Of a stretch of 64,000 nt of DNA, positions 1 through 64,000 are shown in pieces; the first letter of the stretch is position 1; the number at the start of each line of letters is the position of its first letter. The notes under the pieces were generated by a model. That model did not search any database, had not been told where the DNA came from, and was given only the letters and a program-made list of their open reading frames with translations. Location: positions 32,943,979 through 33,007,978 of the forward strand of contig NC_069001.1 in assembly GCF_001194135.2 (NCBI RefSeq), in the 5' to 3' direction. The translations under genes and the position numbers were made by a program. Source of the stretch: Octopus bimaculoides (lineage: Eukaryota).

Positions 1-151
1 TATGTATATATATATATATATGTATGTATATATATATATATATGTATGTATATATATATATATATGTATGTATATATATATATATATGTATGTATATATA
101 TATATATGTATGTATGTATATATATATATATGTATGTATATATATATATAG
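1..151. repeat. (TA)n/(TATG)n compound microsatellite
   Basis: Directly visible tandem TA/TATG units. Confidence 0.95.
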
Positions 152-659
152 TATTCATTGAAACTTTTGCTGATAAGACTAAGGTTGTCGACTGAGTTTA
201 AAGTTAGTAAGCTGACACCTTAAATCATTTTCAACAAATCGCCTTTGCGTACGGAAATAATCTCTTACGTTCTCATTGATAATCCACCGGCCGGCTAAGT
301 GTTGTTTTTATTTCTTTTTTTAATTATCATTCCGTGTGTAATGTTGTTATTTTTTGATTTTATATAGCGAGGTCAGATGTAGTTGTGAGTAGCGGTTACA
401 TAATATTCTGGAAGTTAAACCATCAAGTATAGTCTTGCAATTTTATTGTCAAGTCTTTTTCAACAGCATACTTATTTTACAACTGACGCTTGTCGTTTAC
501 TGCTTACATGCTAAAGCAATCACAAATGCATGCACACGCATAGACATACATAATGAATTAAATTTGTTATACCTTACTTTTGATGAAAGGCAAATGATAC
601 CTATACGTGGCACATATTTGCAACGAGCTAAAGATAGAAATCACTTACTCGTATTCAAA

Positions 660-865
660 TTAGAAACTACTTGCTGACGAGTGGCTGCCAAAAAATAGCT
701 GTCAAATCTCACCGCCTTAAAAACTGTGAGGCAACAGTGCACTCCAAGATGTACAATAGAAAAAAAAAGAAAAGAACGTGATAGACATAGGTGGAGCATT
801 TTTGATAATAGTAATGTTCGAGCAAGACTGATCTAGGGCTAGATCAGTAATAGGTTGCTTCTCTT
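660..865 (+). mobile_element. Decayed copy of an interspersed SINE-like family (related copies near 37500-37686, 44545-44680, 47420-47460)
   Basis: Shared motif series atagctgtcaaatctc...ccttaaaaa...ttgat...ctgatctagggcta, loosely matching the other copies (e.g. gctggaatgtctttgat...ctgaccttggactaaacaa). Confidence 0.4.
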
Positions 866-1326
866 GTGGTTATTGGTGTAACTCCTCTATCTTGCATAGG
901 TTGTTATTTACTCCTTGATCGAACAAGCCTATGATTAAAGGTATTCTAGCTGTTGCCATTCTGCCTTTATCTCTTTCAAGTAATGCGTTACATTATCTTA
1001 TGTGTTCTTCATTTTCTGAGACTGTGGAATGTAATTTAAGGTAGACTTAGTTGATATTTCTCGCAGGCTGAGCGAGAAATATCTACTGGGCTGCCCCTTT
1101 AAAAAAATGTGTATGCGATGATAGATAGACTAGCAACTTTGTCAATTGTTACAAGATTGTATATTTTTGGACGTAAGGAAAATTGAATTGTTTGGAGATT
1201 AAATAATTCAGAATATTCAGAAACCAGGGCCTATAAAAGGAAGGAGGTTCAACTAGCACATCGGTTCAGGGCCCGGAGAGCCAAGACAGGACCTATGACT
1301 AAGGGCTGTGCTTCCCTCTTAAAAAT

Positions 1327-1700
1327 GTTGTTGGCACTCCGTCGCTTACGACGTCGAGGGTTCCAGTTGATCCGATCAACGGAACAGCCTGCTCATGAAA
1401 TTAACGTGCAAGTGGCTGAGCACTCCACAGACACGTGTACCCTTAACGTAGTTCTCGGGGATATTCAGCGTGACAAGGCTGACCCTTTGAATTACAGGTA
1501 CAACAGAAGCAGGAAGAAAGAGTGAGAGAAAGTTGTGGTGGAAGAGTACAGCAGGGTTCGCCACCATCCCCTGCCGGAGCCTCGTGGAGCTTTAGGCGTT
1601 TTCGCTCAATAAACACTCACAACGCCCGGTCTGGGAATCGAAACCGCGATCCTATGACCGCGAGTCTGCTGCCCTAACCACTAGGCCATTGCGCCTCCAC
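1327..1700 (-). mobile_element. Near full-length tRNA-derived SINE
   Basis: Minus strand starts GTGGAGGCGCAATGGCCTAGTGGTTAGGGCAGC (A-box) and has GGTTTCGATTCCC (B-box); it ends ...ACGGAGTGCCAACAAC. Both flanks contain TTAAAAA, a possible target-site duplication (TSD). Confidence 0.85.
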
Positions 1701-3294
1701 TTAAAAAAAAAATGGTAATATTAATAAATAAAAAATTAAAAAAATATTTCGATTTAAAATTTTTTAAAGGAATCTCTCCCGATTCTCGGGTCTGAAAGCA
1801 GTCTTGTTCAGCTTTACCAAATTTCTCTCATGGCCTACTAATGACTAAAAAAGTCAGTCACAAATTAGAGATAGTTACAGAACTTTCATGCATAACTATT
1901 GATGATAGATAGACTGGCAACTTTGTCAACCGCCACAAACGTGAAGAAACTACATTACACATAGAAAACATAGCAACTCAAATGAGTGGATCAACTAATG
2001 AAGGAGGTAGAAAAGCCTTCTGAATTTAAAGCAGTATCGTAAGGGAATTTTTGGTCTGCATTGTTGTAGTGGTTGCATGTTGATCGTGTATTGTTTTGAT
2101 GACCATCGTCATGTGGACAAGCGGGTTGCGTGTACAATAAATGAAACAACTCAAGAACTTTTAATAGATTTACTGCTGGACATGATTTACTGCGTTGATC
2201 ATCGTTGATTAAAGAATGATGTTCATAATATAACCGCCGACTGAGAGGAGAGAACCGCGTTGTGTCTGTAGACTAGCTGTGGTACATCACGTGTTGTCCG
2301 AAATCGTTTCTTGGTCTTAGCGGTCGGCCTTCTGTGACTTCCCAAGGTGGTCTGGTCTTAGCTGCCTGTCTTCTGTGAGTGCTCTATATAGTCTACGCGA
2401 ATGCCCGAGGCCGTCTAGGCGACAAATGGTTTTTATCGGATGAAAAAGGGCGAATTTTAGATCATCCGAAGAGCCATATCACGCTGATTGATCGGTTTAT
2501 AAATCAGTCACGTGAAACTGTGGTAGCTCACTCGTGATCCTTAACTGAATGTCTTGCTGTTGGGGTTCGAATCCCTGTAGCAATATAGACTGGATTTAAT
2601 GAAATACAGCTTGTATTTTCTACTTGTATATCCTATATTTCTGGTGAGACAACTTCAGCACAGTGTTGGCTGAAAGCCATGGGCGTAACCAGGTTTTAAA
2701 AGTTAGGGAGAGAGAGCAGTTAAAAAATGGCGCCAGGGCACATACCAAATAATCTAAAATTCACTTTACAATTTTTTTTGGATTTAAAATAAAACAAACA
2801 AAACACGGAAGTTATTGTTTTAAAGGAAATACATAATTGCTATTTTGTATTTAAACTGAAAACAAGGAAGATACAGTTTTAAAGGAAGTGCATAATTATT
2901 TTGTATTTAAAATCAAAACAATAAAAAAGTTTTACAGTAGGCTCAAATCCATTCACTATCTAATATGAAAATGTAATACATCCCCACTAAAAATTCGTGT
3001 TTATTTAATTATTTTACATTTTAAACGTGAAATGAAAACAAAATGAATCAATATAGAAATGTATGTAGCAATCATAACAACTTCTAGGCTTCAATTCTTG
3101 TAAAGTTGTATTTTATTTTATTATAATCCACTTCAGTAGGCAACTGCCTGTCAATGAATGACGTCCATTTTTAGTACGAAGGCACAATTTTATGTACTTG
3201 AGCCAGTTAAATGATCGTCCATAGACACACTAGTAAGGTTAGTAGAATGTACAATATGAACAAGTTAGGACACATAAACACGTCACTGGCAATC

Positions 3295-3420
3295 ATGAAT
3301 TTAAGTACGACACTGTACAACTAATAGGCTGGACTTGGAGAATCCGAGTCAACTTCTTTTGCTCTTTCTCCGTGAAACTGAGTATTTCTAGGCTTTTTGT
3401 GCAAATTGTATGTATGTATG
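3295..3420 (-). mobile_element. C-terminal fragment of an RLE-type non-LTR retrotransposon
   Basis: Translation KSLEILSFTEKEQKKLTRILQVQPISCTV resembles the C-terminus at 36930-37080 (LEFAKERQSKRILIVQTQWISGTV). Confidence 0.45.
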
Positions 3421-3884
3421 TATTGATTTCCAATCGCATATACATGTGTTTATGTATGCAGATAAATATAAATACGTACATGTATATTGACAGAAATTCA
3501 TGTATATCAAGATGTTCATAACTTACTTTTACGTACACATACAGACATCACTGAAAGAAATGCACAGATGGACACACGCACACACACGCACACACACACA
3601 CACACAAAAATAAATAAATGAGTGTGTGGTTATGTATGTGTGTTTAGCCCCGAAAGGTCTAAAACGATGCGTCCTTGAGGAAAACGAATTTGATTTTCGA
3701 AATCTGCGTCCCAAAGAGAAGGTTATCTAGATAATAATGAAAAAAATATAATTTGCTAGAGAAATTTCAACTTTTAGATCGCCAAATTTCTTACTCTCTA
3801 TCTGTCATCATCAGGCCCGCTCTCTCTTTTACGCCTTCCCCCCTTTATATCTAACTATATTTGCACCCTCTAAGCAAATTTCAT

Positions 3885-5060
3885 TCTCCAACTTAAGGGG
3901 AATACCAATGCAAACGCATTGGTTTTAGTATAAGCGATATCAACGATGCGTTTGGCCCAGGAACCGCTAATGAACGTAATGGCGGTTCAAGAAATTTCGT
4001 AGCGGTAACGAGAGTCTTGAAGATGATAAGCGTAGTAGTCGGCCATCCGATGTTGACAACGATCAACTAAGATCCTTAGTTGAAGCTAATCCACGCACAA
4101 CTGTTCGAGATCTTGCTTCTGAATTAGACGTAATGTATACGACAATTTCCAACCACTTGAAAGAGACTGGAAAAACAAAAATACTTGAGAAATAGGTGCC
4201 GCACGAATTGAACGACAACCAAATAAAAAAAAATGCCGTTTTGCAGTGTCGTCCTCCCTTTTACGCAACAAGAATGACCCGTTTCTTGACCGGATTGTGN
4301 NNNNNNNNNNNNNNNNNNNNNNNNNNNNNNNNNNNNNNNNNNNNNNNNNNNNNNNNNNNNNNNNNNNNNNNNNNNNNNNNNNNNNNNNNNNNNNNNNNNN
4401 NNNNNNNNNNNNNNNNNNNNNNNNNNNNNNNNNNNNNNNNNNNNNNNNNNNNNNNNNNNNNNNNNNNNNNNNNNNNNNNNNNNNNNNNNNNNNNNNNNNN
4501 NNNNNNNNNNNNNNNNNNNNNNNNNNNNNNNNNNNNNNNNNNNNNNNNNNNNNNNNNNNNNNNNNNNNNNNNNNNNNNNNNNNNNNNNNNNNNNNNNNNN
4601 NNNNNNNNNNNNNNNNNNNNNNNNNNNNNNNNNNNNNNNNNNNNNNNNNNNNNNNNNNNNNNNNNNNNNNNNNNNNNNNNNNNNNNNNNNNNNNNNNNNN
4701 NNNNNNNNNNNNNNNNNNNNNCCTGCAGAAGTTGAACGAATCGGGCTACGGAACTCTGCCACATCTGCCATACTCACCAGACCTCTCGCTTCCCGAATAT
4801 CACTTTTTCAAATATCTCGACAACTTACTGCGTGCGAAATGCTTCAAAAACCAAGACGATGCCAAACACGCCTTCAACGACTTCATCGCCACCAGAACGC
4901 AGGATTTTTACGCTACTGGCATAAATAAACTTGTTTCGCGTTGGCAAAAGTGTGTTGATTCTGATGGTGTTTATTTCGATTAATAAAGTTTTGTTTGAGC
5001 CAAGATATGTACATCTGAATTTAAAGGTTAAAAACCGCAAGAACCTTCTTGACAACCTAA
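3885..5060 (+). mobile_element. Mariner DNA transposon relic, 5'-truncated, interrupted by assembly gap 4300-4721
   Basis: HTH region RS(S)RPSDVDNDQLRSLVEANPRTTVRDLA; K*VPHEL (WVPHEL motif with W mutated to stop); PFLDRIV; after the gap LPHLPYSPDL...RWQKCVDSDGVYFD*. The 3' terminal inverted repeat (TIR) ends ...CTTGACAACCTAA followed by TA at 5061-5062. Confidence 0.9.
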
Positions 5061-5062
5061 TA

Positions 5063-5095
<33 letters not shown>

Positions 5096-5649
5096 ATACA
5101 CTCACACGTGTGTTTGTGTGTATAAACACACATATATACCTTACATACAAACATCCCGTCACGCTCGTATATTCATACAATTGCATCCATACGCGCGCGC
5201 GTTCTATCTCCTTAAAAATTTGAATGCTGGATAAATGCAAATGCAGCGTTAAATGATGCAAAACAGCAAAGTAGTGTTAGTAAGGTCATTAATAAGATTA
5301 TTGACCGGGTGTTAGTTGCTTATGAATAATAAATGGAACAAGAGAATAAAATAAGTAATAATGAAGTCGTAAATAGATAATAATTAGTAAATTTAGTGAA
5401 GTCTGTTATTATGCAGCCTATAAACATATATATATATATATATAAACAATAAAATCAAGAACAAACAAGAATAATATCACGTGAACAAATGTGTAAGCTA
5501 CAAACATTAACGGTAAACAAGAATGAAAATATGAATAAAAATAAGATAAATACATAACAAAAAAAAAATGAAGGGATCGAAAACTTGAATAATTTGGTAG
5601 GCGTAGTGTGGTGATATATAAGCACTTGTTATTAGTAGATATTTTTTTC

Positions 5650-5855
5650 TAATTTCGGTACAAGGCCTGCAATTTTGAGTGGCGGGGCAGTCGATGTTAT
5701 CGACCCCAGTGCTCGACTGGTATTATTTTATCGGTCCCGAAAGGATGAAAGCCAAAATCGAAAACCTCGTGGAAGTTTGAACTCAGAACGTAAAGATCTG
5801 AAAAAAAAATGCTGCTAAGCATTTTGTTCGACTCGTTAACGATCTTCCATCTTGC
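5650..5855 (-). mobile_element. Copy of the most abundant SINE family in the window (family A; head AAGGCGGCGAGCTGGCAGAA)
   Basis: Reverse complement matches the shared blocks GTTCTGAGTTCAAA, CTTTCATCCTTTCGGG-CCGATAAAATAA-TACCAG and GGCCTTGT-CC seen in the intact copies. Confidence 0.8.
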
Positions 5856-6642
5856 AGTCATCGGTAGATATATAACATTGATAAGGGTAAGTGATTAACA
5901 GTATATTAAATATATTTGTTTACAATAAATTCGATTAATAGGATGAACATTTATTGTGAGTTGCATGCAAAGTTAATGTGATTCTTAGATAAAATTAATG
6001 TAATGTATCTTCGTAAAGAGATAGAACGAAATAAACCATTAAGAACAGTAATAAACGAATGAAGAAAAAAATATAGATAGTGCGTGTGTCAATTTGGCAA
6101 AAAAAAAAAATTACCATCCCGAAATACAACAACGTATTGGTAAAAATTGGAATAAATACGATGATTTAGGAAGGAAACTTATGTAAGTGGTGGAGATGTT
6201 GAGAGACTACGATATGATGTCTAGATATCTAAGAAAAGGTGGTGGATTATCTATTATCTGTTGAAGGTAATGAGTTTTTATGATTTATTGTTTTGATAAG
6301 GAAACTAGCTCAGAGTTTGCAGTTATGTATATTTGTTTCAGGAAAGAGACTTCCGAAGGACTTAGAAGTACGTAACTGACACATTTTGTCATTGACTTGG
6401 TTAAGCAAGGCAATGTTAATATTTTTCAACAAATATTGCGGCAGACGTTTATAGCCAGCAAGTACCATATGTTTCCAATTTTATTATATATTTCCTTGCG
6501 AAACTAAGTACTCTTAAGAGTAAGTGTTCGACTCTGCTCTATCTCTAATTTTGTCAATGGTTTCGCCTTCAAGTTTAGAGTATTGAATACGCTTCTGGTT
6601 TGTTTTCTTGCAGGAGTTTTTAGTTGGATGGGATATGTGTAT

Positions 6643-6837
6643 ACTCTTTTACTTGTTTCAGTCATTTGACTGTGGCCATGCTGAAGCACCGCCTTTAGTT
6701 GAGCAAATCGACCCCAGGACTTATACTTTGTAAGCCTAGTACTTATTCTGTCGGGATCTTTTTGCTGAACCGCTAAGTTACGGGGACGTAAACACACCAG
6801 CATCAGTTGTCAGGCGATGTTGGGGGGACAAACATAG

Positions 6838-6874
<37 letters not shown>

Positions 6875-7026
6875 CGACGGGCTTCTTTCTGTTTCCGTCT
6901 ACCAAATCCACTCTCAAAGCTTTGGTCGGCCCAAGGCTATAGTAGAAGACACTTGCCCAAGGTTCCACGCAGTGGGACTGAACCTGGAACCATGTGGTTC
7001 GTAAGCACAGCCACTCATACGCCTGT
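6643..7026 (-). mobile_element. tRNA-derived SINE with CORE-like block and internal microsatellite (family B)
   Basis: Minus strand has CATGGTTCCAGGTTCAGTCCCACTGCGTGG then CCTTGGGCAAGTGTCTTCTACTATAGCC (MIR/CORE-like), an internal (TA)n(TG)n tract and the tail GACTGAAACAAGTAAAAGAG. Confidence 0.85.
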
Positions 7027-7255
7027 GGATGTTTTTTTTTATATACCAACTTTTAGTTTGTCTGATTGGACACAGTTGTTCATGAAGTTTTTAAGGTGCC
7101 ACTTTAGTGTACGGATTGCCTGGCTAATTACACTTTAGCGTACAGCCTAACCTTAAAATCTCATCCTAACCCAGATCAGAGGATTTCAGAGATTAGACAA
7201 GATACTGCGGTAGAGCGCACGCTGAAGTAGCACCAGCTTTGAAGTGTTGTTTTAA

Positions 7256-7475
7256 CCCTTTTGATACCAACTTGCCTGAAACTGCTCCTGGTTCTTTGAT
7301 ACAAACGTCCTGTTCTGAATTAATGGAAATTAGAACTTTTATATCAAAATTTATGTATTACTTTATACTCGGTCACCAGCTCAATAATGATAAAAGTTGT
7401 TTTACTAAGTTATTCATTATTTTAAAAACTAATTTAAAGATAGTGTATTTCTGTAGAAATATGGCAATACAAGGG
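7256..7475. mobile_element. piggyBac-type MITE (220 bp)
   Basis: TTAA at 7252-7255 and 7476-7479; termini CCCTT...AAGGG; imperfect TIRs (CCCTTTTGATACCA versus CCCTTGTATTGCCA). Confidence 0.75.
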
Positions 7476-7699
7476 TTAAGGGACAAATAGCATTTTTTTT
7501 TCGTAATTTAATTTCCTGTTTAGATGGAAGACCTTTAATCCAAATATGTCCAATTATTCATTGTAAAGGAGGAATTTTCAAATTTTGAAACCATATATTT
7601 TCATGTATAACTTGGTACTATCAAACGATGAAGTGAAAAATACTATTTCACCCCGTTCATCTCACAAAATGCCCTGTCTTCTAAAAATATCTTTTATGT

Positions 7700-7996
7700 T
7701 AGGATAGGTGTGTTTTCGCCAGAAGTTTAATTGGGTGCTCGTCAGGCCGAGAAAAGCAAACTGTCGAGGTATCGGTCGCTCTCCGATAGGCTCATGGTCG
7801 AGACTGTAGTAGTTGAGATCTCCGGGGTTCTTGGCCTCCGGACCATATCATTGCTATCGGGGCAGAGATTGTCGTCTGCAAGTGCGAGCACCGTGAGTCA
7901 GAGTGGCTGTCCCAGCGCATCTCCCTCGATATTCTCTGGGGAAACATCTTTTCCATTTTGTCTGCTGGTACCATGAGAAATATTTCCATATTGTGA
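7700..7996 (+). mobile_element. 3' end of a CRE-clade (RLE endonuclease) non-LTR retrotransposon
   Basis: Two frames give ARQAEKSKLSRYRSLSDRLMVETVVVEISGVLG and HRESEWLSQRISLDILWGNIFSIL, matching the CRE C-terminal pattern K..RY..L...F...AVET.G.LG ... E..WL.QRIS.A..RGN. Confidence 0.75.
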
Positions 7997-10489
7997 GATG
8001 TAAGATTCTTCGTTAAACTGGAGGAACAAATCCGTGTCTGTCTCAAATTCAGTTGACCCTGATATCCAATTTAACTCCCTGTAGTATATGGGTCCAGTAA
8101 TTTAAATATGTTCTTTTTACTACAAAATTAAAGTCTTTTATAGTCCCAGCATCCTTAGCTGGTCGTCCTTATCACTTATTGGAATACATTAACCTGAGAG
8201 AGTTTTAGTTTCCACTAATGGGACCAACAATTCAAAGACATAGCTATTACGTCATTATAAATTATCTTATCAGTTTGAGTGGGTCCACACGTGCTTCTCT
8301 AACAATTACTTTCAATAATAATTATGATGGCCACGATAATAATAATAATAATAATAATAATAATATATCTATGAATGCTAAAAAGAGGCGGAGAGGAGAC
8401 GGCAAAAAATAGTGGAAAAGTACGGAAAGGTATTGTTGATGCTTTGATTTATTGATCTGCAGCTTTGTTAGTTTGATGTCTTTTGACGTCATCAGAGTTA
8501 GACGAAGCAAGCAGCAACGGCAGCAACAAAAGCAGTAAATAATAAGGATGGCAACGAAGATAATATTTAGAATGATAACATTAAAAACAAAATAACACTC
8601 ACTCACACAAATAAAAAAAAATGATCTGAAAGAAGAAAAAACAACAAACAAACAAGCAAATAGTATTTCGTAGTAAGAGATGTTATTCTAAGTTCCGTAA
8701 GTGATAAATGGAAGGTTGTGAAGCCCATGACTTTCCCAAAAACATTAACACAATAACTGAAGCAATTAAAAACGACAAATCGAAATTATGTTGCAGATTT
8801 TGTTTATCGTGCATTTATTAAGCTAGCGACATCAATATCTTTTTTCTATTTTTTCATTTTACAATAATAATTTTGTTCATTATATATCGACATGGGACAG
8901 AAAGTGATGACGTTCCTTTCCACTACCATTAAAAGCATTAGCATCGTTGAGTGAAAGTCGCAACTGACCGATTCCTCAGGATGTAGACTTGCTAATCGAG
9001 TGGTTGCGTGTTCATATCTCTCATCAGTACTATGATGTATTCTTAGTAAAGCATGTTATGCCTTTAATAGTGTCATGTCGCTCGATGTAAATCCGAGATT
9101 CTGGCTCGATACTGTTCCTCATCGAAGGAACCACAGCGAATATTTCGCTAACTTGCAGTGCTAAGTTCCAATTTCATCATAGGTAAAGCCTGTGATTCAC
9201 CTATTGTTTTGCTTTTACCCCCTGATATGAACTTTTAGCACTTGGGGTTGCAGGACGTTTTCCACCCAGGATGGGTAAAAAATTGTGTGGACAATACGAG
9301 TATTTGTTAGAATATGCATGAATAGCAATCATAGCTACTTACATATGCTATCCGACTGAAGATATCGTTCCAGATGTTGAGTGGAAGGGTGTTAAATTGG
9401 GTAACTCTAAGTGGGTAGTACCATAAAATAGAAAAATTCAATGAATTTCTTACTTTGATACAAGATCTCATATTTATAATGGAGGAGAAATGTTATTTTA
9501 TAGTATACAGTGGCATAAAATTTCGATGTTTATTTTCTAAAATTGGGTCAGGGATCGTATGTTGTCTAAGACATGTTGGTCAATGCTGACTTCAGCAAGA
9601 CTGAGATTTGATAGTTGATGAGGCTTCCGGTTTAAGTTTTAAACGTTTAGTAGCTACTTTCATTTATTTAAATAAATGAAATAAATACAAGCCAAAAAGA
9701 TCGAAATTCATTCTGGAGAGGAGTAGCCCTTCACATCTGCAACTATGTAGAATGAGACAAAGTGGAATGTTTTTGTGTGTCTTCAAATAATTTTAATGTT
9801 TTACAGTTTCACAAATTCTTCCGGTATCTCAATTCCTCTATTTTCTATTAAATGACATCAAATTGTTTTTGTGTTCATGGAGCTATTTTTTTAACCTGTG
9901 AAATAAACATGATCTCTGCCACTAATCTGCTTAGATCCAGTTAAATAAAGCCACTTACGGACAAAAAAAAATGTGATTTATGTTCGACCATAAATCTTGG
10001 TATTAAATCTGATTGTTGAACGGCCATAGGTCTACCAAATATTATCTGTTCTAATAAGTGTGTGTGTATGTGGAGAGAGAGAGAGAGAGAAGATGCCAGG
10101 CGAAGAGGCAGAGAATCGAAGTGAAGTAAGATAGACAATGTAGAAACGAGAAAGAGGCAAAATAGCTAGATGGAGAGGATTGAAGTAAGCGAATAATATT
10201 TAAGTATTAAGAGCTATAGATGTCAGATATAAACATATTTGTCGACCAGGTGATAAAAAAGTGGGCGTTAACAAAATTAGATTAGACAGGTGTTATTTAA
10301 TAATTTTTTTCAAGTCCATCCAAAGTAATACTTTCTGTTCACTTTGTTAACTTGCAAATAGACCTAACACATCATGCAAAAACAAAGTTATCACTTTCCA
10401 ACAGATTTTTTTTACTCTTATTCTCACATTACCCCCCTTTACAGTTTCACTGGACAACGGATAAGATTTAGAATTCTGTCTCCTTAGGT

Positions 10490-10667
10490 CAGGCCTATCA
10501 CCAGACTTTGGTGCCTGGGGGTGCTTCAGAATGGTCTGGGTGGGTACTAACTCGTGATTGTGCTAAAGTGGAGTTTCGAAATAAGTGTATCACTGTAAAT
10601 CTGAGGGTGCACCATTGAATAGTGAGGGGAAAGTCCTGTCCAGTGTACCCCCTTAGTGACGGGCATG
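10490..10667 (+). mobile_element. hAT-type MITE, copy 1 of 4
   Basis: TIRs CAGGCCTATCAC / GTGACGGGCATG; 8-bp TSD CCTTAGGT / CTTTGGGT (6/8); body matches 18523-18696 and 30326-30498. Confidence 0.8.
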
Positions 10668-10777
10668 CTTTGGGTGTCTTCCTATTACCGATTGAAAGCG
10701 AATTTTCAATTAGAAATTGATATATTTTTGATTTTGCTTTCAATCATTCAATTGCATATTGTAGAAAAGATTAAGAA

Positions 10778-11680
10778 TTTCCGAATGTTGTTGCTTATCA
10801 TTGCTTAATACACTAACAAGCGACAAGTGGAAATGTTGAACTTTGAAGTTATGATTGTAACCGTAAAGAAATATAGACTCTATCAAAGCCAAAACACATC
10901 AAAGAAGATTATTTATGTCTTTTAGAAGAAATTGATGCACATAGTAGAAATGTACGTCTTCACAACGAACTTAGATGACTGAGTAAAAGATCAGTTTTTG
11001 TTAGATTCAGGCAATTGTTACCAGATATCAAAGAAAATTACTTAATGACTGAAAGATAAAAAATACAACCGTTCTGAAAGACAAAAGAATGGCTTCGAAA
11101 ATTAACATTTTCATCAATATTGCATTACAAAGTAAAAATAAAAATATAACAAGCATGATCTCTTTCACTAATTCTTTCATAATGAAATTAGCTTTGTGGC
11201 TAACTCAGTTTTGCAGAAATGATCTTACACGTTTTTTAAATACTAAAGGTAAGTTTGATGAGATAAATATAACTTCAAACGCAAACCATAATAATTAGGA
11301 AGAGTTTGCAATGGGTTTTTAAAGAACATGTTGAGTTCAAATTTTAAGAGATTTTAACAAATTTAAGGAGGTTTCTGAAATATGCAGTTTTTTAACATAG
11401 CTTTCAGTTAGGACAAATAACTTGGAATATATATGCAAAGAACTGTTAGTAATTATAAGCGTAATTATTGATTTACGGAGAAGCATTGATGTCAAATCGC
11501 ACAAAAATTCTGATCTTTGAAGATAATTGACTTCTAATAAATATTCACAATTCAAAGATGTTTGCATGCAATTTTGTGTTTTGGGAGTATTTATTTGTGT
11601 GAAGCATCTTTTTTCTCACTTGAATCATATTAAATCTAAATATCGAACAAAAATAACTAACGAGCATCTCAATGTCTACT
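10778..11680 (+). pseudogene. Degenerate hAT transposase (Charlie/SPIN/GTF2IRD2-like), C-terminal half
   Basis: Collinear motifs FPNVVAYHCLIH; HNELR*LSK (HTEVRWLSR-like); LQSKNKNITSMISFTNSFIMKLALW; hAT dimerisation motif GSIYLCEASF...IKSKYRTKITNEHL. Multiple stops and frameshifts. Confidence 0.8.
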
Positions 11681-11856
11681 AAGTAATTATGTAGCTGATT
11701 ACGTCAATGTTGCTGGAGATGCGTAATGTAAAGTTTTACATTGATTTCAATGAAACAAAGACACTATTCTAAAAACGTTTTTATTATATTCTCTCATTCA
11801 TTAATTTAAAAATACATTTTTTGTACCTTCATATATATATATATATATATATATAT

Positions 11857-13090
11857 CAGTGAATCGTCTTAGAGTCCATAAGTCAGGGAAAAGATGCACT
11901 CGTATATCTGTCAATAGAGTGGGTATATTATCCGAAATGTATAGTATTATACATCCATCAGGGCTGATCTTACCAGTCGGTTTCGCGCAAGGAGTACAAT
12001 GGAAAGGCCTGCCATACACGGTTGCCGCTGGAAGTAATTTCTGTGGCTTAGGCCACGTGTGGACAAACTTAGCTGCTCTCCACGACAACGATGCGTCTAG
12101 GTCGAAGTTCGGCGAAGAAGAGATGATTTTTTAAAATTACCCACGAGGGGCCAATGAAGAGGAGACAATACAAACATGTGGGGACATATAAAAACGAAGA
12201 AAATAAATAAAATGAAAAAATAAATTCAAACGGATGATATACATGAATGATACAATGATAATGAAAATGAGCTACTTGCCCCACCTCAAGCAGCATCACT
12301 TGCTTCCTTTTATCTTTTAAATTCCGAGTCCTTTAGAATGTCTATACCATATTTCTCGGTCAGCTCCTCGTACTTTATATTGTCTGGTATCGTCTTTAAA
12401 TCACAGATCACCCCCTTGAATTTCAATATTTCGTTTTTTTGGCTTTCGGGCACCAGAACACATGAGTGCCATCCATCAATGTTTGTCCAACCATTGACAT
12501 GGTCAAATCTTGCAGTCTTCCATTTTGTTATCTTATTGAGCAGTTCCTTGTCCACACCTTCAACCACCATACACGCGAAACAATTTTCAGTGGGAGGGGG
12601 AGTTTGTTGATCCTTGTGTGTTTGTATTTCTTTTTTTTTCTCTTGCATTGTGCAGGAGGGGAATGGGTGGGTTTGGTGTCTGTGGGGGAGAGTGGGTCTG
12701 AGAGGGTATGGGGTGGGTGGGTAGGTATGGTTTGGGGTTCTACTTCACTCTGTCCTTTCTTCCTCTTCCTTTTTCTTTGGAGCTACCATCCACTGTTCTT
12801 CGTTTCTCTTTTCTTCCTGTTGCGCCTTCTCCGGCTCCTTTCCGACTTCCTCCTGACTTCTCTGCTTCTGTAGAGGGCAGTGTACTCTAATGTGACCTTT
12901 TTGGCTACATTTAAAGCAACGAGGGGTTCTGCCCTCCACCCACGCTCTCAACACTACATCTCCAATGGTCACCGTTTCCACCATATTTTCCAGTGTTTCT
13001 GCAGTACCCTATATGATCAGGGCCAGTGTTTGACCATTCCATACCGAATTTTCTATTTTTGTGGCTTGGAGGACGGCTATTTCCTAGAAC
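11857..13090 (-). mobile_element. LINE-derived element: ORF1 C-terminal half with CCHC zinc knuckle, 3' UTR and (TA)n tail, with no ORF2
   Basis: EIAVLQATK...VEGRTPRCFKCSQKGHIRVHCP (CX2CX4HX4C), then a Lys/Glu-rich linker and a further ORF to a stop at 12310. About 450 bp of non-coding sequence follows, ending at the (TA)n run 11831-11856. Confidence 0.7.
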
Positions 13091-14619
13091 AGCCAATTGA
13101 AATTGCATTAGCAATACAAAGAAGCAATTAGCGTTTACAATCCTCAAAGAGGGACAAGGGAGAGAACTAAAAGATTAGACATTTTACACTGTTTTGCCAA
13201 GAAGGGTGGCGAAACATGTCCGGAGTTGTCATTGTAACTAGTAACGGTAAAACTCCCTTACTATTGCATGTCTCTGTTCATTTTTATTAAATTTTGATTT
13301 CTGAGTTCTTTTTCTTGCTCATCTTGACAAGAATTGTCGTTAACGCTTATAACTTTTCTTCTCATTATGAGTTTAATATCAATTGATTTGATACTCTAGT
13401 CGTGTTACTTTTATCGAATATTTTAGCCAGCAGTTAATTATATGTTCTTCATCCAGAAGGCACCTTTTGGAAAATCTCCTGTATAATATTTTTGGTTTCA
13501 CAAACGAGCGCGTATATGTTTATATTTACTACTGCAAATACATCTCTGTCGAAATTAATTATTCTTAATTACCAGGCAGGGATCACGATTTCACTCCTAG
13601 TTATAGCAAGAATTTTTCAATCATTAAAATAGGTTAATCATCAGCTGTTTCATTTGCAGTTAACACAAAATCAAATTCTAGATAATTATATGTGCATGGA
13701 GTATTGAATATGAGGGTAAGGGAGGTCGTCTGAGCCTGTCAACCCCGTCTGGTTACTATGTGACTATATTACTATCAATAAAAGGCAGACAAAGGCCGCT
13801 TTGGGAGATTTGAATTCAAAACTTTGATAGTGAGTCTCGTGGCCTGTAAGAGAGAGATTCAGTTGGTCCGGAGACCAGACGCGCGCGCGCGCGCATGGTG
13901 GGAGATGAATAGAGGCCAGAGACTGTCTGCTGGATTCCCCTCTAAAAAGAAAATCACCACGTTTAATTTTGAGAGAAAAGGAGCCAGGAAGCAGTCTTGT
14001 TCCATCTTGCCGAATTTCTCTCGAACTCCCTTGCGTGACTAAACATGTACTATTGAACGTGCACGACGGCGCTCTTACGTTTTTGCCGACTCTGCGCTCT
14101 ATTATTATAACTGTTGTTGAGAATCGTACCAGGTCTGTTTGCCAAGCTTTCGTTGTCTATGATTTGATAAAAATACTTGACTCTTCAGTGGTTCTGTAAA
14201 TAGGTACTATTGTAAGATATATATATTCTTTTCGCTTTGCATAGCAAGGTCGCTCTATAACTGACAGTTGTTTCATTAGCTGTTGCTACTGAGCTGAAAA
14301 CCTGATCATAAATCTAGAGAATACAAACTTAAAACTATCTCTGCTCGAAATAATGCTTCTTAACAAAGAGAGGGCTTTACTATTACTAAGAATTACTGTT
14401 GTGCTGTTTGTTTTACTTCCATTTTGCGCTCAAGCTGTATAAGATCATAATGTTTGAGATAAAGGGATAAAAATCACAATTTCCTGATCATTTCAATGAA
14501 TATATGCCTATTAAAGAAATCATTCCTTCGTAGACACATGAATCAACATGGACTTTAAGTGCCAAGCGGATAAATGCTCGGGCTCTTTGCTATGGAATTG
14601 ATTTTGATATTTTTACGAA

Positions 14620-15175
14620 GTCAACGTTATAACTACTGTTCTAGACATTAGATTGTTATACAGTTTGATCTGAAGGAAGAGATAGTTGCAAAAAAAAAAC
14701 ACAAAAAAAAACATGGGCAGAGGCGGAATTTCAGTCGGTTGACACTTTCTGGAGAAAGGGGGCTGGATAATAATGACTAGAGCAGAGTCTGAAAGGAGGG
14801 GTAGTGTGAATGAACAAATGAAGAGAGGAGAAACATCTAAATTATGTTGGCTTGGGTTGAAGTGAAACAAGACCAGCCAAGTCAGAGGGTATTGTAGAGT
14901 GGTTGAAAAGGCACAATGAGAGGAGAACACGTATACGGCTCATAAATGGGTATGGTGAACAATTTTTTTGCCAACCAGTTGAGTTCTTTTGAATGCCGTC
15001 TAGTATTTTTCTGTGTGTTCTAGCAGCACCGCTCCCTATGTGGGAGCAATTTTCCATTGTGGGTCTCGCTTGAGCTTTGTAAAGTTTTAGCAACTGTTGA
15101 GAGCTGAAGTATGTTTCAGTTTTAAAGAGGAAGGGACGCAGTTATTGCAATGTTCTGAATGTGAGTTCACCAGGT
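14620..15175 (-). mobile_element. 3' fragment of CR1/Jockey-group LINE ORF2 (post-RT region)
   Basis: QLLKLYKAQARPTMENCSHI...ILDGIQK matches L..LYKAQIRP.LEYCSHIW...LD.VQ. Confidence 0.75.
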
Positions 15176-15554
15176 GAGACTTGAATTTTCTCTCAAATTT
15201 ATGGCCTTGTGCCTATGTTAGAAATTAATAAATCCATTGCAATATTGAAAAGTTATCACTGAAGGAGTAATGGCATGATGTGGTATATATCTCGGAAACA
15301 GTAAAGAGGTGTATATATAGTGTATCGGTGAGGATGTGATGAGGATATTTTGAAAAGTAAATATGAATATATATTACACGAATGTTTAGCATCTCTTTGA
15401 TATATCAGATTCCGTTGCAACGTAATAACAGCTGCTCGTCTTCGTTACACATTCATAGAATTTGCTTTGGTTTGTACGTTGGTTTATTATTTTCTGTATT
15501 TTTATGTTTGTTTTATTTAGAATTCCTTCTACTTAGTAGTTTACAGTCGTTCTT

Positions 15555-15850
15555 TCCGAGATAGAGATGAGATGGGAATAGAGAAGAGGGGGGAAAATAG
15601 AAAAGATGGACTGACAAAGGAAAGACGAGAGATTTGCAAATAAAGAGAAAAGGAAGATAAAAAAGATAGAAAACAAAAACGAGCAAACTATATGAAAGAG
15701 ACAAAAAGGAAGAGAAAATAAGAGGACAAGAAAGGAAGAGAAATATGGAAAAAGGGAAAACAGGAAATAGAAAGAGGCTGAAGGGAGTTGGGAAAGAAGA
15801 TGAGACGGGTAAGGAAAGTAAATGGAAAGCATCAGAAGAGATGAGGGTAA
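15555..15850. repeat. Purine-rich (GA/GAAA) low-complexity tract; similar tract at 17210-17470
   Basis: Almost only G and A on the + strand. Confidence 0.85.
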
Positions 15851-16662
15851 GACAGCAATAATAAATTCCTCACACTACACTCACCTACAAAAAAAAAAAA
15901 ATCCCTCATGAAAATAGAGTGATTGCATTGTTCTTTTTTGCCTATTTTTTTTCAATAAGAAAACAGTTTGCGATGGAACAAAGATAAATACACACGAATT
16001 TCTGTCTAATATTAACCCTTCTGTTTCTTTAGTTCAACTTATTTTCACATTCTTTCACTTGTTCTTTTAGAGCCAGTTTTCAGGAATAGCCAAACTATTC
16101 AGGTTAACTTCTTTCAATAGAAGTTGATGAAATCTATAGAAGCTTCAGAAAACTAGTTGCGAAAATAGTAGTTGTTGTGAATTCTTTGCCTTCAAGAGGA
16201 AACGCTGTATTGAATCAGCAAGATACTTCATTATATTTGCCTTAAAATTACCTAACTAGAGTTACAGGTAACCAGAGCGAAATAAAATTGCTGCATCTCT
16301 TAACAGTGGAGAAAAGGTACAACTGATTAACATAATACAAAATCCTGAAGGAGATAGATAAGTATATAGTTGGAAATAAATAATCTTGAATGGAAGCTGC
16401 AGTAAAATTTAACTAATAAGGAAGAGGCCACTGTGTATTACTTATATTACTGCGGTTTCGTTTTGACTAAGACCTTATGAATGAAGCTTGGTTGGTGGAA
16501 ACTGTACAGAAGCGAGTTGAACGAGTGTGTGTGTATGTCTATTTATATTTACTGGCGTAAAAGTCGGTACTGTGCCCAAAAGCATAACATATCGATTTTA
16601 TAGAAACAGAACGATAAAATAAGTACCAGATTGTGTAAGTTCTAGGGTCATTATGGTTGTTT

Positions 16663-16777
16663 AAGGCGGCGAGCTGGCAGAATCGTTAGCACGCCGGGCA
16701 AAATGCATTTCGTCTGTCTTTGTAATCGACTGACCCCTCCCTTAAAATTGCTGGTCTTGTGCCAAAGTTTGAAATCA
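16663..16777 (+). mobile_element. Internally deleted family-A SINE nested in an older family-B SINE (about 16470-16830)
   Basis: Head AAGGCGGCGAGCTGGCAGAATCGTTAGCACGCCGGGC joins directly to the tail GTAATCGAC...GCTGGTCTTGTGCCAAAGTTTGAAA; family-B remnants lie on both sides. Confidence 0.65.
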
Positions 16778-17803
16778 TTATGAGGGCAGTGTCCTACCAT
16801 GACAGAGTTCAATGATTGAAACCAGTTAGAGAATAGAGGAATAATGAATTGTAAGTGATTTCATGTTTAATAGTCGTTCATAGTCTTTCTGGTTCCTTCA
16901 GGGAGCGCACACACACACAAACTTTCTCATGCTGATCCTTCATTAGCACAAATTATCGTTGTCAGCACATTTTTATTTAGTTGTTGTGTGACTGCGTTGG
17001 TCGAAGAAAACAAACTGCACGTCCCTTTAGTTTTCATCCTTTATCTTCTCAGATTAGTGCTTTTAACACGTTTCATTAACATGTCATCATCTGCTGGGCA
17101 AATATTAATAGATATGTAATTGCTGTCGGCGCTCTGTTATTCATTAGAAGTTTTGGGATATTGTTGCTTTTGGTTGGGTTAAAAGATAGGTTTGGGGACA
17201 ACTAGGAGAAATAGGATAAATTAGGGTGGAAATGAGAAAGGGAAGCAGTGAAACTAGTGTATAAGGGAAGGATGAAAAAGAAGAGACGAGAAAGAAAAAG
17301 AAAAAAAGGGTAAAGAGGAGGGGAAAAAATGGAAAAACGTAAGGAAAACAGTCAAGAGAGAAAAGTAGAAAAGGGTGGAGGAGGAAAGAAGAAAATAGAA
17401 GGATGGTAATATTGATGTGGGAAAAAGAAGAGGAAATGAAAACAGAAGGAAGAAAGCAAAGAAGAAATATAAGAACGAATGTGAATCAGATGTCAGCCAT
17501 ATTTAATCAAGTGAAATGTTCAAAGCTACGAAATCCTTAAAACACGTACAGTAAATAGAGTAATTTTTTTTCTTTTCCATGGAAGAGAATATTTAGATCC
17601 AATAAACTGTCCATCTCCTTTAATCCGACGCAATGTGTGTGTGTGTGGATGCGTGCGAGCTTCATGATCGAGCACTAGGTTCTTGTTTCCTTTCTCCATC
17701 TAGCAGGCAAATCTCAATTCATTGAGATTTTTTTTTTACCGCACGCTATTTAGTACACCAACGCTTACATGAATTATCTGAATTCGAGACAATGACCGGC
17801 TTG

Positions 17804-17950
17804 AGATAAAATAAGTACCTTCTGAAAACTGTGATCGATGTAATCGACTTAGCCACTCCCCGAAATTATTGGCCTTGTGTCAAATTTGAAATAATAATAA
17901 TGGCCTCAAATTTTTCCACAAGGGCAGTCATTTTGGGGGAGGGGATGAGT
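17804..17950. mobile_element. Two family-A SINE tails back to back (+ then -) around an (AAT)n run
   Basis: GATAAAATAAGTACC...GGCCTTGTGTCAAATTTGAAA, then ATAATAATAAT, then an inverted tail TCAAATTTTTCCACAAGGGCAG. Confidence 0.55.
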
Positions 17951-18522
17951 CCAAGAAGTAAAGCTTCCTTCAAGGCAGAGCTAGAAATGCAATTATGAAG
18001 TAGGTAAGAAGTTTTAAGCAGGGGCGCTATATTCAAAATTGGCAAAACTAAAAATTGTCGAAGATAAATTAAATTTGTTATTGTTACTGAATATGTTAGT
18101 GTTATATAATTTCTGAACGGTTTTGCTACCGTTTATTTATGTAGTTTGATTTCTTTATCCATCAGTTTCTGTTAGGATAGAGACGCGAGTAAAATTAATA
18201 ATAGAGAAACGTACATTACCACCTTCATAAATTTACTAAATACGTAGCTTTTGATGTTTGCAAACAAGTGGGGCAGCCGTCTGTTGTGTGTTGGAACAGT
18301 GTTGCGTTTCGGTTGTGATTTTGGCTTTTGAAAATTCGTACATTGCCATAAAGCCAGCTATAAAAAAGGAATAAAGAAATTAGGACGAATGTTTTTTTGT
18401 CTGGGCAATAAAGCTATAGAATTTATGTCTTGCTCTCACGAGGTTATTCAGTTGGTTATCTTCACATTTATCTCGTCTGAAATCATAAGCGTTGTTCAGA
18501 ATATATGGTCGTGTATGCAAGC

Positions 18523-18696
18523 CAGGCCTGTCGCCAGACTTTGGTGGCTGGGGATGCTTCAGAATATTCTGGGTGAGCACTAGTCCGTAATAATGCTAAA
18601 ATTGAGTTTCGAAATGTGTATCACTAAATATGAGGGTGCACCATTAAATAGTAAGAGGGAAGTGCCGTCCAGTGCTCCTTCTTAGCGACGGGCATG
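18523..18696 (+). mobile_element. hAT-type MITE, copy 2
   Basis: TIRs CAGGCCTGTCGC / GCGACGGGCATG; TSD ATGCAAGC / ATGCGAAC (6/8). Confidence 0.8.
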
Positions 18697-19459
18697 ATGC
18701 GAACACGCACACCACAAACACACTTGAGATAGATGAGAGAGAGAGAGAAAGAGAGAGAGAGTAAAATGATGAATGGCACTTATCAAACGGAGATTTGAGA
18801 AATCATTGTTAGTTGACTATTTCGATCCATCGGGCATTATTAGTCACACACACGAGCTTATGTTTCCAGAAGCTGGAAACAGTGTCACATCTTGAATGAC
18901 TTGTTTGCAGGCTGACATACTTAAAAGACCTTTAATTTGTGAAGAACAGGTGCTGGTAAAGAATCCAACAAAATTCTTCCTAAAAAAAAAAAAAAAAAAA
19001 AAAAATCCACATTTGAATCAATTATGGATATTTTTTTTTTAAATCGTAATTTCTGTTGTTGAAAACGTAGGGATCTGAAGAGGATACTTTCGGGAAAAAA
19101 AAAAAAAAAGTTGGAGAGACTATCCGACACGTTCGCACGCATACATACACAGAACTGTTTTTGGTGGCATACAAGACGCATTAAAGCATGTAATATTTGA
19201 ATCAATTTCGCATATAGGACCCGGGAGTCATTTTTAGGTAGTTGCTGCTGGGACGAATTTTCGTCTTTCTCTTATATTTATTGTGTTTTTAACACAAGTC
19301 CATGAGAGATTGTGAGGGCAAGTATTGCAATAACTGGCCTGTCGATAGTGTGTATATATTACGTATGCTATATAGATGGCTATTTTTGATTAAATACTGC
19401 TTCAATTGCGCCCCCCCCCCTCCACACATACATCAACAACCTGATGTGTTGACTCAACA

Positions 19460-20563
19460 TACCAAGTTGAGTCAAAAATTTTTCGTATTTTCACCGATGA
19501 TATTTCCATGCTATATCATTAATTCGAAACAGCTTGTTCAATCGTTGCCAAATTGCATATTCTTTATTTTCATATATAACTTGTTCAATTCTTTATTTTT
19601 CAACTTTGTTAATGAGTGGCGAAAAAATTGCAGTTGGAGCCATTTTTCGCTACCGATAGAAAAAGCACAGAGTGCAAGCGCACGGCAAAAGAAATTAATG
19701 ATGTGGAAGGTCCAGGAAACTGGTTCGAACGTTTCAAGGAAGGTGACATCAGCCTCGAAGACAAACCAAGGTCGGGGAGATCTTCTGTTGTGGAAGGTGA
19801 GGCATTACTTGAAATAGTTGAACAACAGCCAGGCACAAATACATTGTCGACAGAACTTGGTCCTTCACAAAGCACCACCAGTGGACACCTCCATAAGCTC
19901 GGCCTTGTGAATAGACACTGTCGAGAAGCTCCTTATGAACTGAACAATGATCAGGCTCAGCATTTGCAAATAATTGCTGGCAAATCCTCGAGGTGCCCGT
20001 TTTGGCGTCAAATGGTAACAGGGATGCAAAATGGAACTATTTCCGTAATCCTAATAAGGGAAATCAGTAGCTTCTTTCCGACTAGGCTTCAGAACCTGTT
20101 GCCAAACAAAGGCGGTTTGAACGGAAGGTCATGTTGCGTGTTTGGTGGAATTTCGAGGGGTGTTGCATTTGAGATGGTCATGCTGTGAACGCTAACTCTT
20201 ATGCTCAACAAGAGCAGCGAATATATGATGCTTTGAAAGCCCGCTACCCGGCATCGGTCAGTCGAAGACGCGTACTCCTACCGCATGACAATGCCCCAGC
20301 GCACAAACTCGAACTTGAAGGGCTGGAAGTGCTGCCTCACCTTGTCTACAGTCCAGACATTGCATCATCAGATTACCATAATTTCCGAGCCATGGCTCAT
20401 TTCCAGCACGGACGGAGGTTCAACAGTGTTGATGAGGCTGAAAACGGGTGCAGACAGTTTTTTGACTCTTAACCAGCTAAATGGTATAAACGTGGAAATT
20501 GAGCGACGACAACAGACAATAAAATGTGATGGGATATATTTTGGTCAATAACCGCTTTTCGTG
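19460..20563 (+). mobile_element. Mariner transposon relic (second family), nearly full length, 3' end interrupted by a SINE
   Basis: WFERFKEGDISLEDKPRSGR (HTH); REAPYEL (WVPHEL-like); MVTG (first D region); HDNAPAH; YSPDIASSDY; C-terminus IKCDGIYFGQ*. Frameshifted; only 27 residues separate the second and third D, versus 34 in canonical mariner. Confidence 0.85.
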
Positions 20564-20673
20564 AGGCGGCGAGCTGGCAGAAGCGTTAGCACGCCGGTCG
20601 AAATGCTTAGCGATATTTCGTCTGTCTTTACGTTCTGAGTTCAAATTCCGCCGAGGTCGACTTTGCGTTTCAT
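20564..20673 (+). mobile_element. Family-A SINE 5' half, running into gap 20674-21144
   Basis: AGGCGGCGAGCTGGCAGAAGCGTTAGCACGCCGG...GTTCTGAGTTCAAATTCCGCCGAGGTCGACTTTG. Confidence 0.9.
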
Positions 20674-21152
20674 NNNNNNNNNNNNNNNNNNNNNNNNNNN
20701 NNNNNNNNNNNNNNNNNNNNNNNNNNNNNNNNNNNNNNNNNNNNNNNNNNNNNNNNNNNNNNNNNNNNNNNNNNNNNNNNNNNNNNNNNNNNNNNNNNNN
20801 NNNNNNNNNNNNNNNNNNNNNNNNNNNNNNNNNNNNNNNNNNNNNNNNNNNNNNNNNNNNNNNNNNNNNNNNNNNNNNNNNNNNNNNNNNNNNNNNNNNN
20901 NNNNNNNNNNNNNNNNNNNNNNNNNNNNNNNNNNNNNNNNNNNNNNNNNNNNNNNNNNNNNNNNNNNNNNNNNNNNNNNNNNNNNNNNNNNNNNNNNNNN
21001 NNNNNNNNNNNNNNNNNNNNNNNNNNNNNNNNNNNNNNNNNNNNNNNNNNNNNNNNNNNNNNNNNNNNNNNNNNNNNNNNNNNNNNNNNNNNNNNNNNNN
21101 NNNNNNNNNNNNNNNNNNNNNNNNNNNNNNNNNNNNNNNNNNNNCACACACG

Positions 21153-21192
<40 letters not shown>

Positions 21193-22502
21193 CATACGTG
21201 TGAATGCTTTGTAAGTGCTGCGGAAATATTTTGAACGGTATTGGAAGTTCATCGCTTATGCTTAGTCGAGTCTACTGCACTTGTTATCATATTGATTTCT
21301 TACATAGAAATATAAATCCTGCGATTAAAAAAAAAAGAAGAGGAAATGGTAATATGTGACATTCATGCTTTCGTCTAGAACATTAACGATGTTAATTCAG
21401 GTGACAATGGCTATAAACAGAAAACTAAACGAAAGTGCGGTCTGGGCTCGCCAGGCGCTCATGTCATTTCTTCGTAGCGCTTTGCCTATCACATATGATA
21501 AACTATAATGAATAGATGTTTACTTCTTGGCAAAGCTGAAGTAACTCATCACGAATTAAAGTGATTCGACAACAAATACATGTAAATATGCAAGCCGCTT
21601 ACGAACGACTACATAGGTTTCCTCTTAATCTCCTCCTTTCATCGTCTCTGATTTCATTTTTCCCACCTTCTTTCGTCTTTCTCTTCTTTTCTCTTTCAAA
21701 TCGTCCTGCTATAAACCAGCCACCGGCTAAAGTTTTTCTTTTTTCTTTTTTTTTTTTCATCAATGTTTTACTGAAGGCCAGCTATTTCAATCTGTAGCAG
21801 CAGTCTTCCACTGATGTGGATTGTTAAAGTACAAAAATAGAACAAATTACTCAAATATTATACACAAACATAAACACGTAAACACACGTGCATGCTTGCA
21901 AACGTACATAAACTTCAGACATATATTCATATATGCGCACGCTTTTATCGTATTGTAAACACACGCGCTGACACACCAACACTAACACACATTTTCTATC
22001 TTTAACCCTCACACGCACATAACTCTGGTATTTACGCGTGTATATTTGCATATACCTCTTTAAACATATATATATATCTTTGCATGTATTCACACAAGGC
22101 ACGTCAAGAAGAGAGAACAATACAAAAAAGTATTTAGGCAATCCAACTGCTTAGTAATTAACAAGCATAAATCGACCATGGAGGTCCTTTTCTGAGAAAA
22201 TTACCGATAAGTTTACCAGTCGGTGGGTTAAGCATGTGAGAATTCCTGTAGACTCAGCGGAATCTTTACCTGACCTCGAAGAGAAAACGGTTCTCGTTGA
22301 CAACTTATCCGTGATTTTTATTACTCTTTATTTTCATAAGTTGTTTCCGAGAGAAAAGAATCGCTCACACAACCCTACCACCACCAGCAAAAGCACCTTA
22401 TCTATCTATCTATATATCTATCTATTTATTTATATATCTATCTATCTTCATATTCTCCCCCCCCCCGCCTCCTTTTATTGTTTTTTTTTGTTTCGTTTAT
22501 AG

Positions 22503-22685
22503 AAAATTATTAAAAATTAAAATTTAAATCCGATGAAAAGGAAGCGAAAAAAATAAAACAAACTAACAATAATGACGGTTAAAAAAAATAATGAAGCCTT
22601 TGGATTTTTACTGAACTTTTACTTCGTCTAATTAAAAAAAAAGACCAAGTTAGGATAAAAGAAAAAGTGGAATTTAACTGCAACA
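22503..22685 (+). promoter_or_regulatory. Probable 5' UTR portion of the first coding exon of the ERG-like gene, with a splice acceptor and three short upstream ORFs
   Basis: A long polypyrimidine tract ends in TTTATAG at 22502. uORFs at 22533-22556, 22572-22631 and 22591-22614. In-frame TAA at 22656-22658 lies upstream of the main ATG, whose context is CAACA-ATG. Confidence 0.55.
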
Positions 22686-22761
22686 ATGCCTGTCCGAAGA
22701 GGCAGAAGGACAGCCGGTAATAGGTTTCTGGATACTATAATAAACCGAGTTGAAGGATCCG
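22686..22761 (+). CDS. erg (KCNH2/6/7-like): First coding exon of an ERG-subfamily (EAG-family, KCNH) voltage-gated potassium channel: PAS-cap of the eag domain
   Basis: MPVRRGRRTAGNRFLDTIINRVEGS versus human KCNH2 [25 protein letters not shown] is 15/25 identical. The exon is 25 codons plus 1 nt (76 nt), then a canonical GTGAGT donor at 22762, as in KCNH2 (intron after c.76). The ORF-track continuation past 22761 is intron read-through. Confidence 0.85.
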
Positions 22762-23237
22762 GTGAGTACAAGGGGAATTTTGTTGTTCCAGTCATTGTGT
22801 TTTTGGTGACGGGAGAGAAAAGTATTGTTGTTTTCTCTTTTCTTTTTTTTTACAAGTGTATTTACTGTGTATCGAGTTTCAATACTCCTGCATACAAGTT
22901 AGTGTATGAGTATATATTTACATATAAGGACATATATGTATGAAATAAATATATGTATGCGCACATGAAGTAATTGTTAGGATGTGTGTTGCGCACATGA
23001 AGTAATTGTTAGATGTGTGTGTGTGTGTGTGTTTGACACTGTATAATTGTCTGATCAATATGTATGTTCGTGCAAGGAAAATCATGGGAGCATTATAGCA
23101 TGCGCTCTATCGGAACATATTTATTATAATTTGCGGCCCACCTGGGACTTATACACTGCACGATGATAATAATAAAAAGAAAATTATGATTGAGTTTAAA
23201 AATCATCATACACTTTATTAAGATACCTGACTGATAT

Positions 23238-23550
23238 TGGTTTCAAATTTTGGCACTAGGCCAGCAAGTTCGGGGGAGTGCTCGACTGGTACTTATTTTA
23301 TTGCCCTCGAAAGAATGAAAGGCAAAGTAAACCCTGGCGGAATTTGAATACACGATTCATGTTAGGACACGCATAAAGTGGCGAGCTGGCAGAATCATTT
23401 GCACGTCAGACAAAATGCTTAGCGGTATTTCGTCTTTCTTTGCGTTCTGAGTTCAATTCCACCGAGGTCATTTTGCCTTTCAGGGTCGATAAAATAAGTA
23501 TCAGTGGAGCACTGGTGTCGATGTAATCGACTTACTCCTTCCCTTGAAAT
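23238..23550. mobile_element. Inverted pair of family-A SINEs (23238-23349 minus; 23375-23550 plus)
   Basis: The minus copy carries the central and tail blocks; the plus copy starts AAAGTGGCGAGCTGGCAGAATC. Confidence 0.8.
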
Positions 23551-24364
23551 AATTAACTACATAAAGGTATCGAATCCTTCATATTACTTCCACCTAAATA
23601 CTTTAATGATATACATATATTATAATGCTTCAAATCTTCTGTAAATTTTCTTAGCACAAACTCAGAATGCAGTGCAAGTTGTTAATATCCGTGTAATGGA
23701 AAAACGCATCTTCCTTCTAAATTAAACGTGAAGTTTGGCACCCTTTAAGGAAGGGGAAGGAAAAATATAGGCCTCTATTTTGTTGTCATCTGTCACATTT
23801 TCTTGTTGAATTCATTTTTAGCATAACTCTCCTTCTTGTGGTGCGTTTAGAAGTTAAATTTCACGTCAAAAATACAAACGCGTTTTCTTCTGTTGAAATT
23901 AGCGTGTAATAAGTATGAATATCCTATAGACACGTGTACCTTTCATGAAACTCAAGCCGTATCACTGTGATACTGTGTGACAAAACCGGACCTTTGAATT
24001 ACAAATGAGAGAGAAAGAGAATTGATCTAGTATTGGTATTTTACTTGCTGACCCGAATGGATAAAAGTTTAAGTTGATCTCAATGGGAATTTGATCTCAG
24101 AAAGACAGAATCGTCACTGCAAAATATTCTCTCCCACGAGCTAAGTTACCCTACCAATTCGTTGCGACTATTTTCTCGGCTTGAACTTCTGGTCACCCCT
24201 CTATGAAGTCGGATCATGAAGGAGTCTAAGTTAATCCTTTTTTATTAATGAAGTTGGATAGAGTATAAGTAGACTGTGCATAAATTACCGATACTTCTGT
24301 TGACCGCACTCGATAACAACACCAATTTAGATAAATGCATACTAACTACGCGCACACACGCACA

Positions 24365-24395
<31 letters not shown>

Positions 24396-24889
24396 TGTGT
24401 GTGTGTGTAAAAGTGTATTGTATGTATAATACGTAATATAAAATTTATTATGCACCTGACTGTAGAATGAAAACTGGATCATGTGTAATTCGCATCCTGT
24501 ATCTTTATTGCACCCATCAGATATTTGCATTATTTGAAATCATGGCTTTTTGAATTCCCTTAATTCACATTCGTGAATTAACAACACTTTTAAAATTAGT
24601 AGTGAAACAGTTACATTTTTTAACTAAATTACAGAAACAGTCTGAGTGTCACTTATCTCTTCCAAAATACCTCTACAGTTATCTTATATAATTTAGTACA
24701 CAATGCCAGTAGTAATTTTTTTATGCTGCTTGATTCTATGGAAGTGCTACTTTATTTAACCCTTTAATCCATCATTTTAAAACCATTGCTAAACCAGTTA
24801 TTAAGAAAAAACTGTTGATGTTATTTTCTCTTGAAAGGATTAAAGACGTAAAGCTTAAATCAAAGAATTGATTTTTTTTTTTAATGTCG

Positions 24890-25720
24890 ACGTACCGGCT
24901 GAAGAGTTATTGGTGCGTTTTGTCACCATTGCTGTTTGATGTCCAAAGCAAATAAATTTTAGTGATTTAGTCCATCATTTCTAAAGAGACAGCATCTAAA
25001 TCCAATTTTATCTACAATTCGGCCATATGAAAAATAGTATTGGGCATATTACTGGTCGACGAATATTCTCTTGCGGAATTTCTGGCCAAGTTTCATGCAT
25101 TATGTCCCAGAGGTGTTCAATAGGGATGATATGTGGTGATTGGCTTGGTCATGGAAGCCTTTTAATGCCATTATTCTCATCCAACAGATCTTCGATCATT
25201 TTAGCCGTGTGACAAGGAGCCCCATCTTCCATAAATCTTTTCACATCAAATTCTTCATCACAGAGTCTCCAGACCCACACTCGACCACTGTCAGGAAATA
25301 CAGCAAATCTAGACTCATCAGAGAATATGACAGTGTCCCAAAATGCTAGTAGCCTCTTCACCATCTCACTGGCCCAATCTTTTCTCCGCTTGATGTTGAC
25401 TGGTCGAAAAAGTGGCTTCTTTCTTGCTGCTCTGCCATAGTCACAAAGTTTGTGGAGATACGTGACAGCTGTTCTGGGACTGACATCAACTTGTTCTGCT
25501 ATGTCAGAGGCCTTGCAACGAGGATTATCCTCCACACTTCTCTTAACAAAGAGAAGGGTCTGTCAGAGGGCCCTGGTTGATCTGGGTGAGGTGATGCTGA
25601 CTCCTTTCCTTCTATGGTAAATTGCACAATCACTCTATTAACTGTAGAAAGGTTTTCTGCGATTTTTCACTGACTATGTTCACCTTCACAATGACCCACA
25701 ATACAGCCTCTTAGAATTTC
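24890..25720 (-). mobile_element. Tc1-family transposon relic with internal deletions
   Basis: GRAARKKPL...VIFSDESRF (first D); MEDGAPCHTA (second D); WPSQSP..IPIEHLWD (E of the DD34E triad). The usual ...HGGG.VMVWG... segment between D1 and D2 is absent. Confidence 0.85.
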
Positions 25721-26162
25721 AGGCAGTTCCAAGGCTTCTTTTGTACAACGCATGATTAAACAGTTATATATAGAACCTGAACATAAAAATATCAATTAAT
25801 AAAAAATATAAACATTTAAGTGTGAGAATAAACTTAAAATGATGTTTTATGGGGTGTGTATTTACTTCTATCNNNNNNNNNNNNNNNNNNNNNNNNNNNN
25901 NNNNNNNNNNNNNNNNNNNNNNNNNNNNNNNNNNNNNNNNNNNNNNNNNNNNNNNNNNNNNNNNNNNNNNNNAAACGTAGACAAAATGATAAACAAGTAC
26001 AGAAAACACACAGGCCACATAGGGAACTTTCCTTCATCAGCTGCCACCATTCAACACTGGCGTTTACACACGCACACACACACACACATATATATATATA
26101 CATACACACACATTATATATATCTGTGCATATGTATTTATATATGTGCTTATATATGCACAG

Positions 26163-26203
<41 letters not shown>

Positions 26204-26619
26204 CACATACACATATATGTACTAGACGCACATTCATTTCTAGTTATACTCAAAACATTTGCATGAACATAAACAAACACTTTTACATTTTCTCATAAAT
26301 TCACAAATCTGCAATATATGCGTCTCGTGTAAGCATCGTCTACGTGTGTCTGATTGAATTTTCATTTTCTGTTTTTCTTTTTTCCAAACCAATCCTCTGC
26401 ACTGTGTCCTTTTGTATTTTCACTGTCCTCTCTATTTTAAGCAGTTTTCTTTCATCTTCCCAATTATCCTCTTCTCTAACTCACTCTGTTGATCCTGTTC
26501 ACCGGCTGATCAGTTTATTGTATTACATTTTATAAATAAACAGCAATGGAAGAGAGACAGGATAGAAAACAAAAACAATCTCTTTAAAATTAATCAATAA
26601 ATCATAAACACACTCACAT

Positions 26620-26623
26620 TATA

Positions 26624-26672
<49 letters not shown>

Positions 26673-26682
26673 TGTATGTATG

Positions 26683-26711
<29 letters not shown>
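26620..26711. repeat. (TA)n(TATG)n microsatellite
   Basis: Directly visible. Confidence 0.95.
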
Positions 26712-26713
<2 letters not shown>

Positions 26714-27736
26714 TTCGTAAGCTTATATTGTAAGTGTAGATGTATGAATGCCAGTGTTAGGTCTGATTGATTTTTATCCATATGTTTGTAAATAATGGAA
26801 CTATCTAGTTATTGTGTTCGTTGTTTCTTGTAAAAAGCAAAAAAAAACAAAGCTGTTAATCTTATGGACTGAAGGAAAAAACATGAACTCTACGACTTAC
26901 CCTTTACTCCTATAAACCTGGGATTTAATGGATTAATGAAAAAAAATAAGGCATTCTTTGTGTTTTAGTTTCACATCTGATTTCTGATTTCAATTCCTTC
27001 ACTTCCGTCATTAGTGAATCTTCGAATAGAAGTGATGTTCACCATTTTTTCCTTCCTTTCTTTGTTGCTCTTTTTTTAAAAAAAAACGTTTTTTATTGAG
27101 TAAAAAATTTCGATCGATATTATTCCAACACAGTTTCGATTCATTATTGTAGTAGCCAATTTCACTTGGCTGACTCACAAATGTCTTACAGGGCCTCCGA
27201 AAGAAAATAGGCGAGGAGGAATAAATCTGCTTTCATGTTCCGAGTCAAAATTCATGGGAGTGCGAGTTTAAAAAAAAATACTTTCATTATTTAGAAGGAG
27301 CTCTTAGATAGTTACGTGCCTCTCCTGTGTTTCCTTGGTCTTGAAATGATGTACCAGCCGAACCTATACTCCTTCAAGAAAAGAGACGTTGTATAACTTA
27401 TTTCTCATCATATATAAACTTGAGGTCTTACGATCCAAATCATCACAGAGTGTTATTTAACTAAGAAACTGGAGACACTCATTTTAGACTAATAGGATAT
27501 TGACCAGTATTTGTTTTATTGACCACAAAAGAATTCCTAAGTGGAATTTAAACTCAGAACTTAAAGGGATGCAACTAAGTATTCTCGGGTATGACTGTTC
27601 GGGCAATCTGCTATTCACCCACTGCAGAATAATCATAAGAAGAAACTATATTCATTATAACATTTCCACTTCTTTTCATATCAAAAACTTCCAAGGAACG
27701 ACTTTACAGTTTATTTCTCTAATATGGGTAGAATTT

Positions 27737-29045
27737 TGGTTTCAAATTTTGGTACAAGGCCAGCAGATTCAGGTGAGGGTGTATGTCGATTACATCGACT
27801 CCACTGGTACTTATTTTATCGATCCCGAAAGGTTGAAAGGCAAAGTTGACCTTGGCGGAACTTGAACTCAGAACTTAAAACGATTCTGCCTTCTCGCTGC
27901 TTTAATATCGATAAAATATTTGTGTTTATTGCACACAGGGGGCTAAACATAGAGGGGACAAACAAGAACAGACAAACGGATTAAGACAAAGTGGACCTCG
28001 GCAGAATTTGAACTCAGAACGTAACGGCAGCCGATATACTGCTAAGCATTTCGCCTAGCGTGCTAACGTTTTTGCCAGCTCGCCGCCTTTCGATAAAATA
28101 TCGATAAAATATTGTCTCTATGTTGATATACTTCAAAATACGTTTAAGTGGCGAATTTGTATTTCCCAAAGAATATACAGTCCATTCATTCTCTTTTACT
28201 ACTAGCAAGAGGTAAGGCGGCGAGCTGGCAGAAACGTTAGTACCAGTTACGCACTGGGGTCGATATAATCGACTTAATCCGTTTGTCTGTCCTTGTTTGT
28301 CTCCTCTATGTTTAGCCCCTTGTGGGGGCAATAAAGAAATAAGAACCGTTAGCATGCCGGGCAAAATGCTTAGCGGCATTTCGTCTGTCTTTGCGTTCTG
28401 AGTTCAAATTCCACCGAGGTCAACTTTGTCATTCATCCTTTCGGGGTCACCATTTGAACACTAGGGTCGATAAAATATCCACCATTTGAACACTGGGGTT
28501 GATGTAATCGTCTTACTCCCTTCCCCGAAATTGCTGGCCTTGTACCAGAATTAGAAATCATTATTAGCAAGAGCCCCAACGGAATTCATCTATGTCATAG
28601 GTCTAGTTATTCTTAAACTGTACATATTAGGCTAAATGAAGTGGTTTTGTGTGTTATATATGTTCGGATGTGTGTATTTGTCTGTTCGGTCGAGGTAAAT
28701 GCTGTGCGGAAAAGTCTGACAACGTGCAGCAGGGTAACAAATAGAAAGCACAAAAAGGATGAAAAATAATTTTAGATTTAATTAATTGCTGAAAGTAATT
28801 TTCTTTTGTGGGGTGGGATTGTGGAATAAATATTGGTTTCAAGTTTTGGCATCAGGCCAGCAATTTAGGGGGACAAGGTAAATCAATTACATCGATCCTA
28901 GTGCTCAACTGGTACTTATTTTATCGACACCGAAAGGATGAAGAGCAATGTCGACCTCGGCGGAATTTGAACTTAGAACGTAAAGACGGGCGAAATGCTG
29001 CCAAGCATTTTGCTTGGTGCGTTAACGATTCTGCCACTTTGTTGG
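27737..29045. mobile_element. Cluster of five family-A SINEs: 27737-27899 (-), 27921-28090 (-), 28214-28343 (+), 28345-28562 (+), 28832-29045 (-)
   Basis: Diagnostic head and centre blocks in each copy. The 27921-28090 copy is flanked by TCGATAAAATAT on both sides (TSD). Confidence 0.85.
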
Positions 29046-29149
29046 TGGAAAACATATTAAATAATATTGATTAAAGCGAGTCTTGTCAAAAGGTTTTTGT
29101 TGGCCGCAAAGTGCAAATGATTTCATTGCGCTAGTGCTGGAATTTTACA

Positions 29150-29485
29150 ACTCTGGAGATGTGAACATTATAATTCAGAACATCCTGAACTCAATATAGA
29201 CAGGATGTGCAGCATTAGTACCACGTAAGCACAAAAACATCTCAAAAGTGCAATTTGGGAGACTGCAGCAGTCAGACTTGCCAGGAAAGAACGTCGTAAT
29301 GCTGAACGGGAATACAAACTGCATAAATCAGATATAAACAGGAAAAAGCGCTATAAATCATTCAACCATCTCAAGCAGGTGACAAAAAAGGGCAGTGCTT
29401 GAATTTGAGCAGCGCATAGCAACCAACCCTGACAGTAAGGTGTTCTGGAAATATGTACGTTCAAGGCAGAAACCTCACTCTCCAG
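29150..29485 (+). mobile_element. CR1-like LINE ORF2 fragment (tether between endonuclease and RT)
   Basis: AVRLARKERRNAEREYK...AVLEFEQRIATNPDSKVFWKYVRSRQK resembles the ...YE..IA....NPK.FWKYV.SK motif. Confidence 0.55.
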
Positions 29486-30325
29486 TTATAATTTTTCTTT
29501 AAAAGAAAGCATTAGACTTTATTTACTTATGTATTTTAAAAAATGCAGACTTGACAGGTGTATGAATAAATGATGGATTGATCATTAAGATATTTTGCTT
29601 CTAATTTCTAGAATTACTAGGTTGGCTTCATTGCGAGTACCTGGACTTTGCTTCTGCGTTTGCTAGACATTGATATGCTATATTTACCACAATCCACCGA
29701 TTGCTCGATCAATGCATCTAAAAATTTGGTATTACAAAACTTTGTATTACAAGTTTGCAAGTATTATGTATGTATTACAAATTAATTCATGAAGCATCTC
29801 TTTAAGATACAGATTAAAACGTAACTATAATGCGCTTATAAAATTTTCCTGAGAAATTTTTCAAGTTCATTGATTTTATTTTTTCTGTATACTATTGACA
29901 CTGTGGAGAAATTATCCAAGTAGTCCTCATTCTGAATATTACTCATTCATTGTCAAGGCTCACCGATAAAATTCACATATAATTCCTCTTAAGTTGCTTC
30001 CTGTTAAAAATGCAAATTAGCTTACCATGGTCGTGGATGGGACTGTTTCCTATTGTAAAGCCATAGCTAACGTATTTTGCTTGTTTGTAATCTTAAGGGG
30101 AACACTTAGCAGTGATTCGGATTATGTTCCCCGAACGTATTGCGAAATATTTTCCTTAGTTTTACTTATCAATTNNNNNNNNNNNNNNNNNNNNNNNNNN
30201 NNNNNNNNNNNNNNNNNNNNNNNNNNNNNNNNNNNNNNNNNNNNNNNNNNNNNNNNNNNNNNNNNNNNNNNNNNNNNNTTTCTCATTTCCTATGAGGTAT
30301 GGTTTTCCTAATCCGAAACTCCATC

Positions 30326-30498
30326 CATGCCCGACGCTAGGTGGGGTGGCAGCGGACGGCACTGCCCTCTCACTATTCAATGGTTGCACCCTCAGATTTA
30401 GAAAATACAGTTGACAAAAATCTTCCCACAATGCAAATTAGTGCCTACCCAGAATATTCTGAAGCATCCCCGGGCACCGAAGTCAGGCAACGGGCCTG
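30326..30498 (-). mobile_element. hAT-type MITE, copy 3
   Basis: TIRs CATGCCCGACGC / GCAACGGGCCTG; perfect 8-bp TSD ACTCCATC at 30318-30325 and 30499-30506. Confidence 0.9.
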
Positions 30499-32099
30499 AC
30501 TCCATCATAAAGTCGTATTGTTTGTAACAAACTGTACTGAATGTGCTTTTGTTACTCTTCTCAAACTCTCACTCTCTCAACAATTCATTTAAAAATATAT
30601 TTGCTGATTCAAGTAATTATTCGAGAGTAGCACTGGATGTTATTTCCAAACGAGTTCTAGTCTCTTCAAATTATTATTTTGGAATTGCATCATGGTTACA
30701 TCAAATTCAAACTTCCTTGCTATTATGTCCAGTTGTAATAACTACAAATTAACAAAGGCTTTTTATTCCCCTTCCTCATTGAGTCGTTTTCCTTTATATA
30801 CTGACGGTATAATTATTTTATTAATCTCTAGCCCCAGTGATGGAGAGGCAAGTCGACCTCAATGATCGACTTCAACGTCCCTGTCGGGCTTGCCGCGAGT
30901 ATCAGAATATCATGAGCTTAAAGCTAGATCCTCAGGCTAATAATAATAATAATAATGATAATAATAATAATAATAAACGAGCTTAGCAAGCAAACACCGG
31001 CTTAGCCAGCTGTTGGTGTTATTTCTGGTCATTTAGTAGATTTTCTTTTTATTGATCTCGAAATCGATTTCAGAGGTAGCGACTATATCAAACTAATATG
31101 TATCCGTTGAAGGTATATATTTAACAGCAGCAGCAGAGTGAAGAATATGCCCGACAGCGATTCATCGCCCTTTTGGCAGTTTAAAGAAGTAAAGGTTAAG
31201 TGTTAAAGTGGCTTCCAATTTTATGGCATCCTAGTTCTTGAGTCAACGTTTAATGTTGGGTGTACAACACAAATTCACCAGCAGCACTTTAACGAGCAGC
31301 CTAGTAGATAGGTCAGTATAATTAGTTGCAATGAAAACAAGTACAATCCTATTAAACACGCCTGATATGTCATTACATTTAGATGTTACTGTTGTTTTTA
31401 TCTTTCATTGAGATGCTGTGACATCTCCAAATGGATCTCTTATTTAGTGCATATGAAATTTTCTTACATACCCACAAAATAACTTATTTGTTGGTGATGG
31501 TAAGTGGATTGTTGATTAGATCGATGACTAGTAATTGTTTTATTGCACTTGGAAGGATAAAAAGCAAAAGATGACAGGATTTTAGTTCATACAATAATGG
31601 AATAAATCACAATGTTATAGAAAACAATACAATTGACAAAACAGTATAATATGCAAGCAGAGTTTTATTAAAGATAAGTATTACATACTAAAAAAAAAAA
31701 AAATGCTTATATGGCACATAGTTGTTAACAGTATTAAATTCTGTTAAAACTAGTCTTTTGAGATATAGACAATAAAAATGTATCTTTACACGTAAAGTAT
31801 TTAATCAAGAAACATGAACACACACACACANNNNNNNNNNNNNNNNNNNNNNNNNNNNNNNNNNNNNNNNNNNNNNNNNNNNNNNNNNNNNNNNNNNNNN
31901 NNNNNNNNNNNNNNNNNNNNNNNNNNNNNNNNNNNNNNNNNNNNNNNNNNNNNNNNNNNNNNNNNNNNNNNNNNNNNNNNNNNNNNNNNNNNNNNNNNNN
32001 NNNNNNNNNNNNNNNNNNNNNNNNNNNNNNNNNNNNNNNNNNNNNNNNNNNNNNNNNNNNNNNNNNNNNNNNNNNNNNNNNNNNNNNNNNNNNNNNNNN

Positions 32100-32336
32100 A
32101 TCCATATGGCCCTTCGGGGGTCCATATAAGATTTCGTTGTTAAAATCTGTTTGCAATAAATTGGTTTTACTTCTACAAAACAAAATATTTTGACATTTTT
32201 TTAAATGCTAATATTTATTTTTAACTATACTTAATTATAAAAAATATATGATTTTAAACACTGAATGGCTAGGAGGGTACATCCGATCAAAAGGGGCCCA
32301 TAGGTAAAAAAAAAAAAAATGGCTGAGAAACTCTGG
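32100..32336. mobile_element. Right end of a Charlie-like hAT MITE (left end lost in gap)
   Basis: Ends GGCTGAGAAACTCTG, resembling the GGTTGAGAACCACTG-type TIR. Confidence 0.4.
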
Positions 32337-33669
32337 CTTAGCTAATTAATATATCGCAAATGTGGGTGATAAATAAATCAACCTGGAACAAAGGACGAAG
32401 TTCTGTCTGTCTGTCTGTCTCTCTCTCTCTCACACATACACTGTCTTCAGAATATAGCGAGAAATGCTTTCAGGTGTTCTGTGTCGTCGAGCCATATAGT
32501 AGACAGATGTACATGAAGCAAAGCAACACAACTTTAGTCAAGCTAATCGAGGTGTCTTGCGAGCTGAGAGTTTACTAATACTGAACATGCCAGTCAGTTA
32601 GCAGCACAATTCTCATGACTATCTTCATGTGTCTTTGAAAGCGTGAAATGAAAGTTGGAAATGTATTCACTTAGTCATGAGAGAAGTCCTGTTTGAAATC
32701 ATTTTATTTTACTTACGTTGCTGATGTTTCCTTGATTCAGTCGAATATGAAATCTAGGCAAAAGTAAATATGTATCTGTGTGTGTGTGAATACAAAACAG
32801 GAAAAATGCTAATTGGCTTGTTGGTTCATTATTAAATATTTAATTTTCGTCGAATATTTCTTAGCCAAAACCCGTCCTTCTCTCAGTTATATTCTAGTAA
32901 TTTTTGTAAGTCATTACTGAAAAAAATAGCGATACTTTCATCAAGTACGCAATGCTTCATCTGCTTCTTATCCCTTCTTGAAAACTTGCCTCAGACAGAT
33001 GATCTGGAGTGTGGAGAGCTAATTTATCTTGGTAGAAGCACGTCTCAATATTACTGACGAAATAAGAACCATCCACGTTCATCTCGAATACCAAAAGACT
33101 AACAATTTGTTCTGCTACAAGACACACTTTATGAAAAGAGCATTTTGAAATATTTCCAGTTTAAATTTTGATGAAAAATGTGGAAATTTGGGGAAATGTT
33201 AAGTTTGGTGTTTGAGAGAGAGAGAGAGAGATTTGGAAATCAAGCTGCTAATCTGTATGTAAGCATATTTATTGTTTGAATCATGCGAAAAGATTAAGCA
33301 ATTTATGTGGAGTCAGTTAAACTCTCGTAATAATACGAAAAATAGAATTCAATAAAATTTTAAATGTTTATTTTTTTTTTATTTGTTGAAGTTTACAGCT
33401 ATCCGAGTCAATGAGCTGTCAGGCGGCTGGTCGAACGGTTCATGGTCTGTACATGATCACTGGCGGTCGCAACCTTGAAATGTTCCATTCATTTCCTGTC
33501 CTGTCCTGTTCGTCCATCCATAGTTTAATGACAATGATATCACTCATCAGTTCTAAGACATCCAGTGTTTCTAGGAGTGGCTGACAAGTCTAATACAGAC
33601 ACAAAACATTGGACGGATGTGGTCGGAACTCCACGCCAGCGCGCTGACAGCTTTGGACTTCCATGACTC

Positions 33670-33809
33670 CATAAGCGTAGCTAGGGGGTCGGGCGGGCGG
33701 TAGGGGCGGTATTTTTCACCCTGTTGTAGGCAATATGTTTTTTTGTGGGGTCAGGGGGCGGCAAACGAAAGGACCACCCCGGGTGGCACACACTCTAGCT
33801 ACACTAGTG
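33670..33809. mobile_element. hAT-type MITE, second family (140 bp)
   Basis: TIRs CATAAGCGTAGCTAG / CTAGCTACACTAGTG; TSD CATGACTC / CATGGCTC (7/8). Confidence 0.8.
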
Positions 33810-33889
33810 CATGGCTCCCACTTTTACTCATATGTTATATCTTTCCTGGTGAGGTTGTACTTGGTAGATCTCTCAATAGCAAGGTTGTC

Positions 33890-34075
33890 TTATATCTTTG
33901 AATTGATACTGAAGAACAAGTTCCCAGACACCGAGAACCTCGATTTCATGCTATTGCCCAGCATGTGCACACACTCTGCTATACAGGGCTAGACTGTAAC
34001 TGGCCTGATTGCATTGACAGAATGGACGAAGAACGCCCTCTGAAACATTATTTTTGCAGTGAGTTGGCTGGGTTG
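33890..34075 (+). mobile_element. RTE-clade LINE 3' ORF fragment
   Basis: WPDCIDRMDEERPLKHYFCSEL matches the RTE motif W.GH..RM...R.PK...YSEL. Confidence 0.55.
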
Positions 34076-36809
34076 ATATGATCGATTAATGGATAGTTCA
34101 GATGCTATAAAGATACTTGCAATGTTTCCTCATCTACTTAACTGTAATAACGTTGACAGGAAAAAAAAACTGACCACCGCAAACAGAAGTAACGTTTAAT
34201 AGACACATGTTTCGCTAGCTTGCACTATCGAGTTCAAATCCTTGTAAAAGTATTGCCTGATTTCCTCTTTAAAAACAATCTCCCTGCCTATATTACACGA
34301 CTTGAGTAGGTATTCAATAAAGCTTGAATACTACAGGCTAAGGAACTGACACACAGTGTGTGGAGACTTTTTCAGAGAAGTTGATTTAATCGATCCAATA
34401 ACATTGCTTTTATTTACTTTATCAGTCCGAGAAAAATAAAAAGTGAAGTTGATCGTTGTGGGACTTGAACTCAGAATTTAGAGGGACCGTTAATCAATTA
34501 CTTTGTCTAATTACTACTTCTGCCATCCACATCTGATTCCAAAAATTAATAAAGGATAGTTTTGCATAGACTGTTCGTTTGTTTTTAGACGGTTAAGTTG
34601 GCTACTTTTTTTCACCAAAGTTATTCATAAACTATGAAATTTTACAACAGCGAACGCTTCTATCCTATGGTGCTTATATGCAACAAGCTTGTTAAGTGTT
34701 TGATTAGTTTGCCTGCTACGAACATAACACAATTCTTCTGAGGACCGTCGACCAACTGGAGAGTTAGTTGATAGACAACGACATATCTTGATAGTCACAA
34801 GCTGCCTTTTCCGCACTGACGAAGCTAATTATAAAAAAAAGCTGGTCGTTGTTTCGTTTGTTTTGCTAGAGCAGATCAAAGCGCTCAAGCCACGATCTTA
34901 CTGCATTTTTTTATTGACCAACACTGTATTACTCAGTGTGTCTTTTCTTTTTTATGACGATAGGGTAAGGTATGATTTGAAAATGTATTCTTTCTAGCAG
35001 GTGGAATAACCATGCAGAAGTATCCTTGTTGGATGAAAAATACTATCTTTAAAGATTAATTAATTGATATTATTACTTAAGCTTGCACTATGGAACACTC
35101 CCTTGAACAGCTGTCGAGTGGTGACTTCAACGATTTCGGCAGAATCACTGACAGTTTTACTCCCTCCAGCGGGTTCTAGTAGTATTGGTACTATCAGAAA
35201 ATTTCGGGGTTCTTTCTACTCACACAGTAGAACACCTCCATCCCGTTTTCAATGCAGCCACCATACCAAAACGAGTTGCAACTGTAAGCATGCCAACCTT
35301 GCAACTGAAAAATTTTTTTCTCCCTACCCTTTGATCTGCAATGCCTGTGATGAAGTATTTCCTGCACCCCCCCNNNNNNNNNNCCCCCCACTAAACAAAT
35401 CACTGCTCTGTTAGCTTTGTTTAGTCCAATGCTAGCCAAGTGGATGTAGTTATAATCCCACGATTATTCTTCCTCACTACAGGCATCTTATAATTGCCAT
35501 CTTCTGAACTGAATCACAAATAATTTAATGTTTTACCATCAGTCACTTCTTTAACGAAATACATAATAAAACTAAGTAAAAGGGTATGGATATAAAAGAA
35601 TAGAAAAAGCAGTGTAGATAAGCGTAAAGGAAAATCAATTGAATTATCAAGTTAGAAATAGGTAAAAATGTAATAGAGTAAAACACTAATCTAGAGTTAC
35701 TTCCCTTCCATCCTGTATATTTTATTTCCAATTTTTCTCAAAATAACTATTTGCTTACATTTTGATACAGCGACTACCCATTTCTGATAGGATTTAAGTT
35801 GAGATTACTCTCGGCCCGACATATTTAAAGCCTTTTCTCAATGTTACTTTGGCGGAACTTTCAGAATAGCTATCATGAAATTTCGTTTTATTATATTTTT
35901 TTCGGTATTTAAAAAAAATCATTTTGTAATATCCCTCTTGCCAAAACACTAGGAATTCGCATTTAAAAAGATCCCCCCCCCCAATCCATAGTTTTAAAAT
36001 TTCTTTAAACCCTTCCTCTTCATCGCGCCTTCAGAATAGCAGCCACGATTAAAATTTTATTTTAATCCTGACAGCTAATTTTCTTTTTTTCACCTCTAAA
36101 TTACAGTATGTTATATTTGATGGCAAACTTGAACGGCTCGGGGCAACCCATTAAGATGTTTCGACTCACGAACGAGAAAATAAATACTTTATTATGAAAA
36201 CACGCTGTTATTTTCTACCGGATATTATACTGGTTAATCCCTCTGCTTGCAATTCGTGTTTTTTCTTCGAAATAACCGACACGCGTCTATGCCTAAATTT
36301 ATCATAAGCACAAGGTCTATGTGCACAGTAAAATTGATGCTTGTATATATACACGTACAGATGAGTGGCGAACAAACACGCATTCATCGTTTTGTTACTA
36401 TTACATAGGTGGCATTATTCGACTTTACGATCAGTCTGTCTGTCTGTCTCTCTCTCTCTCTCACTCACACACACACGTTGTAGCCATATACTGGAAAATA
36501 CTTTATGGCTATAAACTGGTAAAACACGCAGATACGTATAATTGTAGCACTAGTTAGGTAGACTGAGTCACTAATGAACTACCTTGCTTTACATCACAGC
36601 GCAGCTTCCACGAGAGTAAACATACGTATGACATACATATGTATATAAACCGCTTATTTCATTATAATTACGAATAATGTTTCAACCGCTTATTATCTGC
36701 TGATTATATTGTTACCGAAAGAGCTTTGTCCAAAAGCGACCACAATAAGCGGCTTTCACTGTATGCGCACTACATACATGATGAGAAACTTGAAACTGTT
36801 GGATCTAAG

Positions 36810-37090
36810 TTTGAAAATGTATTGTTTCTAGCAGGTGGAATAACCATGTAGAAGTATCCTCGTTGGATGAAAAATACTATCGATAAAGATTAATTGATTG
36901 ATATTATTACTTAAGCTTATCATTGGTGCACTAGGCTGTATAACAACAGATTTGCTTAAAAGCCCACAAATGCTGGAGTTCGCCAAAGAAAGACAAAGTA
37001 AACGTATTCTCATTGTCCAAACACAATGGATTAGTGGTACTGTGAAAATTTGCAAAACATTCCAAAGAATCTTCATCCGAGGTTCCTGAG
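36810..37090 (+). mobile_element. C-terminus of an RLE-type (R4/Dong-like) LINE; its first 109 bp are duplicated at 34976-35084
   Basis: IIGALG motif followed by ...WISGTVKICKTFQ; the two 109-bp copies differ at 6 positions. Confidence 0.6.
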
Positions 37091-39654
37091 CTAAACACAT
37101 GCACACAATCACATATACATATTAAATCCGTACACATACAAGCAGTAACGAAGCAAGCAGACACACTTATATACTCAAGTAACATGTATATCCACTATGT
37201 GAGTTCAAGCATGCATGCATACATACATACATACACCAATTCAAATACCCACAAACCAGAAGAAGTGTCTTGACTTAAACAAAAGATCTTCGTCACTTTG
37301 TTAGTGACCGGTTTGAATTCTTGAAAGGAAAAATAACTTAAAATGCCTAATACATACATCAAAGAATGTCTGCAACTTGCCTAAACTTCCTCTCTGCACA
37401 CTCTTATATAGCGAACATTGACCGTATCAACCTCATCAGTTTGGAAGGATCTGCAAAGGTGACCCTCCTCTGATTGCTTTAACAAAATTTGTCAGCGAGG
37501 AAATCTCTGAATGGTTGTTCGATTTCATAGAAATATTAACCAAATCTCCAAATTATTACATTACCATTTTAAGAAAAGAAGGATAATGTAAGTTTAGCCA
37601 TACTATTTAAAAAGATGGAGTGGTTGTAGCTGGAATGTCTTTGATTTCAGGTATGCTTGATTAAGCCTGACCTTGGACTAAACAAAGACATAAAAGAATG
37701 CTGTAGCAAAAGTGAACTGCGAACTTTAATCATTCCAAATCTGAAACGTTTATTGAAGTAAAACTATATTTATGTCATTTATTAATTTTATATCAAAAAT
37801 AGTCTCTTGGTCAAATGTATGTGTATTTGTGGGCATATGATATATCCACCCGCATATTGTTTGAAATAATACAATACTCTAGGTATTCCGATTTTCTAGA
37901 TCAGTTATATTGGAAAATATATACCGAGATATATTTCTTAACATCATTGTATCCTAATCTCCGACAAAGTACAATAAAAATGCGCGATGTGATACTAATT
38001 CACTATATCGTATGTCGCCCAAAAGCTACTGTCTAGCAGAGATCAACACTTTGCCATCTTATCACAACAAATCCATTTATATCTATGAGAAAATCTGAAA
38101 CATCTTCTTTTACTGCATATTTGGCACCGAGGAAATGTCGTACATGAAAATGATGTCGCTACTGCTGTTATTGTTGATATTATTAATGTTGTTTGATATT
38201 TTTTTTATTGTTGTTACTGCTCTTTGTACTCGTTGTTGTAGTAGTTGTAGCCGCCATGATTAATTTTTGTACATGAATAAATCGAAAAAAAAAAAAAAAA
38301 TCACACCAATTTTCCTACTAATTCTTGTCGGTGTTCAGTACCAACAAGTCACATTCCCGTGGGAGGATTTAAGTTAAGTACTGCGAGTCGATGATACACT
38401 CATCAGTTATGCAATGTCTTGATTAGTACTTTAATGTAGCATCTATTATAAGGCAGAAAGAGAAGAAAAAAAAGGATGAAAAGTGGATTTTAAAATGGTT
38501 TGGTCCATCTGTGACTGCTGTGACACTGTTGGTCGTAAGCAACAAATGTATCTGCTGTCGTTATTGACGTCTTGTGGCTACACTTGTCTTTACACCAATT
38601 CTTCTGTTGCTACTATTGTCATTCTGTTGTTGAAAATTGCCATTTTTATTTTAAATTGCTGCTTGTATTTATTTGTTATTGCCAAATATCATGCCGACGA
38701 AAGGATTAATTTCAATAAGAACTTCTTTCACAGCATGAGGCCACACTAAAATAGAACAACTCTGAGTAGTTTGAGGGTTTTGGATATCGCTATGTGGCTT
38801 TTGGATGTGACATCTTATCTACAGCCTCATGTGGAACACTGCCATGAGAAAACAAGAAATAAAACAATAACGATTTCTTTAGACTAGACTAGGCACAAGG
38901 CCAATTTTGTAATGGAGGTGGTATAGTCGATCAACTAAGTCTAGGTCTCTTACCTGTACAAATTGTTTCGGCAGTCGACTGTCACCAAGCTTCTCTGCAT
39001 GTTTTGAACATATTAAGGCATGGGCTCGAGCAGGTATTAGGATATATCAAGTGTGCACACGTACCAACTAATTTCAGGAAGTAAATGTTAAACTTAATTG
39101 ATAGTGAACTTAAAGTCAATTCCAGCATGATTTGATTCCTGAAACGTGATGGATCAAAATACTTGCACTGCATCTAATCTAATGCTACCACTTACGCCAT
39201 CAGCAATTAAAGTGAAACGTATCAAATGCTTCCACCATTTTACAGGTGTTCCTTTTATTTTGCTCACTGTTGGGATAAAAAAAAAGTAGTTTATTTTACC
39301 TGAGTTCTAAACTTGAGTAAATACTGTAAAATAAGTACGTGCTCTCGAATTATAAAAGAGTCACATTTATCACGAAAACATACAACACTGCATTTTAACT
39401 ACCCACGAATATCATTTAAAAACTCAACACGCTTTACAAATACACGCACTTATAATATATGATGATCCTTAATGGCAACGACAAATATACTTTATGTAAC
39501 CAAGACAGCATAACAAAAGCTGTATCTCTTTTTAATTGAAAATAATTCTGCACTGCTACCACTAAACAAGATTAAATACGCCCCACACCTAAGAGTATTC
39601 CCCAACTACTGAATCACAAATGTGTAGTGTATTTGCTCTGTCCCTTCTGCTGCG

Positions 39655-39766
39655 GGTTCTCGAGCAAGTGTCTTCTGCTATAGTCTCGGGCTGATCAAAG
39701 CCTTGTGAGTGGATTTGGTAGACGAAAACTGAAAGAAACCTGTGGTCTATGCATATATATACTATA

Positions 39767-39799
<33 letters not shown>

Positions 39800-39960
39800 C
39801 TTTATGCCTGTGTTTGTCCCCAACCACCGCTTGACAACCAGTGTTAGTGTGTTTACATCTCCGTAACTTTGCAGTTCGGCAGAAGGAACCGATGGAATAA
39901 ATTCTTCAAGGTGGTGCCACAGCATGACCGCAGTCTCATGACCGAAACAGATAAAAGATA
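39655..39960 (+). mobile_element. Family-B (CORE-like, internal microsatellite) SINE
   Basis: GCAAGTGTCTTCTGCTATAG...GCCTTGTGAGTGGATTTGGTAGACG, an internal (TG)n and the tail GACCGAAACAGATAAAAGA. Confidence 0.85.
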
Positions 39961-41814
39961 TACTACTCACACTCAAACCCGCCGTTCTGTGTATGCGACT
40001 CTCTTTCCTTCGCTTTCTGTGGTCCACTCCGGATCTTGTATCAGTAATTCCACCCAATCTTTTCTGTTGCATGCATTTTGAATTCCCTATCTGTCTAAAT
40101 CGTGTCTCTAAACCCCAACCTGCAAATATTCAAACTGATGCTCAGCTGTATGAAACCCCGGCAAGCTACCTCTCTCCCATAGACTGAGAAGACCTGGAAG
40201 GAATTTATCTATATTTTCTAGCAGTAAATAATAAAAATGGAATTATATAATTCTCATATATTTTACTAGGGTGCTAGTGACTTCAATTGAAATAAAATGG
40301 TTTCAACCAATGAATTAGAAACGAAATCACCTTATCATGACTGTATCTCTTTCCTATGACACTATTGTTTTACGTAAGGTTATTATCATTTTATTTTATG
40401 AAAATACGGAACAGCGAATAAAATAATTTTGAATTTTGTGAATTTGAGATGTTATATTTGTGGTCTGCCTTAGCCATTAGCAACGCAAGTGAAGTAAAAT
40501 GGTTGTGACTGGAAGTCGAACCTGGGATGTTGATCCTAATTTACACTTGGGTATATTTATATTTTTCTGCAATGGATCCTGTGCATAAGAAAGAAATTAT
40601 TTGTTAAAATACTATAAAAATAGAATATTTCGAATACTTCTTTGTTCGTTTGATTTCGTTAAGTTTGGGAGAATTATTCTTGAGAAAACTTATTATGTAC
40701 CCCCTCAACTATTTTTGGTTAGATCCCTCTTCAAAAACAGTTTAACTCGTTTAAGTCTTGACATTTCTCTATCCGAGCTGTAAACATGTGAAAAGTATTT
40801 TTTTGTAATTGTGAAACAGTATATCTCTGGGGCTTGTTCTGTCTTTGATTTGGGAAATTATCCTTCGAGATATCCAGAAAAGTGATATGTAAGTGATATG
40901 CTTTGAGGTGTTACACTTGTCGTAACATATAGCAATCCAGTTTGTAGATTGCTTTTATCCTAAAACATGGAGTTTGTTTTCATTTGTAAAACGTACTTTG
41001 GGCTACCCTTCTGCTAAAAAAAAAAAAAAAAAAATACCAAACTTCTGTTTATGCTGTTAAAGAAGAAAAATTATTTTCGGCATTTCAACTCTAGTCTCCC
41101 AATTGTAAAAAAAATTCGTTGGTTTGGAATAGTAAAAAAAAAAAAAAGCAAACAAAATATTAGACATATTTGTGAAAGACAATATACCATGTAGGATATA
41201 ATGAGTTTATAACAGATTAGCTGCTTCAGCAGTTTTTTTTTTCAAGTCCTTTATTTGAGGGACTTTCACCTGGGCTATTTTTAGCAAGATGATATTTTTT
41301 GAATTTTATTTCATCAGAAGAATGAGTGCCCCTTTTCTCGTACATACCTCGTTTCCTCCATCCCCTTGGTTATGTGGGTGTGAATTGCATCGCATAACCA
41401 CGTGGTTGCAGGTTCGACGATGAATGGCAGAATCAGTTGAGTGGCGACAAAACACTGAGTAGTAAGTTATAGTTAAATTATTTTACGATCAGAATTCAAG
41501 TCTCGCAGAAATCGACTTTGAGGTCGATAGAATAAGTGCTAGCTAACTCTTGCGGTCGATTTAATCCACTGTTTTTTCACCTACAATTTGTGGCATTGTC
41601 TCAGTTAGAAATTTATGTAGATAAATACGAACATCTGTTCATCTCGCTTTTTGTGTCGAAATTTTTAGGTCTAATATCGTGTGGTTAAATATCATGTTTG
41701 GAGATCTTATAGTAAAAAAAGGTCAGTTCCTTTGCACGAAAGATATTCTTCTTTCTGTTAATAGTCATAGCATGGGAGGTGAATTTTTTAATAAAAATAC
41801 TTTTACTTTTACTT

Positions 41815-41960
41815 TTCTGAGTTGAAATTCTGCCGAGGTCGACTTTGCCTTTCTTCCTTTCGGAATCAATAAAATAAGTACTAGGTGAGTACTGGGGTCG
41901 ATGTAATCGACTTACCCCTTCCCTTGAAATTGCTGGCCTTGTGCCAAAATTTGAAGCCAT
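41815..41960 (+). mobile_element. Family-A SINE, 3' two-thirds
   Basis: TTCTGAGTTGAAATTCTGCCGAGGTCGACTTTGCC...GCTGGCCTTGTGCCAAAATTTGAA. Confidence 0.85.
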
Positions 41961-42563
41961 TATCATTTGTAGGAGTTAAAATTTCAAACTATTGAATATG
42001 TTTAACTCAACCGAGTAGCAACATTTCCTTAAACTGCGTGTGTTCTAATATTTTAGCCATCACCTAGTTGTATTTGTATGAAGTCATCAACCGCAGATGT
42101 TCCTCCAGTTCCAAACTTATCAAATTCGGTTCTCTCAATTCGTTTCTCTCAATTCGTTTCTCTCAATCATTTATAATATCGACGTATTGGTTTTTATGGC
42201 ATCAGTTCCAGAGCTCTAAAACGCTTTTAACACTTTTGTATAAAAAAAAACATTGGTACTACAACCTTAAAAATATCATTGTCTTGGATAATAGGTCATG
42301 GCATCTTATACGTTTTGCTAAGGATAACGATGTTATAAGCGAAAGCATTCCAAATGGTAATTAAGTCGTACACTCAAACTACTGAAAATACATATAGGGA
42401 CAGATTTTACATACATCTTTTAGAACATTGTCATTTTATAAGATTTTGCTGGCAAATTTTTAAATTAACATAAACAGTTATTTACATGAAAGAAAATTAC
42501 TGGAGGACTTTCATCTAATTCTTCCAAATCTTTGTTAAAGCTGCACTAAAACTATTTGTGAGG

Positions 42564-43385
42564 AATTTTTTTTTATCCCAGCAACTGGTCACGCACCACA
42601 AGGTTTAACGGAACCTACTGAAGCAAGCCATGACGTTCGCAGCATTACCACGGGCGATGGCGGTGCTAAGGCGTTAGGAAAGCCAAGTACCCTTACGAGT
42701 ATCACCTGACACCTCTGTGAGGCTAGCTGCCAACGTTGACAGGAACTTCGTGGTTAGTAGCCAAATCCCTCCGAACGTCTCAAACGCCACAGATTGGAAG
42801 AGATAGTTCACTGTCAGGTCTCGATACTTCAGGGTTTTCTTCCGTTCGGCTACAGAAGCAGTGACCCTCCCATTATCTGCAGCAACCAGGATGTGGGTGG
42901 GAGCAGAGGAGTCGCAGACTCTGGCTTCCCAAATGAGGCACCTACCTCTAACATAAGAACAGAAGGTAAGACCATCTAGTCTCTTTCCATCACTCCTGGA
43001 TAACCCCGACGGCTGCAGAACTGAGGGGATATTAATCCGAGCCAGGGCCCTCTTAATAATTAGGTTTAGCTCGGTGGGACGAGCGAAGCGACCATCATTT
43101 AGGCGGCAAAACAAACCATGAAGACCTGTAGGGTCGAGAGGCCTACCACAGCGGCATCTCAGTCCCTACAGACGTCAGTTCCCACTCTAAGTGCGATGGA
43201 GATGCGGAGTTCATCTAGACTCTGTAGACCTCCAGTGTTGGCCACAGGCAGGGCATCATTCCAGTCCCCTGAGAATTTTGCACTAGCTGAAAGTTGGCGA
43301 CACCTTGGAAATTGGGACCTGGACGCAGATCGTCCCATACTCTCTGTATCTTCTCCGATCTATGAGTGTGTATTTTACGAATGAT
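42564..43385 (-). mobile_element. 3' 0.8 kb of a CRE-clade non-LTR retrotransposon (zinc finger plus RLE nuclease)
   Basis: SGDWNDALP...LRISIALRVG...CRCGRPLDPTGLHGLFC (CCHC); LNLIIKRAL...GLSRSDGKRLDGLT (PD-D/ExK region); FETFGG; WLS*RLSTAIARGNA. A short poly(A) lies at 42564-42573. Confidence 0.9.
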
Positions 43386-45033
43386 AACTTATATTCAGCA
43401 ACAAATTGAAGTGGAAAATTGTAGCATTTATATTATCCTCAAAGGCATCAATGACACCAGCAAAATAGAATGGTGCCGACTGAATCTTCAACACAGTCGC
43501 TGCACACTAATTATTTAACTATTACATAGTGGTGATAACGTAATTACTTTGCTTAGTATGTACTGTTTCATACAAATATTTCATACAAATATTCATTCTA
43601 CCTAAAGCAAAACATATTTCTGATTCCAGTAATCATATCTTAATTATGATAATGAACTGAAATATTGAGTCAGAAAAACGAAAATATGGTTATCATTGTG
43701 TGAATGAACGCTTACGGTTTTCTACTGCAAATTTCTCTTGTTTGTTAATGATTTCGTTTAAATTATCAAGGTCAAGTAGAGGACGGTATGTTAAAACTTT
43801 ATACCTCGATCGTCTCACCTAAAACAATTTCATATGAAGGTTTTTTTTTTCTTCTTTCCACTAATGTGCTATAATAACTCTTCTCAAAATGGTAGCCAAA
43901 GAATCTGTTAGGGGGACTGTTTCGGAATTTGACATGTATACTGATACTTCACTCGCCTGCTTAATTTAACACTAATATTAAGAAATCTAACAAAGCGAAT
44001 TGTTCCTTTTCTTTATTATCTTGTAATATCGGTTAGGGTTTAGTCCAGGGAAATAATTCAGTGAAGAATTTTAGACATAACTACATGAAACGTATATTTC
44101 CTGACATCACGACTGTATTACACACTGCTATTATATGTTGTTGTCCCCCTCCCCACTTTTTTCCTTTACGGCAACGAAACAGTTTAGAAGTTTTCTTTAT
44201 ATTTATATTTTCGACTTGCATTCCATTCATAACTGCCGTAGTTTGTTACTCTCGTTTATTTATTTATTTATCTATTTATTTATTAATTTCGACAGCTACT
44301 TTGTATTACAACTGTTATTGTCCTTGCAACACAGAGATTATTAACAGTTACATTATGTATGCTGAAGAGCTAGCGAATATCTAAGGACTTGTAGATCCTT
44401 TAAGGGTATCTATAACGTTGATGTTACGTTAGAAGCTGTTTAGTCAGGAGAGTGAAATGTTCTGCATTTTGGTTTTGATTTTCTATGTTTTTCTGTTTTC
44501 TTTTTGCGAAAGTCAAGATAACTTAGAATTTCGTTCTTAAAAAAGAGTCAGGGCGGGAGCCTTGATATGGACACTAAACTTGCTAGAAATAGTAATGATC
44601 TCTTCTTCATACTACAACTTACCATTTTAAAAAGAGTACATGCGGGATACACAATGCCTGAAAAAATAAGGGGTGAACTTTTGATTTAAGTACATAAAAT
44701 GTTTGATTACGAAATTAAAACGCATATGCATCATATATATATAACCGTAAATATATTTATTTGGGTGTTACCAATGTAACGATTTGGTTGAGTTGACAGA
44801 CGGAAGCAAGAACAAAAAGTCCGTGTGAGGTTTCAAATACCAAAAAGTATTTATTTATCGATAGACAAAACATTGTGCCGTTATTTCGAACGACAGAAAA
44901 GAAGTGTTTACACCAAGTTAAATAGTCCAACAGTTTCTGCGGGTTGCCGTGCGTCTAGAAAAATACAGTAGATGTGAGTGGTGTCTGTTCTAGCAACTGG
45001 TTGGCTTAAGCTGTGCGCCACCACTGCAGTCAG

Positions 45034-45300
45034 AGCCGGATTAAGACCCATCGAGGCCCTAAACACTTAAAAGATTTTGATGCCCCCACAAAAGATTATG
45101 GAATTCAAAATATAAACAATAACAAACCATGAAATAAATTTTTGTTTTTCAAAACGAAACAAAACTAATAGTAAGATGGAAAATAATGTTTATTTTTGTA
45201 TACTTCCACTTTATTTATATTTGAAAAGTTTCCTCCTACTTTTTTGAATTGCAGTCTTTGATCAGACCCTCAAAATTAATCTTAGGTAACCCATCTGCAT
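45034..45300 (+). mobile_element. Left part of a hAT/Tip100-like MITE
   Basis: Starts CAGAGCCGGATTAAGAC; no matching right TIR found. Confidence 0.35.
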
Positions 45301-45639
45301 CTATACTTAGTAGAGGTAAAGGCATCCCGGTTATTATTTTAGCAAGTTTAAAGTAATTTCTTTTGTGCCGTAGACATACAAACACTAACACACTAGTATT
45401 TAGAATCCATCAAACGCATTCTAAATATATATAATAGATTATATTATAATAATTATATAAACAGAACTATCCATACAAACGTATAACATAATATATACAG
45501 TCATTATGGTACAACTCGTAAATGTAGATAAAATAAAACATAGCATTGTAAAGACATAGATAAGGTCATGAAGTTTCTTAATCTAGTAAAAGATATGTTG
45601 CTTATAATGTTGGAAGAAAAAATGGTTAAGAGAGTGTTG

Positions 45640-46600
45640 TTTATTTGAGGAAAGTAATAATTATCTATTTGTAAATTGTAAGAGTATTTTCGGTTTTTTA
45701 AGGTTCAGTGTCTGCATGAGATTATTTTAAAATGTTTTTTTAAGAAGCTTTAGTTTAGAGAATAAAATTTCATATAAATCAGTGGTGCAAAACTGACAAG
45801 CTTTTTTTTTTGTGTTAATAGTATGTTTTGGCATGCAAGAGGATTTTCCATGAGATATTGTACAGGGTGGTGGGAACTTTTAAGTTCCATGTATATTCAC
45901 ATAGGGAAGTAATTGTTGTGCTATCTAATCTAATTTAAAGGAGTTTGCTGTATGAAGAAGTATTACAACATGGATATTGGAGAGAAAGAGGTTGTTCAGA
46001 GAGGGTGGATTGGGAGGTGGAAAAGGTAAGGGTGAATATGAATAGTATGTGAGACAGTTTCCTTGTTGAGGGTACACATTTTTGTGGTTGCAAATCAGTT
46101 ATCAGTTATTTGAATTAAGTTTATCTGTTTTTTTTTTTATTGCTGAGAGGTGTTAGTGAGAAGTTGTGGGTGATAGAATAGGAGATTTTTATGTGGTTTT
46201 TATTCAGAAGTTTGTGGTATTTGTGATTAGGTGGGAAATGTTTTGCAAAAGTCCAAAAATGTTTTAGCTCTAGAGATTTTTACTCTTAGATTATCTGGTA
46301 GATTATATCAAATTATGTTTCTTTTCCTGCTTCTGTGTTGAGATTGGGGGTTTGTTGTGTTCCTGTGTTTGAATTCTTTCATGTAATCACTTTTCAGAGC
46401 TTGATTGAAATGATGTGCATGTTCTGGGAGATTTTGAGTGATATGTAATGGATGAGATTATTTGCAGTTTTTTTCTGGTGGAAAGAGAGTATGTGAAGGT
46501 ATTATATTTTCTAGTTGGTTTTCTGTATGAGAAGTATGTTTAATTATCCAGGTGGATTTCATCAGTAATTTTTAAGTTGAAGAATCCTTTTCTGAATTTA
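45640..46600 (-). mobile_element. Degenerate Penelope-like element (RT thumb plus GIY-YIG C-terminus), non-Poseidon type
   Basis: KHFPPNHKYHKLLNKNHIKISYS (46176-46244); CN....YPQQGNCL; TSLCEYTWNLK...YNISWKILLHAKTY. Heavily frameshifted. Confidence 0.7.
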
Positions 46601-48683
46601 TCTTTTTTTTTTTTTTTTTTACCACAGTGTCTATGGATAATGAGACCATTACCTTTATAAAGACTTACAACTATACAGGGTCATTTTTTTATTTAATAAT
46701 TTTAAAATATACAAGCAAATATTAAATGATGGTGATGATGATGATGATAAGCCAACAAGGTCACTGACTTCAGTGGAATCCTTTGAACTAAAGTCAAAAG
46801 GCTTGGTACTCTGTTCTTTTTTTTTTTTTACCAATGTGATGTTATGAGAAAATAATATAGATTTTATTGCTTGTAGGATGGTTTCAACACCCATTGACTT
46901 CAAGAACACTATTACTTCTACATTGTTGATTGCATCATTGAATTTTTTTTTGGTAATTCAAAGATAGCAACAACATATATCAAATTGAAAAAGTAACTTT
47001 CATTTATATTATGGACAGCTGTGAACTATTCAATTACAGAAGAGCTATTGTTCCAAAGTGGTAATAGAAACTGCTGTTAAATCTTAGAGATACTGCAATC
47101 TGTGGTAGATGTACTAGTCTAGTGATATGCATGTGTGCACACGTATGGTAGGTGTGTATATCCATCTATCCATTCATAAGTACATGCATACAAATCTCCC
47201 CGCTTCTCATGACCATTCTTTTCCAAGGGAAAAACAAGACCAAAGCTACTTGGCACCAATGTCATTAGAGGCATAACCTTCAGAATACAAGGATTTGGAA
47301 CAGTACAAAATATAGTGTCTAATACTCTAACAACTCTGCCTGGGATGAATAGTAAAATTGTGCATATGTATGTGTGTTTATGTATGTATATTATGGTTGT
47401 AATGCCTTTCATCATAAATCTGCTCGATCGGGGTTAAGTAACCTGGGGTTAAACAACAACAGATATTGTTTGTCTTTCTTTAGGCGAGAATGGCCACTTC
47501 TTCAAATGTAATGTTTTAATATAGGAAAGTGAGGTTACATTTTAAATCCAGAATAGTGAAGCAACAGAACAGATATATACAGTAAGTCTTATGACCCTCT
47601 ACATCACTTAAGTCAAGAAGAGGCATATTAAATTTAACATATCGTGAACTGCATTAAGATATACAAAACTTCGTTTTTAAATATACAAACATTATCTCTA
47701 TGTTTGAAAAATCTACCATTATCACAATGAAAACAATGTACTTGTTTCTAAATTCATGTAATGCTGAACAATAATGATAACTTCCGGTGCCAACTTGAAA
47801 ATATATTCTCAAGTGGGTTTCTCTGCCTATCTCTGTTAGTGTCAAGGATTGAAAAATCAACTTAGAGATGAAAAAACAAAACAAAAGAAAACATAAAGAA
47901 TACTGAGAATGTGAGATTATTTATCTGTTTGGAATAAAGTGGTATCATGTTATGAGTCATATTACCATTCCACAAAGAATTCTTGATCATATTAATTTCA
48001 GTATATACACGAAAATTCACAAGAATTAATGGTGATGATGATGAAAATAATAATAAAAATAGTTGTTGCTATTTTTCTCTTCATTAGAATACATTCACTT
48101 TCCTACAATTGTTATCTAACTTAAATGTAATTTAATTATGGTAGACATATGATGTTAGTCTAAGTTTTACAGCTATTTGATAAGCATTCTTTGCACTTGG
48201 TGTGTACAATGCATGTAATGCACGTGTATAATGTGTGTTTATGGGCTCATATGCATGCACACATCTTGCATCAAAATATTTTCTCTGTAGTATTGAATAT
48301 ATAACACTTTCTTTTGAATATTTATATATCCAATGAGTACAATCTTCATGAACTTATCTGCACAGGGTCTGCTATAAAACAGGCACAAACCTGGTTTCCA
48401 TCCCACCCCTATATATTTGTTTCACTGTTGCTTCTTCTTCAGAGTGATTTCTCACATTGGCACAGTTTACTGGAGATAGTGTATTAATGATAATTTGCAA
48501 TATCACAATCCCTGTAAAAGAAACTGACTTATGAACAACTGTCAAAACATACGAATCCATTAAGTGGCTTTACAGTATTACGTGATTTATTGCCAATATC
48601 TTTTTATTTTATTTATATTCTTATAGCTACAAACTACTATTACTAACTGTACACTTCATTCCCTGAAAAGTGAGGGAATGCAT

Positions 48684-48716
<33 letters not shown>

Positions 48717-49744
48717 AAGATGGTAGAGCACCAGTCTGATTGTTAGTATTTAGTATACATAAGAATTGATTGGTATGCTCTTTAGAAGATTTTAGTTTCC
48801 AGAAAATCTGAACTTTGTTAGTCTGTTTCTTGTGGAATACAGTTTTGTAAATGGTCAATATTATGGAGCATGCTTGAGATTTGTTACATTATCCCTTGAT
48901 CTTTTTATATATGCTCATGTAGATAAAATGAAATGCATTGTATGTCCTGAGGTACTAACACAACAATGTTCAGAATTGCCAAGGTTCTGATGGGTACAGA
49001 TCTAACTTCATGTAGGTTGGTGCTCATCACTTAATTCTATGTTCACATTTATACACATATTTTTTTATCTTTTATGTTTTACTTGTTTCAGTCATTGGAC
49101 TGTGGCCTTTCTCAGGCACCTGTACTTACAACATATTTGTTAGTTATTATTCAATGAAACATAAGTCGTCACAGAGCTGCTGTTTAGCTCCGGATGCTGT
49201 AGCATTACACAGAAGAGAGATTAATACTCATATAGATTGAATGTCAGTTTTTCACACATAATACCTCAACAGATCTAGTAGTAATTCCTCAAAATAAAAT
49301 GAATTGAGATGGCTATATAAAACACAGCAGAGCAATTTTGCTGCTATGAGCTGTAGTCCAACTCTTCATCTGCTCCACCTAGTAATTTCTTACATTTTAA
49401 ATTTTAATTATAGTTATGAAAATGATTATTATATAGCAGTAGGAGTTGCAGTTAAGCAAAGCATGTCCTCTATGTGTATCAAAAATGTCAGCTGTTAATC
49501 CTGGTTTAATGAGGGCTACTTAATCAAGCATGAAGCCTGACTAATAGAATTTTCTTGTTTGGGGAAATAAGACAACACTTGCAGTGACAGAAGAATCAAT
49601 GATATGAATGTCAAGATTATGTTGTATTCATTTGGTGTAGGGCAGTGAACTGGTTTAAATACCTCTTCATTCTAATCTTATTGTGTTAATATTTCATTCT
49701 CTTGAGCTTTGCTTGCTTCATGCTCTTGCTTGATGGAGTTGGGG

Positions 49745-49950
49745 TTATCCTAGGTTCGTGATCCCAGAGATGTCATCATGCATAGAGCCAACCAGGTACA
49801 CCAATGGTTTCCATCACCAGTGGTCTCGTGCCAGTGTTTCTGCATCCTCCAAGGTGATGTCAAGCCTCTGGAGATCTTCCTCAATCATGTCCAGCCATCT
49901 GGTGTGGGGCCTGTCATGAGGCCTCTTCCAGCCCACAGCTGCTTTGCTAA
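49745..49950 (-). mobile_element. RTE-clade LINE 3' end
   Basis: GWKRPHDRPHTRWLDMIEEDLQRLDITLEDAETLARDH..W matches GRPR.RW.D....DL......A..LA.DR..W. Confidence 0.75.
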
Positions 49951-50329
49951 ATGAGAGTAAAATCCTAGTATTTTAAGTCTATTAACTATACTTCTTTTGA
50001 AAAACAATGTTGTTTTCATCACTCAGTTTCAATATCATATTAATAATGAGAGGTCAAAGAATTAGAGTATAGATAAATTTCTTAAACTTTGTGAAAATAT
50101 AAATCTCAAGAAGACAGAAATACTTATATATCTAGATGCACCATTTATTTTGTTCTCGAAAAGAGGAACAAGCAAAATACAAAATATAAAAATCTGTTTG
50201 TAAATTTTACATAAAAATGAATTTTCATAAACAAATAAAAAAAATTGAATTCAGTGAAAATAAAATCTCAATCTAGGATAACAGAAAAATATACATATAA
50301 AAGTTAATGAGCTAAATATAATAAAAAGC

Positions 50330-50518
50330 TTATTCAGAAGCAAAAACCTGTTACAATAAAAATTTGAGATAATTTTTATTAGGTAGTACTGAGGGTTCGT
50401 GAAGTAAATTCAAAATTTCATACATATACATGAGTATAAGCATATTAAAAGGGGTCTGTGGGAAAACTCATTTAAATAAAAGGGTTGGGAATCACTGAGA
50501 AAAGGTTGGGAACCACTG
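50330..50518. mobile_element. Charlie-like hAT MITE right end with tandemly doubled TIR
   Basis: GGTTGGGAATCACTG (ends 50497) followed by GGTTGGGAACCACTG (ends 50518); no left TIR seen. Confidence 0.55.
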
Positions 50519-50559
50519 TTCTAGATAAAGCCAAAAACTAAAATAACTACAACATTAAT

Positions 50560-50745
50560 AACAAGTGATTGAGATAAAGCACGTTAGGGTAGTTGTTCTG
50601 ATTAGATTTTCTTCTGTCAATGGAGTAGCTTCCTTTTGTATTTGCTGCTCAATCCTGATTGTGAATTTGCCTTTCTTGATCACCATAACTCTTGGTTTTC
50701 TTAAGCTTAAATTTCCTTCTTGTCCGTGTTGCCATGTGCTCAAGT
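50560..50745 (-). mobile_element. RT fragment of an RLE-type (HERO/NeSL-like) LINE
   Basis: SLRKPRVMVIKKGKFTIRIEQQIQKEATP...ENLI resembles KP.KSRSLVIKKGK.....IQGE.IP...NPIK. Confidence 0.45.
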
Positions 50746-51658
50746 GAAGTTAGCACAAATATTAATAATGAGTATGTAATTTTATAACACATTACATGTG
50801 ATTTATGCTCATCTTGTCAGACAATGGTCAAAAAGGAATGCAAATGACACTTAGAAAATAAGATATACATAGTTTTGAAGAAAACAGTGGGAGGATCCTA
50901 TATATGTATAATGAGGAAACGAACCCTCCTGACATGTAAATAAAATATAGGATAAAACCATATCAAGAACAGAAATTCTATTAGTATTACTAAATAAGAT
51001 GAGGAGGGAAGTTGGACACTTTAACTACTCTATATAACCTGATAATTATTAGGTGGATATGGAAAAAAGTAATAATATATACTGTAGAAGTTCTGCAGTT
51101 GTCACCTACTCTTCCCTCTTTCTCATTTATCATCCCTCAACACTTCTTCATTATAGTCACTCTTTCATTCCCTATCTCTAACCCTCTCTCATTCTCCCAC
51201 ACTCTTGCAACCTCTTCTCATCCACACTCCCTGTCCTGTTGTCCCCTCTCACTTCTATTCTTCTTGTAACTTGAGAATCCAGCCTGACATCTCATCACTA
51301 CTGCTTTCATCTCTTCTCAGTTCTACTTTAGCCACTCCTACATCTCTTCCATAATGTAAATAACCATGTAGCTCTTCTATAGTAACAAGCCTGTTCTGTT
51401 CTGGCCTTTCTGTCAAACTTTAACCCCTGCCCCCTCATCCCATAGCAGAAAACTGCCTCCCTCTTTATTGTGGCTCCACTCAGTCAAAGGGAAATATAGT
51501 TTTGCAGATTGCATGGCAACCTCATTAGTGCTGGTACCCAATACACACTGTAGAGTGGTTGGCATTAGGAGGGGTATCCAACTGTAAAAGCCATGCCAAA
51601 GTAGACATTGAACTGGGTATAGTTAGAGTAATTGTTTAGTTAGAGGTGAACAATTATT

Positions 51659-51701
51659 CTGTACTGATGAAGAGAAATAACCCAGAAATCACGATACACA
51701 G
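51659..51701 (+). ncRNA. Minimal type-I hammerhead-ribozyme-like motif (degenerate stem II)
   Basis: CTGTA-CTGATGA-agagaaataaccca-GAAA-T-CACG-ATA-CACAG: both core boxes, a cleavage triplet (ATA), and stem I CTGT/ACAG. Confidence 0.4.
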
Positions 51702-52095
51702 ATATTGTTTGAGCTGAGTGGGGGTGCTAGATTCCCTTGTTTGAAAATATAAGGACACAAGTCGTGTCGTATAGCCAGCTGGAGATGATGTCTCCTGGAG
51801 CTAAATTACAGCAACATTAGTCCTAAACCAGGACTGCCATGTTAAGTTGGCAAACAATCTTTACTAAGTACTGTTGCTGAATATCTCACATTGTGAAATT
51901 TAAAAATAGTAATTTTCAGGTGAGATTTTTTTCAATGAAACAATTAATTTGTTATCGAGGATTTTCAGTGAAAGAAGTTAGTTCCTTGTTCAATACTCGG
52001 TGGCAGTGTTTAAATTTAGTTAAAAAAGATGATTTCGTCACCTATGCTGGGGTTGGCAAGGTCGGTAGTGGTCAGTAAATGTGTTAGTTCCTTGT

Positions 52096-52184
52096 TGAAC
52101 TTGCACTGAACCTGGTGTATTAGTACAAACTGAACTCACACTGAACCCAGTGTGTTAGTGCGAACTGAACTCACACCAAACCTG
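52096..52184. repeat. 35-bp minisatellite, about 2.5 copies
   Basis: TGAACTTGCACTGAACCTGGTGTATTAGTACAAAC / TGAACTCACACTGAACCCAGTGTGTTAGTGCGAAC / TGAACTCACACCAAACCTG. Confidence 0.8.
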
Positions 52185-52489
52185 TAAGTTGCTGTAATGG
52201 TGGTTGGTCGAATTACTGTGTGTTGGTCTTGTCTCTAAAATGTGGTAGGGGTTTGATTCCCCTGCTCACAATATATCAGATGCAGCTGTGCAGTGTTAAC
52301 CAGTTAGAAGAGATGTCTTCCTGGGGTTAAAAAATCGCACCAAAGTCCGTTCGAACAAAAAACAAGAGTGCTTAGTACAACGAAAACCAAGAGTGCCATG
52401 TGCAACGAACAATACTGCCTAAGAATTGGGCAACAATTACATTACAACATCTGGCAACAAGATGTCAAGGATATAAAAATTATAATGAT

Positions 52490-53182
52490 ATATATATATA
52501 TATATATATCACATATTCTCCTCCATTTTCTAATTGCTATATATATATAGATATATATAATCCAAGGAAGTATATATATATATATATATATTCTATGTGT
52601 TTGTGTATATATATGTGTGTATGTGTATGTGTGTGTGTATATATGTGTGTGTATATATGTGTGTGTATATATGTGTGTGTGTATATATGCGTGTGTGTGT
52701 GTATATGCGTGTGTGTGTGTGTATATGCGTGTGTGTGTGTAAATGTAAGCTCACATATCTTTCTGGATAGCTGTTACACTCTTTTTTCTCATCAATTTTC
52801 TCAATTTTCCTGTATATATAAATGTACTACTACTACTACTACTACTTATAACTCCACACATACACACACACACACACACACAAACACACATGTATAAGGT
52901 GTGCCTATACTTTTATGCATAGATAAACACAAAGCTGATAATTCATTGATATATATATGTGTGTGTGTGTATGTGTGTGTGAGAGAGAAAGAAAAAGATA
53001 TTGTTGGTTTCTTCCTTTGTCACCATAAACAAAAAGGAACAAAACAAAACAAAACAAAACAAACTATAGTTGTAGAGTGGATAATGCTAAATGTCAGATA
53101 AAACAGGTAAATTCAGGCAGTAAGTCCATCAGCTACAGCAAACGTATATCCTCATGTCATGCACGTGCGTGCGCGCACACGC

Positions 53183-53233
<51 letters not shown>

Positions 53234-53270
53234 CACTCACTCACTCACTCACTCACTCACTCACACACAC
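52490..53270. repeat. Compound microsatellite field (TA, TG, TAC, CA, CACT, AAAAC)
   Basis: Directly visible. Confidence 0.9.
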
Positions 53271-53991
53271 ATCATGTACAACTTATGTTAACAGCAGTTC
53301 AAGATAAGAACTGACTTTTCTATCAATGCTCTCATATGGAAGTTTTCGGCTGGTAGAATATAGATCAGAAGGCCATCAGTAGATTAACATCATCATCACT
53401 ATCATCATCATTATTCTCCATTTACTCACCTATAACAACTGCCTTTACCATCAACATCTTCACCGCCAACACCATCGATCTACACCTTTACCTTTACTTT
53501 TCTTGAAAACTGGTTCACAGATAAGGGGAGAAGAAAAAAATGAAATACAAAACAAAATCTGAACTTGATCTTACACCTGTTCCTTTCTCCCCTAACTTAT
53601 CACAGTCCAACGTTAAGAACTTTTTGCTGTTAGATTAAATGCATAAAAGTATTTAGTTTTGTTCTTTTGTTTCTGAGTTCAAATCTGACTGGGGTTGGCT
53701 TGCCTTTAAGCATCAGTCTTACTTTGAAGGCAATTTAATTGATTAACAATTTCAGATTTAATTTCCAGCATGGTATTGCTGTCAGAAATTACTTCCCTAC
53801 AACTGGTTGCTTGTAGTATTGGTGGTGTCAGTATTTTTAATTATAATACTTTTAGTTTTGTTCTGATGACTTTTAAAATTTATTTAATAGGTTACTGGTT
53901 AACTGAACTTGAATGAAATTCATTGGAAACTATATATCATCTTATAAGTGCAGTGGGACAGTGGGTCTTTAATCAAAATTAATCTCTCTCT

Positions 53992-54088
53992 CATGCCTGT
54001 CATTAAGGGGGTGCACTGAATGGCACTGCCCTCTCACTGTTCAATGGTGCACCTTCAGATTTACAGTGATCCACTTTAGCATTATTAC
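53992..54088 (-). mobile_element. hAT-type MITE, copy 4 (truncated)
   Basis: CATGCCTGTCATTAAG...GGCACTGCCCTCTCACTGTTCAATGGTGCACC matches copy 3; similarity stops after TTAGCATTATTAC. Confidence 0.7.
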
Positions 54089-54263
54089 CCCATGCATAAA
54101 AACAAGCAGTTTGTATAAGAATATTAAGAAATAGACTGTACAAGTTTAGTAAAGCAAAGACTGAAGTAGTTAACCTATTAACAGTATTATGCAAGAAAAA
54201 ATCTCACACAAATCACCACTAGAAGGTATCTCACGGGTCGAATATATCATCTTTTTCTCCATC

Positions 54264-55851
54264 AACCATTTTTTTCCACTGTGCAGTGGGATCAAATTCA
54301 GAACCAGGTGGTTGTCAAAGAACTCTTTAACCATATGGCTATTCTTAGGTAGAAAAAGAAAAGACACAACTAATAAAAATAAATAGGTATACATACACAC
54401 AGTTACACATTACCCTAGCCAATGAGAAGCCTCAATATGGCCACTTGACTTGTTGGAGCAAGTCTATATACATAAGAGAAATTATGAAGGTTGGAAGTGT
54501 TCCTTGGAGACTATTTGCAAAGGGTTATTAAAGGTTCACTCAAGAATAGCTGGTTAGAACCATCTTAAAGCATAGCAGAAAATCAATATTCACAATATTG
54601 TCTGAAAGCTTAGAAACATCAGCATAGAAAAAGGAAAGCAAGTTATCCTGGACTGGTGATTATTACATCAATTCACACATGGAAGCATATGTCCTTTTGA
54701 TCTATGAACAGGAAATAGAAATTAAATACCTCATGTACAAAAATGATACAAATGTAGACATTACACTCAGGTGGGACAACAGGAATCCACTAAGTGGGGT
54801 AAATGTTGAAGTAATATGAAAATGTAATAATGCTATTGTATTTCAAGAGGTTTCATAATGTCATAGGACAGATAAACATGGGTGTCAAAACGTAAGAGAG
54901 AGAGTTATGAATTACATTCACTCTCAGAAAAAAACCCAAAGAATATTTGTATTATGTACTGATTATAACATCAACAGGAAGTAACATAAATAGCAGTTTC
55001 AACATAGTTCTCAGGAACAGATAATAAAAATATATACTGTTATGGAAGTCAGACCTAAAAAACATCTGTTGTAAAGACTTTGTGAACCAATTTTTTAAAA
55101 AAAATTATGCAATAATAAAAGTTATCACCTGGGTGACTGACGAAAATTCTCATGTTGAAGTAAAAATTTTGCTGCACTCAAAGATTACTGTGAAGACAGA
55201 TCTGTTGAAGAATTGTTGGATCCATTCATTTTACTTTGATTTTGCAGTCAAAAGTGAATGTAACTTAAATTGTTGCAAGGACACTTAATGCCAGAGACTG
55301 AGAAAAGTTCATTACTCTATATTTGTGCAAAATGATGCACTTTTGCAAATCTTCAAATCAGTTAACATTTTCTAGCAACCAAAGGATAGAGTTATTCACA
55401 GTAATTTCAAACAATTTGGACCAGCATGATTCTCTGACTTGAGGCATTGTTGACAACTGGCCTTGGAGTGACTTGCAGTTAAATATTTATCTCTATACAA
55501 GACTGAGAAGCTTGCAGGAATTCAGACCATGCAGTGAAACTGAATTTACCAAGTTTTTATCTGGTATGACATCATGTGTTTCAGAAATAATTAATACCTT
55601 CTCCACACATTGTACTATTTAAACAAGGCAGTAGACATTTTCCCCTCCTTATTTTAAGTGATACAATATTCCACCCTTATCTTTATATTAATATGATTGT
55701 CGCATACGTGTGTGTGTGTGTGTGTACCTATTTATTTTTATTAGTTGTGTCCTTTCTTTTTCTACCTAAGAATAGCCATATGGTTAAAGAGTTCTTTGAC
55801 AACCACCTGGTTCTGAATTTGATCCCACTGCACAGTGGAAAAAAAATGGTT
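54264..55851. repeat. Near-perfect inverted repeat: arms 54264-54389 and 55725-55851, 1335-bp spacer
   Basis: Arms are reverse complements except for one substitution and one A-run indel. The ORF track shows the same peptide (YLFLLVVSFLFLPKNSHMVKEFFDNHLVLNLIPLHSGKK) on both strands. Confidence 0.95.
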
Positions 55852-56149
55852 TTTCACTTTTTGGAATTTTCAGAAAATTTTTGCGCATGTGTTCTACACA
55901 TGGGAATTCATACGATTATATAAAAATATTTTCTGAAAACTCCAAAAATCAAAAAAAAGTTATGAAGGGGGTTATATGTAGTGCTTAAATCAGAATTCCA
56001 CGTATAGTAGTTTATGAAAGAAAAGTAAGAAACATTCTGAGATTTGTAGGACTTAATCCCATAGATTTTTTTTGTTTCATTAGAAAGTGCAACTTTGGGT
56101 TTAGTGAGATGACAAAAGCAATAAATCATAGCTTGTCTGGGTGCTCAAT

Positions 56150-57200
56150 TAGTTACTACTAGTTCCATGACTAACCATACTGGTTTGATGTTTCTGTTGT
56201 GTAGTACACTGAAATGCCTTCTGGTAGTCTAACCACACTACATCAAACATCATGATTCATCACTCTTTATTCCTGTATCATTCTGCTAAGAATAGGTGTT
56301 CTGTACAGCACTATATGTCAATTTTTCTGCAGCTTGTCTACATATTCTACATATTTTAATGTTATTAATGCTACTGTGGTAACATAAAAATAAGATATAT
56401 AATATCTAGTATAAGTTTAGTATAATCTCTTAGGTTATTGGACAATAATTCTAAGCCTGATTGGCTGAAGTATTTTTGATATGAGAAGAGTGAATGCTGT
56501 TGATTATTATTTGAGCAGAATAAGTGTCTTCCTACTCCTTGCTTACCAATTAAGTTCCTGTTATATTTCTTCAACTAATCTGGTCTTGATGTTCTGAGAG
56601 TTTCTGTTGGAGTTTTAAAATATTTTTTTCAGTGTTGTTTATTTATTATTCATTCATTTTATTTGTCATGTTTGCAGTTGCTCTCTTATAATTTAGACAT
56701 CATCTATTGAACTTTTTATTACTCTGTTCACTAACATATAATCTTGATAGCCTTATAACTCTTTTACAAATGCATTTTCTTTTTGTTCTGTTGCTTGTAA
56801 ATAGATTTAGATTCTTTGGCAAGTTGATTCACATTCTTTGATTAACAGTCCATCTCTGATTAGGCAGTGCTGCTTTTACTTTTTTTTTCATTTTTCTCAT
56901 ATATCTGTAAATACCGGTTTCAAACTATTCACTCCCTTGCTGAGGATTTCAAATTTCTTGTCCCTAAACCACTTTTCCAATTACATTCTATTTGTTTTTG
57001 ATATTTTGTGTTATTGTTGTTGTTTAACACTGCATCCTCTCTAACTGACTTCAGCTATAATTGACTATACATTTAATTCCAGTTATCACCACACCATCCT
57101 TTGAAAGGGAAACCTAAAACTACATTGTCTAATACAGCTTTCCTGACTCATATAGGTTTTACGTGTTGGACCACTTTGGTTCAGAATGTTTTAAAGTATA
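56150..57200 (-). mobile_element. Decayed fragments of an RLE-type (R4/Dong-like) LINE
   Basis: DVVWLDYQKAF (RT motif, about 56211-56244), CRICRQAAEK (zinc finger) and HQDQI..RN. Confidence 0.45.
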
Positions 57201-58266
57201 GAACTGGGAATCATTTATCTATTTCAGTATTTCAATGTTAGGATCATGATTGCCGTCTCAGCTTCTGTAGTTTCTGTTCATCTTGCTTCCTGGTTTTATC
57301 ATTTCCAAATAGGAAGTGTATTTATGTGTTTGTCTTTTATCAGTCTTGCATTGAATTTAATATTGTGTATTTACTTGAGAGGTTTTTCTAAGCATATTTC
57401 CAAGGTTGAAAAACAAGTTTGATATTCAATTCAGAGAAGTTAACATGAGCTATGTGAAAGTGTGTTTGTTATTGTTTACTATATCTGTATATGTGGGTGT
57501 GTGTATGTAGGAGAGGTCTATGAATGATTATTATATCATATTTGAGCCACTGCCATGAAAGAATTGGAGTGCCAAATAAAAAGCAAAATGGCAGAAGCTG
57601 AGCATGTAGGATTAAAAATGGTTATTTTATTTCTACATTCCTTCAGTAGTTTGGCAGAAAGTTTAGAAACATGAAGTCAGGTGATCATGTAGCATAATTC
57701 TGGAATAAAATTCCTAACAAACAATACAAAATTATTGGTTCAATATAACATTATTGGTTAATATAAACATATTTGATGTTATCCTAAAGCTTTAGTGTCG
57801 ATTCAGCTAGATCTGTTAACTAAATTTGTGAATCCTGAACCAAGCCTTTCTCTCTTGCATACCCATAGGATTTAAGCTTAACCAAATTCTTAATCTATTA
57901 AGTACTCAGTAAAGACTTAGAGAGTATCTGAATTTGATTTCTTTTCTGTATTTAGTTTCAATATCTCACTGTTCTAAAGTGAAATCTTGATGGAGACATC
58001 GTCTGACATCATGAATTAAGCAAATACTAGATATTAGACAAAATTCTATTAACAATCTTCTGTAAATTCAGCTTTGTGCCTAATGTTATCTTCCTTAATT
58101 TTTCTTAATCGGAATATACACTATTATAGATCCATCCAAGTCAGTTGATCTTAAGGCACTGATCCAGTTATTTCATACTCAATGCAAAACCGAATAGTAA
58201 GATAGGCTGAAAAGGCTCTATAATAATGTATACTTTGAGTAACATATCTATCTATCTGTCCGTACA

Positions 58267-58297
<31 letters not shown>

Positions 58298-58642
58298 TAT
58301 TTAAAACAGTTTGGCTGAATTCCATGCAACTTAGTTTCTAATGACACTAACAGAAGCACCATTTCTTTCAGGCTGTAGATTACCATCTTACAAGGTATCT
58401 CACCAATCAAATATACCAGTGTTAGGAAGCCTGTTTCTTTCAGGCTATAGATTACCAAATCTATACCCTAGAAAGAGGTATACATTTTCTCTTGATTGAA
58501 AACCAGTGAGTCAAAGGCAAAAAAATGAAATAATTGGTTCTATAACAGATAAACTTATTTAAAAATATAATTATATAAAAATTCCAGCATTATTAAAAAT
58601 CATAAAGGACATAAGGATATAAGAAGATATAGAAATATGGCA

Positions 58643-58683
<41 letters not shown>

Positions 58684-59177
58684 NNNNNNNNNNNNNNNNN
58701 NNNNNNNNNNNNNNNNNNNNNNNNNNNNNNNNNNNNNNNNNNNNNNNNNNNNNNNNNNNNNNNNNNNNNNNNNNNNNNNNNNNNNNNNNNNNNNNNNNNN
58801 NNNNNNNNNNNNNNNNNNNNNNNNNNNNNNNNNNNNNNNNNNNNNNNNNNNNNNNNNNNNNNNNNNNNNNNNNNNNNNNNNNNNNNNNNNNNNNNNNNNN
58901 NNNNNNNNNNNNNNNNNNNNNNNNNNNNNNNNNNNNNNNNNNNNNNNNNNNNNNNNNNNNNNNNNNNNNNNNNNNNNNNNNNNNNNNNNNNNNNNNNNNN
59001 NNNNNNNNNNNNNNNNNNNNNNNNNNNNNNNNNNNNNNNNNNNNNNNNNNNNNNNNNNNNNNNNNNNNNNNNNNNNNNNNNNNNNNNNNNNNNNNNNNNN
59101 NNNNNNNNNNNNNNNNNNNNNNNNNNNNNNNNNNNNNNNNNNNNNNNNNNNNNNNNNNNNNNNNNNNNNNNNNNNNT

Positions 59178-59220
<43 letters not shown>

Positions 59221-60048
59221 GCATAGAATATAGTATAATTATAAAATGTAATTATAAATAACTAAAAAATGTAAGTACCATATTGCATTATATCTTACCA
59301 TGCTTAACTGCAGTGAGAAGTTACAACCCTTCCACAAATCAAAGAATGTTACACCAGTATATACGAGGGTTAATAGGTATATAAAGTACAAAATTCAATA
59401 ATATAATGTAAATTCAATAATACAATGTAAACTAAAAGAATAAATAAAATACATGCACAAAAAAAAAAATCAATAAGGGATTTATAAAATGATAAAATAG
59501 ACATAAAGTTGAGAATTTTTTTTCATTACTGAAGCCATAAGATACATACTGGATATAAGGAGAGATAAAGGATAACAAAATAAAAAATACAGCTAATAAG
59601 AAAAAGAAAAGAAAAACATAAATAAAATAATAATAAGTAAATAAATAAGGATAGGTTGAGGTATTCCTAAGAAAGTAAATTAAGAAATAAAGTAAGATGA
59701 GGGTACCTTGGGATGCGGTTTTATAAAATATAGTATTACAGGCACTGTTGTATGAAGAATTATATAGTTCCTTGGTGGGTATAGAGTATACCTAAGGGAG
59801 GTGTACTATCTGATAACTCATTACAAATATACCTATTCTGACTGATAGGGCAGAAAGTCTTGGAATTGAAGGAAAAACAGTGTAATCACCATATAGGATG
59901 AATGCAGGCTAAACTGGTAGTGGTTATAAGAGGGCAGCATGATATATGATATATGATATATAATTCACTACACTAGAGGGTATGTTATGAGAGATATGAC
60001 ACCCCAGCTAATTTCTACCATCAAATTCAAAGTATGATGAGTATATTA

Positions 60049-60245
60049 TTATTTGTTTCCAAAATATTTAAACGTGCGAGTGATGCTATGCACACAGGAT
60101 ATCCTAAGGTCTAATCTATTATTAATTGGGTTATTCTTGTCTCTGTGCTTAAAAATCTCATAAATTTCCATAGAACAATGTTCGCATCCATGTCTGCTAT
60201 CTCTGTATGGTTGTACTCTCTGTATTATATCCCATTTAAGGCTAA
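60049..60245 (-). mobile_element. C-terminus of a non-Poseidon Penelope-like element
   Basis: FSLKWDIIQRVQPYRDSRHGCEHCSMEIYEI...INNRLDLRISCVH matches W.I.....PY......C.LC..E...I......LN.R..L...C.H. Confidence 0.65.
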
Positions 60246-61240
60246 ATCTACCACTGGTAATAGCCAATACATACATGGAATACTCTGAGATTTTGGCTTT
60301 AGGATCAACACCACTAAAACCAACATTATGGTTACGATATGTTGATGATACCTTTATACTCTGGCCCCACCAAGAAGATGTCCAAGTGCTGTTAGATCAT
60401 GTGAACTCAATAAAGCCATCCATGCAGTTCACAATGGAAAAGGAAAAAAACAATCAGCTGGCATTCCTGGACATATTAATAACACGCACCAAGTATGGAT
60501 TCAGGACACCTGTATACTGCAAGCCGACCTTTACTGGACGATACCTCAACTTCAATTCCCACCATCCATACTGTGTAAAGAGAAGGATTGCTCAGTGCCT
60601 AAAACATTGTGCAAAGAATATAAGTAGCGATCGTGATACACACCGCGAAGAAATGATCAAGCTCATTAACAATCTGTTAAGCAACAATTACCCCAAAAGT
60701 ATACTATCCACTCTAATTATGAAGAAGAGAGAGGATGAGGCCAATAACCTGTCCACAACCTGTCTACCCTATGTGAAAGGCCTCTCCGAAAAGATACAAA
60801 AGATATGCGGCCCATATGACATCAGGACAGTATTCAAAAGTAATACAACACTTCGCAAATATCTTCTTTGAGTAAAACCACCAATAGAAGAGAGTATGAC
60901 CTACGACTGCGTGTACTCCATTCCATGCAGCTGTGATAGGTTATAAAAAGGCGAAACATGCCACCTCCTCAAAATAAGGGTAGACAAACATTGCAAAGCT
61001 GTGACACGAGGAGATATTGATAAATCGGGTATAGCTGATCTTGTATGGTAAAATGGAGACCATCTCCCCCTGTGGGATGAAGTTGAAATAATAGACAGAG
61101 AACACCACTGGAAAATACAAAAGCTAAAAGAAGCAGCACATATGCTATGATACAACAACCTCCTAAGCAGACCGAGTGCAGGTATGAGCAGCATATGGGA
61201 ACTGGTATTAAGGAAGGATAGAAAAATATTAGATTTATGA
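60245..61240 (+). mobile_element. 5'-truncated Penelope/Poseidon-type PLE: RT C-terminal half plus GIY-YIG endonuclease
   Basis: PLVIANTYME...WLRYVDDTF...LAFLDILI...VYCKPTFTGRYLNFNSHHP...LPYVKGLSE...CVYSIPCSC..L*KGET...KLKEAAH, in a single frame with four nonsense codons (60869, 60944, 61049, 61148) and no frameshift. Confidence 0.92.
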
Positions 61241-61267
61241 GCCCTAAAATTCACTCCATAATTGCCC

Positions 61268-61345
61268 ACGGACATATGGCATAGTGATTAAGAGCACGGG
61301 CTACTAACCCCAAGATTCCGAGTTCGATTCTAAGCAGTGATCTGA
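61268..61345 (+). promoter_or_regulatory. tRNA-derived Pol III promoter (A/B boxes) immediately 3' of the PLE ORF
   Basis: A-box TGGCATAGTGA (61277-61287), anticodon-arm-like CGGG-CTACTAA-CCCC, B-box GAGTTCGATTC (61320-61330). Confidence 0.65.
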
Positions 61346-61425
61346 ACAATAATAATAATAATAATAATTATAATAACATCGAAAAATACCTTAGGAATGA
61401 GAACCCAGTTTCGAAATTTCCCCAA

Positions 61426-61471
61426 GTCACCTGAAGAAGGCTGAAGGGTATATCAGCCAAAATATTGTGTT
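61426..61471 (+). ncRNA. Minimal type-I hammerhead ribozyme relic (G12 mutated to A)
   Basis: CAC-CTGAAGA-A-GGCTGA(agggtata)TCAGCC-AAAA-TATT-GTG: perfect 6-bp stem II, stem I CAC/GTG, palindromic stem III AATATT; the GAAA box reads AAAA. Confidence 0.6.
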
Positions 61472-61627
61472 AACAACAAACAAGATGAGAACAAATATCC
61501 GTTGAATGTAAATAATGTACATGTTTTATTTGCATTCACATTTTGATGGCATTCACATGTCAATGATAATAATTCTTTCTGATTTTGGCACAAGGCTAGC
61601 AAATTTTGGGGGTGATGGGTTAGTTAA

Positions 61628-62295
61628 TTACATTATAGAGAACCCATTTCTCATCACCAGTCACTATTTGGTCCCCCAAAAGTTCATTTGTGAGACATGA
61701 CAGCAAAGAAGAGCACATATTCACTTTCTGCATGCGATTAGACTCAGAAAGTTCGTGAGGAACCCATTGACCCAATTTGCTGACTTTTCCAATGGCACAC
61801 AGGTGTCAATGAATGGTTGAATGACCAAATCCAAGCTTCTCTGCTAGTCCCTCAATAGTTAGGATGGGATTTTGTTGCACCAGGGTTTGCAGTATGTCCT
61901 CGTCAAGCTCTAGAAATCTTTCAGGATGAGGCTCATCTTCTAGGCTGTAGTTTCCGGCTCAGAATTTCTGGAACCACCATTGACACTGGCTTATGCTTAT
62001 TGATCAGTCGCCATATGCTGCATTAATATTCCTTACACTTTCTGTTGCATTGTTGCTTTTATTGAACTCATAAAGCAAAATGTGCTGAATATTCTCTTTT
62101 GTCACTTCCATTATAGCTTTGAAAAAATGACTGTTAAAATCGAACTGCACTCTTCAAAACTTGCACTAAGAATAAGGACAAGATAAAATTACTGCCTGCT
62201 TTTATAGCAAGTTGATGCAGGTAGTTTATCCCATCCCCCTCTGACTTTTAGTTCATGCAATTGAAAAAAACCGCATTATTTATGGGATGACCCAA
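61628..62295 (-). mobile_element. Mariner relic (third family), 5' half with TIR; 3' half lost at a SINE remnant near 61565-61640
   Basis: TA then TIR TTGGGTCATCCCATAAATAATGCGGTTTTT; ATG at 62111; MEVTKENIQHILLYEFNK...WFQKF...LGQWVPHEL...IVTGDEKW. Confidence 0.9.
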
Positions 62296-62959
62296 TAGAT
62301 ATGTATACATTTTTATATATATATATATATATACATACACATATGCATGTGCATGCTTTGTAATTGCTTTTGTTCATATATTTATGAATATGAATGTGTG
62401 TTGTGAATGTTTGTATCTTATATGTATGTTTGTGTTCAGGTATGTAATATATTGTTTCTATGCTTTTAAGTCATAAACAGTTATAATTTTACAGAATAAA
62501 TCTCTGACACACATGTACACTGTTATATGTGCCAACATAAACAAGGATATATATTCATATAAGAATATATATAATCTGCTTCATGTATAGAAATCTCCTT
62601 CTCGTGTTTGCTAAACCAAACGTATTTGTGTATACAATTCTATGTACCTCAAATTTATCTGCCAGATGTTTCAGAAACTAAAATGAAAAAAAAGTAAGCT
62701 AACAAATTGAGAGCAAAATAAATAAATAAACAGTATCCCTCTCCAATTTTACTCAGTAATGTTTTCCAAGATAACAGATAACTGTTTTATTGTGTAATAT
62801 TGTATGTTTAAGGAGGAGACTTGTATCGTTACAATCTTGTGTACATGTGCAGAAGACATGTAGAGATGGGTATACACAAACACGCATATATGTGCGTGTG
62901 TGTGTTGTGCGTGTGAATATATGTTCTTGTGCATGCATGTGTAAATGTGTGTGTGTGTA

Positions 62960-63013
<54 letters not shown>

Positions 63014-63069
63014 TATACAAATATTTTTACATATGTTTGTTTGTGCGTATTTATATATCAACAATATCA

Positions 63070-63790
63070 TAATCATCATCATTTAACGTCCATCTTCCAT
63101 ACTGGTATTGGTTGGATAGTTTGATAAATCTGACAAGTCAGGGAATTGCGTTGTATTCCAATCTCTCTCCCCCTCTCTCTCCCTTTTCTCTGATTTACAT
63201 CTTATGGTTGCCATATATCATCCTTAACACCCTCTCATATCTTCTATCATTCTTAACATCCTTTCATATCTGTCATCAACTTCCCCCACCACCTTTGCTA
63301 CTCACTATATCTATCCCTATGTACCTCTGACCTCCATCTCTGTCACTGTACATCTCCCTATTTCTCATATCTGTATGGTTTTATTATAATGCCTATTTCC
63401 AACCTTTTTGTACTGCTACTTATTGCCCTCTCCTTCATGAGTCACTCCTATTTCTTTTACCTTCTACCCACCAACTCGTATTCACCACTGGCCACACCTC
63501 CACCCTTATTCACCTTTAACTACATTCACTTCTGCCCCATCTCTAACCATCTGCTTCTCTCGTCTCACACTCTTGCAAACATACCAATTGTTTTCAATCT
63601 TGTTTCCCTTTTCTTTCTTTTACTCACTTGTATATTCAGGGTATACTCTAACACCTTGTCACTACCATCTTTGTCTATTTTGCTAGTTACTCCCACCATT
63701 ATACAATATGAAGTAGCCAGGTATCTTCTCTGTAGCAAGACTCCAGTTCCTGTCCATCTATCATACTTTGGCCGCTCAACACCTGCTATA
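63070..63790 (-). mobile_element. Decayed RTE-like LINE 3' region and RTE-type tail ending in (ATG)n
   Basis: DKVLEYTLNIQVSKRK resembles ..VL..AL..EV.GKRKRGRP; the tail reads ...GGAAGATGGACGTTAAATGATGATGAT. Confidence 0.4.
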
Positions 63791-63864
63791 AAGCCACCTC
63801 CCTCTTTATTATTCCCCCACGTAGTTGAGGGGGATCTTTTGTTTTTGTTTTTCAAGTTCCTTGG

Positions 63865-64000
63865 TGACCTCACTAGTTCCAGTGCCATGAAAATCAGCAC
63901 CCTGTACACTTTGAAAATTAGTTGTCATTAGGAAAAGCATTCAACTGTGGAAACAATGCCAAAGCAGACATTGAAACTCAATGCAATGCTTGAGCTCAAC
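63865..64000 (+). mobile_element. SINE fragment (family also seen at 51510-51610)
   Basis: Shared CATTAGGA...CAACTGT...ATGCCAAAG-AGACATTG block. Confidence 0.55.

What the first reader, a model, noticed from the sequence alone, without database searches (positions are those of the whole stretch)
22686..22761. ERG-type K+ channel exon with an unusually divergent PAS-cap (RRTAGNR in place of HVAPQNT)
Seen: MPVRRG and FLDTII...EG are retained, as are exon length and phase, but residues 7-13 read RRTAGNR. Established: the (H/L)(V/L)APQNTFL stretch is strongly conserved across EAG, ERG and ELK channels. The N-terminal tail (R4, R5, G6) and the following amphipathic helix control slow deactivation in hERG, and fly and nematode ERG channels lack the eag domain. 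Inference: this is an eag-domain-bearing molluscan ERG paralogue with three extra Arg residues in the cap, so its gating may be altered.
Basis: partly seen in the sequence, partly recalled or inferred. Interest (0 to 1): 0.75.

Follow-up and report, generated by a model that had tools for sequence, protein, structure and literature searches.

The report
Octopus Elk potassium channel first exon
This 76-base stretch is the real, already annotated first coding exon of the octopus Elk-type (KCNH8-like) potassium channel, not an ERG channel, and its unusually arginine-rich tip is shared by other octopuses, cuttlefish and squid-like cephalopods.

Summary
Window 22686-22761 (+) is an ATG-initiated 76-nt coding exon, MPVRRGRRTAGNRFLDTIINRVEGS plus one base, followed by a GTGAGT donor.

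The ERG interpretation is wrong. The peptide is identical to the first 26 residues of RefSeq XP_052831361.1, [quoted passage not shown], and of O. sinensis XP_036367959.1.

That protein is the Elk (Kv12) orthologue:
- Its best matches are Elk channels, ahead of Eag and Erg.
- Its best solved structure is the Drosophila Elk PAS domain.
- Published trees place it with Aplysia and Crassostrea Elk (posterior 1.0, bootstrap 100).
- A canonical-cap octopus Erg exists separately.

The divergent cap is not decay. RNA-seq contigs from cuttlefish and another decapodiform-like cephalopod carry MPKVHQKGRK(N/D)(I/V)GNKFLD.IINRVDGS joined to the PAS domain, with many synonymous codon differences. All 8 cephalopod Elk caps have 5 Lys/Arg in the pre-helix tip. 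The 221 other KCNH caps examined have 3 or fewer.

I infer that the polybasic tip tunes eag-domain- and PIP2-dependent open-state stabilisation. This is untested.

The gene and exon are already known. The cap variant, and an alternative equal-length cap exon elsewhere in the gene, appear undescribed. Interest is modest.

The parts
22659..22685 (+). Presumed 5' UTR immediately upstream of the start codon. It is bounded by an in-frame TAA at 22656-22658 and has A at -3 (aacaATGc).
   Evidence: The transcription start was not determined, and upstream ATGs at 22533, 22572 and 22591 all terminate quickly.
22686..22761 (+). Coding part of first exon '1A' of the octopus Elk (Kv12 / KCNH8-like) channel gene. 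It encodes the PAS-cap MPVRRGRRTAGNRFLDTIINRVEGS plus the first base (G) of codon 26.
   Evidence: Identical to residues 1-26 of XP_052831361.1 (O. bimaculoides) and XP_036367959.1 (O. sinensis). Homologous cap in decapodiform transcripts L001-L007.
22762..22767 (+). Consensus 5' splice donor GTGAGT, phase 1.
   Evidence: The annotated protein continues G-NFVLGNA, not the read-through GEYKGNFVV.
22762..64000 (+). First part (at least 41.2 kb) of intron 1, rich in microsatellites, assembly gaps and transposon relics. It holds no further exon of the gene.
   Evidence: tblastn of the full protein and of the alternative N-termini finds nothing else in the window. The gene spans about 135 kb in GCA_001194135.2 and about 196 kb in GCA_006345805.1.

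Best explanation
Window 22686-22761 is the first coding exon (here called 1A) of the Octopus Elk / Kv12 (KCNH8-like) voltage-gated K+ channel gene. It is most probably from O. bimaculoides. It encodes the PAS-cap: an unstructured N-terminal tip (residues 1-12) followed by a short amphipathic helix (about 13-21/23). It is spliced in phase 1 to a distant exon, more than 41 kb downstream, that begins the PAS domain.

Shown:
- The exon is identical to annotated octopus proteins.
- The protein belongs to the Elk subfamily.
- The cap positions invariant across Elk channels are kept (N12, F14, L15, D16, I18, R21, G24).
- The tip carries 5 basic residues, against 1-2 in other Elk caps.
- This polybasic pattern is conserved, with many synonymous codon differences, in decapodiform cephalopod transcripts.

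Inferred from work on human and zebrafish Elk and on hERG: the tip reaches towards the S4-S5 linker and C-linker of the tetramer. There the extra positive charge would strengthen or retune the eag-domain-dependent, PIP2-enhanced open-state stabilisation (mode shift, or voltage-dependent potentiation, with slowed deactivation). In human Elk1 that stabilisation depends partly on the single cap residue K5.
For: Sequence and start/donor context.

Identity to XP_052831361.1 (found in Data S2 of bioRxiv 10.1101/2025.09.21.677649). The cluster of 14 RefSeq/UniProt octopus entries is named KCNH8 or KCNH8-like.

Elk assignment:
- blastp gives Aplysia Elk 745 bits, Apis 674, Anopheles 666 and human Elk 612, against Eag 481-494 and Erg 362-456.
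- Published trees place it sister to Aplysia + Crassostrea Elk (posterior 1.0, bootstrap 100), on a long branch.
- PDB best hit is 4HP4, the Drosophila Elk PAS domain, at 4.9e-40, against the hERG eag domain at about 9e-32.
- The top 120 homologues are all named KCNH8, KCNH4 or KCNH3, or are unnamed.

Conservation:
- Decapodiform RNA-seq contigs carry a homologous cap joined to PAS, channel core and CNBHD. P0388 is on 14 contigs and clusters with a Sepia pharaonis protein; P0255 comes from SRR27666079.
- 17 of 25 aligned residues are identical, and 11 of those use different synonymous codons.
- Invariant cap columns are retained in a 41-sequence Elk alignment.
- K+R in the tip is 5 in all 8 cephalopod Elk sequences and 3 or fewer in 221 other KCNH caps.

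Structure: the AF2 model shows residues 1-12 as coil with pLDDT below 50, a helix at 13-21, and a PAS fold at 27-130 with pLDDT 70-89.

Function of caps:
- Elk1 open-state stabilisation requires the eag domain, and PIP2-dependent stabilisation is enhanced by cap residue K5 (PMC4621751).
- The cap points towards S4, the S4-S5 linker and the C-linker, and regulates potentiation in Elk (PMC7515569).
Against: - I saw no octopus transcript directly. The octopus evidence consists of predicted RefSeq models in two species. An O. vulgaris annotation gives only the alternative exon 1B and an eag-less start, not 1A.
- The tip (residues 3-11) is the least conserved part of the cap in other molluscan Elk channels. 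Some of the divergence may therefore be tolerated drift rather than adaptation.
- The whole octopus protein sits on a long branch.
- No electrophysiology exists for any cephalopod Elk channel that I could find.
- The AF2 model is of low overall confidence (mean pLDDT 53) and monomeric, so it says nothing about tip contacts.
Confidence: 0.9

Rival explanations
1. One reading: the exon belongs to an eag-domain-bearing molluscan ERG (Kv11) paralogue with a divergent cap.
For: MPVRRG and FLDTII are identical to hERG, and tblastn scores hERG above my human Elk query for the 25-residue exon (E=0.002 against 0.12). Erg is duplicated in molluscs (bioRxiv 10.1101/2025.09.21.677649).
Against: The annotated protein that begins with this exact peptide is Elk by similarity, signature motifs, PDB match, published phylogeny and NCBI name. 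Both octopus Erg genes are accounted for elsewhere. One has the canonical cap (CAI9741795.1) and one lacks an eag domain (XP_052826676.1).
Confidence: 0.02
2. The exon is a prediction artefact or decaying pseudo-exon. On this view octopus transcripts really start at exon 1B or at the eag-less exons, and 1A was added to the gene models by homology only.
For: The 2015 model (XP_014785975.1) and the O. vulgaris annotation lack 1A. I could retrieve no octopus transcript containing it.
Against: - The frame is intact, with an ATG, a Kozak-like A at -3 and a consensus GTGAGT donor in the conserved phase.
- The peptide is identical in O. sinensis.
- Orthologous cap exons are expressed and spliced to PAS in decapodiform RNA-seq assemblies.
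- Amino acids are conserved despite near-saturated synonymous change.
- All Elk-invariant cap residues are retained.
Confidence: 0.05
3. The exon is real, but the divergent tip has no functional consequence. On this view it reflects relaxed constraint on residues 3-13 in lophotrochozoan Elk channels, on a generally fast-evolving cephalopod gene.
For: The tip varies in Aplysia, Biomphalaria, Pomacea, Bradybaena and oysters. The octopus branch is long (0.39 against 0.21-0.25). In hERG the tip is disordered.
Against: Five basic residues and the G-R-[RK]-x-x-G-N-[RK] pattern are kept between octopods and decapodiforms, whose full-length proteins are only 57% identical. The conserved basic residue before Gly (K5 equivalent) is also kept. 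Single basic cap residues have measurable gating effects in Elk1 and hERG (PMC4621751).
Confidence: 0.3

Closest known systems
Elk / Kv12 channels (human KCNH8, KCNH3, KCNH4; Drosophila Elk; Aplysia XP_005095054.1)
   Same: - Orthologous by similarity and published phylogeny.
- Same architecture: cap, PAS, S1-S6 with GFGN pore, C-linker/CNBHD.
- Same cap-exon length and phase.
- Retains the Elk-invariant cap residues N12, F14, L15, D16, I18, R21, G24 and a basic residue before G6.
   Different: - Residues 7-13 read RRTAGNR instead of LLAPQNT, giving 5 rather than 1-2 basic residues in the tip.
- The helix reads IINRVEG instead of IATRFDG.
- One residue is missing between cap and PAS (GS-G-NF against GTHSNF).
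- Long branch in the trees.
- These differences are shared with decapodiform cephalopods.
hERG (Kv11.1, KCNH2) PAS-cap, NMR structures 2L0W/2L1M/2L4R
   Same: MPVRRG, FLDTII and EG are identical. The tip is disordered and is followed by an amphipathic helix. The hydrophobic helix positions 14, 15, 18, 19 and 22 are conserved.
   Different: The rest of the octopus protein is not Erg. In hERG the cap controls slow deactivation. In Elk it acts on voltage-dependent potentiation and PIP2-dependent mode shift (PMC7515569, PMC4621751).
hERG1a / hERG1b alternative N-termini
   Same: The octopus gene also has predicted isoforms that lack the whole eag domain: X5 MYQFKKR... (also in O. vulgaris and Argonauta) and X6 MDCILSF.... 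This is analogous to hERG1b.
   Different: Octopus additionally has a second cap exon (1B, MKNTKEMSLLKDLEKVLKTMGKKYPG) of the same 26-residue length, joined to the same PAS exon. This would be a cap swap rather than a domain loss. All of these are predicted isoforms, not verified here.

Membership tests
KCNH (EAG-superfamily) channel, eag domain with PAS-cap | An N-terminal cap with M-P-x-basic-basic-G, then N-x-F-L-D-x-I...R..G, immediately preceding a PAS fold. | tested here: met
   (invariant N12, F14, L15, D16, I18, R21, G24). The PAS domain is recognised (PF13426/PF00989). PDB eag-domain hits run from 1e-24 to 5e-40.
KCNH (EAG-superfamily) channel, eag domain with PAS-cap | The cap exon is joined to a protein with a voltage-gated K+ channel core and a C-linker/CNBHD. 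| tested here: met
   XP_052831361.1 and P0252 carry PF00520, PF07885 and PF00027. In decapodiforms the join is seen on assembled RNA-seq contigs. In octopus it is seen only in predicted models.
ERG / Kv11 (KCNH2, KCNH6, KCNH7) | Groups with Erg channels by similarity and phylogeny. | tested here: not met
   Erg references score 362-456 bits against 612-745 for Elk. The published trees place it in the Elk clade.
ERG / Kv11 (KCNH2, KCNH6, KCNH7) | Erg-type signatures: RKF(I/V/L)IANA after the cap, GFGNVSPNTNSEKIF in the pore, QRLYSGTARYH after S6. | tested here: not met
   The octopus protein reads NFVLGNA, GFGNVSANTNAEKIF and QRAYARRATFH. Octopus Erg CAI9741795.1 has the Erg signatures.
ELK / Kv12 (KCNH3, KCNH4, KCNH8) | Groups with Elk channels by similarity and phylogeny. 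| tested here: met
   (4HP4, the Drosophila Elk PAS domain, is the best solved relative).
ELK / Kv12 (KCNH3, KCNH4, KCNH8) | Canonical Elk cap MPx(R/M)[23 protein letters not shown]. | tested here: inconclusive
   Seven invariant positions and the K5-equivalent basic residue are kept. Near-invariant Q11, T13, A19, F22 and H26 are changed or lost in cephalopods.
ELK / Kv12 (KCNH3, KCNH4, KCNH8) | Hyperpolarised activation range and voltage-dependent potentiation (mode shift) that needs the eag domain and is enhanced by PIP2. | not testable with these tools
   This requires heterologous expression and patch clamp. The properties are known only for vertebrate Elk (PMC4621751, PMC5440166).

The most novel reading that the evidence does not exclude
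Coleoid cephalopods have remodelled the gating cap of their single Elk channel into a conserved polybasic tip (5 Lys/Arg, the highest of 229 KCNH caps examined). On this reading, choice of first exon, acting through cap charge, sets the strength of PIP2- and voltage-dependent open-state stabilisation in different neurons. That would be a natural cap-swap experiment not described for any KCNH channel.
Probability: 0.3. Interest if true: 0.5.

Novelty: already known. Interest (0 to 1): 0.27.

Why it matters
As a genome feature it is ordinary: an annotated first exon of an annotated ion-channel gene, already used as an Elk sequence in a 2025 phylogeny. The value of this check is twofold. It corrects the subfamily from ERG to Elk. 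It also shows that the odd cap is a conserved coleoid trait rather than a pseudo-exon.

If the polybasic tip and the alternative cap exon do alter gating, cephalopod Elk would offer a natural test of how basic cap residues and PIP2 set mode shift in KCNH channels. So far that question has been addressed only by point mutants such as Elk1 K5Q and hERG R4/R5.

Tried and rejected
- Searching with the 85-aa read-through ORF found nothing, and no contig carries that ORF. This says little, because the word-indexed search only collects targets of similar length.
- Following the ERG lead cost two large searches. A chimera of exon 1 with the hERG PAS domain returned only short Erg fragments with canonical caps. 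A full HMMER scan with a Dreissena Erg N-terminus returned no RRTAGNR-like cap.
- The identification came from the sequence supplement of bioRxiv 10.1101/2025.09.21.677649.
- Exact look-ups of XP_052831361.1 and XP_036367959.1 gave no locus. Look-ups of the sister isoforms gave gene ranges but no DNA, because the ranges exceed 100 kb. I therefore could not place exons 1B and 2 relative to 1A, or confirm the species by DNA identity.
- The AF2 model of the full protein is of low overall confidence. I used it only for the eag domain and did not run a fold search.
- Pfam scans of the larger window ORFs gave only sub-threshold transposase HTH hits.
- I considered a frameshift or assembly error as the cause of RRTAGNR. 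I rejected it because the frame is continuous and the pattern recurs in independent species.

Full report
**What is in the sequence**

Window 22686-22761 on the + strand is a 76-nt open frame. It starts with ATG and translates to MPVRRGRRTAGNRFLDTIINRVEGS, with one extra G. A consensus donor GTGAGT follows at 22762. An in-frame TAA lies 30 nt upstream and position -3 is A. The opposite strand has a stop.

The window is 34.5% G+C. It has seven N-gaps of irregular size, microsatellites and degenerate mariner/Tc1-like ORFs. This is what one expects of a scaffolded octopus assembly.

**Finding the gene**

The protein tools were of limited use while I followed the ERG lead:
- The 25-aa peptide was too short.
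- The read-through ORF found nothing.
- A chimera with the hERG PAS domain, and a full scan with a Dreissena Erg N-terminus, returned only canonical caps ([12 protein letters not shown]...) from vertebrates, bivalves, spiders and insects.

These results did confirm how conserved the Erg cap is.

The sequence supplement (Data S2) of bioRxiv 10.1101/2025.09.21.677649 contains XP_052831361.1 from Octopus bimaculoides. It begins MPVRRGRRTAGNRFLDTIINRVEGSGNFVLGNAKSDGLPVVYCSEGFFEITGF.... The first 26 residues equal the window exon. Residue 26 (G) uses the exon's last base.

A tblastn search of that 1052-aa protein against the window matches only exon 1 (E=2.6e-11). Exon 2 therefore lies beyond 64000, more than 41 kb away. 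This fits gene ranges of about 135 kb in O. bimaculoides (GCA_001194135.2) and about 196 kb in O. sinensis (GCA_006345805.1).

**Which subfamily**

The protein is Elk (Kv12), not Erg.
- blastp gives 745 bits to Aplysia Elk, 674 to Apis Elk, 666 to Anopheles Elk and 612 to human Elk. Eag references score 481-494 bits and Erg references 362-456. The eag domain alone ranks the same way.
- The best solved-structure relative is 4HP4, the Drosophila Elk PAS domain (4.9e-40). The hERG eag domain scores about 9e-32 and EAG1 about 1e-25.
- In the preprint's Bayesian and likelihood trees the protein is sister to Aplysia XP_005095054.1 plus Crassostrea XP_022320592.1, inside the lophotrochozoan Elk clade. 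Support is posterior 1.0 and bootstrap 100, on a long branch.
- A database search with the full protein returns only KCNH8-, KCNH4- or KCNH3-named or unnamed proteins.
- Its 90% cluster holds 14 RefSeq/UniProt entries named KCNH8 or KCNH8-like from O. bimaculoides, O. sinensis and O. vulgaris.

Octopus has its own Erg genes. One has the canonical cap (CAI9741795.1, [24 protein letters not shown]...) and one lacks the eag domain (XP_052826676.1). The same preprint notes Erg duplication in molluscs and loss of the eag domain in some Erg channels.

**Is the divergent cap real and constrained**

O. sinensis XP_036367959.1 has the identical cap.

Two more distant cephalopod lineages are represented by RNA-seq assemblies.
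- P0388/P0391 (998 aa) sit on 14 contigs from the SRR292714xx runs and share a 90% cluster with a Sepia pharaonis protein.
- P0255/P0385 (1032 aa) come from SRR27666079. I could not determine the organism.
- The two are 71% identical to each other and 57% to octopus.

Their transcripts start MPKVHQKGRK(N/D)(I/V)GNKFLD(T/N)IINRVDGSNIFVL(G/A)NA... and continue through PAS, channel core and CNBHD.

Codon by codon against the window exon, 17 of 25 aligned residues are identical to the cuttlefish sequence. Eleven of those 17 use different synonymous codons. That is the signature of purifying selection on the peptide.

In a 41-sequence Elk alignment the octopus cap keeps every invariant cap column (N12, F14, L15, D16, I18, R21, G24). 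It differs at columns that are near-invariant elsewhere (Q11, T13, A19, F22, H26).

Counting Lys+Arg in the segment before the FLD helix gives 5 in all eight cephalopod Elk sequences.

The tip is, however, the least conserved part of the cap in other molluscan Elk channels.

**Structure**

An AlphaFold2 model of the O. sinensis protein with that alignment is poor overall (mean pLDDT 53). Within the eag domain it gives coil with pLDDT below 50 for residues 1-12, a helix at 13-21, and a PAS fold at 27-130 with pLDDT 70-89. The hydrophobic helix positions 14, 15, 18, 19 and 22 match hERG and Elk. The canonical layout of disordered tip plus amphipathic helix is therefore retained.

**How it most likely works**

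Established for relatives:
- The PAS-cap points its N-terminus towards S4, the S4-S5 linker and the C-linker. [quoted passage not shown]
- In human Elk1, open-state stabilisation requires the eag domain, and PIP2-dependent stabilisation is enhanced by cap residue K5, a universally conserved basic position (PMC4621751).

Octopus keeps the K5-equivalent (R5) and adds R7, R8 and R13. My inference is that the polybasic tip strengthens or retunes this PIP2- and voltage-dependent stabilisation. Nothing here tests that, and neutral drift of the tip remains a serious alternative.

**Other features of the gene (outside the window)**

The predicted isoforms show a second first coding exon of identical length, MK(N/K)(T/A)KEMSLLKDLEKVLKTMGKKYPG, joined to the same NFVLGNA exon. 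It occurs in O. bimaculoides, O. sinensis and O. vulgaris. There are also two eag-less starts, one of them shared with Argonauta. None of these exons is in the window.

**Verdict**

It is wrong on the subfamily. The exon and gene are already annotated under the correct family name. What seems undescribed is the coleoid-wide polybasic cap and the alternative cap exon, which deserve a modest follow-up.

Noticed in passing
Not in the window; proteins P0376, P0378, P0374 (XP_014785975.2, XP_036367958.1, CAI9738247.1): The same octopus Elk gene has an alternative first coding exon (1B) encoding MK(N/K)(T/A)KEMSLLKDLEKVLKTMGKKYPG. It has the same 26-residue length as exon 1A, an amphipathic pattern and K5, but no similarity to any KCNH cap. 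It is joined to the same PAS exon. This would be a mutually exclusive cap swap.
   Followed up: partly
Not in the window; proteins P0383, P0380, P0253, P0254, P0375, P0377: There are predicted eag-domain-less isoforms analogous to hERG1b. One start, MYQFKKR(S/A)VVDPT(Q/E)NVIGMMDEILQEAVSGQQ, is conserved in O. bimaculoides, O. sinensis, O. vulgaris and (diverged) Argonauta hians. A second start is MDCILSFP....
   Followed up: partly
window 22762-22791 (+): The intron opens gtgagtacaagg and then GGGAATTTTGTTGTT. In the exon's frame this reads G-N-F-V-V, mimicking the true exon-2 start G-N-F-V-L, and it is followed by ttccag. Sampling the window gives about 2e-4 for GNFV within 15 in-frame codons. 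This is post hoc and unexplained.
   Followed up: partly
window 19616-20472 (+), 4735-4983 (+), 25149-25535 (-): Degenerate mariner-like and Tc1/Tc3-like transposase ORF relics (for example ...YSPDIASSDYHNFRAMAHF...). Pfam hits are only sub-threshold: HTH_Tnp_Tc3_2 at 6.5e-6 and HTH_32 at 0.0018.
   Followed up: partly
window 60275-60871 (+): A 198-aa ORF with a reverse-transcriptase-like motif (LRYVDDTFILWPH). It had no Pfam hit at E up to 0.01 and is probably a retroelement relic inside intron 1.
   Followed up: partly
window 4300-4721, 20674-21144, 25873-25972, 30175-30278, 31831-32099, 35374-35383, 58684-59176: Seven N-runs of irregular length, mostly flanked by (CA)n or (TA)n repeats. These are estimated scaffold gaps, which favours the gap-rich O. 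bimaculoides assembly as the source. The species was not proven by DNA comparison.
   Followed up: no
Proteins P0273, P0267, P0275, P0269 (Aplysia, Biomphalaria, Bradybaena, Pomacea Elk): Gastropod Elk channels have lost the otherwise near-universal basic-basic-Gly and LLAP of the cap tip (for example MPKNPSSSSQNTF, MPRNTSSQNTF). The Elk cap tip is therefore unusually labile across molluscs, not only in cephalopods.
   Followed up: partly
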